A stretch of 64,000 nt of DNA from a bacterium (GTDB taxonomy: Bacteria > Sumerlaeota > Sumerlaeia > SLMS01 > JAHLLQ01). Shown piece after piece: positions 1 through 64,000 of this stretch (the stretch's first letter is position 1; the number at the start of each line of letters is the position of its first letter). The notes beneath the pieces were generated by a model. It had not been told where the DNA came from and searched no databases. It was given only the letters and a program-made list of their open reading frames with translations. The stretch lies in assembly GCA_020444065.1 (NCBI GenBank), contig JAHLLQ010000003.1:132979-196978 (forward strand). The letters are read 5' to 3'. A program made the translations under genes and the position numbers.

Positions 1-3
1 GAC

Positions 4-3000
4 ATGCGGCCTCGAGCGAATCTGATGCAGTGGCACCTGCATGTGAAATGGGGGACGGAGTCGATTGAGGTCGCTCCTGGCGACATCGTCTCTCAGCCGG
101 AGTTTGTTCAGGGCGTCGAGCCGCTGTGGAACGGAAAGATCGTCTCTCGATTGCACGGACGGGGCACGATGCGATTGATGGAGGATTGTGTAGCCGCAGT
201 GCGATTGCTGCGGTTGGCCGAATCGGAGTTCTGGGACAATCCAGAGGTTTCGTTGTTCTGCGGCGACGATTTGGTTCCAGTGTTTTGCGCGTGCCTGAAG
301 GGGATGGAACGCGAACCAGGAGCTGTGACGCTTCGTGCCGAGTTGGATTGGCCGTGGAATGCGAGGAAACTCATCTGCCGAAACCTTGCGGAACTGAACA
401 TCGGAAGCGCACTGGGTATTCGCAAGGACACGTGGTTGCCGCAAGTCTTCGGTGAGAACGACGGTGTTCCGGCGGCGGCGCTGCATGTCGTTTCCAGTGC
501 AAGGTTGCGCGAGGCGATCGATGCGGCGAGCACGATTGTTCTTCTTCGAACCCAAATCGACTGGCCCACGCGCGGGCGCGTGCAGATCGAGGACGAAGTG
601 CTTGAGTACCAGGCGCTGCAGGAAGATCCGCCGACGTTGGTAAATCTGCAGCGTGGCGAGGTGTGTGCTCATCCGAAGGGGGCGAAGGTTGTTATGTTGC
701 CGGCTAATGGAGAGGCAGTCCGTTGGGTCGCGGCCGATCACGAGTCGGAAATTCTGGCTGTACGCGCCGGATCGCCAGATGGTGAAGAGGTGTTTGGGCT
801 CGAAGCCGCGAACGTTGAACTGGAGGGGCGCACGGCGTGTGTGTTGAGCGCGGATCGGTTTCCGGTTCTGCGCGAGCACGCAGCGTGGTCGATTCCATTT
901 GCGCCGGAACCGGATGCGACGTGCTGGGAGTTGCAGCCCGAGACGATGGCGATGTGGCCGACGTACTTGTTCCTCGAAACGGGCATGGCGCAGGGCGCGC
1001 GGCTGTCGACGGCCTACCCGCAAATCGTTGCGCAATGGCAGGAGGATTTCTCTCGTCGCGCGAATCGACACGACAAGTTGGATGCCCTTCGGCTGACGAT
1101 GGAGATTGTAGCGGCGGCCGGATGGGGCGCCGACATGTATGTAGAGCTGACCGTGGAGAATTCGCGCGGCGCGATCGTGCGTCGCATCGGTTTCGCGGAT
1201 TTGCTGAGCAGTATCGGGGCGTTTGAAGGCAGCGGCAAGGTCGAAGAAGTCACGGTGTCCGAGCGTGCGATCGAGTTGGGTTCGCCGGATCGATTCGTGT
1301 TGGATTTCGACGATGTGCAGGCGGCCGATTGGTCGGATTTACCCAGTGCCATCGCAGGTTCATTTTCAACCTGGGCAAGGGGGTCGACCCCGCTAGTCGC
1401 ACGACTTCATCGCCAGGCAGTACCATCGCAACGCGCAATGGAACGCGTGGGACTGTTCGCGAGAGTTCGGGCCGTCGGGTCGGCGTGCAACGTCGAGATC
1501 TTGGCCTCCATTCCGAGCCGATTGAAGTACGTGCACTCGGCTTCTGTCGGAACGGAATGGCAGACGATCGGAGAGTGGTTCGGCGCGAACGGCGCTGTGC
1601 CGGACGAGTTGCTTCGCGAGGATGCGGAGTTTCATCTCTCGTTGCCGGCCGGCGGTGAAGTGGAGGTCGCGGGCTTCTGGATCGAAGCGGAAGTGCCGCC
1701 GCGTGAAACAGCCAGCGCAGACGGGCTTGTGGGCGCACAGGTGAAGGTCTCCGGTTCCGTGCGACAAGCAATGGCTTTCCAGGCCTATTCCGTCGACGTC
1801 TCTGAACTTCTGGATCCAAGCGATCCTTGGAGCTTCCTCGCTGGTGGAGATAATTCGCCGCGTGTGACACTGCGGATCGTGAACGCCGGTTCGTTGTTCT
1901 CCGTCGAGATTCATGCATTGACTTGGCGGGGCTCCGTGTACCCGGCGACGCGTGTTGCGTTGGCGACGAAGCTGTATACTCACCAGCGCGGGCGGATGAC
2001 GGGGCTGGACGGCGCGTGCGCGGCCGGCGACGTGATCGCGCTGCTCCACCGAGATGCGGACTTCGGTGCATTGCCGGAGGCCTCGCTGGATGGCGAAGCA
2101 TTGGCCGCGGCGTCGGCGGATCTGGAGGCGTTGCATCGGCGATTTGGAACGTGGTTCGCGGAGAGGCGGACCATTCGCGATGTGATGTTGGAGGCATTGG
2201 GCGAAGCGGGTTGTTTGCTTGTTCCGCGCGGCGACTGCTGGGCGCTCAGTGTACTCGACCGCGATCCAGAGTTCCATGCACCGGCTGAGTTCACAGAGGA
2301 GAACGTGTTGGAGTTCCCCGGCGCTCTGCAGGTGGAACCGGCGGTGCTGGAAGCGAAGACGCTGTTGCTCCACGATCAGGAAGGCGAGGCCGCATGTCGA
2401 ACGAATCGCTCCAACGGACAGGGATGTGCGAAGTGGCAATTGCGCTGGCTGCGTTCGGGTTTCGATGAATTGGCGCGCCTCGCGTTCGAGCGGCTCGGCG
2501 TGCCGACGTATCGGATTTCGCTGCCGACTGATATGGCGTGGTTGCGGCTTCCGCTCTGGAAGGAGTCGCGGGTGGCGCTTCAGAAATGGGGGACGGAGTC
2601 GCGCGTTGGGCACGTTGCGCAAAGCGGTTTGAAGGACGGCTCTCTCCAGATCGAGCATCGATTGCTGGGGCGTCGCGTCATCTGTTGGTCATGCGATCGG
2701 GCGATGCTCCGGCGCGATGTTTCGCCGACGCGGCTTGTTGTGGCGATTGATGGTCGAGTCGTTGCGCGCTTCACGCCGGAGGACCTTGAGCTTCGCGGCG
2801 AGGTTCTGGAAGGTGGAAACGTCCCGCAGGCGGAGGAGCCCATCGCGTTCCAGGACGAGTGCGTTGTCTTCACCATCAATGGCGAGGCCTTCGCGATCGA
2901 TTCGGACGGAAACTTGATCGTGTCTGGCGGGATTGCGGAATTGCTCGATCTTGCCGACTCAGCGCCGGACGGCGGTTTCAACATTCAGGGTGAGCGTCTG

Positions 3001-3102
3001 ATTCTTGGGACTCCGGAACTGGGTATCGTCGCGGCACTTGATTCTTCCACAAAAACTCTGCAACTGGCCGGATCGATCATCGAGCGGGCGGTTGCGCTAT
3101 GA
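4..3102 (+). CDS. Large hypothetical protein (1032 aa). It may be truncated at the 5' window edge. It carries an internal 'KWGTES' repeat near the N- and C-termini, and its C-terminal region is weakly FHA-like.
   Basis: Long ORF with protein-like composition. Its stop overlaps the start of the next gene (ATGA at 3099-3102). I recognised no family. Confidence 0.5.
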   Translation: MRPRANLMQWHLHVKWGTESIEVAPGDIVSQPEFVQGVEPLWNGKIVSRLHGRGTMRLMEDCVAAVRLLRLAESEFWDNPEVSLFCGDDLVPVFCACLKGMEREPGAVTLRAELDWPWNARKLICRNLAELNIGSALGIRKDTWLPQVFGENDGVPAAALHVVSSARLREAIDAASTIVLLRTQIDWPTRGRVQIEDEVLEYQALQEDPPTLVNLQRGEVCAHPKGAKVVMLPANGEAVRWVAADHESEILAVRAGSPDGEEVFGLEAANVELEGRTACVLSADRFPVLREHAAWSIPFAPEPDATCWELQPETMAMWPTYLFLETGMAQGARLSTAYPQIVAQWQEDFSRRANRHDKLDALRLTMEIVAAAGWGADMYVELTVENSRGAIVRRIGFADLLSSIGAFEGSGKVEEVTVSERAIELGSPDRFVLDFDDVQAADWSDLPSAIAGSFSTWARGSTPLVARLHRQAVPSQRAMERVGLFARVRAVGSACNVEILASIPSRLKYVHSASVGTEWQTIGEWFGANGAVPDELLREDAEFHLSLPAGGEVEVAGFWIEAEVPPRETASADGLVGAQVKVSGSVRQAMAFQAYSVDVSELLDPSDPWSFLAGGDNSPRVTLRIVNAGSLFSVEIHALTWRGSVYPATRVALATKLYTHQRGRMTGLDGACAAGDVIALLHRDADFGALPEASLDGEALAAASADLEALHRRFGTWFAERRTIRDVMLEALGEAGCLLVPRGDCWALSVLDRDPEFHAPAEFTEENVLEFPGALQVEPAVLEAKTLLLHDQEGEAACRTNRSNGQGCAKWQLRWLRSGFDELARLAFERLGVPTYRISLPTDMAWLRLPLWKESRVALQKWGTESRVGHVAQSGLKDGSLQIEHRLLGRRVICWSCDRAMLRRDVSPTRLVVAIDGRVVARFTPEDLELRGEVLEGGNVPQAEEPIAFQDECVVFTINGEAFAIDSDGNLIVSGGIAELLDLADSAPDGGFNIQGERLILGTPELGIVAALDSSTKTLQLAGSIIERAVAL

Positions 3103-4667
3103 CGATGAACAGAAAGGACAATTCAATGCGAACGTTGATGGTTTGCGTGCTCTTGTTGATTGCGACAGGGGCAGGGGCTTTTGAAACACAGCGCGTGGAA
3201 ATGCGGGAAGGAGCGGAGAACGACGGGCGGGTTGCGATCTATCGCGACGGTGGAGAGTTGATGTTCTCCGATAACATCACGAGCGACCCGGTTTCGCTGA
3301 CAGATCTGGTCTCGCGCGCAAACGAGCACGGAGAACTTACGGGCTTGGTCGAAGATGACCATCTGCAGTACCTGAACGATGCTCGGCACGGCGTGGCGCA
3401 TGATGCCGCGTTCAATGATGCCATGCCGGTGCTGGGTGATGTGACTGGCGGCGTGACGATTGGGCAGCACATTGCCAGTGCAGATTATCATCTTGGCCGC
3501 ACGGAAGAAGAGACGATCTCTGCGCCGTGGTACTTCAATGATGTCGTTCATTTCGACGCGGGGACGATTCGGCTTTCGACGCCGAATCCAATCGGCGAAA
3601 AGACTGTGATCTTCGAGGAAATGCCTTTCAGTGCATCGCTGACGTACGATCCGATGGATTTCCGATTTGAGCTCAACCGCGCTTTGTGGACACCGTGGAC
3701 GACGAGTGAGTCGGGGGTGTTTACGGAAGCGGCTGTTTCATCTCTTCTGAGCGGTCGGTTTGATGGAAACCGGTCGGCCGTGCTGGAAGGGTTCGTTTCG
3801 GTCGAAGGAATCGCAGCCGGAGATCTTGTTTCTCGCGAGGTTGCCGAGGATATTCTCGGCGACTGGGAGTTTCTGAGCCCGTTGGGAGTGGCCGCGACAG
3901 ATGACAGCGAGGACTTGCGCGCCGAGGGCGTGGCGATCTCATTTGCCACGGAGACGGATGGAGCTGTGGCGCTGGACAATCGCGAACGCGCTGCGCTTCG
4001 TGCGGATTTGACTGCCACGCTTTCGAGCGATGGCGGCATGGCGAATGCCTTGGCGGCCGGTGTGTATGGGGACGCGTCGATCGATCAAGCGACTGCAGCA
4101 TCGACAAGCGGCCTGGTGTCCGGTGTCTATGGCATCGGACGAAGTGCGAGGAATTCGCTTCTGGCAGCGGGTGTGACGGGTGTGGTGGATGAAAGCGAGA
4201 CCGGAACGCGAAGGATCGGTGTGCTTGGCGCGTTGTCGAAAGACGATGCGACTTCCGTAACGATGATTCCGCCCGGCGATCATGCCGGCGTGTTCCTCGG
4301 CGATGTATTCGTCGGTGGTGCGACAACGATCGTGTCTACGAATGCCTCTGGCGGTTCGATTGCAGCGGGTGACGTGGTTGCGTGGACCGCGGGAGGCGTT
4401 GCGATCGCGCCGGCGTACTCTTCAGCTACCGGAGCCGTCGCAGGAGTTGCCACGAACGATACGGCCGCAGGGGAAACCGTCGTTGTGGCATTCGGCGGTG
4501 TCGCACATGTGAAGGTGAGTTCAAGCACGACGGCCGGCCAGGGATTGGCCTGGAATGGTTCGTATGCAGTTGCTGCGTCGGCGGGTTGTCGAGCTCCTAT
4601 CGGAACGGCAACCGAGAGCGGAAGCGGAACGGTTGCGATGCAGGTCATTCCAGCATTCAATCCGTAG
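3099..4667 (+). CDS. Secreted hypothetical protein with an N-terminal signal peptide. The Gly/Ala/Val-rich C-terminal beta-repeat region weakly resembles DUF2190-type phage proteins.
   Basis: Signal peptide MRTLMVCVLLLIATGAGA. Translationally coupled to the upstream ORF. C-terminal GDVVAWTAGGVAIAPA...GETVVVAFGGVAHVKV pattern. Confidence 0.55.
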   Translation: MTMNRKDNSMRTLMVCVLLLIATGAGAFETQRVEMREGAENDGRVAIYRDGGELMFSDNITSDPVSLTDLVSRANEHGELTGLVEDDHLQYLNDARHGVAHDAAFNDAMPVLGDVTGGVTIGQHIASADYHLGRTEEETISAPWYFNDVVHFDAGTIRLSTPNPIGEKTVIFEEMPFSASLTYDPMDFRFELNRALWTPWTTSESGVFTEAAVSSLLSGRFDGNRSAVLEGFVSVEGIAAGDLVSREVAEDILGDWEFLSPLGVAATDDSEDLRAEGVAISFATETDGAVALDNRERAALRADLTATLSSDGGMANALAAGVYGDASIDQATAASTSGLVSGVYGIGRSARNSLLAAGVTGVVDESETGTRRIGVLGALSKDDATSVTMIPPGDHAGVFLGDVFVGGATTIVSTNASGGSIAAGDVVAWTAGGVAIAPAYSSATGAVAGVATNDTAAGETVVVAFGGVAHVKVSSSTTAGQGLAWNGSYAVAASAGCRAPIGTATESGSGTVAMQVIPAFNP

Positions 4668-4731
4668 AAGCCGGCAATTCCGAAAATGAAAATCCCCCGG
4701 GCGACGGTCGCTCGGGGGATTCTTTGTTGGA

Positions 4732-6315
4732 TCAGAAGCGTGGCGATTGTTTGCGTGCTCCGGCAAACGTCGTTGTGTTGCCGGTGCATCCGGCGGAGCG
4801 GAGCGCGAGCTCGACGGCCCCGGCCAGCGCATCGAGGGCATCGTCGTGTTGCACGCGCGGGAAGTCCTGGAACTCGCGCCAAAATTCCTCGGGCAGCGTT
4901 TCAGCGAGCGCCAGGCGCCCGCTTGAGAGCAGGGGCTCGAGCGTTGCGATGCGGGATTCCTTGCGACGATTCGGCTTCACGATATCGATCGGCAAATCGT
5001 AGCGACGTCCTTCAGCCTGGCGGCGTCGGCGTTCTTCTTCAATCGGCATCGTCAGCAATTCCTGAAAGCCCGTTCCTTCGATGGCGAGTCGCTCGAACGG
5101 TGCTTGTTCGTGTGTCTCGAAGAGGTTTTGAACCTGCCTGCTGGGCGCGGCGCGGCGAACCCAGATGCAAAGGGCCACGAGCATTCCGTCCGGCGCGAGT
5201 CCGACGGCTGCGAGTGCTGCGAAGTCGCCGCGCGTGCGATTCTTGCCGAGCGCGGCGTCATGATAGCCGAAGAGTCGCAGGTCCTTCATCGGGATCGTGC
5301 GAAGCGGATGGTGACTCTGCGGCGGCAGGATCGAGACACCCTTTCTCGTGCGTCGAGCGCGCCAGGCGGACTCGGGCTCGAACAAGGCGTCTTCCGGGCC
5401 GAGCGGTTCGTTCTGCTTTTCCTGGAAGAACGCGCGGCGGCCTTGTGTGACGAGTTGTACTTGCAGTTGCTCGTAATCTTCCTTCGAGTGCCAGAGTACG
5501 TCCGAGTCCCATTCCATGATCACCTGATGCTTGAGGAAGTACTCGCGGGCCTGTTCGCGACGATCGGGTTGCGACGTATCGGTCAGCAGGCGCCGCCATT
5601 CGTCCCATTGGGGGCATGGCTCGGCAAACTTCACGATGGAGCGGAAGTGCATCGATTCGAAATCGGGGCGCTTCATCAAGTGCGCCAGGAGACCTTCGCG
5701 ATGAAGGACCGTACCGATGGCAAGGATATGCGTGTAGCGATCGCCGAGGTGCTCGATGACTTCGTGGAACCAGTCGAGCAGATGCGCGCGACGGCGCTGC
5801 GATTCGGCGGAGGCGCTGGACTCGGCATCGTCGAGGATGATCTTGGTCGGGCGCCAGGAGTTGTGCGAGATTCCGCGCATTTCGGAACCAGCACCGAGCG
5901 CTTCGAGTCGCACTCCATTCGCAACGAGCAGTCGTGCGGAGGATTCGATCCGTTTGCGGCCGAAACGATCCGGAAACCACTTGGTTAGAGGAGTGTGCCC
6001 CGTAAGTTCGTTCCGCACTGCACTGAGGCGCTGTTGCGCCTGGCGCTGGGTGGCGGAAACGAGCAGGATGTAGCTCTCCCGCGCGTAGACGATATCATGC
6101 AGTGTCAGCAGCAGCGAGACGATGGTAGATTTCGCGCATCCTCGTGGGGCGGCCAGTGCAATTCGGCGCCCTTCGCGTTGCGGGAGCGGATCGGGGCAGA
6201 GACCTTCGTGGAGGCGAAGCAACCGGTAGTGGAATTCGGCAAACGGCAGGCGCAGGTGATGGCCGAGAGCCTGTTGCGCGAAGATTTCGAGATCGCGCTC
6301 GCACCGGATCTCCAT
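4732..6315 (-). CDS. Phage terminase large subunit (Terminase_6/PBSX-like ATPase-nuclease).
   Basis: Walker A 'LAAPRGCAKST', Walker B-like 'KIILDDAESS', and a C-terminal nuclease motif 'VQHDDALDALAGAVELA' typical of terminase large subunits. The ORF track extends to 6615, but the low-complexity N-terminus is unlikely to be real. The ATG at 6315 lies 22 nt after the upstream ORF stop; 6411 is an alternative start. Confidence 0.75.
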   Translation of the reverse strand: MEIRCERDLEIFAQQALGHHLRLPFAEFHYRLLRLHEGLCPDPLPQREGRRIALAAPRGCAKSTIVSLLLTLHDIVYARESYILLVSATQRQAQQRLSAVRNELTGHTPLTKWFPDRFGRKRIESSARLLVANGVRLEALGAGSEMRGISHNSWRPTKIILDDAESSASAESQRRRAHLLDWFHEVIEHLGDRYTHILAIGTVLHREGLLAHLMKRPDFESMHFRSIVKFAEPCPQWDEWRRLLTDTSQPDRREQAREYFLKHQVIMEWDSDVLWHSKEDYEQLQVQLVTQGRRAFFQEKQNEPLGPEDALFEPESAWRARRTRKGVSILPPQSHHPLRTIPMKDLRLFGYHDAALGKNRTRGDFAALAAVGLAPDGMLVALCIWVRRAAPSRQVQNLFETHEQAPFERLAIEGTGFQELLTMPIEEERRRRQAEGRRYDLPIDIVKPNRRKESRIATLEPLLSSGRLALAETLPEEFWREFQDFPRVQHDDALDALAGAVELALRSAGCTGNTTTFAGARKQSPRF

Positions 6316-6337
6316 CAACCGACGTTGGACTGCCGGA

Positions 6338-6670
6338 TCACTCCGTTTGACCAGATTCCAGAATTCCCTCCTCGAGGAGCCGTGGATCGATTGCGAATCC
6401 GGAATCTTCATGAGAAGCGCTCTCCATGTCGGCCAGTTTGTGGCGGAGTACCTGGATTTGCAGCATGCGCTGCATGATGGTGAGGACGGCTCCGAGGTCT
6501 GTGAGCTTTGCGGGCTCGGGCAGCTTCGGGGCTGCCTCGGCGAGGCGCTCGGGAGCGGTTTGGACGAGGGTGTCGAGGCTGGCTTCAAAGACGTCGAGCC
6601 AGCGATCGAGTACATTCTCGATACGCATTATGCACGATTCAAGATTGATGGGAACTTCCTGTGAGGACAT
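6338..6670 (-). CDS. Small helical hypothetical protein directly upstream of the terminase. It could be a terminase small subunit or packaging partner.
   Basis: 110-aa ORF with coiled/helical composition on the same strand. It ends 22 nt before the terminase ATG. Confidence 0.35.
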   Translation of the reverse strand: MSSQEVPINLESCIMRIENVLDRWLDVFEASLDTLVQTAPERLAEAAPKLPEPAKLTDLGAVLTIMQRMLQIQVLRHKLADMESASHEDSGFAIDPRLLEEGILESGQTE

Positions 6671-6907
6671 TCGGTTGGAAACCTCCTGGGTGTGGGATGA
6701 ACTAAGCCAGGAGGCATTCTGGCACGGATCAGGAGGTGTTGTTGGACGGACCGCTTCGCATGGCGCATTTGGACAAATCGGCTGATTTTGCTGATTTTGT
6801 CGGTATCGACCAAGTGGATGATTTGACTTGGCAAAGTCCCTGCTATTCGGAGTGGCAGAGTCCGGCCAGGGATGGGCCGGGGAATACTAACGGAGTGGTG
6901 AAGTGTC

Positions 6908-7231
6908 ATGATTACGATCACGGAAACGGCGGCGGCCGAAATCAGGCGCCTATTGGCGACAGAGAAAAAAGAGAGTTGGGGCCTGCGTGTCGGTGTGGCC
7001 GGCGGCGGATGCTCGGGATTGAGTTACACTCTCGCCTTCGATGAAGAGCCGAAGGAAGCAGACAGCGTCTTCGAGATCAGCGACATTCGGGTCTTCGTCG
7101 ATCCAAAGAGCTATCTCTTCTTGAATGGGATTACCCTGGACTATTCGACGGATCTGCTGAACGGCGGGTTCCGGTTTGTGAATCCAAACGCTTCGCGCAC
7201 GTGTTCGTGCGGCAGCTCGTTCTCCATGTGA
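6908..7231 (+). CDS. erpA: Iron-sulfur cluster insertion protein ErpA/IscA (HesB family).
   Basis: 107 aa; 'GGGCSGLSY' and the C-terminal 'CSCGSSF' Cys motifs are characteristic of A-type carriers. Confidence 0.85.
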   Translation: MITITETAAAEIRRLLATEKKESWGLRVGVAGGGCSGLSYTLAFDEEPKEADSVFEISDIRVFVDPKSYLFLNGITLDYSTDLLNGGFRFVNPNASRTCSCGSSFSM

Positions 7232-7262
7232 GTCTGTGATCGTCGGTAGTGATGAGAATTAA

Positions 7263-7303
7263 CGCCTCCTGTGAGACGAGAGTTTCACAGGAGGCTTTTC
7301 TTT
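7263..7303 (+). terminator. Rho-independent terminator after erpA.
   Basis: Hairpin GCCTCCTGTGAG...CTCACAGGAGGC followed by TTTTCTTT. Confidence 0.6.
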
Positions 7304-7440
7304 GGCCTCGTGAAAAAGCGAACAAGCATTCCGGTGGAGGAATTCATCACGCGAAGGCGAGTCGTTCGTGTCGAGACTTTCTCGTTGCAGTTGATCGGTG
7401 TCGGCCGAAAGAACCACGGTCCTGATCCTGGTCCGAGGTC

Positions 7441-8865
7441 TTGTTGCTTGTGAAATCATTCGCTGTCCTTCTCATCTCCCTTCTTCTTCCGATTCTCTGC
7501 ACGGCGGCGCCTCGCGATGGCGAGGTGCGGCAACTGACACAGAGGGGCGCCGCTGCGCGTGGGCACTGGGGCGTATACGCGGTGAACTTGAGCTCCGGCG
7601 CGGAGGTTGCGGATTACCAGTCGCGCAAGCTCTTCCTTCCGGCGTCGAACCGTAAGCTGGTCACGGCGGCAATGGCGGCGAAGTACATGGGTGGCGATGC
7701 GACGGTGCGAACGGTGGCGCATGTGCCGTCGATTTCCGGCGGCATTGTGCAGGGCGACCTGACGATCGAAGCAGTCGGTGATCCGACGTGGAATGGCGAG
7801 TTCCTCGGCGGGCGACTGGGGCGTTCGGTGCTGGCGCGGCTGGCGGATCAGATCGCGGACGCTGGGGTGAAGCGTGTGAAGGGCGACCTGGTGATCGATA
7901 CGTCGCGCTTTGCGGAGCCGGCGCCGATTCCGCCAGGGTGGACCTGGGAGGACTTCCAGACGATCGATGGGGCAATTCCTTCGGTGTTCGGGATCGAGAA
8001 GAACCTGGGTCGCGTGGTGATATCGCCAGGCAGTGTGGGGTCGCCGGTGCGTGTGTCGTTTTCGAGCCCGGTGGAGCCTTTTGAGATTCTGAATCTATCG
8101 ACGACCGGTTCGGCCGGTTCGGCGCCGACGTTGCAGCTCGATCGCGGGCTGGCGGGCAAGACGCTGACGATTACGGGGTCGATCTCTTCGGATTCCGGCG
8201 AGGCGGCGAGGTCGATGCCGCTGGGCGAGCCGGTGGCGCACGCGGCGCGCGTGCTGTTGGAGGAGTTGGCCGACGCGGGCGTGCATGTGGATGGGAACAT
8301 CCGGCTGAGCGAAGCGGGTCGCGAGATGGGCCAGGTGGTGGCGGCGGTGACCTCGGCGACGGTGGGGGACTTGCTCCAGGAGATGAATATTCCGAGCGAC
8401 AATTTCCTGGCCGAGAGCACGTATCTGCTGGCGGGGGCGGAGCTCTACGGGCGCGGGTCGTACAACTCCTCGCACGCGGCGGAGAAGCGTTTTTGGGGCA
8501 GCCTGGATGTAGAGGACTGGGAATGGGTGCCGATGGATGGCAGCGGGCTGTCGCGGAAGAATCTGGTGACGCCGCACGCGCTGGTGGAATTGCTGCGCGA
8601 GATGCACGACGACGAGGCGTTTGTCGATAGCCTGCCGGTTTCGGGTGTGAATGGAACGATGAGGTATCGGCTGACGGACGGCGGATTAGCCCGGCGAGTG
8701 CGCGCGAAGACGGGGACGCTGGATGGCGTGGCGGCGCTGTCCGGCTATGTGACGACGAACAACGGCAGCCAGGTGGCTTTCAGCATCATGGTGAACAACG
8801 CGGACGCGCGAGCGACGACGCTGCGGCGCACGGTGGATGACATCGTGGAAGTGCTGGCGCGGTAG
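7441..8865 (+). CDS. dacB: D-alanyl-D-alanine carboxypeptidase/endopeptidase, PBP4 (peptidase S13).
   Basis: Signal peptide. KTG box 'KTGTLDGVAALSGYV'. Overall S13 architecture (SxN 'PSDNFLAES'). Confidence 0.8.
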   Translation: MLLVKSFAVLLISLLLPILCTAAPRDGEVRQLTQRGAAARGHWGVYAVNLSSGAEVADYQSRKLFLPASNRKLVTAAMAAKYMGGDATVRTVAHVPSISGGIVQGDLTIEAVGDPTWNGEFLGGRLGRSVLARLADQIADAGVKRVKGDLVIDTSRFAEPAPIPPGWTWEDFQTIDGAIPSVFGIEKNLGRVVISPGSVGSPVRVSFSSPVEPFEILNLSTTGSAGSAPTLQLDRGLAGKTLTITGSISSDSGEAARSMPLGEPVAHAARVLLEELADAGVHVDGNIRLSEAGREMGQVVAAVTSATVGDLLQEMNIPSDNFLAESTYLLAGAELYGRGSYNSSHAAEKRFWGSLDVEDWEWVPMDGSGLSRKNLVTPHALVELLREMHDDEAFVDSLPVSGVNGTMRYRLTDGGLARRVRAKTGTLDGVAALSGYVTTNNGSQVAFSIMVNNADARATTLRRTVDDIVEVLAR

Positions 8866-8994
8866 GGGGGCAGGTTTCTTCGCCCCCTCCGGGGACGAGT
8901 TGTCTCTCTCAGTCTATCCCCGGGTTCCCTCCCTGCGGTCGGTCACCCGGGGCGATTCAGCTTGGCCGCCCTTCGGGCGACCGCGGGTTCTGCC

Positions 8995-9303
8995 TTTTGA
9001 GGTGACTTGGCCATCCTTGGTCAAGAGCAGTCCCGGGGTGCTGCCGGGCGCAGTTGGCTTCTCGAACCTACGAAAACAAGGCGAACGTCGCCGGGGCTTG
9101 AGCAAGATGCTCAAGTCACCTCGGAGTGGGTTGTCTTTTGAGGTGACTTGGCCATCCTTGGCCAAGAGCAGTCCCGATTTGATTATCGGGCGCATGTAGC
9201 TTCTCGAACCAATGACACCAAGGCCTGCATCGCTGGGGCTTGAGCAAGGATGCTCAAGTCACCTCGGAGTGGGTTGTTTCTTGAGGTGACTCGGCCACTT
9301 GCC
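8995..9303. repeat. Tandem array of three ~135-bp units. Each unit carries a palindromic MITE/REP-like core (GCTCAAGTCACCTC...GAGGTGACTTGGCCATCCTTGGCCAAG).
   Basis: Direct comparison of 8995-9040, 9094-9175 and 9234-9303. The inverted-repeat arms are visible. The same core recurs at 18964-18990, 19066-19084, 20768-20783 and 58949-59034. Confidence 0.7.
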
Positions 9304-9475
9304 TGTCGAAGCTTCATGCGCAGGCGGGTCTCCGGCCGAGAGCTGGCAAAGCAAAGACAACGAAAAGACACGATTGTGGCAGGGGTTTCTCGGCGGGTTG
9401 CGCCCTCAGGATTCGGGGAGTTTCCGATGGGAGGGGTGTGTCTTGAAGACTGATCGGGTTGTTTCACGGAGGGCG

Positions 9476-9712
9476 ATGGCGGCGGATGCGGCGCCGCGCA
9501 GGGAGCCGGTGGAGTATCTGGACGATCTGGGGCTGGCGGAGTTGCCGACGCTGCTGCAGCCGCGGCAGGTGGCGGAAATACTGGATGTCGCGCCTCAAAC
9601 GATCCATAATCTGGTTCGCGGGGGCGAATTGGCGGTCGTGCGTCTGGGGCCTCAGAGCTACCGAATTTTCCGCCGAAGCCTGGAGGAATTCCTGCGCCGG
9701 AATATGGAATAG
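9476..9712 (+). CDS. Excisionase-family helix-turn-helix DNA-binding protein (Xis/MerR-like).
   Basis: 'LLQPRQVAEILDVAPQTIHNLVRGGELAVVRLGPQSYRIF' matches the excisionase-family HTH signature. A GGAGGG RBS precedes the ATG at 9476. The longer ORF in the track (9299) is unlikely. Confidence 0.65.
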   Translation: MAADAAPRREPVEYLDDLGLAELPTLLQPRQVAEILDVAPQTIHNLVRGGELAVVRLGPQSYRIFRRSLEEFLRRNME

Positions 9713-9860
9713 TGTAGATCGACACATGGTCTGCAAATGCTCTGTCATCAGTCTAATAAAACGCTTGATGACCGAAAGGATTATCGCTATTTCTACAGAT
9801 GAAGTGAGCAGCCTTCAGCAGAATGAGTCTTGTACGGGGGACTCGCTGCAAGAGGGAGCG

Positions 9861-10964
9861 ATGATGATGAGACGAGCTATGTGCAACCGGATAATCGGGG
9901 GATTCGGGGGATGGGGAGCAGTACTGCTGATGCTGGCGCTGGTCGTGCCGGCAGCGGCTCAGCGTGCCGTGCTGAACGAGGTTGTGATCGATTCGGGCAG
10001 CGGTGAGGACTCGGAGTATGTCGAGCTCTTCACGATGCGGCCGAGCCAGGATCTAGGCGGTCTATCGATCATTACGATCTCGGCCCAGGGCGCGGACACG
10101 GGCAGGGTGCTGGGGCGCATGGATTTGCCCCGGGGCGCCCGAAGCAACAGCAACCAGCTCTTCCTGCTGGCGAACCAGCGCACGATCAACCTTTACGGGA
10201 TCACGCCGGACCTGACGTTCCAATCGACGGATTTCTCGTTCCCGGACCAGGCGCAGACGGTCCTGTTGGTCTCGACCGATAACGCGCCGCGGCCAGGGAC
10301 GGTTCTGCGCGGCACGGAGCAGTTCCTGATCTACGACGGCGTGGCGATCGTGCAGAACCCGGGCTTTGACCAGCCGATGTTCGGCGTGCCGGCGATCGGA
10401 CCCGACGGGACTCGGGTTCCGGCAGGCGTGTATCGCATTCTGGACGGGCGCGACAAGAATCTGCCGTCGGACTTCTATATGAGTTCGCCGTCCGGCCCGG
10501 GCAATCCGGAAAACACGCCGGGCGTGCTGAATGCGAGTGGGTACACATTCCCCGCGGCGCGGCCCCAGCCGACTCCGGTAGTGGGCACGGCCCGGGGAGC
10601 CCAGTCGACGGGCATCGCATGGGATCGTGATCCGAAGTTCACGTTCCAGCGCAGCCTGCGCGCGCGGCAGGGGTTCGTGATTCTGTTCTCCGCGACGAAC
10701 AACATGGACGCGACGCGCCTGTTCCAGGAACTGAACACGAGCCAGGACTTCGCCAAGTCGGTGCGGGACAATAAGGTGAACCTGACGTACGTGGACCTGG
10801 CGCATGACGCGCAGGGCTCGGAGTGGGCGCGCAAGTGCAAGGTGTTCCGCGTGCCGACGATGGTGGCGTACGATTCGAGCGGGAACGAGGTGAACCGGAT
10901 CGTGTTCGATGTGACGCGTTCGGCGTCGCCGCAAGCGGTGGATTTCTTATCGACGACCTACTGA
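9861..10964 (+). CDS. Secreted protein with a lamin-tail-domain (LTD)-like N-terminal domain and a thioredoxin-like C-terminal region.
   Basis: Signal peptide after the ATG at 9861. 'VLNEVVIDSGSGEDSEYVELF' is LTD-like. The ORF-track start at 9459 overlaps xis in another frame and is rejected. Confidence 0.55.
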   Translation: MMMRRAMCNRIIGGFGGWGAVLLMLALVVPAAAQRAVLNEVVIDSGSGEDSEYVELFTMRPSQDLGGLSIITISAQGADTGRVLGRMDLPRGARSNSNQLFLLANQRTINLYGITPDLTFQSTDFSFPDQAQTVLLVSTDNAPRPGTVLRGTEQFLIYDGVAIVQNPGFDQPMFGVPAIGPDGTRVPAGVYRILDGRDKNLPSDFYMSSPSGPGNPENTPGVLNASGYTFPAARPQPTPVVGTARGAQSTGIAWDRDPKFTFQRSLRARQGFVILFSATNNMDATRLFQELNTSQDFAKSVRDNKVNLTYVDLAHDAQGSEWARKCKVFRVPTMVAYDSSGNEVNRIVFDVTRSASPQAVDFLSTTY

Positions 10965-11043
10965 CAGATTTCTCATAGCGTCCCCCCGTACTGCCGTCCC
11001 CGCCGTCCCCCCGATCGGCGGGGATGGCGCATGTGGGGGTATT

Positions 11044-11190
11044 GTTGCACGCCTACAGCGTGCGGACCTTTGGGCTTCGGTACCCAGGGCGGGGCTCGCC
11101 GGGCGCTCGATTGCCCTGGGCTGTCGGATGTGGAATCCCGTTGGGATTCTTGCTGGGTTGGCCTGGCTTCGCCTGATGATATTCAATTGG
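11044..11190 (+). repeat. Copy 1 of a ~140-bp GC-rich structured direct repeat with three hairpins.
   Basis: About 85% identical to 12350-12482. It contains the palindromes GCACGCC...GGCGTGC, ACCCAGGGC...GCCCTGGG and GGAATCCC..GGGATTCC. Confidence 0.7.
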
Positions 11191-11821
11191 TAGCGCGGCG
11201 GCTGTGCAAGTACGCGATGCCGCGGGCGGTGATCTCGGCCATCATGAGAGCCCAGATCCAGGGGAGTTCGATGATCTGGATCGCCATCGGATGGACGAGG
11301 AGGATCACGGCCGTTTCCGTGCAGAGGCCGAATCCGATGAGCGCCGGAAACAGCCAGTGGCGGGACGGCTGAAGGTATTCCATCCCAACGTAGGAGATCC
11401 AGATGCCGGCGCCGAGACCGAAGTAGAGGAGCAGTCCGGGAGAGTGGGGGAGGAAGGATCTGGCCGGCGTCGGTGTGCAACAAGTCACGAGCAGAAGAAC
11501 GAAGGCCACCATGGATGGCGCCGGAAGTCTCCGCATCAGTCTTCTGCGTGCGATTGCCACGGCCACGGCATTCCCCCGGACTTCTCTTGCCGATCTCTTC
11601 AGGGCGTCCCTGTGCGAAATCCTCCCGGCTGCAATGAACAGGAGGAATACGGCGGAGGGGCAGATGGCAAGCCAGCGGATGGCCAGTGTGGCATCTGGCC
11701 TCTCTTTCATCCAGTCCGCGTTGCTCTCGTAATAGGTGATCAGGTGGTAGCAGTCGAAGAATGCGATGCCGGCCAGGGTGAGACAGAGCAGGAGCCAAGT
11801 TGATTTCAGTGTTTTTTCCAT
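11183..11821 (-). CDS. Polytopic membrane protein (hypothetical), lower GC.
   Basis: 212 aa with several hydrophobic helices. It lies between the two ~140-bp repeats. Confidence 0.5.
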   Translation of the reverse strand: MEKTLKSTWLLLCLTLAGIAFFDCYHLITYYESNADWMKERPDATLAIRWLAICPSAVFLLFIAAGRISHRDALKRSAREVRGNAVAVAIARRRLMRRLPAPSMVAFVLLLVTCCTPTPARSFLPHSPGLLLYFGLGAGIWISYVGMEYLQPSRHWLFPALIGFGLCTETAVILLVHPMAIQIIELPWIWALMMAEITARGIAYLHSRRATN

Positions 11822-11845
11822 CTCTGTCTCCTTTCAGCCCAGCGG

Positions 11846-12343
11846 CTAGCTCGTCAGGTGAACCATGTAGGTGGATTGTTCCGTTTTTCTGACCGTGGAG
11901 TGGTAGCCGATGGAGCCGCCTTCGCTCGGGCAGTAGATCGTCGTGCGGATGTGAAAGCGCGACTCGTTCTCCGTAGAGAGGATACAGACGGAATGGTAGT
12001 ACGAGAGCTGGGGGTGTTCTTGGATGTATTCGTCCATCTCGGCTTTGTCGTTGCGAATGTGGTCGGCCAGGATAAGGGCGACTTCAGCGAGGGTGGTCGC
12101 TTCGATGACTTCGTCCTCTGGCAAGGTGAGAGAGACGTCCTCCGTCGGAATTGGGCCGGATTCCCATGCGCGCAGGAGATGGAGAAGATCGTTCTCCGAG
12201 ATTTCGCTGCCCGGCGGCCAACTGGATGGCGGGGGAACGTGGGGATGGGCGATCGGCTTCTGCTTCTTCGTCATCAAGAGTTCCCTTTTCCGGAGGTTTG
12301 CTGCGGGTCCGTTGCGGGTCAAGCTGGAGGGGTCGGCGGGCAC
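11846..12343 (-). CDS. Hypothetical protein, lower GC. The actual start is possibly at MTKKQKP.
   Basis: ORF co-oriented with, and 25 nt upstream of, the membrane protein gene. No family recognised. Confidence 0.4.
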   Translation of the reverse strand: MPADPSSLTRNGPAANLRKRELLMTKKQKPIAHPHVPPPSSWPPGSEISENDLLHLLRAWESGPIPTEDVSLTLPEDEVIEATTLAEVALILADHIRNDKAEMDEYIQEHPQLSYYHSVCILSTENESRFHIRTTIYCPSEGGSIGYHSTVRKTEQSTYMVHLTS

Positions 12344-12349
12344 GATGGT

Positions 12350-12482
12350 GTTGCACGCTTACAGCGTGCGGGGTTCGTGGCGTTGGTACCCAGGGCGGCG
12401 CTCGCCCGGGGGCTCGCTTGCCCTGGGCTGTCGGGTGTGGAATCCCGTTGGGATTCCAATTGGAATGGCAGCATTCAATTGG
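12350..12482 (+). repeat. Copy 2 of the ~140-bp structured direct repeat.
   Basis: Aligns with 11044-11190 from 'GTTGCACGCYTACAGCGTGCGG' through 'ATTCAATTGG'. Confidence 0.7.
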
Positions 12483-12661
12483 CGATTTGACCTCTCTCGG
12501 GGGCTGTAGTTTGGAGGCCGGATGGCAGGGCGTGACGGGCGGGGTGACAGGGAGTGACAGGTTGTTTCTCCCAACTTCTTTTGGGTGTGAACAAAACACT
12601 TGCGCCTTTTCCCGGGTATTAGCGAGGACTGGAGATAAGCCCAAATCTAAGGAGGCGCCTC

Positions 12662-13138
12662 ATGCGCAAACTCTTGCTTGCACTGGTAGTGGTATGTGCT
12701 CCCCTTCTCACCGGATGTCTTGGCATGACCCCCATGCCGATGTCCCAGTATACCAATGACAAAGGCCTGGATAACGAGCACGTCACTCGGACTCTGGATC
12801 CTGTCAATGCCGAGTACAAAATCCTCGGCGCCGTCGAAGCGACGGGAAATTCGCGCGTTATTTGCGGTTTCGTGTTTGCTGAAGGCTCGGAAGGCTACGG
12901 CCTGCTGATGCGCAATGCCCGCGATCAGTACGATCCGGACACGACGACGATTCTGTTCCCGATGATGGACTACGAGTACTCCGGTATTCTGTACCCGATC
13001 TGGGGCACGATGAAGACGAACTACTACGGCACGGCTGTGAAGGCGACCGACATCGAGCAGATGGGTGCGGACGTCGCGGTGGACGAGGACGTCTATCCGG
13101 ACTCGGGCGGCCTGCTTGGTGGCTTGCTTCCGTTCTGA
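12662..13138 (+). CDS. Lipoprotein (hypothetical).
   Basis: Signal peptide with lipobox 'LLTGC'. A GGAGG RBS is upstream. Confidence 0.6.
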   Translation: MRKLLLALVVVCAPLLTGCLGMTPMPMSQYTNDKGLDNEHVTRTLDPVNAEYKILGAVEATGNSRVICGFVFAEGSEGYGLLMRNARDQYDPDTTTILFPMMDYEYSGILYPIWGTMKTNYYGTAVKATDIEQMGADVAVDEDVYPDSGGLLGGLLPF

Positions 13139-13166
13139 TGAACGCGACGAGCGGATGAAGTTGAAG

Positions 13167-13200
13167 AACCCGGCGGGTCGACCGCCGGGTTCTTTGTGTG
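13167..13200. terminator. Intrinsic terminator hairpin between convergent genes.
   Basis: AACCCGGCGG-GTCGA-CCGCCGGGTT followed by CTTTGTG. Confidence 0.55.
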
Positions 13201-13249
13201 CTGGGGGATGGAGTTCTTTGGAGACAATCAGCCTTTGGCGGATCCGCCA

Positions 13250-15112
13250 TCATAAGCGGGATTCGGGCCGGCAATGATTTCCTGTGCTGCAGTACCCGCA
13301 GGTCGAACGATCCTTGAAGTACACGACTTCAGGCACATGGCAGAAGTAGTAATATTTGATCTGTGGATGGAAGACAGCTCCCTGTGAACCGAGCCTGAAC
13401 CACGAGCACCAGATTACATTCTCATATGGTAGTTGTTCGCTCCCGTTCCATCCAAGTGAATCCCTAAGGATTTGCATCGCGGTTCTTCCCTCAGAGATGA
13501 TGTCGTCCACGAAGAGTATGCTCCCCTTTCCAGAAGGAATGACCGGGGCGACTTCCAGTCTAATGTGGCGATGTCCTTTCTCATAGAAAGTGAATGTGGC
13601 TGCCGCTTCCATTTCAAGCGCTAAGTGCGCTGCAAACGGAATCGTACTCGTTCCGACTCCCACCACGCAATCGACCTTCAATGGCCTTACCGTATCAACG
13701 ACGACTCTGCGCATTTCAGAGAGAAGAGAGAGCTGGGAGATCAGGGAGCGGCATTTCAATAGGATATTCGTGTGTGCTCCCGTCTCCAATACTACTCGGG
13801 CAAATATGCGGTTTGACTGGTACCAATCCCTGAGCGCGCTTTCAATATCCGGGGCATCCAACCTGAAATCGCCATTCGAAGGCTCTGGCAGCAAAATCTC
13901 GGCAGTCGTACTAGCATTCTCCAGCAACTGACATCCTACAAAACCGCCTGCCTCCTCGCCTGCACCATCGTCGCAGCTACCATTCAGAGGTGGAAGGGAG
14001 TGCATTGGATCTGCTTGTTCTTTCGAATCCCCGGCGCTCATTGTCTGCACCGATTGTGTCCACCTGTCGATTGTCTCCGCGATTACTTCCTCCGATAACA
14101 TCACCTCCTGAGCCGCTGTAGGAAAGCGCTTAGAAACAGTGGCGTCGACACGATTCTTCGGTTCGCCAGCCTTCTCGAACATCGCATTGATTTTTCGAAT
14201 TTCGCTTTCGATCTTGCTAATCCTGAACTCGCTCAAGAAGCGCTCTGCGCTCTCCTTAAGGGCTCCACTTGATTCTAATGGATATACCGGTCGAAGTTGG
14301 ATCTCAGCAGCCCTCTCTGATCCCGTGACTATTATCTCTTTCACGAGTGCGCATGAAAGCCAGTGTGTTTGTGATTCAGGCGGGACGTCAGAGCTACTGA
14401 AGCGCTCTAGCTTGGAAAGTCTCAGTTGGGATCCATCGAGTTCATCTGCCAGCCTGAGCAGTCCTGCAAGCAGGCGTGGGCGAAAAAGATCCTCGCGGAA
14501 TTTCGTCATTGTGAACTTCGGAGACCCGGAGCTGTGGCACTCATCCCACAAGCGTCCATTTGAGTGTGCAAAGGCAATCAGGTGGCATTTGTGTAAGAAA
14601 TCTCGCGATCTTGGATCGGCGAGGCAGGGCGGGGGTATTGCCTTGGGCCATATGCCATCATCTTTCACGGCTTCTTGAATCAATCTGCGGCCAATCTCCA
14701 CATGACTCTTGCGCACCTGATCGGGCGTAAGATCACCCAAGTCCTCGTAGAGAGTCTCCCTAAGGCTCTTCTTTGCGGGAGCCTCCTGGGCAGAGATCAG
14801 ACGATATTGCATCCCAATGTCGTGGATCGCGGACGCCACAGCGAGAGCTACTAATTCAGGAATGGACAGCGGGGGCACCTTGTGCGCGTAGCCATTCTCG
14901 AATAGCTGTTGGCAGTATCCACAAATACGAAGCGAGTGCTCGAGAGTGTGGTCGGTATAGAACGTGTCTTCAATCCTCTCCCATATCGAATGGGCGGTGA
15001 CAATAGCAAGTCGGAGACTACCCTTCATGTCGAAGTCGGGATAAGATCTCAAATCAGAAACGCCCAGTCTCTCCAGGAAGCGCCCGACTTCCCTATCCGG
15101 ATCGATAGACAT
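13250..15112 (-). CDS. HD-domain phosphohydrolase fused to a type I phosphoribosyltransferase domain, with a C-terminal Cys cluster.
   Basis: N-terminal HD motifs (H..H, 'AIHDIGM', 'LADELD'). C-terminal PRPP-binding loop 'ILFVDDIISEGRTA'. Terminal 'CHVPEVVYFKDRSTCGYCSTGNHC'. Low GC. An AGGAG RBS is present. Confidence 0.7.
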   Translation of the reverse strand: MSIDPDREVGRFLERLGVSDLRSYPDFDMKGSLRLAIVTAHSIWERIEDTFYTDHTLEHSLRICGYCQQLFENGYAHKVPPLSIPELVALAVASAIHDIGMQYRLISAQEAPAKKSLRETLYEDLGDLTPDQVRKSHVEIGRRLIQEAVKDDGIWPKAIPPPCLADPRSRDFLHKCHLIAFAHSNGRLWDECHSSGSPKFTMTKFREDLFRPRLLAGLLRLADELDGSQLRLSKLERFSSSDVPPESQTHWLSCALVKEIIVTGSERAAEIQLRPVYPLESSGALKESAERFLSEFRISKIESEIRKINAMFEKAGEPKNRVDATVSKRFPTAAQEVMLSEEVIAETIDRWTQSVQTMSAGDSKEQADPMHSLPPLNGSCDDGAGEEAGGFVGCQLLENASTTAEILLPEPSNGDFRLDAPDIESALRDWYQSNRIFARVVLETGAHTNILLKCRSLISQLSLLSEMRRVVVDTVRPLKVDCVVGVGTSTIPFAAHLALEMEAAATFTFYEKGHRHIRLEVAPVIPSGKGSILFVDDIISEGRTAMQILRDSLGWNGSEQLPYENVIWCSWFRLGSQGAVFHPQIKYYYFCHVPEVVYFKDRSTCGYCSTGNHCRPESRL

Positions 15113-16160
15113 ATCGAATCTCCTCTCGGGGTGTGCAGAGCGAGAAGATGCTCTCTGGACTAACTAGAAAAGGACGACCAATCGAGAGATTGAAGCAGCA
15201 TATTACTTGGCACACTTCTGTGTCGATAGCATTCAGTACCATTAGGGCCTTGTCTATTTCTGCCCCTGTAGCCATGACTTCCGCAAGAAGTGCGGCTCTG
15301 GCACCGGATAGGACTGTATTTCTGGCGGCAGAGATTCGCTTCGCGGGAATTGGCCCAACCTTATCGATAACACAGAGCTGAATCCCAGTGATGGCCTGTA
15401 CAGCGGCGGCGACAAAGAGAGAGGATTGATTCGCCACGACCAGCGTATCCACATCACGTGTATGGCTAATCGTGTCATCGCAGTATCCACCCAAGAGCCG
15501 GTAGGTGACTTCATAGGCACAATCAAGGAGATCCTGGGGACGGGTAAGCATATGCTTTATGGAGAGGTAGCATGACGTGTACATGCCATTATCCATCTGT
15601 AAGAATGGCTTTCCCTCAATCTCTGTCTTTACGAAGAAACCATTCGATTCCGTGGGCAAAATGATGCCTCCGGCACTGAGGTACTTCCTGAACAATCGAT
15701 CCGACCAGAACTGTCGAAATTCGAGAAGGGTCGAAAATGGGAACCGCGTCTGAAGGTCAACAAGCAACTTGGAATTGTGGCCGGCGAACCTCTCGACCAA
15801 GTTGCCTTCACGATCGAAGCTTATAAATGGAATATGGACGTGTGACCATTCTTCTCTGAGGGCCTTCTCGAGTTTCGACTCGCCCCTCACGAGTGCGAAT
15901 CCATCACTGGATGAAAGCGGAGATGCCATTAGCTCCAAGAAGGCACTCACTCGATCGGGCGCAATAGAAAGGGCACTGAAAGGCGTGAAATCTATGACTG
16001 CGGGAGATTCGTGCGGAAGAATTGCTTCAAGCGCGAGTCGCAAGTCTCTTTCGTGTTGAAGAGTTCCATAATCGTAATCCCGCAAGCGCGCGAGTGGATT
16101 AAACTGGCCTGAGCGCAGCTCACGGGCAATCGCCAATTTCAAAGGGTCAACAACTTTCAC
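15093..16160 (-). CDS. PRTase-like protein with a degenerate PRPP loop (possibly non-catalytic).
   Basis: C-terminal 'TLVVANQSSLFVAAAVQAITG...ALLAEVMATGAEI' mirrors a PRTase core, but 'AE' replaces the acidic 'DD'. GTG start abuts the upstream gene's stop (TAAAGTG). It overlaps the downstream gene by 20 nt. Confidence 0.55.
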   Translation of the reverse strand: MKVVDPLKLAIARELRSGQFNPLARLRDYDYGTLQHERDLRLALEAILPHESPAVIDFTPFSALSIAPDRVSAFLELMASPLSSSDGFALVRGESKLEKALREEWSHVHIPFISFDREGNLVERFAGHNSKLLVDLQTRFPFSTLLEFRQFWSDRLFRKYLSAGGIILPTESNGFFVKTEIEGKPFLQMDNGMYTSCYLSIKHMLTRPQDLLDCAYEVTYRLLGGYCDDTISHTRDVDTLVVANQSSLFVAAAVQAITGIQLCVIDKVGPIPAKRISAARNTVLSGARAALLAEVMATGAEIDKALMVLNAIDTEVCQVICCFNLSIGRPFLVSPESIFSLCTPREEIRYVYRSG

Positions 16161-16161
16161 T

Positions 16162-17445
16162 TTATTGTACCCGTTTCCTCAATCTAAACTCTATCATTAT
16201 CTGACATCCGAAAGAGGCGGGAAGTGTCGTGAATTTCGAACTCCTGCGCACGAATTCAAGTGCTCTCTTCCATAGGTTGAGAAAGCATGCATGACCTTCT
16301 TCTTGAAGCATCCCTGGAGAAGCCTCGACTTCCCTTTGAATCAGCTCTCGATGCTCCCGAAAGTAGTCCAAGTCTTTTGCCTCTCGAAATTCGAATGTCA
16401 GGCATCCTTCATTGCTTATCATCGTGAAACAAGCTTGGTCAAAGGCCGAATCGGCATCGAGGCTGGACAGGTATTTTAGTATCGAGATTAAGCCGTGCTT
16501 CTTGCGCTCGATATGAAGCAACCGAAGGGCGCAGGCAGCTTCCAGTGTAGCCCGTGAGTTGGTGGGAGATATACTAAGTGCATTCAATAGATTGCCTGAG
16601 GTGTGACCCAGTTCCCGCTTCATGACCTCAACAAGGTTGTCGTGTACTCCATCCCCCGGATCGCAGCATATCATTCTTACCCGAGCTGGATTGCTGAAGG
16701 CGGGCTGATGTTCGACGACCGGATACGCGGTCCTTGCATACTTGATAGAGTTTGATATTAGCTCGACGCAAGAATCCGCAAAAAGCCGGTGTTCATCCTC
16801 GATTGCCAGGATCCTCTCCAGATCCTCAGTCTGGGCACTCTCTGGTTGCTCGAGGAAGAGGCGGAAGTAATCATGGACCCATTTGCGATAGGGCTCCGTC
16901 GCCGAATTCATAATGTCCCCGACGGTGGTTGAAAGTCCTGTCATTAGCTCGAAGAACCCCGCAGGCTCTCGCTCCACGACCCTTGTTAGCCGGATTAGAG
17001 AATTTCGGCTATCAAGATTCTGGGCTTGATCCGGACGCAAGTCAGACGTCTTCCAGAAGTCGCCAAGTTGCGTGAACTTGGCGTTCTCCTCCGACTCCCA
17101 GTAAATCAGCTCACCTCCAGCCCTTTGCCAGAGTGAGGGGAATCCGGTAAACCACACGAGCCTGCTGGGGAATGAGCCTGCCTTTGGGAGTTCGACCTCG
17201 GTTGGCCCAAGGCTCTTCCTGTATCTCCATTCGCAACCGGCAACTAACCATGCTAAACCGGATACCTCGAGCCGCTGGAAGTCGTCCAGCTTGACGCGAC
17301 AGACACCAGATGACATCAAGATATGGATCCCGTCGTGCGGCGGCTTGACGAAGTAGTCCCAGTCGAGTGTTTTCACTTTTCGATCTCCATGGGATATTAA
17401 TGAACATACGCGATGCACAGGCCTCTGGTGCAAGTGAAAACACAA
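16162..17445 (-). CDS. Hypothetical protein, first gene of the low-GC three-gene island. The C-terminal half is possibly HEAT/ARM-like.
   Basis: 427-aa ORF. TTG start in the track; an internal ATG alternative is near 17316. No family recognised. Confidence 0.5.
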   Translation of the reverse strand: MCFHLHQRPVHRVCSLISHGDRKVKTLDWDYFVKPPHDGIHILMSSGVCRVKLDDFQRLEVSGLAWLVAGCEWRYRKSLGPTEVELPKAGSFPSRLVWFTGFPSLWQRAGGELIYWESEENAKFTQLGDFWKTSDLRPDQAQNLDSRNSLIRLTRVVEREPAGFFELMTGLSTTVGDIMNSATEPYRKWVHDYFRLFLEQPESAQTEDLERILAIEDEHRLFADSCVELISNSIKYARTAYPVVEHQPAFSNPARVRMICCDPGDGVHDNLVEVMKRELGHTSGNLLNALSISPTNSRATLEAACALRLLHIERKKHGLISILKYLSSLDADSAFDQACFTMISNEGCLTFEFREAKDLDYFREHRELIQREVEASPGMLQEEGHACFLNLWKRALEFVRRSSKFTTLPASFGCQIMIEFRLRKRVQ

Positions 17446-17618
17446 GTGGTAGAAGTTCTAGGGGCTTGCCGGAACCCAAATGGGCATAGTGGCATTGGGG
17501 ACTGAAGGGGGAGTGAGTGTCGGCACGAGCTTGCCTGCCAATATCCTCCTGCGGGTGGTTGGCTTGGATGTTGCCTCGGCGGTGGAGGCAGTTGGATTCT
17601 GACCCTGGGGGTCTGGAT

Positions 17619-18812
17619 ATGAAGATCGGTATTGTGTGTTATCCGACGTACGGCGGGTCCGGCGTGGTGGCGACGGAGTTGGGGCGGTTTCTGGCGCTGC
17701 GCGGGCACGAGGTGCATTTTATTTCGGCCTCGCTGCCGTTCCGGCTGGCTCAGTCGACGGATGACAACATTCATTTCCACGAGGTGCAGTCGATCACTTA
17801 TCCGGTGCTGCAGGGCGAGCTGTATGGCGTGACGCAGGCTTCGAAAATCGTGCAGGTGGTGGAGGAGTTCGGGTTGGACGTGGTGCATGTGCATTACGCG
17901 GTGCCGCATGCGATTTCGGCGTTTATGGCGCGCGAGGTTCTGGGGCGCGAGGATCATCCGTTCAAGGTGGTGACGACGCTGCACGGGACGGACATTACGC
18001 TGGTGGGACGCGCGCCGTCGTTCTTTCCGATTGTGCGTTATGCGATCGATTACTCGGACGCGGTGACGACGGTGTCGGAGTGGTTGCGGCGCGAGACGAT
18101 CGATGAATTTGCGATCAAGCGGCCGATCGAAGTGATTCCGAACTTCGTGGATGTGAAGACTTTCCGGCGCGGTCTGCAGCCGTGCAAACGGAAGCACTAT
18201 GCGCCGAATGGCGAGAAGATCGTGATGCACACGTCGAACTTCCGTCCGGTGAAGCGCGTTCAGGATGTGATCAAGACGTTTGCGAAGTTGCGCAAGGAGG
18301 TGCCCGCGGTCTTGTTAATGATCGGCGATGGGCCAGACCGCGACATGGCGCATTCGCTGGCGCGGGATCTTGGGGTGGATCGCCACACACACTTCCTGGG
18401 CAAGCAGGAAAACATCGAGCTGTTCATGTCGTGCGCGGATCTTTTTCTGTTCCCCAGCGAGTATGAGTCTTTCGGCCTGGCGGCGCTGGAAGCGATGGCG
18501 TGCGAAATCCCGGTGGTGGCGTCGGACGCGGGCGGTCTGAAGGAAGTGATCGTGCACGGAGAGACGGGTTTCCGTGCTCCGGTGGGGGATGTGGATGCGA
18601 TGGCAGGTTACGGCATTCAGGTGCTGAAGGATCAATCGCTGGCGAACTCGATCGGTTGGGCGGCGCGCGATGCGGTACACAAGAATTTCCTGCCGGAGAT
18701 CATCGTGCCGCAGTACGAGGCGTTGTATGCGCGGGTGATGAATGGCTCATGGCCGGTGCGGCCGGCGCCGGAATCGCGCGATGAAGTGTTCCGTCACGCG
18801 GAGGGGATTTGA
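17619..18812 (+). CDS. bshA: GT4 glycosyltransferase, BshA/MshA-like (N-acetyl-alpha-D-glucosaminyl L-malate synthase family).
   Basis: 'MKIGIVCYPTYGGSGVVATELGRFLALRGHEVHFIS' is a near-signature N-terminus for BshA. A C-terminal GT-B EX7E region is present. Confidence 0.75.
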   Translation: MKIGIVCYPTYGGSGVVATELGRFLALRGHEVHFISASLPFRLAQSTDDNIHFHEVQSITYPVLQGELYGVTQASKIVQVVEEFGLDVVHVHYAVPHAISAFMAREVLGREDHPFKVVTTLHGTDITLVGRAPSFFPIVRYAIDYSDAVTTVSEWLRRETIDEFAIKRPIEVIPNFVDVKTFRRGLQPCKRKHYAPNGEKIVMHTSNFRPVKRVQDVIKTFAKLRKEVPAVLLMIGDGPDRDMAHSLARDLGVDRHTHFLGKQENIELFMSCADLFLFPSEYESFGLAALEAMACEIPVVASDAGGLKEVIVHGETGFRAPVGDVDAMAGYGIQVLKDQSLANSIGWAARDAVHKNFLPEIIVPQYEALYARVMNGSWPVRPAPESRDEVFRHAEGI

Positions 18813-19177
18813 GGGACGGCCTTGTCGCGTACTCGTACTCAGCGAAGCGGTACTCGAACTCGTACTCGGAGTTGTTTCATGCTGCTGCTTGCGGGCGCCG
18901 AAGTTCGAGAACGATTACGAGCACGAACCCGGAATGGGTCGCGTCGGAAAAGGACAGTCAATTGAGGTGACTTGGCCATCCTTGGCCAAGCGTCCGGGGC
19001 GCGAGCAGGTTCCGTACGGTTCACGACCTTTCTCCACATTCATACGCGAAGCTTGGTTGGCTCGCTCTTGGGCAGAGATGCCCAAGTCACCTCGATGTGA
19101 TCGCTGGCGAGATGCGGCACTGGTTTCGTTGGGGCGTGCGGGTGTACTTGCCGGTTGGAAGCCAGCGGTCCCGGATA

Positions 19178-20653
19178 TTACGGTGCAACGAGGAGGGAGG
19201 CGGCCCAGTTGAGTTCGTCCGGGGCCATGGCGTAGAGGCGTTTGCCTTCTCGGTTCGTCTCATTCAGGCATCGGACGATGGAGACGGCGTGCCATTGGCC
19301 GCCGTTGTATTCGTAGCGCGTTTCCAGCCATTGTTCGCCGACTTCTTCGCCGTCGCGGTACCAGTTCATGTGGTATTTGACGACGGCGCGAGGGTAGTTG
19401 ACTTCTTCCGAAAGCTCGTGCGTTTCGCCGATCAGTTCGCCGTGGAATGTGGCGGCGCTGTTGCTGCCCCTGACCGTGCGCGGGATGCCGACGCGTGCGG
19501 CGATTTGTGCGGAATCTTCGCGGATCTTTGCGGCGAGTTGTTCGCGCATTCCTTCCGTGGGAGCGGGCGGGGCGATTCTTGTATTCTGCATCGGAGGCGG
19601 CGTCGGGAACGGCGTCGGGAAGGGTGTCGGGAACGGTGTCGGCCTTGCGCTGGGCGAGTCGGCAAAGGGATCTTCGACGACCTCGGCGATCTCGTTGGCT
19701 GGCGGTTTCTCGGCGTTCTTTGCGTCTTCACCGCGCTCGTACCATTCGCTGACGGTGGAATTGCCGATGGGCGACGTGTCGAGAATGAACTCGAAGATGA
19801 CTCCAAAGATGGCCACGCAGAGCAGGAGAACGCCACCGATGACGGCGGGCCAGAAGAGCCAGCCGATGCGCTCGGCCAGGTCGTCGAGTTTTTTGGCAAA
19901 GCCGCCGCCTTTCTTCTTCTTGCCGGGCTTCGTTTTGATGACGCGTTTGTCGATGTCGGGCAGTTCATCGCCGGGCACGACGAGGCCCCGCAGCGCGGTG
20001 GCGAGCGTTTTGACTTCGGGATCGTCGGAGGCTTGGTCGAGCAAGGCGATGAGTTCGCGACGATTGGCAACGTCGGTGCGTTGCGTCAGCAGGCCGCCAA
20101 GAAACGCCGCGGTATCGCGCGTGAGCTCGCTGGCCTTCACGCGTTCGGCAGTGACGGAGCCCAGAAGGCGCTCCGTCCCCCATTCCATTCCGGCGCGATC
20201 GCGAAACAGAATGCAGTGCGCGATGTAGACTTCGTGCAGGATGGCACTGCCATCGTCGAGAGGCTCAGGCACGCGCTCGAGCACCGTTCGATAATGGGCG
20301 AGCCACTCGGCGGGGGAGTTGGGGAGTTCTTCGTAGGTCTGGCGCGAGATGTCGGCGGCAAAGTCGGAGAGGGCCTGGGCGGCGGTGTGGCAGGACAGGC
20401 CCCAGAAGAGCGGGTCGTGCCCCCACGTGTCGTATCCGCCGACGAGTTGCTCGATGGCTCGGTCGGGATTTCCATAGGCCATGGACTGAAGGACTTCTTC
20501 GACGAGGTCGCCGGGGCCTTCGAGGAGGCGCGTAGCCATAAGGAGGCGCGAAGCGCTCCAGGAGATGTCTTCCTGGCGCTGAGCATTGGTGGCGGGCTGG
20601 TCAATCTGGGCCCGCAGGGCGCGCGCGTATTCGATGGTTTGATTATACGGCAA
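19178..20653 (-). CDS. Hypothetical single-pass membrane protein with a (TPFP)n linker.
   Basis: Protein-like composition, unlike the antisense ORF at 19097-20731. KKKK patch followed by a TM helix. 'PTPFPTPFPTPFPTP' repeat. Confidence 0.5.
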   Translation of the reverse strand: MPYNQTIEYARALRAQIDQPATNAQRQEDISWSASRLLMATRLLEGPGDLVEEVLQSMAYGNPDRAIEQLVGGYDTWGHDPLFWGLSCHTAAQALSDFAADISRQTYEELPNSPAEWLAHYRTVLERVPEPLDDGSAILHEVYIAHCILFRDRAGMEWGTERLLGSVTAERVKASELTRDTAAFLGGLLTQRTDVANRRELIALLDQASDDPEVKTLATALRGLVVPGDELPDIDKRVIKTKPGKKKKGGGFAKKLDDLAERIGWLFWPAVIGGVLLLCVAIFGVIFEFILDTSPIGNSTVSEWYERGEDAKNAEKPPANEIAEVVEDPFADSPSARPTPFPTPFPTPFPTPPPMQNTRIAPPAPTEGMREQLAAKIREDSAQIAARVGIPRTVRGSNSAATFHGELIGETHELSEEVNYPRAVVKYHMNWYRDGEEVGEQWLETRYEYNGGQWHAVSIVRCLNETNREGKRLYAMAPDELNWAASLLVAP

Positions 20654-21053
20654 GCCTCGCCTCCTTCTCAGACTGCCGACGACAGGTGTTGTCCCTTGTG
20701 GCGGGTGCGAGGCGCTGGGCGCAAGGATTGAGTCGGCTTATGGCAAGAGTGGGGGAGGGGACGAGGCGGCCAAGTCACCTCGGTTCCCGTTCCCTTCCCA
20801 TTCCCTGCATGTACTCGAACCCGCACCCGAAACCCCAAAAAACGAGTGCGATGACGAGCCCTCGCCACAGCCCGAAGGGATTATACAACTCAGCCAAGGG
20901 TAAGCCGAAGGCGCCACCCTGGGTGGCAGATCGCCGCCAAACTGAACCCCGACGGGGTTCGACACCTCCTCCCGTCGCCTTCTCCCTTGACGGCGCATCA
21001 TCATATCATGATGAATGGATGCGCAAGGACAACACCAGGAGGAACACTCCATC

Positions 21054-24000
21054 ATGGCAGATCAAAATCGCCCCACGAACCTCACCCTCGAGCAGGCGCT
21101 CAAACGCCGCATTCTGGTGCTCGACGGCGCCATGGGAACGATGATCCAGCGCTACAAGCTGCAGGAAGAGGACTTCCGCAGCGATCGCTTTCCGGATCAC
21201 GCGAAGGATCTGAAGGGGAACAACGATCTGCTGACGCTGACCCGCCCGGATGTGATCGAGGCCATTCACCGCGAGTACCTGGACGCCGGCGCGGACATCA
21301 TCGAGACGAACACGTTTAGCGCCACGCGCATCTCGCAGGCCGACTACGACCTGGAGGAGATCTGCTACGAGCTGAACCTGGAGGCTGCCCGCCTGGGTCG
21401 TCGCGTTGTGGACGCCAAGACGGCCGAGACGCCGGACCGGCCGCGGTACCTGCTCGGTTCCATCGGTCCGACGAATCGCACGGCGTCGCTCTCGCCGGAC
21501 GTGAACGATCCGGGCTATCGCGCCGTGACGTTCGATCAACTGGTCGAAGCCTACGCGGAGCAAACCCGCGGACTAATCGAAGGCGGCGTCGACGCGCTGC
21601 TTGTCGAGACGATTTTCGACACGCTGAATGCCAAGGCAGCCTTGTACGCCATTGAAACGGTTTTCGAGGAACGCGGCGCGCGCCTGCCGGTCATGATTTC
21701 CGTGACAATCACCGATCGCTCGGGCCGCACGCTTTCAGGGCAGACGCTGGAGGCTTTCTGGATTTCGATCGAGCGCTTCAATCCGTTGTCCGTCGGCATT
21801 AACTGCGCGCTCGGCGCGGAGGACATGCGCCCGTACCTGGAGGAGTTGTCCGCGATCGCAACGTGCTACACGAGCTGCTATCCGAACGCCGGTCTGCCGA
21901 ACGAGTTCGGCGAGTACGACGACACGCCGGCCAACATGGCGCGGGTGCTCGGGGGTTTCGCCGGCAGCGGTTGGCTGAATTTGATCGGCGGGTGCTGCGG
22001 CACGTCGCCGGCGCACATCTCTGCAATCGCCGAGGCCGTGCGCGAGCTTCCGCCGCGCAAGCGCCCCGATGTGCCACCCGTTTCGCGCTTCTCCGGTTTG
22101 GAGCCTGTCCGCGTGACGGCGGAGTCGAACCTGATCATGGTCGGCGAGCGCACGAACATCACAGGCTCGCCGAAGTTCGCTCGCCTGATCCGCGAAGGCG
22201 ATCTGGACGGTGCGTTGGCGGTTGCTCAGCAGCAGGTCGATAACGGCGCGCAGATCATCGACATCAACATGGACGAGGGCCTGATCGATTCGGAAGCCAC
22301 AATGGTGCGCTTCTTGAATCTGCTGGCGGCGGAGCCCGACATCTCGCGCGTTCCGATCATGGTAGACAGCTCGCGCTGGAGCGTCATCACCGCTGCGCTG
22401 CGTTGTATCCAGGGCAAGGCGATCGTCAATTCGATCAGCCTCAAGGAAGGCGAGGAGAAGTTCCTCGAGCACGCGCGCGAGATTCATCGCTTCGGTGCAG
22501 GCGTTGTCGTGATGGCGTTCGACGAGCAGGGTCAGGCGGATACGGCCGAACGCAAAGTCGAAATCAGCGAGCGCGCCTACAAGTTGCTCGTCGAGAAGGC
22601 CGGCTTCGATCCCACGGACATCATCTTCGATCCGAATGTGCTGACGGTCGGGACGGGCATCGAGGAGCACAACAACTACGCCGTGGCGTTCATCGAAGCG
22701 ACACGCGAGCTGAAGAAGCGTTGCCCCGGCGCGAAGGTCAGCGGCGGCATCAGCAACATCTCGTTCTCCTTCCGCGGCAATCGCCCCGTTCGCGAAGCGA
22801 TGCACTCCGCGTTCCTGTTCCACGCCATCAAGGCGGGGCTCGACATGGCTATCGTGAACGCCGGCATGGTCGAGGTCTACGAAGAGATTCCGAAGGATCG
22901 CCTGGAACTGGTCGAAGATGTTCTTCTCAATCGCCGGGAGGATGCCACCGAGCGCCTGATCGAGTACGCTGAGACCGTGAAGGGTGAGAAGAAGGACGAC
23001 GCCAAAACCGCCGCTGCGTGGCGCGATGGCACGGTTGAGGAGCGTCTTTCGCATGCTCTGATCAAGGGCATTGTCGAGTTCATCGATGAGGACGTTGAAG
23101 AAGCGCGCCAGAAGTTCGACCGCCCGCTCGAAGTGATCGAAGGGCCGTTGATGGACGGCATGAACGTCGTCGGCGACTTGTTCGGCAGCGGCAAAATGTT
23201 CCTGCCTCAGGTCGTGAAGAGCGCGCGCGTGATGAAGAAGGCCGTCGCCTGCCTTCTGCCCTACATGGAGAAGGAGAAGGAAGAACGCGGCATCACGAAG
23301 GGCGCGGCGAAGGTGCTGCTCGCGACCGTCAAAGGCGACGTCCACGACATCGGCAAGAATATCGTCGGCGTGGTTCTCGGATGTAATGGTTACGACATCA
23401 TCGATCTCGGCGTCATGGTGCCGACGGACAGAATCCTTCGCGAAGCCCGCGAGCAGGACGTCGACATCATCGGCCTGAGCGGCCTGATCACACCATCGCT
23501 CGACGAGATGGTTCACGTCGCGAAGGAGATGGAGCGCGAAGGTTTCAAGGTTCCGCTGCTGATCGGCGGTGCCACGACGAGCCGCATCCACACTGCCGTC
23601 AAGATCGCCCCGCAGTACAGCGCTCCCGTCGTGCATGTGCTCGATGCATCCCGCGCAGTCGGCGTGGTGCAGGGTTTGCTCGACGAAAAAGGTGGGACGG
23701 AGTACGCACGCCAGGTTGCCGAAGATCAGCAGACGTTGCGCGATCACCATCGCAGCAAGCAGGGCGAGGCGAAGCTCGTTTCGCTCGAGCAGGCCCGCGC
23801 GAATAAGCCGACGTTCGACTGGTCCAGCGCAAAGATCGACGAGCCAGAATTCCTGGGCCCAAAGCTGTACGATGTCGCGATCGAAGACCTCGTGCCGTTC
23901 ATTGATTGGACGCCATTCTTCCATGCGTGGGAGCTCAAGGGCGTGTACCCGAAGATTCTCGATCACCCGAAGTACGGCGAGCGTGCCCGCGAGCTGCAGC

Positions 24001-24740
24001 GCGATGCACAGAAGATGCTCGAGGATTTCATCACCAACAAATCGCTGACCGCGCGTGGCGTGCTCGGACTCTTCGCTGCCAACTCCGATGGTGACGATGT
24101 TGTCATCTACGAGGGCGAAACGCCTGTGAAGATACTGAACTTCCTGCGCCAGCAGGCGGAAAAGGATTCCGCCAAGTCGCATCTATGCCTAGCGGATTAC
24201 ATTGCTCCGCGCGACACGAAACGGCGCGACACAATTGGGGCTTTCGCAGTCACGGCAGGTGTTGGAGTGAAGGAACTGTGCGCCGTTTACGACGCCGATC
24301 ACGATGACTACCATTCAATCATGGTCAAGGTTCTCGCTGATCGTCTCGCGGAAGCATTTGCGGAGTACATCCACAAGCAGGCTCGCGATGCGTGGGGATT
24401 CGGCAAGGCGGAGAACTTCACGAACGACGATCTGATTGCAGAGAAGTATCGCGGCATTCGCCCGGCGCCGGGCTACCCGTCATGTCCGGATCATACGGAG
24501 AAGGCGAAGCTCTTCGAGTTGCTTGACGCGGAGAGAATCGGAGCGAACCTGACCGAGTCGTTCATGATGGATCCAGGCGCTTCGGTTTGCGGATACATGT
24601 TCGCGCACCCCGAGGCACGTTATTTCGATGTGCGCCCGATCGATCGCGATCAGGCCGCCGACTACGCGCAACGCAAGGGCGAGTCGGCGGAGTACGTCGA
24701 GCAATGGTTGGCGTCGGAGTTGTCGTACGATCCGTCGTAA
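21054..24740 (+). CDS. metH: Cobalamin-dependent methionine synthase MetH.
   Basis: Homocysteine-binding and pterin-binding modules. B12-binding '[11 protein letters not shown]' (DxHxxG). C-terminal AdoMet activation domain. Confidence 0.9.
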
Positions 24741-24752
24741 GCGAATGGAAGG

Positions 24753-26237
24753 TCAGGAGAACGCGCGCTCGCACGCTTCGCACAGCGCGTGCAGGATCAG
24801 CGTGTGGACCTCCTGAATGCGTTCCGTGCGACTGTCCGGAACAACAAGTGCCACATCGACGAGGTCCTTGGCGCGCCCACCGGTCTTTCCGGCGATGGCA
24901 ATCGTGCGAAGGCGGGCTGCGCGCGCACGCTCGAAGGCGCGATTGATGTTCTCGGAATTGCCGCTCGTGGTGAATCCGACCAGAAGATCTCCTTCACGCC
25001 CGAGCCCTTCGACCTGGCGCGAGAAAATCTCCTCGAATCCATAGTCATTCGCGATGCACGTCAGATTCGACGCATCGCCGGCCAGATTGATCGCCGCCAA
25101 CGACGGACGATCGCCGCGATAACGCCCGACCAGTTCCTCGGCCAAGTGCGCGGCATCGGTCGTGCTGCCACCGTTTCCGCAGGTCAACACCTTGCCGCCG
25201 GCTTTCAGCGTTTCGACCAGAAGATCCGCGGCCGCTTCGATCCCTGCCAGTAATTCCGGATCGGCAACCACGCGACCCGCCAGGCTCATCAACGCGGCGG
25301 CTTGCGATTCGACGCTCGGCCCGCGGTGCGCATCTTCGCGCCACCCGGCCTGAAGTGCAGCGGCCATCGCGGCAACATCGCCGAGATGCTCGCCCAGTCC
25401 CGCAGGCGCGATGTGGCAACGTTTCGCAAGATGCCGCAATCCCTCGCGATGCGCCACGGCGCGAATCGGCTCCAGCAAGAGATCGCCCGCGTGAACGCCG
25501 ATCGTCCCAAGGGCAATCGCCTCGAGACCGAACAGGTCGATCAGGCGCGCGCACTGGCGTCCGACCTGCTCTGCCAACGCCGTAAGCAACTCGCGCGCAT
25601 CGGCATTGCCACTGCGTGCTGCGTTTGCCAGGTCGGCCATCGTCGTGCCCGCCGGGAATTTGCCAGACGCGACGGCCTGCATCGCCACGCCAGTACCACT
25701 GGCCAAACCTTCCAGGCTGCCGGCCTTGCCAAACAACTCGGGTCCATCCTCGGCCACGCGCCAATGCCCGACCTCGCCGGGAATCGCTAGCACTTGCCCA
25801 TCGATGACCACGCCGCATCCGAACCCCGTTGCGAACGTCAGAAAGGCCAATCGGTGCATGTGCGAGTCGCGGCCGATTCCGTAGCGCCACTCGGCGTAGG
25901 CGCCTGCGCGGGCGTCGTGCATGATGTGGACGGGCAGGCTGAACGCCTCCTCCAGCTTTTCGCGCAGCGCCAGCCCATGCCACGCTGGAAGATGCGGCGG
26001 AACGAGGAGATGGCCGGTTGCCTCATCCATCGGTCCGCCGATGGAGACGCTTACGGCGGTTGGGGGGGAATGCTCCGCGGCGAGCGCATCGGCCTCGCGG
26101 CGCACGTCGGCGAGGAATTCATCGAACGGCCGATCGGGGCAGGTGAGGAACTCGCGGCGCGCCAGGACAGCGGCGCCGTCGGTGCCGAGAATCACGGCTG
26201 TCTTGGTTCCTCCGATGTCTAACGCCAGCAAGCTCAT
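24753..26237 (-). CDS. ROK-family sugar kinase fused to a SIS domain (GmhA/DiaA-like phosphoheptose-isomerase fold).
   Basis: ROK 'LALDIGGTKT' at the N-terminus. C-terminal SIS 'LTCGNGGSTTDAAHLAEEL...GFTTSGNSENI'. The track's longer start is rejected; ATG at 26237. Confidence 0.7.
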   Translation of the reverse strand: MSLLALDIGGTKTAVILGTDGAAVLARREFLTCPDRPFDEFLADVRREADALAAEHSPPTAVSVSIGGPMDEATGHLLVPPHLPAWHGLALREKLEEAFSLPVHIMHDARAGAYAEWRYGIGRDSHMHRLAFLTFATGFGCGVVIDGQVLAIPGEVGHWRVAEDGPELFGKAGSLEGLASGTGVAMQAVASGKFPAGTTMADLANAARSGNADARELLTALAEQVGRQCARLIDLFGLEAIALGTIGVHAGDLLLEPIRAVAHREGLRHLAKRCHIAPAGLGEHLGDVAAMAAALQAGWREDAHRGPSVESQAAALMSLAGRVVADPELLAGIEAAADLLVETLKAGGKVLTCGNGGSTTDAAHLAEELVGRYRGDRPSLAAINLAGDASNLTCIANDYGFEEIFSRQVEGLGREGDLLVGFTTSGNSENINRAFERARAARLRTIAIAGKTGGRAKDLVDVALVVPDSRTERIQEVHTLILHALCEACERAFS

Positions 26238-26427
26238 GGTTCGCCGCCTTGCCTCAGAATGGCAAAGATTGTCCGTGGCACCGGCCAACGGTGTCAATTG
26301 CGGCAGTCGACAGGCCCGAAGCGCTCCAATGACGAGAACAGGTGGTTTTCTTGGGTTGCCATGGCGCCGTAACCTCGGAAGCCTCTCCCTCCCAGGGGAA
26401 AACCAGATCGGGGAGCTGCAATTCGCG

Positions 26428-29319
26428 ATGGCGAAGAATACCCGCAAACAGCGGGGCGGGAGGTCGAAGGCGACCGCACCGTCCCCTCCGGAGGAACGTC
26501 GCCAGGAGGGGGCGCAGACGGATGTCGATACAAAGACCTGGTCCCAGCGCCTGAGGGACCCGTGGTACGTTGGCGCCAATCGGTGGTTCTTTTGGGCGAT
26601 CCTTGCTCTGATTCTTGTGATGGGATTAGTGCGGTGGCAGACGAACGCGAGCCGCAGCTACTGGATCGACGAAATCCACTCCATCCGCAAAGGCCAACTC
26701 GCCGTCGAGGCCGAGGGCCTGGAAGATCTTGGTGAGAAATACCACCAAGGCTTCTTTGCGACGATCGGCCCATTGATCGGCGATGGTAGCAGCGAGCGCC
26801 AGGCCCGAACGCCGGCCGTCGTGGCCATCATGCTCGGGATCGGCTTCATGGCGATTCTGGGCGGCCTGCTCGGCGGTCGGTGGATGGCACTTTCTGCCAC
26901 GATCGTCGGCGTGATTGCACCGCGCGCCCTCTATCACTCGGGCGAGATTCGTTACTACGCGTTCCTCTTCATGTTGGGCGCGCTTGGGTTGTTGCTGCTC
27001 GAGCTCTGCCATCGTCGCAAAGGAGCATGGGCACTTCCACTTGGTGGCCTGACGGCGATCTATGCCTACACGATTCACCCCGCCAGCGGCCCGTTCATGA
27101 TGATGATTGGCCTCGCGGCCTTTGGGTTTGTCGCTTGGGATTTTGCCACGTCGATTCGCCCCGCCTTTCAGAACAAGAAGCGGAACCCGGCGACCATGAT
27201 TCGCGCGGTCTGGCTCGGTTTCATGATCGCAACCGCCGTCGCTGCACCTGTTGTGATGTTCTCCAAGGTCGCTGAAATCTGGAATGCCCATTTCGGCGCA
27301 GTGCTTTCGGGCAAGGCGACTCACGCACCGAACATGAAGTTCACGTGGGACTTCCTCAGCCGCACATTCACTCATCTGTATTTCTCCATTCCTAAGCGCT
27401 CATTCGGGACCGAGGTCATCAATTTCCTCTGGTTCGGTGGACTGATCGTTGGACCGTTACTGATGTTCCGCCGGAGTCGAGTGCTGGCGCTGTTCATTCC
27501 CATCTCCTTCGTGCTCTACTTCGCGACTTTCTTCTTTGTTCCCGCGGAGATCGGAATGGCCGCGAAGTACATGATGGCCGCTGTGCCGGGACTGCTTCTG
27601 CTGATTGCAACGGTGCCGCCGGAGATCGGGCGCCTTGTGGCGACGAAGTCTCCACGCGCCGGGGCATGGACGTTTGGTGTTTTGATGTTCGGTTGGATCG
27701 CGCTGAATGCACAGCCGGCGTACCTGATGATTGTGAAGGATGTCTCAAACTATCGACAGACAATCGAGGTCGCCGAGTCCTACACGCAGGACACCGCGCC
27801 CCCGACGATCTTCGCCAGCAGCATCCTGTTGCTTGGCCTGGATTACTATCGCCAGCGATTGCCATTGGAAAGACGCCCAATCGTGCGCAACGCTGCTGGT
27901 GCGGGGGTACCGGGAATTCTGCAGGGACTGGCAAGCGAACGTGGAATCATGTTCGCAATGATCAATGAAACGGCGTCCTACAGGGGACGCTTCATCGAGG
28001 CGATCGAACCGTACATGAAGGAGGTCAAGGAGCTGGACTCGCCGGTGGCGCCCAGCTACTCCGTTCACATCTGGAGACCGCGACTCGATCTGATCGCCGT
28101 CCCTGGCCGTATTCTCAAGTTGGATCGCGATGCTATCGAGCAATTGACCGGCGAAGGACTCGATTTTCTGACGCCTGGGCCCGGCGGCTGGCGTCTCAAA
28201 GGTGCTCCCGAAAACTCGAAGCTGTTCGTCAACGGCGAGGCAATGCCAACGCCTGTGGGTGATTTCCTCGCAGCGAAAGAAACATCGATGACGCTGCGAT
28301 TGGAGGCTGCAGAGCCGATTGAATCGCTCGATCTTGTCCCAGCCCCAGTCGATGGAATGATTCTCTGTCCCGGCGGGCTGGCGTGGCGCGTTCCCGTCAC
28401 GCCTTACTCGCGACCGATCATGCGGTCGGGGGTACTCGCAATGAATTTCAAGCGCAGCTACTGGTGTGAGTATGCTCTCGATGTGCCGGAGGATGCCGGT
28501 GGCCTGGTCGTGGTGATGGAGGAGGCCGGCAAGGTGTCTGCTGCGTTCGAGATTCTGATCGATGACAAGCCCTTTGCAATCGTCGCCGGCATGATGGGTG
28601 CCCAGCAGATTATCGATGGCCCGTATCGTCGTTACGTTCCATTGCCGGAAGATGCAAAGGGCCGGCGCGTGCGATTCCGCTTCACATTCCTCAGCGAAAC
28701 CTACATCGGCGACAATGAAGGAACCATCCTGGGTGTTGGGCTGGTGGGAAGCGTTCCCCAGGATGATAACCTCTTCCCAAGGCTAATTCTGACGCCGCCC
28801 CCCGATTGGGCGCGAGGCGACTTCCCACGGCCGCAGGGCGATCCCTTCTGGGGCCAGGTCGCGGTCAATGCGAACGACCTGTCCAAGATTGAAGTTCACC
28901 ATGACGTAGAAGATCCCTATATGTCGGTCTCGTTGGAGCGCGACACGCCGACCATGCAAATCGCCTTGCCGCCATTCGAACCGATTCCGGGATCGTGGAT
29001 CTACTGCGAGTATGAAGCGGAACAGATCGCGGCGCCGCAACATTCACTCGGGATGTTCGCGACCATATACGACAAGGATGGCAAGGACATCTCCTTGTGC
29101 GGATTCACCGAGGGGCTGCAGGGTCAGGAATCCGATGGGTGGTGCCGATACGGAGCACTGATGCCAGTCGCCGCAGGGGCTGCATTGGTGCGGTTTCATT
29201 GGCAAATCTATCGCCACCCCGAGGAAAACAAGCCGCCAACGCCCGAGGGTTCCGAACTGCGATTCCGCAACTTCCGAATCTTCGCTCCGGAGGAAGTCCA
29301 GCGCGTCACAGAGCCTTGA
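26428..29319 (+). CDS. Large polytopic membrane protein with a ~550-aa extracytoplasmic C-terminal domain. It is possibly a GT-C-type glycosyltransferase.
   Basis: Start 'MAKNTRKQ' at 26428. Around 12 predicted TM helices, then a soluble domain. Resembles the membrane protein at 48249-50030. Confidence 0.55.
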   Translation: MAKNTRKQRGGRSKATAPSPPEERRQEGAQTDVDTKTWSQRLRDPWYVGANRWFFWAILALILVMGLVRWQTNASRSYWIDEIHSIRKGQLAVEAEGLEDLGEKYHQGFFATIGPLIGDGSSERQARTPAVVAIMLGIGFMAILGGLLGGRWMALSATIVGVIAPRALYHSGEIRYYAFLFMLGALGLLLLELCHRRKGAWALPLGGLTAIYAYTIHPASGPFMMMIGLAAFGFVAWDFATSIRPAFQNKKRNPATMIRAVWLGFMIATAVAAPVVMFSKVAEIWNAHFGAVLSGKATHAPNMKFTWDFLSRTFTHLYFSIPKRSFGTEVINFLWFGGLIVGPLLMFRRSRVLALFIPISFVLYFATFFFVPAEIGMAAKYMMAAVPGLLLLIATVPPEIGRLVATKSPRAGAWTFGVLMFGWIALNAQPAYLMIVKDVSNYRQTIEVAESYTQDTAPPTIFASSILLLGLDYYRQRLPLERRPIVRNAAGAGVPGILQGLASERGIMFAMINETASYRGRFIEAIEPYMKEVKELDSPVAPSYSVHIWRPRLDLIAVPGRILKLDRDAIEQLTGEGLDFLTPGPGGWRLKGAPENSKLFVNGEAMPTPVGDFLAAKETSMTLRLEAAEPIESLDLVPAPVDGMILCPGGLAWRVPVTPYSRPIMRSGVLAMNFKRSYWCEYALDVPEDAGGLVVVMEEAGKVSAAFEILIDDKPFAIVAGMMGAQQIIDGPYRRYVPLPEDAKGRRVRFRFTFLSETYIGDNEGTILGVGLVGSVPQDDNLFPRLILTPPPDWARGDFPRPQGDPFWGQVAVNANDLSKIEVHHDVEDPYMSVSLERDTPTMQIALPPFEPIPGSWIYCEYEAEQIAAPQHSLGMFATIYDKDGKDISLCGFTEGLQGQESDGWCRYGALMPVAAGAALVRFHWQIYRHPEENKPPTPEGSELRFRNFRIFAPEEVQRVTEP

Positions 29320-30808
29320 TAAGAGGAAGGCGAACGTTTGTCGGGTAGTGGGGGAGACGCGTTGCCAACTCTGCCTTGAAGGTGGGAATTCCTCCGGCTG
29401 TGGCTTGTACGCCGCGAGTGATTTCCTCCTGCAGCCTCTCTGAGTCCCTCCCTCTTTTCTCCAGCGATTGCTCCATCGCCACGTAAAGCTCTGGAACAAA
29501 GTTCGCCCGCCCGGTCACGAAACCGACACCGCCTGCGCGATGGCAATCGAGGATGCGTTCGTCGCCACCGATGAAGTACCTTGGCGTGTGACGAACCAGT
29601 TCCAGGTTGGCTGAGGAGTCCTTTAGCGCGGCGTGCGGAACCTGCGCCAGAATCTCCGCGGTGATTGAGTTTCCCGTGTGCTTCGGGAAATTGTAAAGCA
29701 CCAGCGGCGCGTCGATGCGTTCACCGATTTCGCAGAAGTACCGCGCAATCCCCTCTGCCGGTGCATTAGCCAGGTAGTACGGGGGCAATGCAGCAATGGC
29801 ATCGGCACCATACTCCTCGCCCCAGCGCGCCTCCTCCAGCGTCTGCACCAGGCTGTCGCTCCCTGCATGAAATAGCACGACGCCCGGGAAGTAACGTCGC
29901 GCCAGCGTCAATGCGAGCTTCCGCTCCGCCGCAGACAGCGAGAAGAACTCGCCCGTCGTGCCATTCACAAGGATGCGCTGCACGCCGTTCGCGGCCAACC
30001 ACTCCACGTGGGCGATGAACGCGCTCTCGTCGAATTGCATTGCATCATCGAAAGGCGTCAGAACCGCGACGATCAAACCCGACAAGTCGACCGGCGCCAA
30101 GTCGGGCTCCAATAGATCGTGGAATTGCGCGAAGAGTTTCTCCTCCACCGATTCCACTACAACCGTGTAGTCCTCGCGGCAGTACAAGTGCAAGTCTGCC
30201 CACTTTTTGCTCTCGGCGCCATGCGCACTGAACTCGCGCAGGTTGCTTTGAAGGAACGTCGCAATCGCCTTCTCCTGCGAATAACCGCGGGATTCGATGT
30301 CGCGAGAAATTCGCGTCGCAAGTTGTGTCTTCCAGTCCGAATCGACGAAGATCGCGAAGTCCACTCGGTCGCGCAGTTCAAGATACGTTGCTACTTCACC
30401 ATCGACGATCGTGAAGCGCGCTGGTGCGAACGGCTTCGTAATCCTCGCTTCACCTGCTTCGGAATCGTAGACAGGCTTATCAAACGCCCGGCCTTCGCGG
30501 ATGCAACCAAGATGCTCGCGAATCAGTTCCATCCGATTTGCTTCGGGGTGAGCGCCGTACAAGTTCCGCGGATAGCGTTCCTCGCGAGACGTCTTATAGT
30601 CGTCCAATCTCAGAACGGCCGCACCGGGCAATTGCTCTGCGAGTGCCCGCGCAAAGGTCGTCTTACCCGTCCCGCCGGGACCGCCCACTGCAATCGCAAG
30701 ACAGCCCGCGTGGTCGACGAATCTGCGCTGCAGCAATTCCGCCAGAATCGCCTCCGCCGGACGACGGGCACCACCGCGATAACGAACATGCGTCTTGCTT
30801 CGAGGCAT
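29306..30808 (-). CDS. Fusion of a P-loop nucleoside kinase (uridine kinase/PRK family) and a DapA/NanA-family (DHDPS-like) aldolase.
   Basis: Walker A 'IAVGGPGGTGKTTFARAL'. C-terminal 'LIVAVLTPFDDAMQFDESAFIAHVEWLAANGVQRILVNGTTGEF' is the DHDPS-family signature. Confidence 0.65.
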   Translation of the reverse strand: MPRSKTHVRYRGGARRPAEAILAELLQRRFVDHAGCLAIAVGGPGGTGKTTFARALAEQLPGAAVLRLDDYKTSREERYPRNLYGAHPEANRMELIREHLGCIREGRAFDKPVYDSEAGEARITKPFAPARFTIVDGEVATYLELRDRVDFAIFVDSDWKTQLATRISRDIESRGYSQEKAIATFLQSNLREFSAHGAESKKWADLHLYCREDYTVVVESVEEKLFAQFHDLLEPDLAPVDLSGLIVAVLTPFDDAMQFDESAFIAHVEWLAANGVQRILVNGTTGEFFSLSAAERKLALTLARRYFPGVVLFHAGSDSLVQTLEEARWGEEYGADAIAALPPYYLANAPAEGIARYFCEIGERIDAPLVLYNFPKHTGNSITAEILAQVPHAALKDSSANLELVRHTPRYFIGGDERILDCHRAGGVGFVTGRANFVPELYVAMEQSLEKRGRDSERLQEEITRGVQATAGGIPTFKAELATRLPHYPTNVRLPLIKAL

Positions 30809-30908
30809 CCGTTGTGCGCTCCTCACCAAAGCTGAATCCATTGTCCGAGCACCACGAGCCGTGCGCAATGGACAACATGAACCGGAACGGGTACCCGCCT
30901 TCTACGCC

Positions 30909-31820
30909 ATGGTCTTCCTTCTCCTCGCCATTGTCTGCACCTCGTCGATCGCGCTGATCTTCAAGCATAGCGAAACGTCGAACATGAACCGCTACGCGCT
31001 GACTGCGACGAACTACGCGACGGCGGTTCTGGTGTGTGCAGCGATTCTGCTGCTGAAGGGACTTAACACCGGCCCGCTGGATGTCTCAGGAGCCTTCGCA
31101 GAAATTCGTAGTGCCATCTCGTCGGGAGAGACGCTCTCTCGCTCCGGCAGCTTCGTTTGGGCAACAACCGCGGGACTGTGTGCGGGCCTCGTGTTTTTTC
31201 TGGCGCTTGTGTACTATCAGATCAGCGTCCGTCACCACGGCGCGGGACTGGCCGGCTCGTTCATCAAGCTCGGCACCTTCGTTCCCATGATACTCTCGCT
31301 GCTGTTCTGGCGCGAGAATCCATCAACTCTGCAATGGCTCGGCATCGCGCTGGCGCTGGGATCGATTCTGCTCGTCAACTGGCCAGGACGCGACGGCGGA
31401 TGGCGCCGCGCACTGAAGCCCGCGCTGCTGCTACTGTTTCTCTTTGGCGGCGCGGCGGAATTCTCGAACAAGGTTTTCCAGAAGTACGGTCTCCAGGATC
31501 ACAAGGCCGTCTTTCTCGGCTGCACGTTCTTTGTTGCGTTCCTGTTTGCGCTGGGTGTTACGCTTGTCCGCCGCAAGCCGGTGCAGCGGCGCGATGTGCT
31601 GACCGGCATTGCGGTGGGAATTCCAAACCTCTTCTCGTCCTTCTTCCTGATCATCGCGCTGGACACAATCCCCGCGGCCGTTGCGTTTCCCGCCTTCGGC
31701 GCAGGCAGCATCGTGATCATCGCCCTCGTCGGCACAGCGTTCTTTGGCGAACGCCTCAAAGCCCGCGAACTTGCCGCGATCGCCCTGACCATCCTCGCGC
31801 TGGTTGTGATTAACCTCTAG
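30909..31820 (+). CDS. DMT/EamA-type membrane transporter.
   Basis: About 10 TM helices in two internally repeated halves. Start at 'MVFLLLAIV'. Confidence 0.6.
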   Translation: MVFLLLAIVCTSSIALIFKHSETSNMNRYALTATNYATAVLVCAAILLLKGLNTGPLDVSGAFAEIRSAISSGETLSRSGSFVWATTAGLCAGLVFFLALVYYQISVRHHGAGLAGSFIKLGTFVPMILSLLFWRENPSTLQWLGIALALGSILLVNWPGRDGGWRRALKPALLLLFLFGGAAEFSNKVFQKYGLQDHKAVFLGCTFFVAFLFALGVTLVRRKPVQRRDVLTGIAVGIPNLFSSFFLIIALDTIPAAVAFPAFGAGSIVIIALVGTAFFGERLKARELAAIALTILALVVINL

Positions 31821-31903
31821 GGTTACCCGCTACAGAGGTGACTCGGGCATCTCTGCCCGAGCACCACACGCGTTAGCCATTCAGCCATACGTTCCAGTCG
31901 CCA

Positions 31904-32926
31904 TCACGCGCCCCCGTACGATCGCCCAACAGCCTCCGCCACCGGGCGAATGCGCTCGACGAGTTCCAGGAACGCGTTCGGCTTCAGCGACTGTTGCCCG
32001 TCGCTCAGCGCCTCCGCGGGCTTCGGGTGAATTTCCACCATCAGCCCGTCCGCGCCGCATGCAACAGCCGCCAATGCCATCGGCAATACCATGTGAACTT
32101 CGCCGGTGCCATGCGAGGGATCGACGATTACCGGCAGGTGTGTCTCGCGCTTCAGCACCGGCACGGCATTCAGGTCCAGCGTGTTGCGGTATGCCGTTTC
32201 GAACGTGCGAATGCCACGCTCGCACAACATCACGTTGTAGTTCCCCTGGTCGAGCAAGTACTCTGCCGCCTGCAGGTACTCCTTCAGCGTCGTCGACATG
32301 CCGCGCTTGAAGAGCACCGGCTTCTTCGTTTCGCCCACCGCGGACAGCAACGCGAAGTTCTGGCAGTTGCGCGCGCCGATTTGCAGTACATCGGCATACT
32401 CCACCAGCAGCGGGATGTCCGTCACGCTGACGACTTCCGTCACGATCCGCAGACCGGTGCGCTCGCGCGCCTCGGCCAGAAGCTCGAGCCCTTCCTCGCG
32501 GAGCCCCTGGAACGCATAGGGACTGGTGCGCGGTTTGAACGCGCCGCCGCGCAGGAACTGAGCCCCACCGGCCTTCACCGCATCGGCGGACTCCAGAATC
32601 TGCTCGCGGCTCTCGACGCTGCACGGCCCCGCCATCATAACCAGATCGCGCCCGCCGACCTCGACGCCGGCGATATCGAACACCGTCGCCTCGCGCTTGA
32701 ACTCGCGCGAGACCAGTTTGTAGGGCTTCAGAATTGGAATCACCGACTCCACGCACTCGAGCATCTCGAGCGCCTGAAGCGGAGTCTTGTCCTCGTGCCC
32801 GACGGCGCCGATCACCGTCCGTTCCACGCCGACGATTGGGTGCGGGCGATAGCCGAGATCCGTCACCCGATTCTCCACCATCTGAATGTCCTCCTCGCTG
32901 GTTCCGGCCTTTAGTACGATAATCAT
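31904..32926 (-). CDS. aroF: 3-deoxy-7-phosphoheptulonate (DAHP) synthase, type I-beta, with an N-terminal ferredoxin-like regulatory domain.
   Basis: '[16 protein letters not shown]', '[12 protein letters not shown]', 'IVDPSHGTG' — the DAHPS/KDO8PS family core. Start 'MIIVLKAG' at 32926. Confidence 0.8.
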
Positions 32927-33395
32927 GATGCGCTCCTGGTTTTCTTGACGGTTTCCCGCAAAATGAACGGCCCCGGACGTTGAACGCCGGGGCCGGGTTT
33001 TTTCTGTCTGCGAAGCAGAGCCTAACCGCGTCCGGCGTTTCCTCTCGGAAACCGAAACCAAAACCCGTAATAAAAGCCGAACGCCGCGCTCGAACCCGAG
33101 CCCGCGTCCAACGAATCTTGATTCCATCCAGCCGGTAGCATAATCTCTGCCCTCTTCGGAAGTCTCCGAAGCTCGACCCAAATCGAACGCCCTCCCCGCC
33201 CCGATGTCAAGCCACGCGATGCGGAGGAAGAGTCATAGCAGGGGGGGGAGCGGCAGTACCTATAGCAGCAGTGTGGGACACAAGGGCGCCGGGATGCGGA
33301 GGCAGCGGGGGAAAATGCCTTGCGTACAGGCCCTCAAGAAAGAGAGCGATGCGTGCAGTGCAAAGACCATCTGAACAGAAGCTAGCTCAGGGAAT

Positions 33396-34244
33396 ATGAC
33401 GACCACACTCTATACGTGCCTGGTAGAAGAGCAGAATGCCACAGAGGCATTTGTTCAGGTCTATTGGGCCCGCGCGCCTCACCTTGGCGCAGCAATCGAG
33501 ATGATGCTGGCTTCGGCAAAGGCCAACGGTCTTCTGTCGCCGATCGCGCAAGAGTGCGATCCTTACGACATCGACAATCTTGGCTGCGAAGTAGCGCCCA
33601 GTAAGGACGCAGATGTCTTCTGGTCATTGAGCAGATTCTCCTTCCCACACGAATCGTCATTTGAACTCCCCACGGGCATCATCGCCTCATGTACCGAAGG
33701 GGAGAGCGCTATTGATGATCTTACGCCTTGTTTCTCCATTGAGAGAGACGCGAAAGGTCTGATTGCAATAGAAGCGAATGTCGAGCAATCACGTCTAGCC
33801 TCAGACTACTCCGTAATGCTTCGACTGTTTCCAAAATACGAGGTCTTCTGGTACGTTCTTCATGATCACTGGGAGAATCAGGAAGAAGACAAATTCCTCG
33901 TGAACGAAGAATTGAATGCGCCCGAACGCATTCTTGCGCACATCGATGAAAACAAGGCGGACTCAATCCTGAATGGATTCGTTACTTTGACCGCCTATCT
34001 CAAAGATGGTGCAACAAACCTGACGTTATCCGACCATAAACGCATCATGGTGACGACGTACTCGCCGGAAGTTGCAGAGCAATGCCTGACGTTCCTAAAG
34101 GGGGCCGGATACCCGCATGTTGAGTCCCCTGCGAGGATTGACCGGGGGATCTACCACTGGCACTACCGCCTTTCGGCAAGCAGGTCGAAGAGAGAACTGG
34201 AGGAAATGCTGAAAGAGTCGGGATTCTCTGATTGGAAACCGTAA
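33396..34244 (+). CDS. Hypothetical protein.
   Basis: 282-aa ORF with plausible composition. No family recognised. Confidence 0.4.
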   Translation: MTTTLYTCLVEEQNATEAFVQVYWARAPHLGAAIEMMLASAKANGLLSPIAQECDPYDIDNLGCEVAPSKDADVFWSLSRFSFPHESSFELPTGIIASCTEGESAIDDLTPCFSIERDAKGLIAIEANVEQSRLASDYSVMLRLFPKYEVFWYVLHDHWENQEEDKFLVNEELNAPERILAHIDENKADSILNGFVTLTAYLKDGATNLTLSDHKRIMVTTYSPEVAEQCLTFLKGAGYPHVESPARIDRGIYHWHYRLSASRSKRELEEMLKESGFSDWKP

Positions 34245-34575
34245 GAGGCAAGCTGACCAACCGACCGAGAGCCCCTGTGTGCAGTCCGCGAAACCCTTAG
34301 TTGGACGGCTGGGCTGGCGATCGGGATGTGATTTGATGTCCTTCGGACTGCACATCTACGAGTCGCTCGCACCCGGCGGCCGGCTCGACAGCATCATCCT
34401 CGCTCGAGCAGCGGACTTGACCAGGTTCTTCTGTCGCCGGTGCCACTCCCTGACCCCGCGCTACTTTGCGATGACGTCAGATAAGCGTGACGTGGATGTG
34501 ACGCCAGGGAGTTGCATAAAATAGACTTTTCTCAATCAAGCATGACCCCCCATCCTGCGCCCTTCCCCTTCATCC

Positions 34576-37500
34576 CTACTGAAAGACCCACGCATTCCCT
34601 GGCTTCACAGATAGCAGTTTCACCTGGTCCACCCAACCCGCGTCCGAGCCTTGCGACACAGACGAGTCCTTCTTGTACGACCACACGACCTGGTGATCTC
34701 CGGCATCGATCGGGAGACTGTACAGCGCCCAGTTCGTCTCGCCGGTGATGCGAGTTACCTCGCTTCCGTCCAGATACAAAGCGAGGTAATCCGACGTGGG
34801 CTGACACGAGACCTTCCACTGAAACTCCAGCGTGTCGGGCCCCGTAATCGTCGTGAAGAATGCCGACGTCTGGCTGTGCGTGATGGGATAACTCTGCGCC
34901 GCGTCCGCACCGTCGTAGCTCACATCATACTCACCATACCACGGATTGCTGGAGATGACTTGGAAATCCAAGCGGTAGCAATCCAACGCATCCGCCAGCG
35001 AGACGACCGGCGTCGCTGTCGGAACCGGTGTGGGTGTCGGAACCGGGCCGGGCGTGAACACGATCTGGTCCAACCATCCTGCATCGTCATAGTCGCTGAA
35101 CATGCTGTTCTTCCCATAGGACCACTTCACTTCGTGCTGCCCCGGTTGGATGTTGGCGGACCCTTCGTGCCAGTCCACCACTCCGGAAATCTGATCCTGC
35201 AGCACATCGTCGACCAGGAAGGACAACCAATCTCCTCCCGCCTGACTCGACACGCTCCACTGGTATGTCAGCGTCCCGGGCCCATCGAGAATCGTTGAGA
35301 CGAAGCTCGTCTGCCCATCGTAAACGTCACCAGATTGCGCCGCGTCCTCACCGTCCTGGGTGATCAATGTTTGCCCATACCAGGGATTGGAACCACCCGA
35401 AGTCCAAGCCAATCCTGTCGTGTCCAGGACCTCGCCAAGTGACGGGTCCGGATCCACCGAAACGCGATCCACCCATCCCGCGTCCTCCCCGGCGGATCCC
35501 GATGCGTCCTTCCAGTAGTACCATCCCACGTCGTGCTGCCCCTCTACGAGATGGTAGTACCGCCTCTCCCAATCTACGTCTCCACTGATATGGAAACGGC
35601 CATACCCGTCTGCGAGGAACTCCAGTTCATCCTTATTCTCTTCCGATGAAACCTTCCAGTTAAACGAGACCATCGCCGGGCCGTGGATGCGACCCTGCAG
35701 GTATGAAAGACCATTATGCCCAATCGAGCCTGTCCGGGCAGAATCAAAACCGAATGCCGACGTATCCGTGATCCCCGTCCAGCCGATCGTGTCCGGCGTC
35801 TCCCACGAAACCGCCTGACAATCCAATGCCTCGTCCAGGTCAATCCCCGACGGCGTGAACTGAACATTGTCCACCCACGCCTGGTCTGTCCCCGAGAAGT
35901 AGAGCAGGTATCTCCACGTCACCTTGTGGAGACCGCTTGGAATCGCCAGCGCCTTGTCCACCCAGTCCGCCGTGTTGTCCGCGTAATCCTTGAAATCATC
36001 GTCCAGCAGGAGAGTCAGATCTCCGGCATTCCCGACTGTGGATTCCTTCCATCTGTAGGTCAGCGTTCCCGGTCCGTAGATCCATGTTTCGAGCAAGGCC
36101 GGCATGTCCACTCCAGAAGGAGTGGGAGCTTCCGCCGCATCGCCATCCACAGCGGAAATCCCCGTCTGACTCGTCCAGGCTCCTCCCTCGCCAGATGTTG
36201 TCCACGGCAGGAACGTGTTCTCCACCGCGTCCCCAAGGTCGTTCATCTGATACGTCACCTTGTCGACCCATCCCGCGTCCGCACCGGCCGTGCCTGAAGC
36301 ATCCTTTACATAATCCCACCGGCACGTATGGGTGCCCGAAGGAATCGTGATGGTCCGCTGCTGCCAGTCCGTCTCGCCGCTGATCGAAATGGGGAGGAGG
36401 ATGTCCATCCGGAAGCGGAGTTCGTCACTGGCATCGCAGGACGATTTCCACAGGAACGTCATCGTTCCTGGCCCCGTCACGGTGCAGGACATGCGCGACA
36501 TCTGAGAATCCGCCGTCGCGCCGCAACGGGCCGCGCTCCCACCATAGAACGAATCCTGACTCTGTCCGTACCACACGGGCGAAGTATCACTCGTCCACTC
36601 CAGCGCGGGGCAATCCAGCGCCTCGCCCAGCGACACCAACCCCAACTCCACGTGATCCACCCAGCCCCGGTCTTGCCCCGACGACACGGACGCGTTCTTC
36701 CGGTACTTCCATGTCAGCGTGTGCCCATTCTCGCCAAAAAGGAAACTGCGGCCTTCCCAATCCTGCTCGCCGCTGATCGCCTCCTGCTCCACACCATCGA
36801 TTTCAAAAGCCAGGAAATCTCCACCCTCTTCGGATGAAACCTTCCAGGCAAACTGCACGCTTCCCGGGCCGTCGACAATCGTGCTGAAAGACGTCGTTTC
36901 ACCATCGGCGATGGGAGCACTTCGCGCCGCATCGTTCCCGTAGTCGGCCGCCATCACAACACCCACCCATGGCGCCGCCGTCGTGTATTTCCACGTGACA
37001 TCGGTCTTATCCACCGCCTCGCCGATACTCAGCAGTCCCTCCGACGTGATAGCGTACGTCGCCTGGAACGTCGACGGGAGTGTAAATACTCGCGTGATTC
37101 GGTAGATATTCAGGAGCCCAACACCCGAAACCGATCCGGAATACGCCCGACTGTTCGGTGTCGAGAGCGAAGAGAAATAGCGCGACGAAGTGTAGTAGTC
37201 GTCTTCGTCGACACCACCGCCGGCCACGATCTCTTCCAACCCATCCGCTTCCATCAGTCGGATCAGCTTGCGGGATGTGTAGCTGTTATCGAACAGGAAA
37301 CCGTCGCCCGTCCCATTCAACTCGGCGTCAAGATGCCAGACCACGAGACCATCGTTGGGATACGTGAAGTCGTTCGTATCCTCCGTCCGCCGCGACCGGT
37401 TCTGGATCAGAAAATACTCCGTAAACGGACTGGCACCTGACGCCCCGGGCATGATCATGATGGCATCGGGATACTCCGACGAGGGACGCAACGATTTCGA

Positions 37501-38538
37501 AATTATGCTCTCCGAAGTCGAAATGACCGTCGGCGTCAGCCAGCCCAACATCCATTTGCTGAACGCGTTGTGGTCCCCCCAGTTCGCGTCCATCATATCC
37601 AGACCGCCGACACCCCCCACCGGTCCGACACTCTCATCGTAGTCGTAGAGATCCGGCAGCCCCAGAGCGTGTCCTGTTTCATGGATCACCACCTCCGCCT
37701 GGAACTCCGACCCCAGCGGACGCCCTTCCCATTGCCAGGAGAAAACGCCGAGCTTCTTCCCATCCACCGTGAACGAATCGCCGGCGAATTCCGAAGCGCT
37801 CATATCGCACCAGGCCCACCAAAGGTTCCCCCACCCGTCGTCGGGCCCGGTCCAGCAGACCATGAAGTAATCGATCGTCCCGTTTCCGTCGTTGTCGTAG
37901 ACGGAGAAGTCGTGCGTTGGGTCCCAGTGCTGCAGGGCCTCCTTGATCAGGACCCCGGGGCCGTACCAGGTGCGGGGGTGAGCCGCCTGGTACCAGGGAA
38001 GCACATCCCCCTGGATATTCAGCGCACCGTACGACGATCGCTTGTAATATTCCGTCAGACTCTCGAGGGGTTTCTCGTCCGCCTCGCCGGTCCCGAAGAG
38101 TTTGTGCTCGATCACCGAAACATCGTTATGCGCGGGGTACTCGGGGAACTCGATGGGGAGAACGAAAATGCGAGGCGATCCGCTGGCGGGCAGCCCGGTG
38201 GGATAGGGAAGTTGACTGCGCGGCACTTCCTCCCCCCGGGCGGCAGCCTGAAGGACCTCGGCATGACGACGCGCCAGGGCTGGATCGACAAGATGGTTCC
38301 CGAGCGATCGGGCGAACTCCATGCGCACTGCCAGGCTCCCATCCGCAGCATAGCCCTGCAATTCTCCCGGATCCGGGGGCTCCATGGCGGCAAGGTGCCC
38401 TGCGGCCACAAACAGCAAAACAACCAGGAAGGGCCGCGCGATCTGCCAGACGCCGCGGCTCCCAAACCACGCGTTATTTTCAATCTGAGGTGTCGCGGGG
38501 TAGTTCGCAGAATGATGCCTTGCCGTAAGGGACGGCAT
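34576..38538 (-). CDS. Giant secreted M6-family (immune inhibitor A-like) zinc metalloprotease with about 10 C-terminal beta-domain repeats.
   Basis: 'VVIHETGHALGLPDLYD' HExxH plus the downstream D. Signal/TM segment. Recurring '...DAGWVD.V' repeat modules. Confidence 0.7.
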   Translation of the reverse strand: MPSLTARHHSANYPATPQIENNAWFGSRGVWQIARPFLVVLLFVAAGHLAAMEPPDPGELQGYAADGSLAVRMEFARSLGNHLVDPALARRHAEVLQAAARGEEVPRSQLPYPTGLPASGSPRIFVLPIEFPEYPAHNDVSVIEHKLFGTGEADEKPLESLTEYYKRSSYGALNIQGDVLPWYQAAHPRTWYGPGVLIKEALQHWDPTHDFSVYDNDGNGTIDYFMVCWTGPDDGWGNLWWAWCDMSASEFAGDSFTVDGKKLGVFSWQWEGRPLGSEFQAEVVIHETGHALGLPDLYDYDESVGPVGGVGGLDMMDANWGDHNAFSKWMLGWLTPTVISTSESIISKSLRPSSEYPDAIMIMPGASGASPFTEYFLIQNRSRRTEDTNDFTYPNDGLVVWHLDAELNGTGDGFLFDNSYTSRKLIRLMEADGLEEIVAGGGVDEDDYYTSSRYFSSLSTPNSRAYSGSVSGVGLLNIYRITRVFTLPSTFQATYAITSEGLLSIGEAVDKTDVTWKYTTAAPWVGVVMAADYGNDAARSAPIADGETTSFSTIVDGPGSVQFAWKVSSEEGGDFLAFEIDGVEQEAISGEQDWEGRSFLFGENGHTLTWKYRKNASVSSGQDRGWVDHVELGLVSLGEALDCPALEWTSDTSPVWYGQSQDSFYGGSAARCGATADSQMSRMSCTVTGPGTMTFLWKSSCDASDELRFRMDILLPISISGETDWQQRTITIPSGTHTCRWDYVKDASGTAGADAGWVDKVTYQMNDLGDAVENTFLPWTTSGEGGAWTSQTGISAVDGDAAEAPTPSGVDMPALLETWIYGPGTLTYRWKESTVGNAGDLTLLLDDDFKDYADNTADWVDKALAIPSGLHKVTWRYLLYFSGTDQAWVDNVQFTPSGIDLDEALDCQAVSWETPDTIGWTGITDTSAFGFDSARTGSIGHNGLSYLQGRIHGPAMVSFNWKVSSEENKDELEFLADGYGRFHISGDVDWERRYYHLVEGQHDVGWYYWKDASGSAGEDAGWVDRVSVDPDPSLGEVLDTTGLAWTSGGSNPWYGQTLITQDGEDAAQSGDVYDGQTSFVSTILDGPGTLTYQWSVSSQAGGDWLSFLVDDVLQDQISGVVDWHEGSANIQPGQHEVKWSYGKNSMFSDYDDAGWLDQIVFTPGPVPTPTPVPTATPVVSLADALDCYRLDFQVISSNPWYGEYDVSYDGADAAQSYPITHSQTSAFFTTITGPDTLEFQWKVSCQPTSDYLALYLDGSEVTRITGETNWALYSLPIDAGDHQVVWSYKKDSSVSQGSDAGWVDQVKLLSVKPGNAWVFQ

Positions 38539-38833
38539 ACTGATCTCCCTCTGGAGGGACGTGTGATCTCGAAAGCGGGTCACGTCTTGGGGTGGATACT
38601 AGACGGCCGTTGGGGCGCCGTCAAAGCCAGAGGAAGGCTGGGGCGCATCCTGAAGCTGTTGAACGGCAACGCACCGGTCAAAGCCCCCCAAAGAACTCAC
38701 TTCGCGCGTGGAGCAGAGTCCGGTGAGAGCATGATTTCAGAGAAGCGTGACACATATGTGACGCAAGAAGCCCCTCGGCTCGAAGGCCAAGGGGCGGTGC
38801 ATTCTATAAGTGCTTGTCTTTGAATGATTGATA

Positions 38834-38909
38834 TGGTGGAGCTGAGGGGAGTCGAACCCCTGACCTCTGCATTGCGAACGCAGCGCTCTACCAACTGAGC
38901 TACAGCCCC
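38834..38909 (-). tRNA. tRNA-Ala (anticodon CGC).
   Basis: Reverse complement gives GGGGCTGTAGCTCAGTTGGTAGAGCGCTGCGTTCGCAATGCAGAGGTCAGGGGTTCGACTCCCCTCAGCTCCACCA. It has a G3:U70 pair, anticodon loop TTCGCAA, a TPsiC arm and a CCA end. Confidence 0.85.
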
Positions 38910-39094
38910 ACACGCGCGGCAAAGGGTGGAGAGAACCCCGCCCCCTGTCAAGGCTATTCCGCCGGTTCTCAAGGGCCCATCGGGCCGCCCTATCTCGCCC
39001 TGGACCGATCGGCCAGCGAGTGGATTCGCGGGCCGGCGCCGCCATCGCGCGCGACGAAACTACCCCTTGCCAATCGGCCGGGGGCGGGCGCATG

Positions 39095-39240
39095 AAGAGG
39101 GCAACATAGGTTGCTGGTGCTCCTCGCGATCCGCGCGGGGGGCGGCAAGGGGAAGTCCGGTGAGAGTCCGGCGCAGGCCCGCTACGGTAATCGCGTCCGC
39201 AAGGAGCGCGAAAGCCCGATACCGCCAGTCATCCGACGAC
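39095..39240 (+). promoter_or_regulatory. Cobalamin (B12) riboswitch.
   Basis: 'GGTGCTCC...AAGGGGAAGTCCGGTGAGAGTCCGGCGCAGGCCCGCTACGGTAA...AAGCCCGATACCGCCAGTC' matches the cobalamin-riboswitch core and B12 box. A terminator-type expression platform follows. Confidence 0.75.
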
Positions 39241-39302
39241 GAAGTGCCCTACCCTCTCGAGGTCCGGAGCGGCAGGGGACGAGCCGGATTAGATTTTGCG
39301 CG

Positions 39303-39345
39303 CCCGTCCTCGGTCAGTCCGCCCGAGGGACGGGCGTTTCGTATT
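39303..39345 (+). terminator. Riboswitch expression-platform terminator.
   Basis: CCCGTCCTCGG-tcagtccgc-CCGAGGGACGGG followed by CGTTTCGTATT. Confidence 0.55.
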
Positions 39346-39394
39346 CCGTCCACGAGGAATTCCGAAGGCGAATTCCGCGGGAAAGCGCAAACTC

Positions 39395-40081
39395 ATGTTG
39401 TTCTCCGGCTCTCATTCGAGCGAAAAAGACCACAGTCCCCGAAGGGAACGGGCAGGCCGCGGTTTCACGTTGGTGGAACTGCTGATCGTTGTGGCGATTC
39501 TGGCCATTCTGGCGGCGATCGCCGTGCCGAATCTGCGCGAGGCAACCCGCCGCGCGCGGACGGCCGAGTGCGCCTCGAATCTGAAGACGATCGCGACGGC
39601 CCTGACGCTGTACCGCACGGATTGGAATCATCTGCCGCTGTCCGATGGCGTGGCGGGACTGGGCGATTCGCGCGGCCGCACGCAGTTCGGCAATGGGCCG
39701 GCGGCGAACGGCTACTGGAACGGCGTGCCGAATGTGCTGGTGGATGCCGGCTACATCGGCAAGCGCAAGACGCTGTTTTGCCCATCGCTGGCGCGCGAGT
39801 ATCGCAACCGGGCAGAGAATCTGCGCTACGCCTACAACACGGGCGCGGCAGATTCGAACGGGTTCATCGGCAGCGACGGAACGCCGGTCGACGGCGTGGG
39901 CGCGGGCGGGCGCACGTGGCTTTGCCGCTGCGTGCATTTGAACTCGCACGACTGGGCGCCGGACCGCTACATCCCGTTCCCCCATGGGCCGACCGCGAGC
40001 CCTGCAGACAATGAGTGGGGCAGCGAAAACGTGCTCTGGAGCGACTTCTCCGTCACCCTGGAGCCCGGGAGTTCGCCATGA
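39395..40081 (+). CDS. Prepilin-type N-terminal cleavage/methylation domain protein of the planctomycete DUF1559 ('H-X9-DG') class.
   Basis: 'GFTLVELLIVVAILAILAAIAVPNL' prepilin signature. C-terminal 'HGP...ENVLWSDFSV'. Confidence 0.7.
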   Translation: MLFSGSHSSEKDHSPRRERAGRGFTLVELLIVVAILAILAAIAVPNLREATRRARTAECASNLKTIATALTLYRTDWNHLPLSDGVAGLGDSRGRTQFGNGPAANGYWNGVPNVLVDAGYIGKRKTLFCPSLAREYRNRAENLRYAYNTGAADSNGFIGSDGTPVDGVGAGGRTWLCRCVHLNSHDWAPDRYIPFPHGPTASPADNEWGSENVLWSDFSVTLEPGSSP

Positions 40082-41862
40082 GCCCGAAGAATTTCACGCC
40101 CCGCCTTGCCGTGGGCGGCGCAGGGAGTCTGCCCCACACGGATCCGCGCGATGCGGTCGAGTTCGTGCGCCGCACGACGCCGCGTCTCCCCTACTGGCCC
40201 CAGCTTCCGGCCCGCCGTCGAGACGAGATGATGCTGGCCCAAGTGCTCGGGCACCTGCCGTTGATGCGCGCCATCGACGAAGCCCACATGCACTACCAAT
40301 GGCGCCGTGGATTCGAGCCGCGCGAGTTGGATAAGCTGGATGGCGCAATCCCCTCGGAATCCGCCGCGGGATTCGAGGTCTTTCTGCGAGCCGCCGCGCG
40401 ATTCACGGAAGCGAAGGCCTTTCGCGGCCAGACGCCCGGGCCGGTGACGCTCGCGATGGCGATCGAGCGAGAAGGCAGCAGCCCCGTCATGGACGACCCG
40501 CCGTACGCCATGGCGGTGGCGCGCTATGCCGGGCGCGTCGCGGCATGGCAGGCCCGCCAACTGGCGGCCTACGCCGAAGGGCGGCCGGTGGCGATCACCA
40601 TGGACGAGCCCGCGCTGGCCGTACTGCTGCAGCGCGGCGCCCAGGCCCGAGCCGCGCGCGAGCAGATCGAGCTGATGCTGGCCGTCGCCGCAGAAACCAT
40701 CCGCAAGGCCGGCGCGATCGTCGGGCTGCACTGCTGCAGCGACACGCATTGGCCTTCCGTCCTCAGCCTCGGCCTGGACATCGTGAATTTTGATGCGACG
40801 AACCACTTGAGCTCGTTCATGGAGCACGAGGATTCCGTGAAGACCTTCATCGACGGCGGCGGCGTGATCGCCTGGGGCGCTGTGCCCACCGATGGCAGTG
40901 GTGAAGCCGACAACGTGGCCCGCATTCTCTTCGAGGTCGTGGCGACGACGTTCGGCCCGCGCGCGCGCCAAGTCTTCCAGCAGTCCTTCATCACGCCGGC
41001 CTGCGGGCTGGGGACCCTCGATGTCGAGACGGCCGAAACCGTGATGGCGCAGTGCCAGCAGGTTGCCGATATGCTGCGACGCCAGATGGGGCCGAGCTTC
41101 TCGACGAGTTCCGATGCCCTGCCCGCTGAGGGCACCCCCGCTCCGGAACCGGAGCCCGCGCCCGAAGCGGAAGAACCTCCGGTCGTAGAGGAAGAGGAGT
41201 CACCCGCCGAGGCCGAGGAGCAGGCGCCGGCTCGCCTGCGCATCACGCGCGTCTACACGAAGACCGGCGACGACGGAAAGACCGGCCTCGTTGGTGGCCA
41301 GCGCGTCGGCAAGAACGACCCGCGGATCGAGGCCTACGGAACCGTGGACGAGCTGGCGGCGGCGCTGGGCGCGGCGCGCCTGGCCGTCGAGACGGAGAAC
41401 GGCCAGTTCGAATCGATCGAGCAGGCAGAGATGCTCGATTCCCATCTGCAATTCATCCAGAATCAGCTTTTCACGCTCGGCGGCGACCTGGCGACGCAGC
41501 TTGAAGATCGCCACCCGCAGATGCCCCTGATTGGCGAGGCCGAGACGGCCTATCTGGAACGGCTCTGCGACAGCTTCAACGCGGAGCTCGAGCCGCTGCA
41601 GGACTTCATTCTCGCCGGCGGCAGCTCCACGGCCGTCGCCTTGCACCAGGCCCGCACCATCGCCCGTCGCGCCGAACGCCGTACCGTGACGCTCAGTATG
41701 ATCGAGAACATCGGTCCGCATGCCACCGTGTACCTGAATCGACTCAGCGACGCCCTCTTCGTGCTCGCTCGGTGGGCAAACCGACACCAAGGGATGGACG
41801 AAACCACATGGCAGCGCGATCAGCCCGAGCCCGCCATGCCGGAATCCAACGAGACGGAGTAG
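40078..41862 (+). CDS. Fusion of a MetE-like (UroD/MetE-fold, Zn-dependent methyltransferase-like) domain with a PduO-type ATP:cob(I)alamin adenosyltransferase.
   Basis: N-terminal 'LHCCSD' and 'ITPACGLGT' resemble the MetE-family Zn ligands. Acidic/Pro linker. C-terminal 'ITRVYTKTGDDGKTGLVGGQRVGKNDPRIEAYGTVDEL' is the PduO/MMAB signature. ATGA overlap with the upstream gene. Confidence 0.7.
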   Translation: MSPKNFTPRLAVGGAGSLPHTDPRDAVEFVRRTTPRLPYWPQLPARRRDEMMLAQVLGHLPLMRAIDEAHMHYQWRRGFEPRELDKLDGAIPSESAAGFEVFLRAAARFTEAKAFRGQTPGPVTLAMAIEREGSSPVMDDPPYAMAVARYAGRVAAWQARQLAAYAEGRPVAITMDEPALAVLLQRGAQARAAREQIELMLAVAAETIRKAGAIVGLHCCSDTHWPSVLSLGLDIVNFDATNHLSSFMEHEDSVKTFIDGGGVIAWGAVPTDGSGEADNVARILFEVVATTFGPRARQVFQQSFITPACGLGTLDVETAETVMAQCQQVADMLRRQMGPSFSTSSDALPAEGTPAPEPEPAPEAEEPPVVEEEESPAEAEEQAPARLRITRVYTKTGDDGKTGLVGGQRVGKNDPRIEAYGTVDELAAALGAARLAVETENGQFESIEQAEMLDSHLQFIQNQLFTLGGDLATQLEDRHPQMPLIGEAETAYLERLCDSFNAELEPLQDFILAGGSSTAVALHQARTIARRAERRTVTLSMIENIGPHATVYLNRLSDALFVLARWANRHQGMDETTWQRDQPEPAMPESNETE

Positions 41863-41868
41863 CGCCCC

Positions 41869-42081
41869 ATGCCGATTACGCATTGCTACTGCAAGAACCT
41901 CGCGTTCCGCGAGATCCTGGCGTGGGCGAGGGAGAACGAAGTCCTGACCGCCGAAGAGGTGGCGCGCCGGTTGAATTGCGGCAAGTCCTGTCGCCTCTGC
42001 CTGCCGTACATTGCCTACTGCCTCGCCACCGGCGTTACCGAAGTGCCCTATCCCTGCCCCCCGTTGGATTCGCCGGGATGA
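41869..42081 (+). CDS. Bfd-like [2Fe-2S]-binding domain protein.
   Basis: 70 aa; C-x-C ... C-x2-C pattern ('HCYC'...'CGKSCRLC') typical of BFD-like ferredoxins. Confidence 0.65.
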   Translation: MPITHCYCKNLAFREILAWARENEVLTAEEVARRLNCGKSCRLCLPYIAYCLATGVTEVPYPCPPLDSPG

Positions 42082-42983
42082 GAGCCGACCGAACATTGCG
42101 TGTTCTGGCGCTCGCGGGTGCCGTTCTCGCGCTGGTGCTCGTGGCAAGGGCCCCGGCGGCCCCAGCCGATGATCCGACCACGCCCACACGCATCATCTCC
42201 TGCGCACCAAACCTGACCCAGATGCTCTTCGCCCTCGGCGCCGGCGACCAGGTGGTGGGCGTGACGCGCTACTGCCAGGACCCGCCCGAGGCCGCGACGC
42301 GCCCGGCGATGGGGGACCTCTTCAGCCCCAACCTGGAGGCCATGGTCGCCGCCGATCCGGACATGGTTGTTGCCTATCCCAGCAGCGCAAAGGTGATCGA
42401 TTTCTTCAATAACCGACAAGCCATTCGGCTTGTCGTTACCAATACTTGCGAAACCCGCGAAGAGATCGCCCGCACCATGCGCGATCTCGGCCGAGCCCTT
42501 GGTCGAGAGGATCGAGCGGAGGAGTTGATTGCCGCAACAAACGCTGATATTGCTCGACTTGAGGATGGCTGGAAGGACGAGCCACCGCTCAAGGTCCTGA
42601 TCGTTGTCGGTCGCCAGCCCGGCAGCCTGGCGAATCTCTATGCCGCCGGGAGGGGCACCTATCTGGACGAGCTTTTGACGATTTCGGGCGCGGAGAACGT
42701 CGTCCCTGGGGAGCTTGGTAAGTATCCCGTCCTCAACCGCGAGGCCATCCTCTCCATGCGGCCCGATGTCATCATCGAAACGCACCACGAGGAGGAGACC
42801 GATCGGGAACACGCCGAGGCGCGCGCCGCCTGGAAGGCCATGTCGCCCCTGCCAGCCGTGCGCGATGGGAGGATCCTCTTCCTGATGGACAAGCGCGTCC
42901 TCTTGCCGGGGGCTTTCCTCGAACGCGACGCACGCACGCTGCACGATCTGATCCGCCCTGAGACCGTCGGCACGGAGCCATGA
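42078..42983 (+). CDS. btuF: Periplasmic substrate-binding protein of a cobalamin/iron-siderophore ABC transporter (BtuF-like).
   Basis: Signal peptide. 'IISCAPNLTQMLFALGAGDQVVGVTRYC' is the BtuF/FecB-family N-terminal motif. ATGA coupling to Bfd. Confidence 0.7.
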   Translation: MRADRTLRVLALAGAVLALVLVARAPAAPADDPTTPTRIISCAPNLTQMLFALGAGDQVVGVTRYCQDPPEAATRPAMGDLFSPNLEAMVAADPDMVVAYPSSAKVIDFFNNRQAIRLVVTNTCETREEIARTMRDLGRALGREDRAEELIAATNADIARLEDGWKDEPPLKVLIVVGRQPGSLANLYAAGRGTYLDELLTISGAENVVPGELGKYPVLNREAILSMRPDVIIETHHEEETDREHAEARAAWKAMSPLPAVRDGRILFLMDKRVLLPGAFLERDARTLHDLIRPETVGTEP

Positions 42984-43762
42984 AAAGCGCTTACACCATT
43001 GAAAACGTACGGTTTGCCTATTCTGGGCCATCGCCGCTGCTGGATAGCGTTGACCTGGAGATTCCCGCTGGCCGCATCGTCGCCATCGTCGGCCCGAATG
43101 GCGCCGGCAAGAGCACCCTCCTGCGCCTGATGACGGGTCTGCTGAGGCCCGAGAGAGGCCGGATTCTGCTCCAGGGCAATCCCCTCCAGGCGATGCCACG
43201 CCGCGAGATCGCCCGGACCGTTGCCGTCGTTCCTCAAGGCGAATCATCCGCCTTCCCGTTCACGGTCGAGGAGATTGTGCAGATGGGCCGCGCGCCTCAT
43301 CTGCGGGGTCCCCTGGCCCAGGAATCTGAGGACGACGTCGCGATTTCCCGACAAGCTATACGGCTTGTCGGGCTGGAGCCCCTGCTCCACCGCCCGGTCT
43401 CCCAGCTTTCCGGCGGAGAGCGACAACTCGTACTGATCGCCCGGGCCTTTGCACAGCAGACGCCGATCCTGTTGTTGGACGAGCCGACGGCGTCGCTCGA
43501 TCTCGCGCACCAGCAACAGATCCTCCGCCTCGTCGTCCGCCAGGCGCGCGAGCAGTCCCAGACTGTCGTACTGATTTTGCACGACTTGAACCTCGCCGTT
43601 CGCTTCTGCGACGAGATCGTGGTGCTGCACGAGGGTCGCGTTGCCGCCCACGGTACGCCGGAGGAGATCCTGCAGCTCGAGCTCCTTGAGCGCGTCTACG
43701 CCGCCGAGATCTGGACGGCGCCCGGGCCGGACGGACACCCGATCGTGGGGTTGCGGCCATGA
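42980..43762 (+). CDS. btuD: ABC transporter ATP-binding protein (BtuD/FecE-like).
   Basis: Walker A 'GPNGAGKST', signature 'LSGGERQ', Walker B 'LLLDEPTASLD'. Confidence 0.8.
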   Translation: MKSAYTIENVRFAYSGPSPLLDSVDLEIPAGRIVAIVGPNGAGKSTLLRLMTGLLRPERGRILLQGNPLQAMPRREIARTVAVVPQGESSAFPFTVEEIVQMGRAPHLRGPLAQESEDDVAISRQAIRLVGLEPLLHRPVSQLSGGERQLVLIARAFAQQTPILLLDEPTASLDLAHQQQILRLVVRQAREQSQTVVLILHDLNLAVRFCDEIVVLHEGRVAAHGTPEEILQLELLERVYAAEIWTAPGPDGHPIVGLRP

Positions 43763-44781
43763 CCAAGCGACCCCGCATCGCCATTGTTTTTGCGAGCCTG
43801 ATTGTGCTCCTCGCGATCGTCTTCATCGTCTCGCCGCTGGTCGGCCCAACGTCGATCTCCTGGTCGCGCGCTCTCGATCATTCGATCCCGATCGACCAAA
43901 ACACCGATCGCCTGATCTTCGAAACCATCCGACTGCCGCGGGCGCTCTTCGGCGTGCTGGCAGGAGCCGTGCTGGCCTTGGCCGGCGCGGTCTTCCAGGC
44001 ACTCTTGCGAAACGACCTGGCGACGCCTTACACCCTCGGTATCAGCGGCGGCGCGACCTTCGGCGCTCTCGGCACCATCCATCTCCTTGCCGCGGGCGTC
44101 GCCACCGGCTTCGCTGCCCTGCTCATCCCGGGGGCCGCCTTTGCCGGAGCCGCCATCGCCGTGGCGCTGATCCTCGCTCTTGCGCACCGCCCTCGCGTAG
44201 CCGATCGCATGAGCACGCTCCTGCTGGCGGGCGTGACCATGAACCTGATCTTCGCCGCCGGCGTCCTGATCCTCCAGTACCTCGCCAACCCTTACGAAGC
44301 CTACGGCATGCTGCGCTGGATGATGGGCGGGCTCGACGTCGCCAGCCTCACCGTCCCCGGGCTGCTGCTGCTGCCCGTCCTTGCTGGCGGCGCCTTCCTG
44401 ATCTCGCGAGCGCACGCGTTGAACCTCATGACCTTGGGCGACGCGACCGCCACCCACCTTGGCATCGACGCCAAGCGCACGCGCCTGACCTGCCTCGGGG
44501 TCGCTGCAGCGCTGACTTCTCTGATCGTGGCGTATGCCGGGCCGATCGGGTTCGTCGGCCTGATCGTCCCCCACGCCATTCGTCGGCTGCTGGGGCCCGA
44601 CAATCGAATCCTCCTGCCTGCCTCCGCCCTGGCAGGCGCCGCGTTCCTGATCGCGTGCGACACCGCCGCTCGTGCCATCGGCGGAGCCACTGAAATTCCC
44701 GTCGGAATATTGACCGCCTGCCTGGGCGGCCCATTCTTCCTTTGGATCCTCTTCCGCCAGGGCGCGGCCGCCACTCGCTGA
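43759..44781 (+). CDS. btuC: ABC transporter permease, FecCD/BtuC family.
   Basis: Nine to ten TM helices. 'LGISGGATFGA' FecCD motif. Confidence 0.8.
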   Translation: MTKRPRIAIVFASLIVLLAIVFIVSPLVGPTSISWSRALDHSIPIDQNTDRLIFETIRLPRALFGVLAGAVLALAGAVFQALLRNDLATPYTLGISGGATFGALGTIHLLAAGVATGFAALLIPGAAFAGAAIAVALILALAHRPRVADRMSTLLLAGVTMNLIFAAGVLILQYLANPYEAYGMLRWMMGGLDVASLTVPGLLLLPVLAGGAFLISRAHALNLMTLGDATATHLGIDAKRTRLTCLGVAAALTSLIVAYAGPIGFVGLIVPHAIRRLLGPDNRILLPASALAGAAFLIACDTAARAIGGATEIPVGILTACLGGPFFLWILFRQGAAATR

Positions 44782-44907
44782 TCCGTAAGATCCAACACCA
44801 CCAACTGCCAATGTCCTTGAGAGCATCCGGGTTGCGTTGGGTCCGGGGGGTGGGGCTGAATTACAGATTGGGCTTTGGCCCACGATTTTGTGCCAGGGAG
44901 TACTTCT

Positions 44908-46251
44908 ATGAGCCAGCCGATCGTTTCTATCGCCGGATTGCGGGGGATTGTCGGTACGTCTTTCACGCCGGAGATTATTCTGCCGTACGTGGCCGCTTTT
45001 GCGGATCTGGTGAAGCCGAAGCGCGTGGTCGTGGGCGGCGACAGTCGTCCGTCGCGTGCGTGGGCGCAGCCGGTTGTGGAGTCGATTCTACGGTCGCGCG
45101 GGGTGGATGTGATCTCGATCGGGCTGGTGCCGACGCCGACGATGGGGATGGCGGTGCGGCGCTACAAGGCGGGCGGCGGCATTGCGATTACGGCGAGCCA
45201 CAATCCGTCGGAATGGAACGGGCTGAAGTTCTTTCACTCGAAGGGCGAGTTTCTGACGCCGAAGCATCACGAGCAGTTGCATGCGCTGATGAAGAAGCCC
45301 GCGTCGCCGAAGGGCACTGCGAAGATCGGCAGTTGGCGCGAGGAAACGGACATGGCGCAGTATCACCTGGAGCAGTTGCTGAAGGCGTTGCCGCAGGTGA
45401 CTCGCCGGCGGCGCAAGCTGCGCATCGTGATCGATTGCTGCAATGGTGCTGGGACGATTCTGGCTCCGTTGGTGGCGACGGCGTTGGGCGTGAAGGTCGA
45501 TGCGATTTTCGACGATCCCGGGCGGACGTTCCCGCGCGGGGCGGAGCCGTTGCCGAAGAATCTGCGTGTGTTGTCACGCGAGGTGAAGCGCATTGGGGCG
45601 GATTTGGGTGCGGCGATCGATCCCGATGCAGATCGCATTGCGTTTGTGGATGAAACGGGTCGCCCGATTGGCGAGGAGAGGACGCTGATTCTGGCGGCGG
45701 ATTCGTACCTGTCGCTGACGGGCGAGAAGACAAAGCTTGTGGCGAATCTTTCGACGAGCATGGGGCTGGATCGCCTGGCGGAGAAGTACAACACGACGGT
45801 GAAGCGCACGAAGATCGGCGAGGCGCATGTTCTGGCGGGGATTCGCGCGGCGCGTGCGAAGATCGGCGGCGAAGGAAACGGCGGCGTGATCTTGCCACTG
45901 GTGCATCCGGGTCGCGATGCGGCGACGGCGCTGGCGTTGATTCTGCTCGGCATGCAAACGAGGAACAAGACGCTGTCGAAGTGGAACGAGGTCGTGACGG
46001 ACTATGAGCTCGTGAAGGGCAAAGTGGAACTCGGTGGCTTGTCGGTTGCTGAAACGCTGAAGCGCGCGAAGGCGGAGTTCAAGGACGCCGTCTCCGTGGA
46101 CGAAACGGACGGCGTGAAGTTCCTGTGGGACAACGCGTGGGTGCATTTGCGTCCAAGCGGAACGGAGCCGATTCTGCGCATCTTTGTTGAGGCGCCGACA
46201 AAAGCGGATGCGCGCAAGCTGGTGAAGCGCGCTGGAAACGCGATCGCGTAA
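44908..46251 (+). CDS. Phosphohexomutase (phosphoglucosamine mutase/phosphomannomutase family).
   Basis: Active-site 'ITASHNPSEWNGLKF'. Metal-binding 'DPDADR'. Four-domain layout. Confidence 0.8.
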   Translation: MSQPIVSIAGLRGIVGTSFTPEIILPYVAAFADLVKPKRVVVGGDSRPSRAWAQPVVESILRSRGVDVISIGLVPTPTMGMAVRRYKAGGGIAITASHNPSEWNGLKFFHSKGEFLTPKHHEQLHALMKKPASPKGTAKIGSWREETDMAQYHLEQLLKALPQVTRRRRKLRIVIDCCNGAGTILAPLVATALGVKVDAIFDDPGRTFPRGAEPLPKNLRVLSREVKRIGADLGAAIDPDADRIAFVDETGRPIGEERTLILAADSYLSLTGEKTKLVANLSTSMGLDRLAEKYNTTVKRTKIGEAHVLAGIRAARAKIGGEGNGGVILPLVHPGRDAATALALILLGMQTRNKTLSKWNEVVTDYELVKGKVELGGLSVAETLKRAKAEFKDAVSVDETDGVKFLWDNAWVHLRPSGTEPILRIFVEAPTKADARKLVKRAGNAIA

Positions 46252-46265
46252 AAAGGGACGGAGTC

Positions 46266-47693
46266 ATGTCGCGACTGCTGATTTTGGGAGTTGGCCCCCG
46301 ACCGGCACCGGCCGCGCGCCAGGTGTTTGCTCCCGGATTGCGCCTGGCGACGATGATTCACGAGTTGGCGGCGGACGGTCACGAGATCGCAGTCGGGGAG
46401 TTTCTCTTTGGCGGGGCGGAGAAAGCCGCAGAGGATCAGTCCGATGGAGTTGCCCGGCATGAATTCCTGCCTTCGGATATTCCGCAAGCTGCGGATCGCA
46501 TTGCGGCGCTGGCGCGCGAGCACAATGCCGATGCCGTTGTGGCGCTGACGGATGTGGCTGCGCTGGCGGCCGTTCGGTCGGAATTCGATGGGCCGCTCTA
46601 TATCGATTACAACGGCCATCCGATGGCAGAGCGGCAGATGCAGGCCGAGGTTCACGGCAGCAACGCGGCGCTGCACGATCAGTGGCTCTATGTTCTGCCG
46701 GTTCTGGTGCGCGCGGATATGTTTGGCGTTTGTTCCGGAGCGCAGCGCTATGCGTTGCTGGGCGAATTGGGCGCTGCGGGACGGCTGAATGCGGCGACGT
46801 GCGGCCATGAACTGGTTCAAGTTCTTCCGGTCGTGTTGCCGTTTGACGAACCGTTTCGTTCTTCTCAGCGGGGTTATCTTCGGGGCGGCATTGTTCCCGA
46901 AGATGCGCGGATCATCTTGTTCACCGGCGGCTACAACACGTGGCTAGATGAAGCGACTTTATTCGAGGCGGTCGAGCGCGTTCTCGCAAACGATCCGCAA
47001 GCGGTGTATGTGACGACCGGCGGTGAGATTGAAGGGCATGTGAACAAGGTCTTTCGGAACTTTCGCGCTCGTGTCGAGAAGTCGCCGCACCGGGACCGCT
47101 ATCATTTCCTCGGTTGGATCGAGCATGATCGATTCATCGATTGTTGTTTGGAAGCAGACGTTGGTGTTTCGTGCGACCGCTGGACGCTGGAGGGCGAGTT
47201 GGGTTGCCGCAACCGGCTGTTCGGTTGGCTATGGGCTGGAATGCGCGCCGTGATGAACGATCCGACGGAAATCACGGCAGAGTTCGCCGATGCGGGATTG
47301 ATCGCTACGGCCCGTGCTGGAGACGCCGCCGACTTTGCGGAGAAACTGGGGACGGAGTTGCGCCTTGGGCGTTTCGATGAGCAGGAAGCAGAACGTCGGC
47401 GGGAGAAGTTGCACGAGCTTCGTGGGGCGGGAAAGTGCTACGAGCCACTGCGGAATTGGGCGAAGAATCCTCAGCCCGCACCGGATCGGGTCGCCACGGG
47501 ACAAGTTGAGAATCCACTCGTGAATTTGCAGCGCGAGTTTCTGAACCGAGACGAGACCGTGTCGCGCGACGTGGAAGAATTGGTTCAGCGGCTGTCCGGA
47601 AGCCGGGCGTTTGGGGTTTATGAGAACCTTCATCCGGATGTCCGGCGTCTGCTGGAACGGATCCGGAGTCGTATCGAGAGCAAGAAAGAATAG
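46266..47693 (+). CDS. Putative GT-B fold (GT4-like) glycosyltransferase.
   Basis: N-terminal 'LLILGVGP...LAADGHEIAV' and C-terminal GT-B-like region. Weak. Confidence 0.45.
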   Translation: MSRLLILGVGPRPAPAARQVFAPGLRLATMIHELAADGHEIAVGEFLFGGAEKAAEDQSDGVARHEFLPSDIPQAADRIAALAREHNADAVVALTDVAALAAVRSEFDGPLYIDYNGHPMAERQMQAEVHGSNAALHDQWLYVLPVLVRADMFGVCSGAQRYALLGELGAAGRLNAATCGHELVQVLPVVLPFDEPFRSSQRGYLRGGIVPEDARIILFTGGYNTWLDEATLFEAVERVLANDPQAVYVTTGGEIEGHVNKVFRNFRARVEKSPHRDRYHFLGWIEHDRFIDCCLEADVGVSCDRWTLEGELGCRNRLFGWLWAGMRAVMNDPTEITAEFADAGLIATARAGDAADFAEKLGTELRLGRFDEQEAERRREKLHELRGAGKCYEPLRNWAKNPQPAPDRVATGQVENPLVNLQREFLNRDETVSRDVEELVQRLSGSRAFGVYENLHPDVRRLLERIRSRIESKKE

Positions 47694-47703
47694 GCGAGAG
47701 AAC

Positions 47704-48240
47704 ATGTCATTTCAGAAGTCCCACACGCCAGAGGATCAATCTCCCGCAACGATTGAGGAGCATCTTGAGATCGAGTGCATTCGCGAGCGCATCTTACGCG
47801 CCGACTCGTACAAGGATGCGTACGCGCTGATCAACGAGCAGTTGAACGCAATTCACATGCGCGCCACAGGCGTGATCACGATCGCGGGCGTCGTTGTGAC
47901 GGTGACGGGATTCAGCGGGCGGACGATTGCGGGGACAAGCTTGTTGGCGCAGATTCTTGTCGTGAGCGGCCTGCTGGCGTGTGTGCTGGCGGCGGCGATC
48001 ACGATGCTCTACGTGACGCCAGTGCGTTGGCTGACGTCGTACATGCACCTGGATCCGGAGCAGTGGTTGCTCGCCGCCATTCGTCGTCGGGACAAGAAGA
48101 CGAAGGCGCACCGGATCGCCGTGATCGTGCTGGTGATCGGGCTGACGTTGTATGGGCTATCGATTTGCCAGATGCTGATGTTCCCGTTCGAACACATGAT
48201 TCACGAGCAGCAAGAGGTCCCGGTTGTGCAGCAGGACTAG
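47704..48240 (+). CDS. Small membrane protein (hypothetical).
   Basis: Four hydrophobic helices. Start 'MSFQKSH'. Confidence 0.4.
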   Translation: MSFQKSHTPEDQSPATIEEHLEIECIRERILRADSYKDAYALINEQLNAIHMRATGVITIAGVVVTVTGFSGRTIAGTSLLAQILVVSGLLACVLAAAITMLYVTPVRWLTSYMHLDPEQWLLAAIRRRDKKTKAHRIAVIVLVIGLTLYGLSICQMLMFPFEHMIHEQQEVPVVQQD

Positions 48241-48248
48241 CCGGCGGG

Positions 48249-50030
48249 CTATTTCTTTTCTCGATCCAAACGCCGCTTGATGGCGGTGTATTTCGCTTCA
48301 TTCGCCTTGTTGATCGGATTGACCTTCGCGGCATCCTCCTTCGGGCCGGGGTAGACGATCGCGCCGCGCTCGCGAAGGCTCTCGCGCAGCTTCTGGGCGC
48401 CGTTGGGAGCCTTGATGCTGAGCCATTGATCAGTGAGAAGCTTCACGATGACTGCATTCTCATCTTTGCGTAGCCAATCGGGGAAATCGGTCGGCTTGTC
48501 GCGTCGGCCGAGGTCATCGATGAAGTAGGTGGTGCCGCGTTTCTTGATCAGTTCCCATCCAGCTTTCTTTTCGTGGCCGACGCCGCCGCGGCCGGAGACT
48601 TCCATGTGTGCGACTTCGCGATCGTTCAGGCCGAGGATGTCGAATGTCGGCAGGCCGCTGACGTAAGGCACGACGCCGGCCGCGCCGATTGCGAGGCGTT
48701 CGTCGGGGTCTGCAAATTCTCGCAGCCACTCGCCGACGGGGTGCCACTGGCTTTCCCAGTTCCAGAGTTGGTAGTGAATGGCCGGCGCGATCTTCAGTTC
48801 GCCGAGTGCCTTGACGTGCGGGTTATTGAGAGATGTGTAGAAGGCGCGGCCCATCATAGTGCCACCCAGGAGTGTCAACAGGGCCAACACGAGCGGACGC
48901 GCGATGGCTTCCCAACGATCGCGCGAAGGGAGCCAGCCGGAGATGGCTTCGAAGCTGAGCGGAACAAGCAACGCGATGAACGGAATCGTCGGCGCGAGAA
49001 GACGGAACTCGAAGACGTCGCCGCCGGTGTAGGCCAGGTAGAGACACATTCCGGCGGTAAGAAGACAGAGCGTTGCGATCTGTCCCGAGATCGGGCGGTG
49101 GCGCTGGAAGACGACAGCAATGAAGCCGATCAGTCCGCAGAACGCCAGAATCATCCAATGCAAGTAGTTGATATCGAGATAGAGGCGCACGTACGGAATG
49201 CCGTTCTCGAAGTACGCGCCGGGGACTTTTGCGTAGAATGTGTTCGGCAACCACGCGCCGTAGTAGGCGTGTCGCCAGAGCAAATGCGTGCCGCCGATGA
49301 CGGCGCATACGCCGCCCCAGATGAGCACGCGGCGCCAGCCCTTCCACGCACCGGGTACGCCCTTCGCAAAAACGAGTCGGCGGAAAATCAGCACGGAGCC
49401 GAGGATGAGGCCGAGCATGTAGGCTTCCGGTCGCGTGAGCAGTGCAAGCGCCATGGGGATGGCGCTCCAGGGACGTTGTGCATGGAGTGGCGTGAATTCC
49501 TCGCGCAGGAAACGGCCGGTTGCGACAGCCACGAGGAAGGTGAAGAAGTGCGTCTCAAGTCCGCCGGCCATCCACGCGTGCAGCGTCTCGTGGCAGGCAA
49601 CGAGTCCGACGCCGAGCCACAACCAGCGGTGGCCGGCTTCGCCGCGGCGGAGGAGCTCCCACCAGACGACGACGACGATCAGCAGGCCGAACAGGCGATT
49701 CCAGAAGAGCATCAGGTGCTCGGGATGTTTTGTGAAGAAGAAGTGGACGCTCATGAAGAGCATCCACAGGAAATTCGTGTAGCCTTCGACGGGTTCTTCG
49801 CCGGGGTTGTAGACGGGGCCGTGGCCTTCGAACAAGTTGCGCGCGTAGCGGAGCGAGATGAACGCGTCGTCCAGGAGGATCGTGTAGCGCAATCCCATCA
49901 TCAGGGCGATGACCAGGCCGAAAACGAGAATCCCGAGCGCAGCGGGGGACATGGCCAGCAGCCATGACCGTCGACGCGAGAGGGCGTCGAGATTCGGCGA
50001 TGGATTGTAGCGCATGAATGGGGAAATCAT
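48249..50030 (-). CDS. Polytopic membrane protein, putatively a GT-C-type glycosyltransferase (ArnT/PMT-like).
   Basis: More than 12 TM helices, then a soluble C-terminal domain. Lies in a polysaccharide-gene neighbourhood. Start at 50030 or 50015. Confidence 0.5.
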   Translation of the reverse strand: MISPFMRYNPSPNLDALSRRRSWLLAMSPAALGILVFGLVIALMMGLRYTILLDDAFISLRYARNLFEGHGPVYNPGEEPVEGYTNFLWMLFMSVHFFFTKHPEHLMLFWNRLFGLLIVVVVWWELLRRGEAGHRWLWLGVGLVACHETLHAWMAGGLETHFFTFLVAVATGRFLREEFTPLHAQRPWSAIPMALALLTRPEAYMLGLILGSVLIFRRLVFAKGVPGAWKGWRRVLIWGGVCAVIGGTHLLWRHAYYGAWLPNTFYAKVPGAYFENGIPYVRLYLDINYLHWMILAFCGLIGFIAVVFQRHRPISGQIATLCLLTAGMCLYLAYTGGDVFEFRLLAPTIPFIALLVPLSFEAISGWLPSRDRWEAIARPLVLALLTLLGGTMMGRAFYTSLNNPHVKALGELKIAPAIHYQLWNWESQWHPVGEWLREFADPDERLAIGAAGVVPYVSGLPTFDILGLNDREVAHMEVSGRGGVGHEKKAGWELIKKRGTTYFIDDLGRRDKPTDFPDWLRKDENAVIVKLLTDQWLSIKAPNGAQKLRESLRERGAIVYPGPKEDAAKVNPINKANEAKYTAIKRRLDREKK

Positions 50031-50199
50031 GGAGCCGGGCCTCGGGGTTTCGTTGCTTCTCGCCACTTGGCCCAAGCCTCGGCGGGCGGGCAACGGGGTT
50101 TTTCGATTTTCCCGACGGAAGAATGCCGATTGCCATTCGGCAGCGGAGCGGCAATAGTGCGCAGACACAACAAAACATCAACTTCGGGAGGGGTTTCCG

Positions 50200-52425
50200 A
50201 TGGTTGCTTCCGCTCTGTTGCGCCGTGGTGCTGCGGCGCTGGCGATGATTGTTCTGGCCGTGTCCGTTGCGCAGGCCGGGCGCTGGGTGCTGGTCGATTT
50301 CGGAACGTCGGACGGGACGTCCACGACGCCGTACGGGGATTGGAACCAGATTCTGCGACATTCGACGAACGTGGAGTACGTGGATCCTGACGGGAATCCC
50401 GCCCACCAGGGTATCACGGAGATCGAGAGTCTGGCCGAGGGGGATCCGAGTTTCGCGGGAATTCAAGGCACGACACCGATTTCCTTTGCGCGTGGCAACG
50501 CGATTATCTGCACGTTCTACAATCGCGATGTGAATGAGTCGTACTTCCATGCGCGCCTGAGCCTGACCGATGCGGACAGTCCGGATCCCAGCGATACGAC
50601 GAATGCGTGGTACACGATGACGGGCGACATCGGGTATGGCCTGGAAGCGGGTCAGACGGCGGAGTTTGTTTACTATATTTCCGACGCGACGATGGGGAAC
50701 CATTTGCTGGCGCCTCCATCGGTGGGCGACGCGGTGCGCGTTAACATCAACAAGCGATACCCGAACCCGGCGATTGTGCTGACGCGGATCGAGTTCACGG
50801 ACGAGGCGGATTTGACGGCACCATCCGCGCCGGGAAGTCTGACGGCGCAGTTGCAGGCCGCGACCGCGGGAACCAGCCTGAACCACGTGCGGTTGGAGTG
50901 GAGTGCGTCGACGGATCCGGCGCCCAACGCGACTGGAGTGAATCGCTATCTGATCTATCGCGATGGCGCTTTGTTTGATAACGTGGCGCCCGATATGGTG
51001 GAGTACTACGGTACGGACAACTTGCACTACGTGGATCACCAGGTGGCGCCTGGGTCGACGCATTCGTATTCGGTGACGGCGTTGGATGCGGCGCCGTACG
51101 GGATGTATCCGTCGGAGGAGCAGCCGACGCGTCGCCACGGGAACGAAAGCGATTTCGCAACGACGGTGACGATTGGCGTGCCGGCGTGGAGCGGCGCGGC
51201 GCTGATCGATCCGTATTCGCAGTTACAGTATCTCGGGGCGATTCGGCTGCCGGTGGATCTGGAGCCCTGGATGGATTACGTGTCCGATGGCCTGGCGTTC
51301 TGTCCGACGGGAAATCCGGATTATGATTCCGGGACGGAGTGGCCGGGTTCGCTGTATGTGCTGACGCGTTTGTGCGAGCGCGTGTGCGAGATCAGTATTC
51401 CGCAGGCGGTGGATTCGGCGAACATCGATGATGCTCCGCGGGCGACGACGTTGCAGGCGCCGGTGGATATCTGGCCGCATGTTTATGACGGGCAGTACTA
51501 TCCGCAAGGCGGTGGCTGGGCGACGGGCGGGATCACTTATCATCCCGGCGGCAATGGCGTGGGGCCGCACTTGTTCTACGGCATCACCGATGGTTACGGC
51601 AGCCCGCAGGACCAGCCGCATCACGGCGCGTTCGATTTGGATCTGACGACGGCGAATGGTCCGTGGTTTCTGGGCGAGGCGCCGCCGAACCATGTTCCGC
51701 CGGCGTTGACGTCGATGATTCTGTTTCCGGCGCCGCAATCGTGGGCTGATGCGACTGTGGGAGGGCGCTCGTTGATTTGCGGCAATGCGTACCAGTCGGG
51801 TCTTGGCGTGCCATCGCACGGGCCGTCGTTGTTTGCGACGGCGCCGTGGGAAAGCGGCGCGTTGCCGGCGCAGAACGAAACCTGTTCGGCGATTGAGTTG
51901 CTGCGTTACAGCAGCGGGGCGACGCCAGAGCATCGCGTCGAGAACTGGAGCATGGGCGAGGACGGACAGGGCGGTGCGTGGCTGGAGATCGGCGGAAGCA
52001 GTGCCGTTGTGATGTCGACGATTCGGTGCGTCGGCGATCATTGGTATGGCTATGCCGATGGCACGTTCCAGAGCGACGATGATATTCCGGAGCCGATGTT
52101 CGGCGGTCGCGGCAATGGAGCGAGCGACTGGAAGATGTCGCTGCTGTTCTACAACCCCGCGGATCTTGAGACCGTCGCCGCGGGGACGATGGAGAGTTGG
52201 GAGCCTCAGCCGTATGCCGTATTCGATCTCGATCAGTTCTCGCGGAAGCCGGGCGGCACGGAGTTGTCCGGCGCGATCACATACGATGCGACGAATCAGC
52301 GGATTTACCTGATCGAATTCAACGGCGACCCAGGCTACGAGTGGGGCTACGATATGTTGCACGCGTTTGCGCTGCAGCCAGGTGCGGCGATTCCGGAGTT
52401 CGAGGCGGGCTGGATGTTGCGCTAG
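50200..52425 (+). CDS. Secreted protein with a fibronectin-III-like domain.
   Basis: Signal peptide 'AMIVLAVSVAQA'. 'VRLEWSASTDPAPNATGVNRYLIYRDG' is FN3-like. Confidence 0.55.
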   Translation: MVASALLRRGAAALAMIVLAVSVAQAGRWVLVDFGTSDGTSTTPYGDWNQILRHSTNVEYVDPDGNPAHQGITEIESLAEGDPSFAGIQGTTPISFARGNAIICTFYNRDVNESYFHARLSLTDADSPDPSDTTNAWYTMTGDIGYGLEAGQTAEFVYYISDATMGNHLLAPPSVGDAVRVNINKRYPNPAIVLTRIEFTDEADLTAPSAPGSLTAQLQAATAGTSLNHVRLEWSASTDPAPNATGVNRYLIYRDGALFDNVAPDMVEYYGTDNLHYVDHQVAPGSTHSYSVTALDAAPYGMYPSEEQPTRRHGNESDFATTVTIGVPAWSGAALIDPYSQLQYLGAIRLPVDLEPWMDYVSDGLAFCPTGNPDYDSGTEWPGSLYVLTRLCERVCEISIPQAVDSANIDDAPRATTLQAPVDIWPHVYDGQYYPQGGGWATGGITYHPGGNGVGPHLFYGITDGYGSPQDQPHHGAFDLDLTTANGPWFLGEAPPNHVPPALTSMILFPAPQSWADATVGGRSLICGNAYQSGLGVPSHGPSLFATAPWESGALPAQNETCSAIELLRYSSGATPEHRVENWSMGEDGQGGAWLEIGGSSAVVMSTIRCVGDHWYGYADGTFQSDDDIPEPMFGGRGNGASDWKMSLLFYNPADLETVAAGTMESWEPQPYAVFDLDQFSRKPGGTELSGAITYDATNQRIYLIEFNGDPGYEWGYDMLHAFALQPGAAIPEFEAGWMLR

Positions 52426-52432
52426 GGGTAGC

Positions 52433-53968
52433 TCAGCCGTCTGCGGGAAGCGCAGCGATTGCTCGGCGTGCACGGCGGGATTGGAAGAAGCGGTTTGCGC
52501 TTTGTCCGAATGAAATGCCTGCGATGGTGAAATAGCCCGCGGCGAAGAGTGCGGCAAAAGGAAGGGCTTGCGGCACGGTGTAGTACGTTGCCGTGGCGAT
52601 CAGGATGATGAAGTGCGCACCGAGTGCGAACTCAAGCCACGGCAGGATATCGCGAAAGTCGATGTGTCGGCGCGTGATCTTTGACTCCGTTCCTACTTCT
52701 TTCCAAGTGGTTCCCTGGGCAATCATTCCTCGTTTGGGCGTGCGGACGAAGGGCGTTCGCCGGCCAGTGAGTCCGTGGATGACGGCGCAGGCGTTGTTGA
52801 GGCTCATGCCGATACCGATCGCCATTGCCGCGAGGGATAATCCGATCGCACGAAGCCACGATGTGCCGTTCATGCGTGCGGCGCGCGCGAAGTAGGCGGC
52901 GAAGATAACGGTTGCCGGCAGGAATATCAGTAGATCCGTCCAAAGCAGAAGCGCGAGGTTGTTCAATTCGCGAAGCAGAAACACGCGGAACAGCAACAGC
53001 GCCAGGACAAGTAATAGCAGATTCGCGACGTTGCCGAGCAGGTGGATGGCGGCTTCGAGCTTCAGCGGCCATGCGATTGGCGCGCGAAGGATCGTTGGCA
53101 GCAGTTTGCGCGACGTCTCCATCGATCCCTTTGCCCAGCGGTGCTGTTGGCTACGGAATGCGCGAAGATCGGCGGGCAGTTCGGCGGGGGCTTCGACATC
53201 GTCGCGATAGACGAACTTCCATCCGTGAAGTTGCGCGCGGTAGGAGAGGTCGAGGTCTTCGGTGAGCGTGTCGCCTTGCCATCCGCCGGCGTCGTCGATG
53301 GCGGCGCGGCGCCAGATGCCCGCGGTGCCATTGAAATTGAAGTAGCGCCCCGTTGCAGCGCGGACGGCGTGCTCGATGCGAAAATGCGCGTCGAGGAAGA
53401 GAGCCTGTGCGCGGGTCAGAACGGAGTAATCGCGGTTCAGATGACCCCAGCGGGCCTGCACCATTCCGACGCGATCATCGGCGAATTCAGGCACAAGCCG
53501 ACGAAGGAAATCGGGCTGCGGAATGAAGTCTGCATCAAATACGGCAACGAGTTCGGCGTCTGATTGTTGCAGTCCCCATGCAAGCGCGCCGGCTTTGTAG
53601 CCTTCGCGATCCGCGCGGCGCAGATGAGAAATGGAAATGCCGCGTCGGGTCCATGAGTCGACGCGCTCTGCGGCTGCAGTCGTGGTTTCATCGGTCGAAT
53701 CATCGAGAACCTGAACATCGAATTGGTCGCGCGGATAATCGAACTTGCAGACGGCATCGATCAGGCGCGCAGCGACAGCGGGTTCATTGTAGAGCGGAAG
53801 CTGAATCGTGATGGTTGGCAGTTCTTCTTCCGCCGAAGCATCAGGCGGAGTCCGATGCGTGACGTGTCGCAACGCAATCAGCATCCACAGTCGGTGCGCA
53901 CCGAATCCCGCCAATGGCAGCAGGACGGCGAAGTACGCCGCGAGGAGGATGATGTCGATGTGCGTCAT
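52433..53968 (-). CDS. Processive family-2 glycosyltransferase (cellulose-synthase/NodC-like; QxxRW).
   Basis: 'VLDDSTDET', 'VAVFDADF' (DxD), 'SQQHRWAKG' (QxxRW). Multiple TM helices. Confidence 0.8.
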   Translation of the reverse strand: MTHIDIILLAAYFAVLLPLAGFGAHRLWMLIALRHVTHRTPPDASAEEELPTITIQLPLYNEPAVAARLIDAVCKFDYPRDQFDVQVLDDSTDETTTAAAERVDSWTRRGISISHLRRADREGYKAGALAWGLQQSDAELVAVFDADFIPQPDFLRRLVPEFADDRVGMVQARWGHLNRDYSVLTRAQALFLDAHFRIEHAVRAATGRYFNFNGTAGIWRRAAIDDAGGWQGDTLTEDLDLSYRAQLHGWKFVYRDDVEAPAELPADLRAFRSQQHRWAKGSMETSRKLLPTILRAPIAWPLKLEAAIHLLGNVANLLLLVLALLLFRVFLLRELNNLALLLWTDLLIFLPATVIFAAYFARAARMNGTSWLRAIGLSLAAMAIGIGMSLNNACAVIHGLTGRRTPFVRTPKRGMIAQGTTWKEVGTESKITRRHIDFRDILPWLEFALGAHFIILIATATYYTVPQALPFAALFAAGYFTIAGISFGQSANRFFQSRRARRAIAALPADG

Positions 53969-53995
53969 GCGGACTTGGTTGCATTTCTGCGGAGG

Positions 53996-55909
53996 CTATT
54001 CCGCTCCGCTTTTCACAGACACGCCGGCGAGGTGCTTCAGTTCGAATACGAAGCGCGTGTCGTCGTCGTTGTACTGGATTTTCTCTTTCACCGCGCCGGA
54101 ATCGTCCAGCAGCACGGCTGCGGGAATTCGATACACGCCGTAGCGCTTCGCGGTCGAGGGGTGTTTGCTGACGTCGGTGACCAGCATCGTAATGCGTTCC
54201 TGGAAGCGCTGGCCGGCCAGACTGTCCAGCCATTCATTGACGCCGGCACAGGACGCGAGATCGGGATGGTGGAAATACAGCACGCGCGGCTTCGATTCGT
54301 CGTCCATCACACGTTCCAGATTGCGGCTGAATGTCTCCGCTTCGGTGGCGGTGCGTTCGATGCGTGGTGCGGGCGTCGCCGCCGGTGTGTTTGCGGTGGC
54401 GACTTCGTTTGAGTTGCCTGCGCGGTTGAGTTCTTCGATCTTCCCATCGGCGGTCAGCGTGAAGACGGAGTTGCCTTCCTGATCCCGTGGCAGAATGGTG
54501 GGATCCACGGCCATCCACGCGCCGTCGTAGACGTACTTGAAACGGTACATGCCGGCGGTCAGGGGGAAGGTGCGTTCGAAAAGGGATTTGCGATCATCCC
54601 AGCGCAGCAGGGCATCGCTGCCGCTGATGTAGCCGTTGTCGTTGTTGGCCCAGTTGTTGAAATCGCCGGCGACGAAGACCTTTGCGCTCTTGCGCGCTTT
54701 GACTTGGAAGAGAACGCCACCCTGGACCGGGGTCGGCGGCATCATTTCGAGTTCCGCCATTTCGCGGGCGTCTTCGCCAATGAGTGCCATCACTCCGGTC
54801 TCGATGAGCGGATCGGGTTTGCCGGCCAGCTCCTTGATCTTGCCATCGGCCGTCAGTGTGAAAACGGAATTGCCATCCTTGTCCTGAGGGAGATCGATTT
54901 GATCGACGGCTTGCCAGCCGTCGGGATGGCCATTGATGACGTACTTGAAGTGATACTCGCCCGGTTCGATGGCGAGGACTTTGACGAACATGCCGCGCGC
55001 GTCGGGGACCATGCGCGCGTGCGCATCGGTGACGCGTCCGCTGTCATTCTCGCCCCAATTGTTGAAATCGCCGGCGACGTAGATGATCTCCGTCTTTGGG
55101 GCGTAGGCGCGGAACTCGACGCCTCCGGGAACGACGCGTGGAGGCAGAAGAATCTGATCGGTCAGCTCGACGATCGTGTTGCGTCCGGTGATCGTGAAGT
55201 AACGTTCGCCCTGTTCGTCGGCGGGCAGTTCGAGCGCGCCGGGCAGCCACATGGCGTTTTCATCCAGACGAACGCCATACGCGTAAGTTCCAGCGGACAG
55301 CGGAATGGTGCGGACGAATTCGTAGTTTGTGCCGGGGTACATGAGGCCGCTGGCGTTCGCGATGCCGGGTTGGCCTTTGCCCCAGTTGTTGAAGGTGCCG
55401 ACCACTTCCGCCGTTTTGCTGTCGGGCGAGTAGACGCGGAACTGGACGCCCTCGCGCGCAATGCGCGGCGGAAAAACATACGGGTGGGCAGCCGGAACGC
55501 ACGTCCCATCGGGATTGACGACAAGGATGCTGTTTCCATCGCGATCGATCGGGGTCTGCGTGGCGGGCAGAGAAATCCACTCGGTCCACTGGTCCTTTAA
55601 GACGTAGCGGAAGTGGTAAACGCCCGGAGCGAGCGAAAGCGTCTTGCGGAAGACGCCAGCGTTGTCCGGATTGCCCATGGCGAATTCCTCGTTTCGGATC
55701 ACGCCGTCTTCGTTACTGCCCCAATCGTTGAAGGTGCCGACCACGTATGCGCCGGGAGCCCCGGGGGCCTTAATGGCGAACTCGACGCCGCCATCGACCG
55801 TGCGGGGCATCATGGGCTCGGAAGGCACCGCGGCGGCTTGTGCAGCAATGACGACCAATCCCAGGGCCCAGAGCGCTGCCGCGCCGCGAAGTTTCCAGAA
55901 ACGGTTCAT
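53996..55909 (-). CDS. Secreted protein with four CBM48/AMPK-beta-GBD-like modules and a C-terminal thioredoxin-like domain.
   Basis: Signal peptide. Fourfold 'GxFNNWG/AxDFNNW' repeats. C-terminal 'VLYFHHPDLASCAGVNEWL...VLLDDSG'. Confidence 0.65.
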   Translation of the reverse strand: MNRFWKLRGAAALWALGLVVIAAQAAAVPSEPMMPRTVDGGVEFAIKAPGAPGAYVVGTFNDWGSNEDGVIRNEEFAMGNPDNAGVFRKTLSLAPGVYHFRYVLKDQWTEWISLPATQTPIDRDGNSILVVNPDGTCVPAAHPYVFPPRIAREGVQFRVYSPDSKTAEVVGTFNNWGKGQPGIANASGLMYPGTNYEFVRTIPLSAGTYAYGVRLDENAMWLPGALELPADEQGERYFTITGRNTIVELTDQILLPPRVVPGGVEFRAYAPKTEIIYVAGDFNNWGENDSGRVTDAHARMVPDARGMFVKVLAIEPGEYHFKYVINGHPDGWQAVDQIDLPQDKDGNSVFTLTADGKIKELAGKPDPLIETGVMALIGEDAREMAELEMMPPTPVQGGVLFQVKARKSAKVFVAGDFNNWANNDNGYISGSDALLRWDDRKSLFERTFPLTAGMYRFKYVYDGAWMAVDPTILPRDQEGNSVFTLTADGKIEELNRAGNSNEVATANTPAATPAPRIERTATEAETFSRNLERVMDDESKPRVLYFHHPDLASCAGVNEWLDSLAGQRFQERITMLVTDVSKHPSTAKRYGVYRIPAAVLLDDSGAVKEKIQYNDDDTRFVFELKHLAGVSVKSGAE

Positions 55910-56126
55910 AGAAAGGACCTTACGTTTATTCTCGAAGCGGGTTGGATGCTACCGAAGGACTTGGGCGTGCTCAAGCCTCATTGCATTAGACTTCGAGCAT
56001 GGGAATAAGGTTGGATGACGGTTGTATAGACAGTCGTTTGCGCGCGTCTCACTCAGAGATTCTGGTTGATCTTCGGAGCCATATGGATATACTAATTTTA
56101 GTAAATCTACTAAAAGGGTTGGTGAC

Positions 56127-56624
56127 ATGCCATACTCAGTGCTTCCCGACGATTCAGATTACAGACCCTATCAGAATCTGCCGCATCACCTTGACCACAA
56201 GCCCATCCTTGCTCTGCCGTACCAGGCTTTCGATGCATTCTACCCCCGCGAGAGAACCGATGTCCGCTGGATATCGGTGGGTACAGCCCAGTACGACCCC
56301 GGGCACATTTCAGTGAAGACATGGCGGCACTCGGAGAGGCGGTGGAGCAGAATGTCCGAAGAGCTGCCTCTTCACAGGGTCTTTGACGCCGCCGATTTCG
56401 CTGCAAGATGCATTTCCCTCGAGGGTGACACTCTCGAAATTCCGGTTGGTACATATGAAAGGCAGGAACTTGCCATCCGGATTCAGGATGAGAGTGAAAG
56501 CAGAACGTCGGGGGCAATGGATGTGATGGTCGACTTCAACGCGCGGCACGGAGAAATGCTCCGTCGCCGGATGCGGAATCTTCTGGATACTCTCAGATTC
56601 CTGGAGAGTCAGGGCCGCCTCTAG
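56127..56624 (+). CDS. Hypothetical protein.
   Basis: 165-aa ORF preceded by an AT-rich palindromic promoter-like region. Confidence 0.4.
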   Translation: MPYSVLPDDSDYRPYQNLPHHLDHKPILALPYQAFDAFYPRERTDVRWISVGTAQYDPGHISVKTWRHSERRWSRMSEELPLHRVFDAADFAARCISLEGDTLEIPVGTYERQELAIRIQDESESRTSGAMDVMVDFNARHGEMLRRRMRNLLDTLRFLESQGRL

Positions 56625-56685
56625 TTCGCGTCAGAAGGCGAAACTCCGCGGTTTCCAACTCGGCAGCGAGGTGGGCCTGCGGCCT

Positions 56686-57753
56686 TCAGTCGCCCATTTC
56701 CTGTTCCAGGGCGCGAAGGTCCTCGTAGCGGCCGAGGGCGACAAGGACGTCGCCGACCTGAACCTTGCTGTCTGCTCCAGGGTTGAATTCGAGCCAGCCT
56801 TCCTCCTTCGAGCGGTGGATGGCGGCGACGATGATGCTGAATCGGTGGCCGAGATCGAGCTGGCGGAGCGTCTTTTCGGCGAGTGGCGATTTGGCGGGGA
56901 CTTCGAGCTCTTCGAGCTGGATCTTCTCGCCGCCGGGCGTCGCGGTCATATCGAGGAAGTCGACCACGGAGGGGCGCAGGGCAGCCTGCGAGATGTAGAT
57001 GGCGCCCCGTTCGAGGGGCGAGACGACGCGCGAGGCGCCCGCGCGCTTCAGTTTATTTTCGGCCAGGTCGCCCATGCCCTGGGCGATGATGGTGACGTCG
57101 GGATTCAGCGCACGCGCAGAGAGCGTGATGTAGACATTGATTGGATCGTCCTGCGCAACAACGATCACGGCGGCGGCTCGATTGATGCCCGCGTCGTTCA
57201 AGATGCGATCTTCGGACGCGTCGCCCTGGATGTTCAGGATGCCGCGATTGGTCATCTCGTCGCAGCACTCGCGATCCGTGTCGATAACGAGCAGCGGGCG
57301 GTCGTAGGCGAGGAGTTGATCGATGACCATGCGGCCGAGGCGGCTGTAGCCGCAGACGATGTAGTGATCCTCGAGGCGTTCGATTTCTCTGCGCATCTTT
57401 CGGGCTCCGTACTTGTTCATCAGGACGCCGCTGACGAGGAACTGGCCGAGCGTCGTCGCGGCGTAGGTGAAGATGATCAGGTTGAAGATAACAAGGCCGA
57501 TGGTGAAGGCTCGGCCGGCTTCGCTGAAGTTCGACGGTTCGCTGTAGCCGATTGTTGAAACGGTGATGACGGTGAAGTAGAATGCGTCGAAGAGCGGAAC
57601 GCCTTCGATGAGGTGATAGCCGCAAGTTCCGATGAGCAGGATTGCAATAATCAGTGCGAGCGAGGTGGCAACCTGGCGGGTCGGGAAGTCCAGATGCGCG
57701 CCGTCGGGTGACGGAGGAATCCGGTTAATGCGGCGATACTGGCGCAGCGGCAT
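56686..57753 (-). CDS. Ion channel (K+-channel-like pore) with tandem RCK/TrkA domains.
   Basis: Two TM helices plus a pore 'TVITVSTIGYSE' (TxGY-like). 'HYIVCGYSRLGR' Rossmann RCK motifs x2. Confidence 0.7.
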   Translation of the reverse strand: MPLRQYRRINRIPPSPDGAHLDFPTRQVATSLALIIAILLIGTCGYHLIEGVPLFDAFYFTVITVSTIGYSEPSNFSEAGRAFTIGLVIFNLIIFTYAATTLGQFLVSGVLMNKYGARKMRREIERLEDHYIVCGYSRLGRMVIDQLLAYDRPLLVIDTDRECCDEMTNRGILNIQGDASEDRILNDAGINRAAAVIVVAQDDPINVYITLSARALNPDVTIIAQGMGDLAENKLKRAGASRVVSPLERGAIYISQAALRPSVVDFLDMTATPGGEKIQLEELEVPAKSPLAEKTLRQLDLGHRFSIIVAAIHRSKEEGWLEFNPGADSKVQVGDVLVALGRYEDLRALEQEMGD

Positions 57754-57774
57754 GGCGGCTCCCCTCTGAACCGA

Positions 57775-58572
57775 TCACTCCACAAAATCACCCAGATCGA
57801 CTCGCACACGCTCGACTTTGCGGGCGATGCCATTCATGGGATCGACCTCGATGAAAAGGCCACAGACGCGCACGTCGCGCGGTTCGGCGACTTCGAAGCG
57901 TTTCGGGCGAAGCGTCAGCATCGTCTCCAGAATGATGTCCGTGCCGCAACCGATCACTGAGTCGTAGGGGCCTGTCATGCCGGAGTCGGTGATGTACGCG
58001 GTGCCTTTCGGCAGAATGCGCTCATCGGCCGTCTGGATGTGCGTGTGGGTGCCGATGACGGCGCTGGCGCGGCCGTCCATGAACCAGCCCATCGCGATCT
58101 TCTCGCTCGTGGTTTCGGCGTGAAAGTCGAAGATAATGATGGGGGTCTCTTTCGCGAGCCTGTCGGCCATGGCGGCGGCGCCGCGAAAGGGGTCGTCGAA
58201 GTGGGCCATGAAGGCGCGTCCGCAGAAGTTCATGACGGCGACGGGAAAGCCGGCGGCGCTGTCGTACACAGCGGCGCCAATGCCTGGCGTGCCCTCGGGG
58301 AAATTCGCGGGGCGCAGGAGGCGGCGCTCGGCGTCGTAGATCTCGTCGCAGCCCTTCTGGTACATGCTGTGGTTGCCGCCGGTCAGGCAGTCGATGCCGA
58401 GGTCGAGGAATTCCTCGACGATCTTGCGGTTCACGCCTTTGCCGCCGGCGGAGTTCTCGGCGTTGGCGATGATGAAGTCGGGTTCGTAGCGCTTGCGGAG
58501 CTCGGGGAGGGCCTTCTTGACGGCGGTGCGACCGGGCCGACCGAAGATATCTCCAATAAATAGAATGTTCAT
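57775..58572 (-). CDS. ymdB: YmdB-family metallophosphoesterase (2',3'-cNMP phosphodiesterase-like).
   Basis: 'MNILFIGDIFGRPGR...FIIANAENSAGGKG' is the YmdB/TIGR00282 signature. Confidence 0.8.
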   Translation of the reverse strand: MNILFIGDIFGRPGRTAVKKALPELRKRYEPDFIIANAENSAGGKGVNRKIVEEFLDLGIDCLTGGNHSMYQKGCDEIYDAERRLLRPANFPEGTPGIGAAVYDSAAGFPVAVMNFCGRAFMAHFDDPFRGAAAMADRLAKETPIIIFDFHAETTSEKIAMGWFMDGRASAVIGTHTHIQTADERILPKGTAYITDSGMTGPYDSVIGCGTDIILETMLTLRPKRFEVAEPRDVRVCGLFIEVDPMNGIARKVERVRVDLGDFVE

Positions 58573-58948
58573 GAGCAGCGCCCCGGGATGATGTTTCGAC
58601 GTTCAAGGCCTGTGGTGGGGCGGGTTGGCGCGTCAATCGGAGACACGACAGGGCATTCTCATTGTCCCAACCTCTTCGTTGCGCGGCGGACGGTGGGCTC
58701 GGTCACGTACTGGAGTACGCTCCCTCGCCCCCCGCCTTGCGCGCCTCGATCTTGGAACAAGCAGAATGCCCTGTCGGGGTGGTGGTGGGGCGCCCAGGGC
58801 TTGCGCCTTGGGCTGGTACAGGGCGGGGCATTGCCCCTTTTTGTGGGTTCGAGTGCGAGTTCGAGTACGTGTACGAGTCCGAGAGGGATTGTGTGCTCAT
58901 GCTCAGCGAATCGGTGCTCGTCGCCGGGCTGTGGTTGGTGGGTTGGCT

Positions 58949-59034
58949 CTTGGGCAAGGATGCCCAAGTCACCTCGAAAAAGACATGCCGTCTGAGGTGA
59001 CTTGAGCATCCTTGCTCAAGCCCCAGAGGTTTTG
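58949..59034. repeat. Full palindromic MITE/REP-like element of the same family as the 9.0-9.3 kb tandem array.
   Basis: CTTGGGCAAGGATGCCCAAGTCACCTCG...TGAGGTGACTTGAGCATCCTTGCTCAAG. Confidence 0.65.
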
Positions 59035-59114
59035 GGCTTTTCTGCTGACGTATTCTGGATTCTTCGAGGCGTGGCGGGCAATTTGCCGGCTGGAAGCCGG
59101 CGGTCCCAGGGGCT

Positions 59115-60050
59115 TCAGCTGCGACGTTTGCGGCGTGAGCGGGGTTTCTTGTCTTCCCTGGCAGGTTCGGGGGCTGCGTCTTCTTTGGGCAGGGGAGGGG
59201 CGGTGCTGGGGTGGCTGTGGGGGGAGATCGGTTGTTTGTGCGACCACCACAGGAGGCCGACTCCGATGGGGACCATCAGGAGCGAGAGGATCTGGGAGGT
59301 GCTGAGGAGGCCGCCGAGCCACAGGCCGCGTTCGGCGTCGCCGCGCAGGAATTCGAGGAGGAACCGCAGCAGGGCGTAGCCGATGACGTACAGCGCCAAA
59401 GTCTGCCCCGGGCGACGCGGGCGGGTCGCGAACCAGAGCAGCGCGAAGCCGATCAGGAAGAGTCCGGCGGACTCCATGAGCTGCACCGGCCAGATGCCAA
59501 GGCTGTGCCCGGCGCCGGGCGGGATGACACCGCGGGAGAGCTGGTCCTCGAAGGCGTTGTAGAACGGCAGGCCGTTGGGCTGAGTGTGGGGCTCGATGTG
59601 GATGGCGAACGGGGAATTGCACTGGCCGCCGAAGCAGCAGCCGGCGAAGTGACACCCAATGCGGCCGAAGGCATGGCCGATGGCGATGCTGGGCGCGACG
59701 ATATCGCCCATCGGCAGGATCGGGATTTTGCGCCATCTGAGGAAGATGATGCAGCAGATGACGGCGCCGATCAGTCCGCCGAGGAAGACGAATCCGGTCC
59801 GCGAGAGCAGGATGCTCATCGGGTCGGTTTTGAAGGTCTCCCATTCCAGGAAAATGAAGAAGATGCGGGCGGAGACGAGTCCGCCGATGACGGCCACAAG
59901 CGCGAGATCGAACACGCGATCGGGTGCGATGCCGCGGCGTCGGGCGCGCCAGCTGGCGAGCGTGACGGCGACGAGCAAGCCGAGGGCGACCATGACTCCG
60001 TAGGTGCCGATAAAGAAGGAATCGCCGATCTGGATGAGTACGGGGTGCAT
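59115..60050 (-). CDS. lgt: Prolipoprotein diacylglyceryl transferase.
   Basis: 'GHAFGRIGCHFAGCCFG' Lgt signature. Seven TM helices. Confidence 0.85.
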   Translation of the reverse strand: MHPVLIQIGDSFFIGTYGVMVALGLLVAVTLASWRARRRGIAPDRVFDLALVAVIGGLVSARIFFIFLEWETFKTDPMSILLSRTGFVFLGGLIGAVICCIIFLRWRKIPILPMGDIVAPSIAIGHAFGRIGCHFAGCCFGGQCNSPFAIHIEPHTQPNGLPFYNAFEDQLSRGVIPPGAGHSLGIWPVQLMESAGLFLIGFALLWFATRPRRPGQTLALYVIGYALLRFLLEFLRGDAERGLWLGGLLSTSQILSLLMVPIGVGLLWWSHKQPISPHSHPSTAPPLPKEDAAPEPAREDKKPRSRRKRRS

Positions 60051-60297
60051 TGGATCTCCTGGAGGCCGTCAAGCAACGACCAGGCGCGCAGTGTGGGCGC
60101 CGGGGAGGATGAGAGGCAAACGAAATGCCAAGAGCAGTGGCTAGTGGCGAGTGGCGAGTGGCCTTCGCTGAAGCTGCGGCGCCCTACGGTGATGAGTCGC
60201 AACAAAGGATCGTGCCAGCGCCTTGCGCGTCTCGATCTTGGCCCAAGCAGAACGCCCTGGCACGTTGGGAAGGGCTGAGGTTTCCACACGAAACGGG

Positions 60298-60503
60298 GTT
60301 GCCTCGGACATCGGCCGGGATGTTTTCTATGCATGTCGGTATTTCGAGGATAGCCAAAGATGGCACGGCTTGCTCGTATCGTTTCGCCCGGGGGCGGCAC
60401 TCGCCTTCGCCGCCACAAGCGCAGGCGGTTATCGAAAGAGGAAGAATCTACCGGCAAGATGGAGATGACGTTCGATGAATAGAGTATCCTGTCGCCGAAT
60501 GTC
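60298..60503 (+). repeat. Copy 1 of a ~210-bp GC-rich structured repeat (family C) with terminal inverted repeats GGACATCGGC...GCCGAATGTCC.
   Basis: 80-90% identical to 61281-61498, 62287-62386 (partial) and 62871-63083. Internal palindrome GACATCGGCCGGGATGTT. Confidence 0.7.
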
Positions 60504-60582
60504 CCACACCTACCGGATAAGTGCAGTAAGGACATTCGCAGCAATTCAGTAGTGCAAGATACTCAATCATGAGGAAGGCATA

Positions 60583-61257
60583 ATGAAAATCAGGCCAAAC
60601 TCCTTTCGACGTGTTGTCTGTCTGTGTGTCACCTCCGTAGTTGTTGCAGTTGTGATGTTTGGGAGAATCACGGCGAATGGCGTATCCAGTGACTTTCACT
60701 TCACATGGAGGAATGTGACAGTTTCCGATATCATCGGGGGCGTGGTCGCGGATCTTAGAAAGAGGGACAGCACGACGGATGTTGTTGTGGAGCTTCCCGG
60801 ATTTGGGGGGCTTGGGTTCGTTCATGTATTCACGGAGACAAGTCATGATGATACCATCGTGTACTCAGTGATCAGCGTGGATGCCGAATCGTTGGAAGAG
60901 CTGGCCCAGCAATTGGAGGCGCAAATGCGCAACTTCAGAATCGCCTACAACAAGAATATGGACATCCTGTCTTTCATTGACCCCAGAGTTGCAGATAGCA
61001 GCGATTGGCAGCTGAACATAGCCGTGCACAAGGCGGTCTCGCTGGAGGAGGATTGCAATATCGAACCGGCTTCAGATTATGACTTCCCCCCTCTCGACGT
61101 GAAGCTCCCTCCGGTCCGAGACTTCGTATTCAGATACGTTGAGTCCCTGGAGGGGCCTTGTCACTACGTGGCAATTACTCGTGGAGCTACGGATCGTTTA
61201 GTGATGCTCATTGATCAGGCTCCGACATACGTCAGAGATCCCTCAGGCACGAAATAG
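60583..61257 (+). CDS. Cassette ORF 1: signal-anchored hypothetical protein, lower GC.
   Basis: 224 aa; N-terminal TM helix 'VVCLCVTSVVVAVVMF'. Lies between repeat copies 1 and 2. Confidence 0.5.
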   Translation: MKIRPNSFRRVVCLCVTSVVVAVVMFGRITANGVSSDFHFTWRNVTVSDIIGGVVADLRKRDSTTDVVVELPGFGGLGFVHVFTETSHDDTIVYSVISVDAESLEELAQQLEAQMRNFRIAYNKNMDILSFIDPRVADSSDWQLNIAVHKAVSLEEDCNIEPASDYDFPPLDVKLPPVRDFVFRYVESLEGPCHYVAITRGATDRLVMLIDQAPTYVRDPSGTK

Positions 61258-61280
61258 AAGCCGTGGTAATACGGGCACAG

Positions 61281-61498
61281 GATACTCTTATCTTGCCTCG
61301 GACATCGGCCGGGATGTTCTCTATATATGCAGGTATTTCGGGGAACGCTCATTATGGCGCAGTTGGCGCGCATCGTTTCGCCCGGGGGCGGGACTTGTCT
61401 TCGGCGCTATTAACGCGGGCGGTTATCGAAAAAGGAGAAATCTCTCGGCCAGATGGAAATGAAGTTCGATGAATAGAGTATCCTGTCGCCGAATATCC
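61281..61498 (+). repeat. Copy 2 of the family-C structured repeat.
   Basis: Alignment with copy 1. Confidence 0.7.
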
Positions 61499-61551
61499 TC
61501 TGACCTTATTCATCCCGATTGGCGATGAAATCAGACTGGCGAGACTGACTT

Positions 61552-62223
61552 ATGCTGCTCGAAATCACGACTCATCAGTATCAGGTACGGTGCCGACGGT
61601 GTTCCAGGAATTACTGGGGAGAAATTGGTCCCGATGCCTACGAAGGATTTCTTCTGCTGGACGAACACTATGTGCCCGCTGGCTGTTGGCGGCTAGATGA
61701 TTGGCTCTGGGAGGATCTGAGGGTCCTCATACAAGGCTACGAGGGGATTCATCCCGAGCGGATGCTGCAGTTGGAATGGATTCAGGAAACCAAGCGGGGA
61801 GTCCAGCGCGATCTTCTATTGGGTATGGTCTTGGCCGCAGAGTCGCATCATCCCGGATACCGCCTGCATTGTCTGCCACCATGTCCTAATTGTGGCGAAT
61901 ACGCTGTCTATTACATGGTTACTGGGCACATCAAAAGAAACCTGCAGCAACTTACTGCTGACAGTTGGCGAAAGCGAACGGATGCTGATCGGCAGACGGT
62001 AGCATTCGGATACCTGGATTATCTCCATGATCATCCTCCGCTCGATCATGTCGATGTTTTGACCGTCCCGCCAGTCACCCTATATGAGTCCATGATTGGG
62101 AATATGGACGGACTCAAAAGGGGAGAGATCCTCGAAAGGCTCTTGAAGCACTTCGCGCGACTCGGCATGGAACCTCCAAGGATTGCCGATGATGACTTCG
62201 AAGTTCCTGACTACAGATTCTAG
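61552..62223 (+). CDS. Cassette ORF 2: cytoplasmic hypothetical protein with two CxxC pairs (zinc-ribbon-like), lower GC.
   Basis: 223 aa; 'CRRCS' ... 'CPNCG'. Confidence 0.5.
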   Translation: MLLEITTHQYQVRCRRCSRNYWGEIGPDAYEGFLLLDEHYVPAGCWRLDDWLWEDLRVLIQGYEGIHPERMLQLEWIQETKRGVQRDLLLGMVLAAESHHPGYRLHCLPPCPNCGEYAVYYMVTGHIKRNLQQLTADSWRKRTDADRQTVAFGYLDYLHDHPPLDHVDVLTVPPVTLYESMIGNMDGLKRGEILERLLKHFARLGMEPPRIADDDFEVPDYRF

Positions 62224-62286
62224 ACCCACATGCCTTCAAGCGCGAAGCCGAATTTTCTGCAAGACTGGGACGGCAAAACGTGGACT

Positions 62287-62386
62287 GGATACTCTTATCT
62301 TGCCTCGGACATCGGTCGGGATGTCTTCTATGCATGTCGGTATTTCGCGGAACTCTCTTCACGGCGCAGTTGGCGCGCATCATTGG
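62287..62386 (+). repeat. Copy 3 (truncated, ~100 bp) of the family-C repeat, fused to the start of the next ORF.
   Basis: Aligns with the 5' half of copies 1 and 2. Confidence 0.6.
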
Positions 62387-62394
62387 TATTTCCC

Positions 62395-62835
62395 ATGAAA
62401 GCTCACCTTGGTGAAAAGAGGTCGTGGCCCGCATCAGCACGAGCAGTTGTCCTGATCTTCATCATGCTGTCACTTATCGCCAGCTATGTCACTTACAGGG
62501 TTTCTGTGGGTCCGATTTCCACTCAGGAAGCAATGAAGACACGAGAGGCGAAGGGAATACTGAAGGAGCTGGAGCTAGAATTGCGCACTCAAGCCAATCG
62601 AGGAAAGTCCCAATGGACGATCGAAGAAGTAAATAATACTGTTTCCTCCTTGGGCCTAAAAGATCCATTCCGATTCAACTCCCCCATGGCCATTCAGGAA
62701 GATGGCCAATTCTGGCTTGTCTTCAGGGGTGACCCAAGTGGGACTCCCTACGATCCGACAAACGGCGCGTTATCTCCGGGGTGGATCCAGTTTGATTTTG
62801 TGCCTGGGCAAGCCCCGATGGCCGATGGGGATTGA
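62395..62835 (+). CDS. Cassette ORF 3: signal-anchored small hypothetical protein.
   Basis: Start 'MKAHLGEKRSW' directly after the truncated repeat. TM helix 'VVLIFIMLSLIASYV'. The track ORF from 62230 includes repeat sequence and is rejected. Confidence 0.45.
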   Translation: MKAHLGEKRSWPASARAVVLIFIMLSLIASYVTYRVSVGPISTQEAMKTREAKGILKELELELRTQANRGKSQWTIEEVNNTVSSLGLKDPFRFNSPMAIQEDGQFWLVFRGDPSGTPYDPTNGALSPGWIQFDFVPGQAPMADGD

Positions 62836-62870
62836 ATCTTCGTGGCAATGGCAAAAACGGTGACAAAAAC

Positions 62871-63083
62871 CTCTCTTCTTGCCTCGGACATTGGCCGGGG
62901 TGACTTCTATGCATGTCGGTATTTGGAGGATAGCCGGCCATGACACGGCTTGCTTGTTCGCATCCTCTCGCCCGGGGGCGGCACTCGCCTTCGCCCCACC
63001 GGCGCGGGCGGAAATCGAAAGAGGAGGAATCTCCCGGCCGGATGGAACTGACGTTCGATGAATGGCGTGTCTTGTCCCCGAAT
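62871..63083 (+). repeat. Copy 4 of the family-C structured repeat.
   Basis: Alignment with copies 1 and 2. Confidence 0.7.
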
Positions 63084-63139
63084 TTCTCGATAGCGCCTCA
63101 CGGAAGCGACCTCCAAGTAGGTATGGCTGGAAGTAGCCA

Positions 63140-63949
63140 CTAGTCTGGAATCTGAATTGTACCAGTCGCCTCCAGTCCTCGTGACGGGGGCACAAGAAGA
63201 TCGAACTTGATTCGATGGGGGCTGTCTGGATCGATGCGGAGATTGCCTTTCTGAGGATCAGGGTCGATTAGAATCAGCTCATCTCGGTCCGGTGAGAGGT
63301 AATAGACTCCCGCGTCTCGCGCATGCCCGTCAGGTGCAATCCAATAGCCCATTCGGATAACAAGTCCCCCGCTGAGGAGCGGAAGTACCTCCCACACGGC
63401 GGCACGTCCGGATAGCACTTCTTCCAGGGATTCGCTCCCGGGGCTCCAGGAAAGGAGAGTACTGGAGCAGACGTACAAGACTTGCTTCCGAGGATCCCAA
63501 ACGAAGTCAGGAACCGCTCCGTCCAATTTGCCAATGCATTTCGAGCTTTCCTCTCTTGGTTCAATGACCCAGATCTCATGAGCCCTGGAGATTGGTGTTT
63601 CGCTCGTGCGAAGGCGCCTCGCCTCTGGATTTGTTAAGACAATGACAAATGGAGTATCTAAATCCCGCGCCGCAAAATGCGCTCGATCTTGGAGCTTGAG
63701 AATCGGGCGCGAATCTGATCGACGATCAGTTGGCGAGATCGATAGCACCGATCCCCCCTCCTTCCCTGGAGATAGGATTAGCTCCTTGCCGTTACGCGTA
63801 ATGGCGGCCTCAGTTGCAGGAGTGGAAAGTTCTGACGCCAGACTCCTGTCCAGTTGATCATCAAGAGAGGATGCCAGCTGCGCACCGGCAGATTCGATCT
63901 CCGATATCTTTGCAGAAAAGCGCTCTCTGTCGCCGTGATCCTTTCTCAT
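63140..63949 (-). CDS. Hypothetical protein. Its 3' end abuts the last repeat copy.
   Basis: 269-aa ORF with moderate GC. No family recognised. Confidence 0.4.
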   Translation of the reverse strand: MRKDHGDRERFSAKISEIESAGAQLASSLDDQLDRSLASELSTPATEAAITRNGKELILSPGKEGGSVLSISPTDRRSDSRPILKLQDRAHFAARDLDTPFVIVLTNPEARRLRTSETPISRAHEIWVIEPREESSKCIGKLDGAVPDFVWDPRKQVLYVCSSTLLSWSPGSESLEEVLSGRAAVWEVLPLLSGGLVIRMGYWIAPDGHARDAGVYYLSPDRDELILIDPDPQKGNLRIDPDSPHRIKFDLLVPPSRGLEATGTIQIPD

Positions 63950-64000
63950 TCGATAGGAATACTCAACGAGATCTCCTCGAACCTTGAAGTCCCTTAGCTC

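Follow-up and report, generated by a model that had tools for sequence, protein, structure and literature searches.

A low-GC three-gene island encoding a GHKL-type ATPase, a phosphoribosyltransferase paralog and an HD-CE–phosphoribosyltransferase fusion: a candidate horizontally acquired anti-phage system

The three minus-strand genes described here (hereafter referred to as A, B and C) lie in a stretch of 64,000 nucleotides (hereafter referred to as the window) and are best interpreted as a horizontally acquired conflict system, most likely directed against phages and acting by abortive infection (probability of about 0.6). The combination of a fixed A-B-C order across phyla with an ATPase-like A, a phosphoribosyltransferase (PRTase)-like B and an effector fusion in C argues for such a function. 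A previous sequence-only reading had proposed a foreign, nucleotide-targeting, defence-like module of three genes, and this part of the proposal is supported by the synteny of the triad, the paralogy of B and C and the HD-CE domain, whereas its description of the system as undescribed, its analogy with dGTPases and its view of gene A as unrecognisable should be revised. The positions of the genes, domains and island edges are listed in Table 1.

Table 1. Positions in the window of the three genes, their domains and the edges of the island.
Feature	Position	Strand	Remarks
Gene A	16162-17376	minus	404 aa from GTG 17376 (database start); longest ORF to 17445
GHKL ATPase-like domain of gene A	16177-16788	minus	~residues 197-400
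Gene B	15093-16160	minus	ORF, 355 aa
PRTase-like domain of gene B	15147-15602	minus	~residues 187-338; PRPP-loop equivalent ALLAEVMATGAEID
Gene C	13250-15112	minus	ORF, 620 aa
HD-CE domain of gene C	14342-14959	minus	Pfam match residues 52-257; helical domain to ~residue 330
Type I PRTase domain of gene C	13253-13870	minus	~residues 415-620; PRPP loop ILFVDDIISEGRT; conserved C-x-x-C near C-terminus
GC-rich hairpin, 3' island edge	13164-13194	no strand	between gene C and convergent lipoprotein-like gene 12662-13138
Divergent intergenic region gene A/bshA, 5' island edge	17377-17618	no strand	presumed operon promoter region

The genes are tightly coupled, as had been described. Read directly, the A/B junction is TAAAGTG (the TAA stop codon of A, one base and the GTG start codon of B), and there is a 20-nt overlap between B and C, with GAGAGGAG preceding the ATG of C. 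The GC content of the island (0.517) was the minimum among all 4.2-kb blocks of the window, about 4.5 sd below the mean for the remainder (0.612, sd 0.021), and the GC3 values of its genes (0.54-0.59) were also reduced with respect to those of neighbouring genes (0.62-0.80), in agreement with the low-GC block initially noted. The hairpin at the 3' edge, consistent with the terminator noted earlier on one side of the island, has a perfect 13-bp stem, with a dG of -25.4 kcal/mol and a z of -5.5 (0/200 shuffles equally stable), and is likely to be a bidirectional terminator; its weak T-tail explains why a simple terminator scan missed it. The intergenic region at the 5' edge contained no consensus sigma-70 site. 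The divergent gene beyond this region matched BshA proteins of known structure over its full length (E values of 1e-106 to 4e-101), bearing out its identification as the housekeeping gene bshA. The immediate flanks of the island in the window are bshA and the lipoprotein-like gene and include no defence genes, a point against a role in defence. The reported absence of a reverse transcriptase was confirmed from the ORFs and by searches, no such gene being present beside the operon, and an Rfam scan detected neither a retron RNA nor any other Rfam family nearby.

Gene C is a fusion of the Pfam HD-CE domain with a type I PRTase domain, and its AlphaFold model, based on a 61-sequence alignment, has a mean pLDDT of 86.9. 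The HD motifs and canonical PRTase core recognised in the sequence-only reading were confirmed and are shared by the family as a whole: the six-ligand H..HD..H..H..D set of HD-CE is invariant (61/61 relatives), and the DD motif of the PRTase domain, the fold of which is OPRT/APRT-like, is retained in 60/61. Both halves of the protein therefore look catalytically competent, as judged from these residues. The HD-CE domain has phosphodiesterases and PPX/GppA-type HD domains as its structural neighbours; in GppA, the part matched is the helical HD-type domain, and this match does not establish shared chemistry. No dNTP triphosphohydrolase was found among the structural neighbours listed and the HD-CE domain has six ligands, making the dGTPase analogy weak. 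The structural neighbours of the PRTase domain include PurR, PyrR and PRPP synthetase-associated protein. The canonical Thr residues of its 5'-phosphate loop are absent from most relatives, which raises the possibility of a substrate other than PRPP. At the C-terminus, the cysteine cluster initially reported is conserved only in part: C605 and C608 are found family-wide, as opposed to C591 and C614, which are not conserved; C454 and H447 are also conserved. The protein encoded in the window has R439 at a position occupied by His in 60/61 relatives.

Gene B, which is 28-34% identical to its partners in related loci (E down to 2e-47), encodes an N-terminal region of about 185 aa, with the motifs IDPL, YGxExD and (V/I)D(L/F)TPF, and, beyond it, a divergent PRTase-fold domain. 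The N-terminal region had no known match in PDB profile and Pfam searches or in a comparison with SpoIIAA, and there is no Pfam model for the family. For the PRTase domain, Pfam Pribosyltran matched 13/29 family members (best 2.5e-8) and a PDB profile search identified APRT at 5e-4. Comparison of this domain with that of C by hhalign (probability 93.6%, E 2e-7) indicates, at the level of sequence profiles, that the two are paralogs. The acidic pair of the PRPP loop had been described as replaced in B; the loop is indeed altered, but one acidic residue is kept (AEV) and most relatives have EE or ED. An alignment of 29 sequences gave the loop consensus EE/ED-V-x-A-T-G-x-E-x-D, in which an invariant Glu replaces the phosphate-binding Thr of canonical enzymes. 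As this loop is altered yet conserved, a regulatory paralog fits better than a decayed gene. PurR and PyrR are PRTase-fold proteins turned regulators, and B resembles these proteins and the PRPP synthetase-associated proteins in keeping the fold with an altered loop and in accompanying an active paralog, although it contains no DNA- or RNA-binding domain. The likeness that we draw is one of putative function and not of family membership.

Gene A, matched by the HMM of its family at 5e-61, combines an uncharacterised N-terminal domain with a C-terminal GHKL (histidine-kinase-like) ATPase domain, and is divergent within its own family. In an alignment of 25 family members, the N-box (E205/N209), the G1 box (D239-x-G241-x-G243), G295-L296 and G390 were invariant or nearly so; the gene in the window encodes a Tyr at the N-box His position, which is otherwise conserved in the family. 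There is no Pfam model for the family as a whole. Pfam HATPase_c, HATPase_c_2 or HATPase_c_3 matched 8/25 members (best 3.9e-4), hhalign aligned the family with SpoIIAB (E 3.2e-5), RsbW (1.7e-4) and the HtpG N-domain (3.1e-4), and the top matches in the PDB profile search were N-box-aligned DesK kinase ATP-binding domains, at a nonsignificant E of ~0.2. The single-sequence structure model had a pLDDT of 35. On the basis of the motifs and these sub-threshold profile matches, the protein can be assigned, at the level of its family, to the GHKL-type ATPases. The N-box (E..N..H), G1 box (DxGxG) and G2-like motif of the family are shared with the anti-sigma-type GHKL kinases SpoIIAB and RsbW and with histidine kinases, to which it can be aligned; alignment with the HSP90-type branch is only slightly poorer. 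The family differs from these proteins in lacking dimerisation/His-phosphotransfer and receiver domains and in that no STAS partner was detected, the N-terminus of B having no match to SpoIIAA.

An exhaustive search identified the C fusion in about 85 clusters. The three families co-occur in about 30 loci, and A-B-C were found in the same order and orientation in every locus with sufficient upstream sequence, usually with overlapping stop and start codons. No fourth gene was conserved beside the triad across loci. These loci are patchily distributed over at least five phyla, including Verrucomicrobiota, Atribacterota, Acidobacteriota, Gemmatimonadota and Desulfobacterota, and the GC content of the triad was below that of its flanks in 14/14 loci (mean difference 0.088). 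In other proteins, HD-CE is located at the N-terminus of STAND NTPase/TPR proteins and of an AbiEii/OLD-type ATPase fusion, the position at which NLR-like immune proteins carry their effector. These observations bear on the possibility of a stress-signalling or alarmone-linked module rather than an immune system, whose PRTase folds would serve as sensors of PRPP or (p)ppGpp and whose HD domain would break down a signalling nucleotide so as to adjust growth during starvation. Vertical inheritance within lineages is the usual pattern for signalling modules, and the patchiness of the triad, its foreign composition in all of the loci compared, the effector position of HD-CE on STAND/TPR proteins and the confinement of the GppA similarity to a helical domain make this explanation improbable.

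A role of the triad in immunity is consistent with the neighbours of some loci. A complete Gabija system lies directly downstream of the triad in L030 (GajA 7.8e-192, GajB 3e-110) and a type IIG restriction-modification enzyme directly upstream in L007; in a plain count, defence neighbours were confirmed for two of the 10 immediately adjacent proteins examined. Other neighbours of related loci include PADLOC candidate systems, SoFic, methyltransferases, phage integrases and transposases, with the limitation that PADLOC also matches generic ATPases and methyltransferases. PADLOC v2 gave no significant match for A, B or C themselves, and phage, plasmid and viral-contig collections contained no homolog; both results count against such a role. 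HD-CE (PF24391) and PRTase-CE (PF24390) are, nevertheless, existing named Pfam conflict-effector families, and 'undescribed' is therefore too strong a term. Both reportedly originate from Nicastro, Burroughs, Iyer and Aravind 2023 (Nucleic Acids Res 51:11479; cited in PMC12871103), in which they are said to be predicted to break down nucleotides, at either phosphate or glycosidic bonds, as part of many immune systems. The abbreviation 'CE' stands for 'conflict effector' (PMC12871103). Gene C is a clear member of the HD-CE family, and the PRTase-CE model also touched 5/61 of its relatives. This model did not match the PRTase domain of the window's protein at E values of up to 1, and the families of A and B have no Pfam model.

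Three characterised systems offer partial parallels. In ShosT, an N-terminal pyrophosphatase-like hydrolase precedes a C-terminal PRTase, the DD motif of which is required for toxicity, with the hydrolase assisting (PMC11961720). The order of a phosphohydrolase N-terminal to a type I PRTase and the defence context are shared with C, but the ShosT hydrolase has a Rossmann-type pyrophosphatase fold rather than an HD fold, its partner ShosA is a DNA-binding antitoxin rather than a GHKL ATPase or PRTase paralog, and the PADLOC ShosTA models did not match A, B or C. Type III-A retrons also have a PRTase-fold effector; that of Retron-Eco11, once activated, lowers PRPP by ~50%, leading to abortive infection (PMC12746101). 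However, they require a reverse transcriptase and an ncRNA/msDNA, neither of which is present at the island, and their PRTases carry a winged-helix domain and a Gx14PNNxP motif, with no HD domain. In PUA-Calcineurin-CE-HAD, two phosphoesterase-type activities in one complex form a two-enzyme cascade that depletes nucleotides, collapsing their pools, and a regulatory domain holds the complex inactive until a cue is received (PMC12871103). Its folds are calcineurin-like and HAD, as opposed to HD and PRTase, its sensor is PUA, and it has no ATPase component.

Two further explanations appear less probable still, to a similar extent. The first is a small biosynthetic cassette for a modified nucleoside or nucleotide-like metabolite, in which the PRTases would join a base-like compound to ribose phosphate and the HD domain would then remove phosphate from the product, with the help of an ATP-using enzyme. 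Two PRTase-fold domains with a phosphohydrolase, and the intact active-site residues of C, would suit such a pathway, and a pathway in which PRTases produce nucleotides has been suggested for the Ter system (PMC5512222). Against this, tailoring, export and self-resistance genes are not conserved beside the triad, B lacks the canonical phosphate-binding Thr, the family context of HD-CE is that of an immune effector, and C is frameshifted or degraded in L006, L009 and L018, which fits dispensable accessory genes with a fast turnover. The second is a toxin-antitoxin or addiction module stabilising a mobile element, with C as the toxin, B and/or A as the antidote and no dedicated phage sensing. 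The tight coupling of the genes, their foreign composition, the integrases and transposases near related loci and the status of ShosTA, the nearest characterised analogue, as a toxin-antitoxin system are all compatible with this idea, but searches of the phage, plasmid and viral-contig collections yielded no homolog, neither flanking repeats nor an integrase bracket the island within the window, and a set of three large proteins that includes an ATPase exceeds the needs of a typical addiction module; moreover, this explanation overlaps with defence, as many toxin-antitoxin systems act against phage. Finally, an ordinary purine/pyrimidine salvage operon with a regulator, an alternative raised in the sequence-only reading, is close to excluded, as the database name of C ('phosphoribosyltransferase [bacterium]') and weak OPRT/APRT similarities are outweighed by NCBIfam scores of 13-23 bits, far below the curated cut-offs of 94-656, and by an HD-CE fusion, unrecognised N-terminal domains, patchiness and low GC that are ill-fitting for core metabolism; the failure of the salvage-enzyme reading, together with the B-C paralogy, supports the earlier suggestion that B is a regulatory partner.

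For the favoured interpretation, an anti-phage system acting by abortive infection, the following mechanism can be proposed. C would be the effector, with HD-CE acting as a metal-dependent phosphohydrolase or phosphodiesterase and the PRTase domain acting at C1 of the ribose in PRPP or nucleotides. Type I PRTases function as dimers, so B probably pairs with the PRTase domain of C, by analogy with these enzymes, and it may serve as an inhibitory or ligand-sensing subunit. A may be an ATP-driven switch or sensor that, through putative contacts with B or C, would release or activate C upon a phage cue. Together, the two domains of C would then deplete nucleotides or PRPP, starving phage replication.

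The low-GC island consists of three tightly coupled genes on the minus strand, hereafter referred to as genes A, B and C. Its GC content (0.517) is the lowest of all 4.2-kb stretches in the window (mean of the remainder 0.612, sd 0.021), and GC3 ranges from 0.54 to 0.59 in the island genes, versus 0.62 to 0.80 in the neighbouring genes. The stop codon of A and the start codon of B are one base apart (TAAAGTG), and B shares 20 nt with C, whose ATG is preceded by a ribosome-binding site, GAGAGGAG. On one side, a GC-rich hairpin faces a convergent lipoprotein-like gene; on the other, about 240 bp upstream of A, a divergent gene gave a full-length match to solved BshA structures (E = 1e-106). The interval between these two flanking genes contains three ORFs only. 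No Rfam families were found near the island, and its borders in the window carry no flanking direct repeats, tRNA or integrase. The ORFs, the junctions, the hairpin, the BshA match and the GC minimum thus confirm the sequence-only reading of a low-GC block of three coupled genes between a terminator and bshA.

Positions in the window of the island genes and of other features
Feature	Position	Strand or location	Remarks
Gene A	16162-17445 (longest ORF); GTG start at 17376, giving 404 aa	-	Database record and gene call in an independent assembly
Gene B	15093-16160	-	355-aa ORF
Gene C	13250-15112	-	620-aa ORF
Perfect 13-bp GC-rich hairpin	13164-13194	3' of C	dG -25.4 kcal/mol; z -5.5
BshA-like glycosyltransferase gene	17619-18812	+	
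Repeats of ~125 nt	11043-11162; 12349-12469		82-86% identical
ORFs between the ~125-nt repeats	11183-11821; 11846-12343	-	Identity unassigned
Inverted repeats of 30-32 nt	18946-18990; 19067-19096; 20768-20799		Common core GGCCAAGTCACCTC
ORF enclosed by the inverted repeats	19178-20653		491 aa; no Pfam match
tRNA-Ala(CGC)	38834-38909	-	Only tRNA in the window
Cobalamin riboswitch	39098-39243	+	42 bits; E 2.8e-7
Second low-GC block	60000-64000		GC 0.536 vs ~0.61

Other features of the window were recorded alongside the island. The ~125-nt repeat, present in only two copies, each with the palindrome GGAATCCCGTTGGGATTCC, flanks two ORFs in an arrangement (11043-12469) that resembles a cassette flanked by repeats, or else a MITE-like element. 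The inverted repeats enclose a second repeat-flanked cassette, just past bshA. The second low-GC block contains several ORFs without obvious identity and may be another acquired island, and the riboswitch adjoins the tRNA gene. The BshA-like protein also matched the Pfam family GT4-conflict above threshold (43.6 bits, 2.6e-11). This match probably reflects a general family resemblance, because generic GT4/GT1 models score far better and the protein matches solved BshA structures.

Residues 52-257 of C matched most of the HD-CE model (Pfam PF24391; 68.1 bits, cut-off 27, E = 1.3e-18), and HD-CE was matched by all 61 members of the C family. In the alignment of these sequences, H55, H59, H97, D98, H137, H183 and D223 are invariant and the HD metal-binding residues are intact; we take this six-ligand H..HD..H..H..D pattern to be that of two-metal HD phosphodiesterases. 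An AlphaFold model of C based on the 61-sequence alignment (mean pLDDT 86.9, disordered only in the linker at 371-412) had phosphodiesterases and PPX/GppA-type HD domains as structural neighbours of its HD domain. No dNTP triphosphohydrolases were among the structural neighbours listed for C, and the dGTPase/SAMHD1-like models used for defence annotation were not matched, so the analogy with dGTPases originally drawn is weak. The C-terminal half has the features of a type I phosphoribosyltransferase (PRTase), with an acidic-pair PRPP loop, a small-residue/Gly turn and a Rossmann-like core. G487, T488, G542 and C605 are likewise invariant in the alignment, D536, D537, C608 and H447 are each conserved in 60/61 sequences, and C454 in 52/61. 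The window protein gave only a weak signal with the Pribosyltran model (residues 477-545; 14.2 bits, gathering cut-off 26.3); 55 of the 61 relatives matched it at E ≤ 0.1 (best 1.2e-9). The HD-PRTase fusion with its terminal cysteines thus stands by its conserved HD, DD and C605/C608 residues, with a Pribosyltran score that remains below the cut-off. The PRTase-CE family (PF24390) was not matched by the window protein at E ≤ 1 and was matched by 5/61 relatives (best 2.5e-6); the PRTase domain of C is related to PRTase-CE, yet is not filed as a member. A search of a viral structure library returned generic PRTases only. Residue 439 of C (window 13796-13798) is Arg in the window and His in 60/61 relatives.

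For B, 13 of the 29 family members matched Pribosyltran (best 2.5e-8), and the family profile retrieved APRT structures from the PDB (5e-4). In a profile-profile comparison (hhalign), B residues 187-326 aligned with the PRTase domain of C with a probability of 93.6% (E = 2e-7), EEVIATG in B being set against DDIISxG in C; B is thus paralogous to the PRTase domain of the effector itself. The loop of B reads A-E-V-M-A-T-G-A-E in the window, and the family consensus is EE/ED-V-x-A-T-G-x-E-x-D, which departs from the canonical acidic pair and T-G-x-T, with an invariant Glu at the position of the canonical phosphate-binding Thr. The second PRTase-like core proposed for B is therefore real and its loop altered, but the replacement of the acidic pair applies to the window sequence (AE) rather than to the family (EE/ED). 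That the altered loop is conserved speaks against decay and for a retained role in ligand binding or at an interface; together with the paralogy to C, it fits the regulatory partner initially suggested. The N-terminal ~185 residues of B gave no known match. A STAS domain in this region was rejected (B profile versus SpoIIAA, hhalign probability 0.3%), as was an N-terminal domain shared with A, there being no homology between the two N-termini. The best PDB match obtained with the B profile, to the designed protein '4D2', was disregarded as an artefact of a short repeated segment.

Gene A, first described as unrecognisable, gave no Pfam or other match as a single protein, and its single-sequence AlphaFold model had a pLDDT of 35. 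Its family can nonetheless be recognized: in an alignment of 25 sequences, E205 and N209 of an N-box (usually followed by His) and D239, G241 and G243 of a D-x-G-x-G-F motif (G1) are invariant, G295-L296 is nearly so (G-L-(F/Y)), and a terminal P-G-(T/V)-(H/Q)-I is present, with N-box, G1 and G2 boxes in the order and spacing of GHKL proteins. Sub-threshold matches to HATPase_c-type Pfam models were obtained for 8/25 members (best 3.9e-4), and the top PDB matches of the A profile were ATP-binding domains of DesK kinases, aligned at the N-box with a non-significant E value of ~0.2. The segment from N-box to G1 aligned (hhalign) with SpoIIAB (3.2e-5), RsbW (1.7e-4) and the HtpG N-domain (3.1e-4), values that are supportive only. 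We conclude from the motifs and matches that A is a putative GHKL-type ATPase or kinase-like protein, with an unassigned N-terminal domain of ~130-190 residues. The window protein diverges from the rest of its family (5e-61 against the family model) and has a longer N-terminus; its residue 213 (window 16738-16740) is Tyr, and most relatives have the N-box His.

A word-indexed protein search yielded a single relative, of C; none was retrieved for A or B. The near-singleton status that this suggested was overturned by an exhaustive HMMER search with a two-sequence C profile, which retrieved 974 proteins at E ≤ 1e-3 and 74 at E ≤ 1e-30; about 85 of the best 150 cluster representatives had both the HD and PRTase halves, and the PRTase-only matches among these 150 were fragments. 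Profiles built from two sequences lacked the depth needed for PDB or hhalign searches, and a scan of the genome collection with the two-sequence alignment found nothing; with the 61-sequence alignment, loci were found. The loci fetched with the C-family alignment came from species-representative genomes (20) and metagenomes (35), and iterated HMMs of the three families were run against all their ORFs. In every locus with a full-length C and enough upstream sequence (~30, including a few duplicates), A, B and C follow one another on one strand, with intergenic gaps of -20 to +17 nt in most cases. This co-occurrence spans at least five phyla, the named hosts belonging to Verrucomicrobiota, Atribacterota, Acidobacteriota, Gemmatimonadota and Desulfobacterota. 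At least 10 loci share a B/C overlap of exactly 20 nt (L002, L003, L005, L006, L022, L025, L028, L029, L030 and the window, 15093-15112), at a protein identity of only 25-35%, with the conserved C-terminal YVYRS of B encoded across the start region of C. This fixed length, despite such divergence, suggests selection for translational coupling. In all 14 loci with flanks longer than 4 kb, the triad had a lower GC content than these flanks (by 0.088 on average and by 0.25 at most), as in the window.

Of the readings considered, a conflict system with C as its effector agrees best with the evidence, and we give it a probability of roughly 0.6. The structural neighbours of C, which include GppA, HD-GYP, phosphodiesterase and PurR, would also suit a signalling module outside immunity, with alarmones or PRPP at its centre. 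This reading is unlikely, however, as it is hard to reconcile with the patchy, foreign distribution of the triad and with the role of HD-CE as an effector elsewhere. No fourth conserved gene was found beside the triad, and a small cassette for the biosynthesis of a modified nucleoside, which here would be without conserved tailoring or export genes, is quite improbable. Among 117 neighbouring ORFs, PADLOC matched GajA/GajB, PDC-S01, PDC-S27, PDC-S45, SoFic, MADS, Lamassu components and several methyltransferases, and Pfam matched phage integrases, rve-type integrases and IS200-type transposases. In the related locus L030, the triad is followed at a distance of 61 nt by a complete Gabija pair (9822-12570; GajA 7.8e-192, GajB 3e-110), and a type IIG restriction-modification enzyme lies directly upstream of that in L007 (2078-5128); per-protein checks of eight other immediate neighbours gave no defence match. 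In three loci, C is split into two ORFs or fragmentary (L006 7881-9637; L009 7839-9222 and 12196-12573; L018 4361-8604), and a further PRTase fragment lies 3 kb downstream in L009. This pattern, as expected for dispensable accessory genes, points to lineages in which the effector gene is decaying. A pure addiction module would overlap with defence, but no mobile-element carrier was found, searches of viral contigs, phage records and plasmid records having revealed no triad homologs, and we give this reading little credence. A routine salvage operon is effectively excluded by curated NCBIfam thresholds: similarity of C to OPRT and APRT families was far sub-threshold, and the best scores against Apt, Hpt, Xpt, PyrE and Upp were 13-23 bits, versus equivalog cut-offs of 94-656.

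The predicted conflict system was also compared with described ones. PADLOC named none of A, B and C as a known system, with nothing significant for C. In ShosTA, the toxin ShosT combines a hydrolase with a PRTase, the DD motif of which is essential for toxicity (PMC11961720). ShosT is paired with the DprA-like antitoxin ShosA, whereas the triad has no PADLOC ShosTA match and no conserved DprA-like neighbour, and the hydrolase fold of ShosT differs from the HD fold of C. Activation of the PRTase of Retron-Eco11 lowers PRPP (PMC12746101), but type III retrons with a PRTase effector require a reverse transcriptase and an msr/msd ncRNA, neither of which lies beside the triad in the window. The sole RT-related signal was a non-significant one (C residues 216-261 against the C-terminal part of RT_UG24 in PADLOC, E = 0.023), in keeping with the original statement that no reverse transcriptase is nearby. 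In a third system, Calcineurin-CE and a HAD protein dephosphorylate dNTPs in a sequential cascade (PMC12871103). Partner switching of the SpoIIAB/SpoIIAA type was rejected, as no STAS partner was detected in B.

Several fetched loci carry HD-CE in another setting, as the N-terminal domain of 750-1240-aa proteins with STAND-type NTPase signatures and long TPR arrays (L010, L011, L013, L014, L019, L021, L048 and L051, several of them archaeal). The hosts of such large STAND/TPR proteins include Methanobacterium, Methanosarcinaceae and Heimdallarchaeota; a SEC-C zinc motif forms the C-terminus of two of the proteins, and one HD-CE protein carries an AbiEii/OLD-type ABC ATPase. The N-terminal slot of NLR-like immune proteins is the standard position of effector domains. 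Nicastro et al. (2023) reportedly predicted that the effectors Calcineurin-CE, HD-CE and PRTase-CE break phosphate or glycosidic bonds of nucleotides, and the Pfam accession of PRTase-CE immediately precedes that of HD-CE. A preprint that cites this work by Nicastro, Burroughs, Iyer and Aravind gives 'CE' as 'conflict effector' (PMC12871103). The DefensePredictor paper has PRTase and HATPase domains in figure legends only and does not describe the triad. The effector domains thus figure in existing catalogues, and immunity by nucleotide depletion is a well-established theme, so the finding is not categorically new, and the system cannot be called undescribed as regards HD-CE and PRTase-CE. What appear to be new are the A and B families, for which there is no Pfam or PADLOC model, the notion of a paralog-derived regulator, and the fixed triad of GHKL ATPase, PRTase-like paralog and HD-CE+PRTase protein, a neighbourhood that the 2023 paper may list.

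Beyond the domain identities, conserved residues, paralogy and synteny observed, we infer the interactions, substrates, trigger and defence phenotype. In three characterised precedents (ShosT, Retron-Eco11 and Calcineurin-CE/HAD), effectors with PRTase folds or phosphoesterase activity kill or arrest cells by perturbing nucleotide pools. By analogy, C would join an attack at ribose C1, either consuming PRPP or cleaving the base-ribose bond of nucleotides, with phosphate hydrolysis. Type I PRTases are dimeric and B is paralogous to the PRTase domain of C, so B would most plausibly pair with that domain, as an inhibitory or ligand-sensing subunit, and A would provide ATP-dependent switching or sensing. 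The full scheme, a candidate anti-phage system in which a GHKL ATPase switch and a pseudo-PRTase sensor restrain a dual HD phosphodiesterase/PRTase until infection frees it to destroy nucleotides or PRPP at the phosphate and at ribose C1, is tentative, and its single steps are rated much less probable than the general statement that the triad is a conflict system.

Nucleotide depletion is emerging as a major bacterial immune strategy, with counterparts in animals. The operon would add to it a compact three-gene system, with two chemically distinct nucleotide-attacking domains in one polypeptide, a paralog-derived regulator and an ATPase switch. Some 30 natural variants are on offer for cloning and testing, their genomes spanning a range from very AT-rich to GC-rich, and the clear catalytic residues provide ready point-mutant controls. 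As the family is found almost entirely in uncultured lineages, it shows the extent of the defence repertoire beyond model organisms. If the model is true, nucleotide-depletion immunity would gain a new control principle, in which a PRTase effector is regulated from within its own system by a catalytically altered paralog.

Follow-up and report, generated by a model that had tools for sequence, protein, structure and literature searches.

Beside the housekeeping gene lgt, at 60.3–63.1 kb of the window (the whole 64-kb stretch of DNA analysed here), four co-oriented repeats of ~235 nt (c1–c4) alternate with three ORFs (ORF1–ORF3). This cassette-like layout is genuine and constitutes the strongest feature of the locus. 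We tentatively interpret it, at a probability of about 40%, as a short, decaying stack of modules joined by recombination, each module combining an orphan accessory ORF with a lineage-specific, non-coding repeat of ~235 nt on its 3′ side.

Architecture of the array beside lgt

Every non-coding gap between lgt and the convergent gene at the far end holds one repeat copy, giving n unrelated ORFs of low GC content enclosed by n+1 co-oriented repeats (Table 1). The four copies reported by the first-pass annotation, one of them truncated, are all recovered by model searches (E-values 5e-22 to 1.5e-66), with c3 corresponding to the 5′ half of the unit, and the single co-oriented ORF assigned to each inter-repeat interval is likewise present. 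Searching both strands of the 64-kb window with nhmmer and cmsearch yields no further copy. The distance from the upstream stop codon to the 5′ end of the repeat is a few bases for c2 (4–6 nt past the ORF1 stop) and for c4 (5–11 nt past the ORF3 stop) and ~39–48 nt for c3; no co-oriented ORF follows c4.

Table 1. Coordinates of the repeats, the ORFs and the bordering genes in the window.
Feature	Position	Strand	Remarks
lgt (prolipoprotein diacylglyceryl transferase)	59115–60050	−	Pfam LGT, E=2.7e-55
Repeat c1 (214 nt)	60291–60504	+	First in array; cmsearch 207.5 bits, E=5e-63
Conserved 5′ core hairpin and U-rich run (in c1)	60306–60331	+	GGACAUC-GGCCGG-GAUGUUU UUCUAU; terminator-like flag
ORF1 (224 aa)	60583–61257	+	MCB2154930 / KQI84_08580
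Repeat c2 (237 nt)	61262–61498	+	Best preserved; cmsearch 219 bits, E=1.5e-66
ORF2 (223 aa)	61552–62223	+	MCB2154931 / KQI84_08585
Repeat c3	62272–62384	+	5′ half only; cmsearch 74.4 bits, model positions 3–113 of 242
ORF3 (146 aa)	62395–62835	+	MCB2154932 / KQI84_08590; N-terminal hydrophobic anchor
Repeat c4 (246 nt)	62841–63086	+	Last in array; cmsearch 211.5 bits; identical in L007
Convergent gene closing the array	63140–64000	−	Runs off the window; GC 54%

Two Logan contigs from independent short-read assemblies (L001 and L007) are base-identical to positions 59084–60354 and 61465–64000, so neither the lgt–c1 junction nor the stretch that runs from the 3′ tail of c2 to c4, c3 included, is an artefact of MAG assembly; this support does not extend to positions 60355–61464 (the rest of c1, ORF1 and most of c2). 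The sequence of c3 is among those reproduced without change in L007. As for features of an inverton, the inverted repeats are intact in c2 alone, and the independent assemblies agree on orientation where they cover the locus.

On the left, lgt is divergent from the array and forms the border of the low-GC island, with a GC content of 66% versus 52% in the array ORFs. The closest relative (L008) encodes an Lgt protein that is 82% identical and has no array beside the gene; upstream of its lgt lie a Ser/Thr kinase gene and a gene for a 192-aa protein whose N-terminus resembles a lipoprotein signal. On the right, the convergent gene can be read through L007 for 393 nt past the end of the window, comprises at least 417 codons, matches nothing in Pfam or PHROGs and shows no significant sequence similarity to PDB entries. 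Recombinase and transposase families, Phage_integrase included, find no match among the 44 ORF calls in the 64-kb window (E≤1e-5 for most ORFs, ≤0.01 near the array).

The repeat unit

The true terminal inverted repeat of the unit, ATACGGGCACAGGATACTCT / AGAGTATCCTGTCGCCGAAT, is intact in c2 only, where the two 20-nt arms (61269–61288 and 61475–61494) match at 17 positions and AATA stands on either side. The other copies have lost parts of it: c1 is missing the left arm as it occurs in c2 and c3, a loss of 16 nt (ACAGGATACTCTTATC), homology in c3 ends at ...GCGCATCATT, 11 nt 5′ of the ORF3 start codon, so that no right arm is present, and the inverted repeat of c4 has decayed to about 12/20 in a hand alignment. 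The flanks of c1 (GAAA/AATG) and c4 (AAAA/AATT) are A-rich and may belong to the unit. Relative to c1, c4 carries a 4-nt insertion and a 1-nt deletion. Repeat centres are of 'type A' in c1 and c4 and of 'type B' in c2 and c3; the copies hint at being mosaics of one another, without reaching significance in a maximum chi-square permutation test (p=0.10).

Several details of the initial description need correction. Copies c2, c3 and c4 start ~10–30 nt further 5′ than first drawn. The inverted repeats then taken as terminal (GGACATCGGC...GCCGAATGTCC) are exact in c1 only, and their left member lies ~30 nt inside the unit. An identity of 80–90% had been given; BLAST local alignments return 80–85% and whole-copy alignments of the full copies 71–82%, with 94% identity confined to a 52-nt stretch of c1 and c3. 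A reported internal "perfect palindrome", GACATCGGCCGGGATGTC, is found nowhere in the window: in this region c1 and c2 end ...GATGTT, c3 has the loop GGTCGG and the symmetry of c4 is lost.

The repeats were also described as GC-rich and structured. Their GC content is in fact 52.7–58.9% against a background of 60.7%, and together with the ORFs (51.6–52.4%) they make up one low-GC island. They fold no better than shuffled sequence, with MFE z-scores of −1.3 to +1.4 for whole copies on both strands and −1.2 to +1.0 for the terminal segments folded as ssDNA. RNAalifold returns a positive covariation term (+1.69) with 2 compensatory pairs of 67, at the low power afforded by only 3–4 sequences, and a search of the region against Rfam 15 gives no match even at E≤5. 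The proposal that the repeats are structured leader RNAs thus gains nothing from the Rfam and covariation analyses, and c4 precedes no gene. The view that their conservation is non-coding is supported by the lack of 3-base periodicity (25, 22 and 16 variable columns by phase).

The hairpin and U-rich run of the 5′ core (Table 1) recur at ~61300–61325 in c2 and 62307–62332 in c3 and are flagged as terminator-like in c1–c3; their RNA fold energies are −8.0 to −10.7 kcal/mol, and as ssDNA they fold no better than shuffles. Counted from the upstream stop codon, this weak intrinsic-terminator-like motif lies ~35–50 nt downstream in c2 and further away in c3. The element probably ends transcription of the upstream ORF. 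No sigma-70-like promoter is found in the repeat copies on either strand.

An integron cassette array or CALIN, the reading favoured in the first-pass annotation, is unsupported: the units are overlong, have no cores and form no hairpin, and no recombinase accompanies them in the window. That canonical R′/R″ cores are missing had already been remarked, and this holds for both strands in or near every copy. Since GTTRRRY and RYYYAAC are mutual reverse complements, one regex scan spans both strands; across 60200–63200 it returns only GTTRRRY at 61138 (inside ORF1) and RYYYAAC at 62673 (inside ORF3), 2 motifs versus 5.4 expected from shuffles, and no pair spaced 40–260 nt apart. attC sites range from 57 to 141 nt in length, and the full units of the array (214–246 nt) are about twice as long as the longest of them. 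An attC-like fold of the bottom strand, suggested as a check, gives no hairpin-type signal, only c2 being able to pair both ends. The search for an intI recombinase, also suggested, finds none within the 64-kb window, and lgt sits upstream of c1. On core, length and folding criteria we reject the identification of the repeats as attC sites.

The three ORFs and a fifth repeat copy

The three ORFs had been characterised as two signal-anchored proteins and one CxxC protein, which agrees with our analysis: ORF1 and ORF3 each have one N-terminal hydrophobic segment (residues 6–34 in ORF1), and ORF2, which has none, contains two Cys clusters, CxxC near residue 14 and CxxxCxxC near residue 107. ORF1 is preceded at 6 nt by a good Shine-Dalgarno sequence (GAGGAAGG), and its GC content per codon position (0.56/0.39/0.60) is coding-like. 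An alternative 201-aa call for ORF3, which starts at 62230 and reads through c3, is probably a gene-caller artefact. Sequence comparison confirms that the three are unrelated to each other. Among 5.8 billion proteins ORF1 and ORF2 have no homologue, each matching itself only; ORF1–3 match no Pfam, NCBIfam, PADLOC or PHROGs family, and ORF3 has no PDB sequence match. An AlphaFold2 model of ORF2 made without an alignment is unusable (pLDDT 37.5). All three reading frames stay open (224, 223 and 146 codons) while the repeats are ~20% diverged with indels, suggesting that the ORFs are selected while the repeats drift.

Five repeat copies are known in total, the four of the array and one at KQI84_08245, on the same contig and 67 genes (locus tags) away. 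Residues 338–396 of the KQI84_08245 product (MCB2154864) are translated repeat: the ORF has no stop codon of its own and reads into the repeat, which is fused to the 3′ end of the gene, and the CGG at which homology begins is that of the left arm of c2. The gene is family-less, is co-oriented with its repeat copy and has a low-GC-type amino-acid make-up, with GARP/FYMINK fractions of 0.22/0.22 that compare with 0.23/0.22 for ORF1 and a GARP fraction of ~0.29–0.39 for core genes. It is a second site with the same ORF-to-repeat coupling as the array.

The repeat also misleads annotation: in the PGAP version KQI84_08245 runs on for 59 codons into it, and a gene caller fused c3 to ORF3.

Origin of the array and comparison with known systems

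In the proposed stacking, a circular or incoming unit of ORF plus repeat would recombine with a resident repeat copy beside lgt, either site-specifically at the inverted-repeat-bounded unit or by plain homologous recombination across ~235 nt. Each event would add one ORF and regenerate the repeat on both sides, leading to n+1 co-oriented repeats and n ORFs. We infer both the recombination itself and the enzyme behind it. The count argues for such a process, with four co-oriented repeats for three ORFs, one per gap and none elsewhere in 64 kb. So does the coupling of repeat to ORF: the repeats abut the upstream ORFs, the ORF at the fifth copy reads into the repeat, and this copy is again co-oriented with a family-less gene of low-GC-type composition. 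Cassette cargo is usually orphan, and here the ORFs are mutually unrelated, with ORF1 and ORF2 absolute orphans. Further points in favour are the GC content of the block (52–59% versus 61%), to which nothing upstream of lgt in the closest relative corresponds, and the open state of the ORFs next to repeats diverged with indels.

Other observations weigh against stacking. No recombinase or transposase family is represented among the ORF calls in the window, and the decay of the repeats (the deletion in c1, the half copy c3, the 12/20 arms of c4) leaves at most one complete site. The GC content of the repeats is close to that of the ORFs, meaning that the island could have arrived as one block. 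Mosaicism between copies falls short of significance, the two independent assemblies are identical, and only five copies are known. The presence of other intergenic repeat families raises the prior for ordinary dispersed repeats.

The dispersed-repeat account, the main rival, which we consider possible though on balance unlikely, holds that the repeats are old, decayed MITE copies. Each would have inserted on its own into an AT-rich non-coding gap of a three-gene island that was already present and had been acquired horizontally, and the array-like look would be a by-product of target preference. This account is strengthened by the fifth copy, 67 genes distant, and by the 17/20 terminal inverted repeats of c2, which lie exactly at the homology ends and have a chance probability of ~1e-5 (binomial estimate, boundary slack allowed). 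The unit is small and non-coding, its copies display neutral-looking decay and indels, and further intergenic repeat families occur in the window, one of them palindromic, ~80 nt long and present at six or more sites. Without the repeats, normal intergenic gaps of 50–70 nt remain; these are 45–47% GC, and A/T-rich targets would concentrate there in a 61% GC genome. Yet none of ~40 other gaps in the window is filled, including those around low-GC islands at 13–17 kb and 33–34 kb, whereas four consecutive gaps all are. The four local copies, moreover, all point the same way (probability 1/8), and the fifth points the same way as its own gene; for 3 of the 4 the left end falls 0–11 nt from the upstream stop codon. 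The AATA on both sides of c2 could be a 4-bp target duplication, but A-rich flanks are common to all copies and it may instead be part of the unit. No transposase is found in the window, and copies only 71–85% identical leave no room for a recent burst able to saturate a 3-kb stretch.

A more far-reaching version of stacking, which we regard as doubtful, is that Sumerlaeota possess a non-integron gene-capture system in which the ~235-nt units, with inverted repeats at their ends (CGGGCACAGGATACTCT...AGAGTATCCTGTCGCCG), act as sites of recombination, so that orphan genes are loaded singly and head-to-tail at repeat copies in the chromosome. The recombinase would then be encoded elsewhere in the genome, and the lgt array and the KQI84_08245 copy would each represent one loading site.

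Less probable again is that selection, and not mobility, keeps the repeat as a shared cis-regulatory module before co-regulated accessory genes, serving the upstream gene as terminator and the downstream gene as promoter, operator or 5′ leader. The arrangement of c1, c2 and c3, each 11–79 nt ahead of one ORF, fits this, but c4 precedes no gene and the fifth copy occupies the 3′ end of one. Conserved blocks alternate with variable ones, the terminator-like hairpin and U-run are kept in c1–c3, and the 3′ half of the repeat has a conserved purine-rich, AGGAG-like block; ORF3 is nevertheless intact although c3 lacks the whole 3′ half, and start-codon distance and Shine-Dalgarno context differ between the ORFs. 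Nor does any copy contain a sigma-70-like promoter on either strand, match an Rfam family even at E≤5, or show covariation or excess stability.

Least probable of all, the array could be the distal part of a rAID-type array or of an unusual chromosomal integron, with the recombinase encoded past the convergent gene or at another place in the genome, in either case outside the window; co-oriented genes of 100–300 codons, GC below that of the host and repetitive intergenic sequences are shared traits, and the sequence in view stops at 64.4 kb on the right, but the recombinase gene of an integron or a rAID array sits at the 5′ end of the array, a position that lgt occupies here, the right side closes with a convergent gene (at least 417 aa) without a recombinase family match, no cargo matches an immunity or defence family, and the attC criteria fail.

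If stacking is correct, cassette-style accretion of orphan genes exists beyond integrons and Bacteroidales rAID arrays, in an uncultured candidate phylum and using a recombination site roughly double the length of any attC; the search space for gene capture would widen, and tools built on attC models or intI would miss such systems. If the repeats are MITEs, the locus is an ordinary decaying repeat family, and its main value is practical, in that the repeat causes annotation errors.

By analogy, the stacking logic would resemble that of integron or Bacteroidales rAID arrays, with repeats that are not attC sites and no dedicated recombinase in view. Sedentary chromosomal integrons and CALINs (e.g. 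Vibrio VCR arrays) share with the locus single, mostly orphan, co-oriented ORFs arranged head-to-tail, a species-specific repeat with inverted-repeat ends close after each ORF, and cargo whose GC content is unlike that of the host. The locus differs from them in its 214–246-nt repeats, which lack cores and hairpin folding, are 71–85% identical and have both arms intact in one copy only, and in having lgt on the 5′ side and no intI found.

rAID-1 arrays consist of two or more co-oriented genes of 100–300 codons whose GC content is lower than that of the host, set apart by conserved, repetitive intergenic sequences (bioRxiv 10.1101/471110, PMC12247911), and are defined by toxin-immunity homologues as cargo and by a XerD-like tyrosine recombinase encoded at the 5′ end (10.1101/471110); their authors describe the Bacteroidales arrays as reminiscent of integrons, yet not integrons (10.1101/471110, PMC12247911). 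The genes and repeats of the locus conform to this pattern, with three genes of 146–224 codons at 52% GC versus a 61% background and repeats in every gap. It is unlike rAID-1 in belonging to Sumerlaeota and not Bacteroidota, in comprising three genes only, and in lacking a XerD-like recombinase at the 5′ end and a toxin-immunity match among its cargo.

With bacterial MITEs and intergenic repeats (Correia/NEMIS, ERIC, RUP; composite units flanked by MITEs, e.g. integron mobilisation units) the locus has in common a small non-coding unit with terminal inverted repeats, an intergenic or transcribed 3′ position, several diverged copies per genome, possible terminator-like hairpins and read-through from upstream ORFs. 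Unlike them, it has no known parent IS and no clear target duplication, except possibly at c2, and it is set apart by strict co-orientation, by a copy in each consecutive gap of one island and by the abutment of repeats on stop codons.

Architecture of the repeat array beside lgt

Four co-oriented copies (c1–c4) of a repeat of about 235 nt lie beside lgt and are matched by their own profile at E=5e-22 to 1.5e-66, and the same search across both strands of the 64-kb window returns no further copy. The first-pass annotation had described a single co-oriented ORF between successive repeats; this architecture is correct for ORF1, ORF2 and ORF3, and the locus is a genuine, non-random feature. Within the island, every consecutive non-coding gap holds one repeat, whereas the ~40 other gaps of the window, including those around two other low-GC islands, hold none. 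The left ends of the repeats fall shortly past the upstream stop codon (4–6 nt for c2, 5–11 nt for c4), with c3 as the exception (~39–48 nt). To the left, c1 is followed by minus-strand lgt and then by ymdB and a TrkA-type K+ channel gene; to the right, the array is closed by a convergent gene (the end gene), which leaves the window and of which at least 417 codons are readable in a Logan contig. ORF1–ORF3 are located on an 837-kb contig under locus tags KQI84_08580–08590.

Positions of the array and of other repeats and islands in the window
Feature	Position	Strand	Remark
Repeat c1	60291-60504	+	alignment and profile match
ORF1	60583-61257	+	224 aa; NCBI MCB2154930 / KQI84_08580
Repeat c2	61262-61498	+	alignment and profile match
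ORF2	61552-62223	+	223 aa; NCBI MCB2154931 / KQI84_08585
Repeat c3	62272-62384	+	5' half only
ORF3	62395-62835	+	146 aa; NCBI MCB2154932 / KQI84_08590
Repeat c4	62841-63086	+	alignment and profile match
~75-80-nt palindromic family	58944-59025, 8991-9028, 9093-9169, 9233-9303, 18963-19095, 31835-31861		arms 88% complementary
~120-nt repeat	11043-11162, 12349-12469		82-86% identical, 1306 nt apart
Genes bracketed by the ~120-nt repeat	11183-11821, 11846-12343	-	no Pfam family
41-50-nt repeat	58733-58782, 60219-60268		84-90% identical
Second low-GC island	13250-17445	-	51-52% GC; three genes

Exact-protein look-ups for the flanking DNA yielded two short Logan contigs (L001 and L007). Window positions 59084–60354 and 61465–64000 are base-identical in these two short-read assemblies, which come from other sequencing runs and both break within repeats, as expected of a k-mer assembler. 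The arrangement covered is therefore no MAG assembly artefact; this independent support leaves out 60355–61464, comprising the rest of c1, ORF1 and most of c2.

The three ORFs and the end gene share no relationship with one another, as had been noted for the ORFs, and none of the four has a match in Pfam, NCBIfam, PADLOC or PHROGs. Two anchored proteins and one cysteine protein had been proposed as cargo, in agreement with a single N-terminal hydrophobic segment in each of ORF1 and ORF3 and with two Cys clusters and no such segment in ORF2. ORF1 and ORF2 show a coding-like GC1/2/3 pattern and match only themselves among 5.8 billion proteins; a distant paralogy between the two, considered for their equal length and the 994/1007-nt period, was rejected since the alignment scores are within the shuffle range. 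PDB sequence searches with ORF3 and the end gene returned nothing significant, and the AlphaFold2 prediction for ORF2, run without an alignment, is unusable (pLDDT 37.5). All three ORFs are still open while the flanking repeats have diverged by ~20% and gained indels, pointing to selection on the ORFs and drift in the repeats.

Composition, ends and conservation of the repeat

The repeats, previously called GC-rich, contain 52.7–58.9% GC compared with 60.7% in the rest of the window, and form together with the ORFs (51.6–52.4%; short spacers, 45–47%) a single low-GC island reaching the window end. The identity of 80–90% assigned to the copies holds in its lower half for local BLAST alignments (80–85%) and falls to 71–82% when the full copies are aligned over their whole length.

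The true terminal inverted repeat, ATACGGGCACAGGATACTCT / AGAGTATCCTGTCGCCGAAT, is found at the ends of c2, where 17 of 20 positions match. Its left arm has been removed from c1 by a 16-nt deletion, its right arm is missing from c3 along with the entire 3' half, and the arms of c4 match at ~12/20 positions by hand alignment. The inverted pair GGACATCGGC...GCCGAATGTCC, earlier taken to be terminal, is exact in c1 and only there, with its left member ~30 nt inward from the edge of the unit; the perfect palindrome GACATCGGCCGGGATGTC attributed to the repeats is present in no copy. Between ORF2 and c3, a putative remnant of a repeat 3' end (GCCGAATTTTC) is no better than a chance match, and a hint of mosaic recombination among the copies falls short of significance (p=0.10).

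Folding lends no support to the description of the repeat as structured: MFE z-scores range from -1.3 to +1.4 for whole copies on both strands and from -1.2 to +1.0 for terminal segments folded as ssDNA, and the covariation term that RNAalifold computes from three copies is positive (penalising), with 2/67 compensatory pairs. The best-conserved 5' block of the repeats contains a 7-bp hairpin with a U-rich run behind it; in c2 this element lies ~35–50 nt past the upstream stop and, judged by sequence, it is a plausible transcription terminator.

Conservation acts at the nucleotide level and is non-coding, as suggested before: variable columns are distributed 25/22/16 by codon phase, and the absence of codon periodicity and, in every frame, of the high GC3 of the genome's genes excludes a coding origin. 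The mini-ORF MEMTFDE* was likewise discarded as a coding signal, being conserved in neither c4 nor the fifth copy described below. Adenine-specific mutagenesis of the DGR type was rejected on the mixed substitution spectra, and a sigma-54 promoter on inspection of the c1 motif TGGCAC-N3-TTGC, which is wrongly spaced and not conserved.

A fifth copy, related genomes and other repeats

One reading frame stays open in every copy; its four translations were aligned and run as a profile against 1.84 billion representative proteins. The top match (82.8 bits, E=1.3e-18) is MCB2154864 (KQI84_08245), a 396-aa multi-pass membrane protein whose gene precedes ORF1 by 67 locus tags on the 837-kb contig, and its last 59 residues are translated repeat (...GQATLVLPRTSAGVSSMHVGISR...DGDDAR*). 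The similarity starts exactly at the CGG opening the left inverted-repeat arm of c2, and the stop codon of the protein is the TGA that c1, c2 and c4 also use in that frame. A further copy, known here from the protein sequence, thus abuts in the same orientation the 3' end of a gene without a stop of its own, with its left end at or before the stop position of that gene. KQI84_08245 has no Pfam family, and its amino-acid make-up (GARP 0.22, FYMINK 0.22) is like that of low-GC island genes and unlike that of core genes. The two other matches, to a translated CRISPR array (P0127) and to a repetitive 1425-aa eukaryote-type receptor-kinase-like protein (P0126), were treated as spurious. The 59 codons by which PGAP lengthens KQI84_08245 into the repeat are an annotation artefact caused by the repeat, and another artefact arises at 62230–62835, where a gene caller fuses c3 and ORF3 on a Logan contig into a 201-aa protein.

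Exact-pattern scans of genome and metagenome contig collections with the conserved 21-nt core gave only chance matches among the matches listed (Arthrobacter, Slackia, a coding region and others), the source genome itself not being matched. Two core patterns had 0 matches in viral contigs, and blastn with c2 found nothing in plasmid and phage collections.

Lgt homologues of named source belong to Sumerlaeia/Sumerlaeota (former BRC1). The closest relative found, from ENA bin Sumerlaeia_SLMS01, has an 82% identical Lgt; upstream of lgt, its 5.5-kb contig (L008) carries genes for a Ser/Thr kinase and for a 192-aa protein whose N-terminus bears a lipoprotein-like signal, and neither repeat nor array; the island is thus no conserved feature of the lgt neighbourhood. 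The repeat is also absent from the lgt neighbourhood of a second relative (L009, 21 kb). A sigma-54-type motif, TGGCAT-N5-TTGC (TGGCATTTCGTTTGCC), upstream of lgt (~60118–60133, minus strand) is kept as TGGCATTTCATTTGCC in the closest relative (L008 ~3806–3821), where the adjacent (AGTGGCG)n simple repeat (60136–60165 in the window) has the opposite orientation.

The window contains other intergenic repeats. A dispersed, strongly palindromic family of ~75–80 nt (TGGCTCTTGGGCAAGGATGCCCAAGTCACCTC ... GAGGTGACTTGAGCATCCTTGCTCAAGCC) resembles REP or MITE elements and has no relation to the 235-nt repeat. The ~120-nt pair constitutes another repeat-gene-repeat arrangement in the same genome. The 41–50-nt repeat has one copy between ymdB and lgt, which is one arm of an inverted repeat (58646–58670 / 58752–58776), and another directly upstream of c1 with its own 8-nt flanking inverted repeat. 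The second low-GC island, possibly a defence island, begins with an HD-CE domain gene (PF24391, E=1.3e-18) followed by two genes without family, and the profile search finds no 235-nt repeat in it. Elsewhere, the window encodes a DUF6530 protein (56127–56624, E=1.6e-18; 56% GC), a lone plus-strand gene among minus-strand core genes; a tRNA (38837–38909, minus); a B12-dependent methionine synthase (21015–24740); and a cobalamin riboswitch (39098–39243, plus), downstream of which lie genes for a cobalamin adenosyltransferase-domain protein and for FecCD/ABC transporters.

Origin of the array and relation to known systems

The most likely reading, to which we assign a probability of about 0.4, is that an ORF with its downstream repeat is the evolutionary unit and that such units joined a resident repeat copy one after another. 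A circle with a single repeat would integrate into a chromosomal repeat by site-specific or homologous recombination, and integration of this kind would yield exactly the observed repeat/ORF pattern. Serial addition is indicated by the n+1 repeats for n ORFs, the single orientation of all copies, the confinement of copies to the island gaps, the proximity of repeat left ends to upstream stops (c2, c4 and the fifth copy, with c3 as the exception) and the renewed coupling of the repeat to a low-GC-type, family-less gene at a second site. The array is not active now, its copies being too decayed.

The main rival, which we hold to be only somewhat less probable, regards the repeats as decayed miniature inverted-repeat elements of an old MITE family. 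The match between the two ends of c2 far exceeds chance expectation, AATA lies on both sides of c2, the copies decay like neutral DNA, a dispersed copy exists at KQI84_08245, and the genome contains other intergenic repeat families; moreover, an element whose target is A/T-rich would be drawn to the AT-rich gaps in a low-GC island. However, all copies are co-oriented, their left ends cluster on stop codons, and the A-rich flanks are common to all of them and therefore may belong to the repeat unit. Four consecutive gaps are also saturated by copies just 71–85% identical, so there was no recent burst of repeat insertion. Serial addition and a MITE origin can combine, as repeat-flanked genes could move as composite units. 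A shared regulatory module copied beside genes is improbable, given that the repeats carry no promoter or RNA-structure signal and that c3, c4 and the fifth copy are at odds with it. Slightly less probable still is a recombinase-associated array whose recombinase would lie outside the window, past the visible sequence, which reaches 64.4 kb. Pfam scans of 44 ORF calls across the 64-kb window revealed no integrase, other recombinase or transposase.

The array had been likened to an integron or CALIN, a resemblance confined to architecture. Neither strand has an RYYYAAC/GTTRRRY core within a copy or next to one, attC-like hairpin-type folding is absent from whole copies on both strands and from terminal segments as ssDNA, and the full units measure 214–246 nt, whereas attC sites span 57–141 nt. 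The position expected for intI and attI is occupied by lgt, and no intI was found among the 44 ORF calls of the window. There is therefore no justification for classing the array as either an integron or a CALIN. Outside integrons, its closest described analogue is the Bacteroidales rAID-1 array; the array beside lgt has neither the 5' XerD-like recombinase nor the immunity-gene cargo by which rAID-1 is defined (bioRxiv 10.1101/471110).
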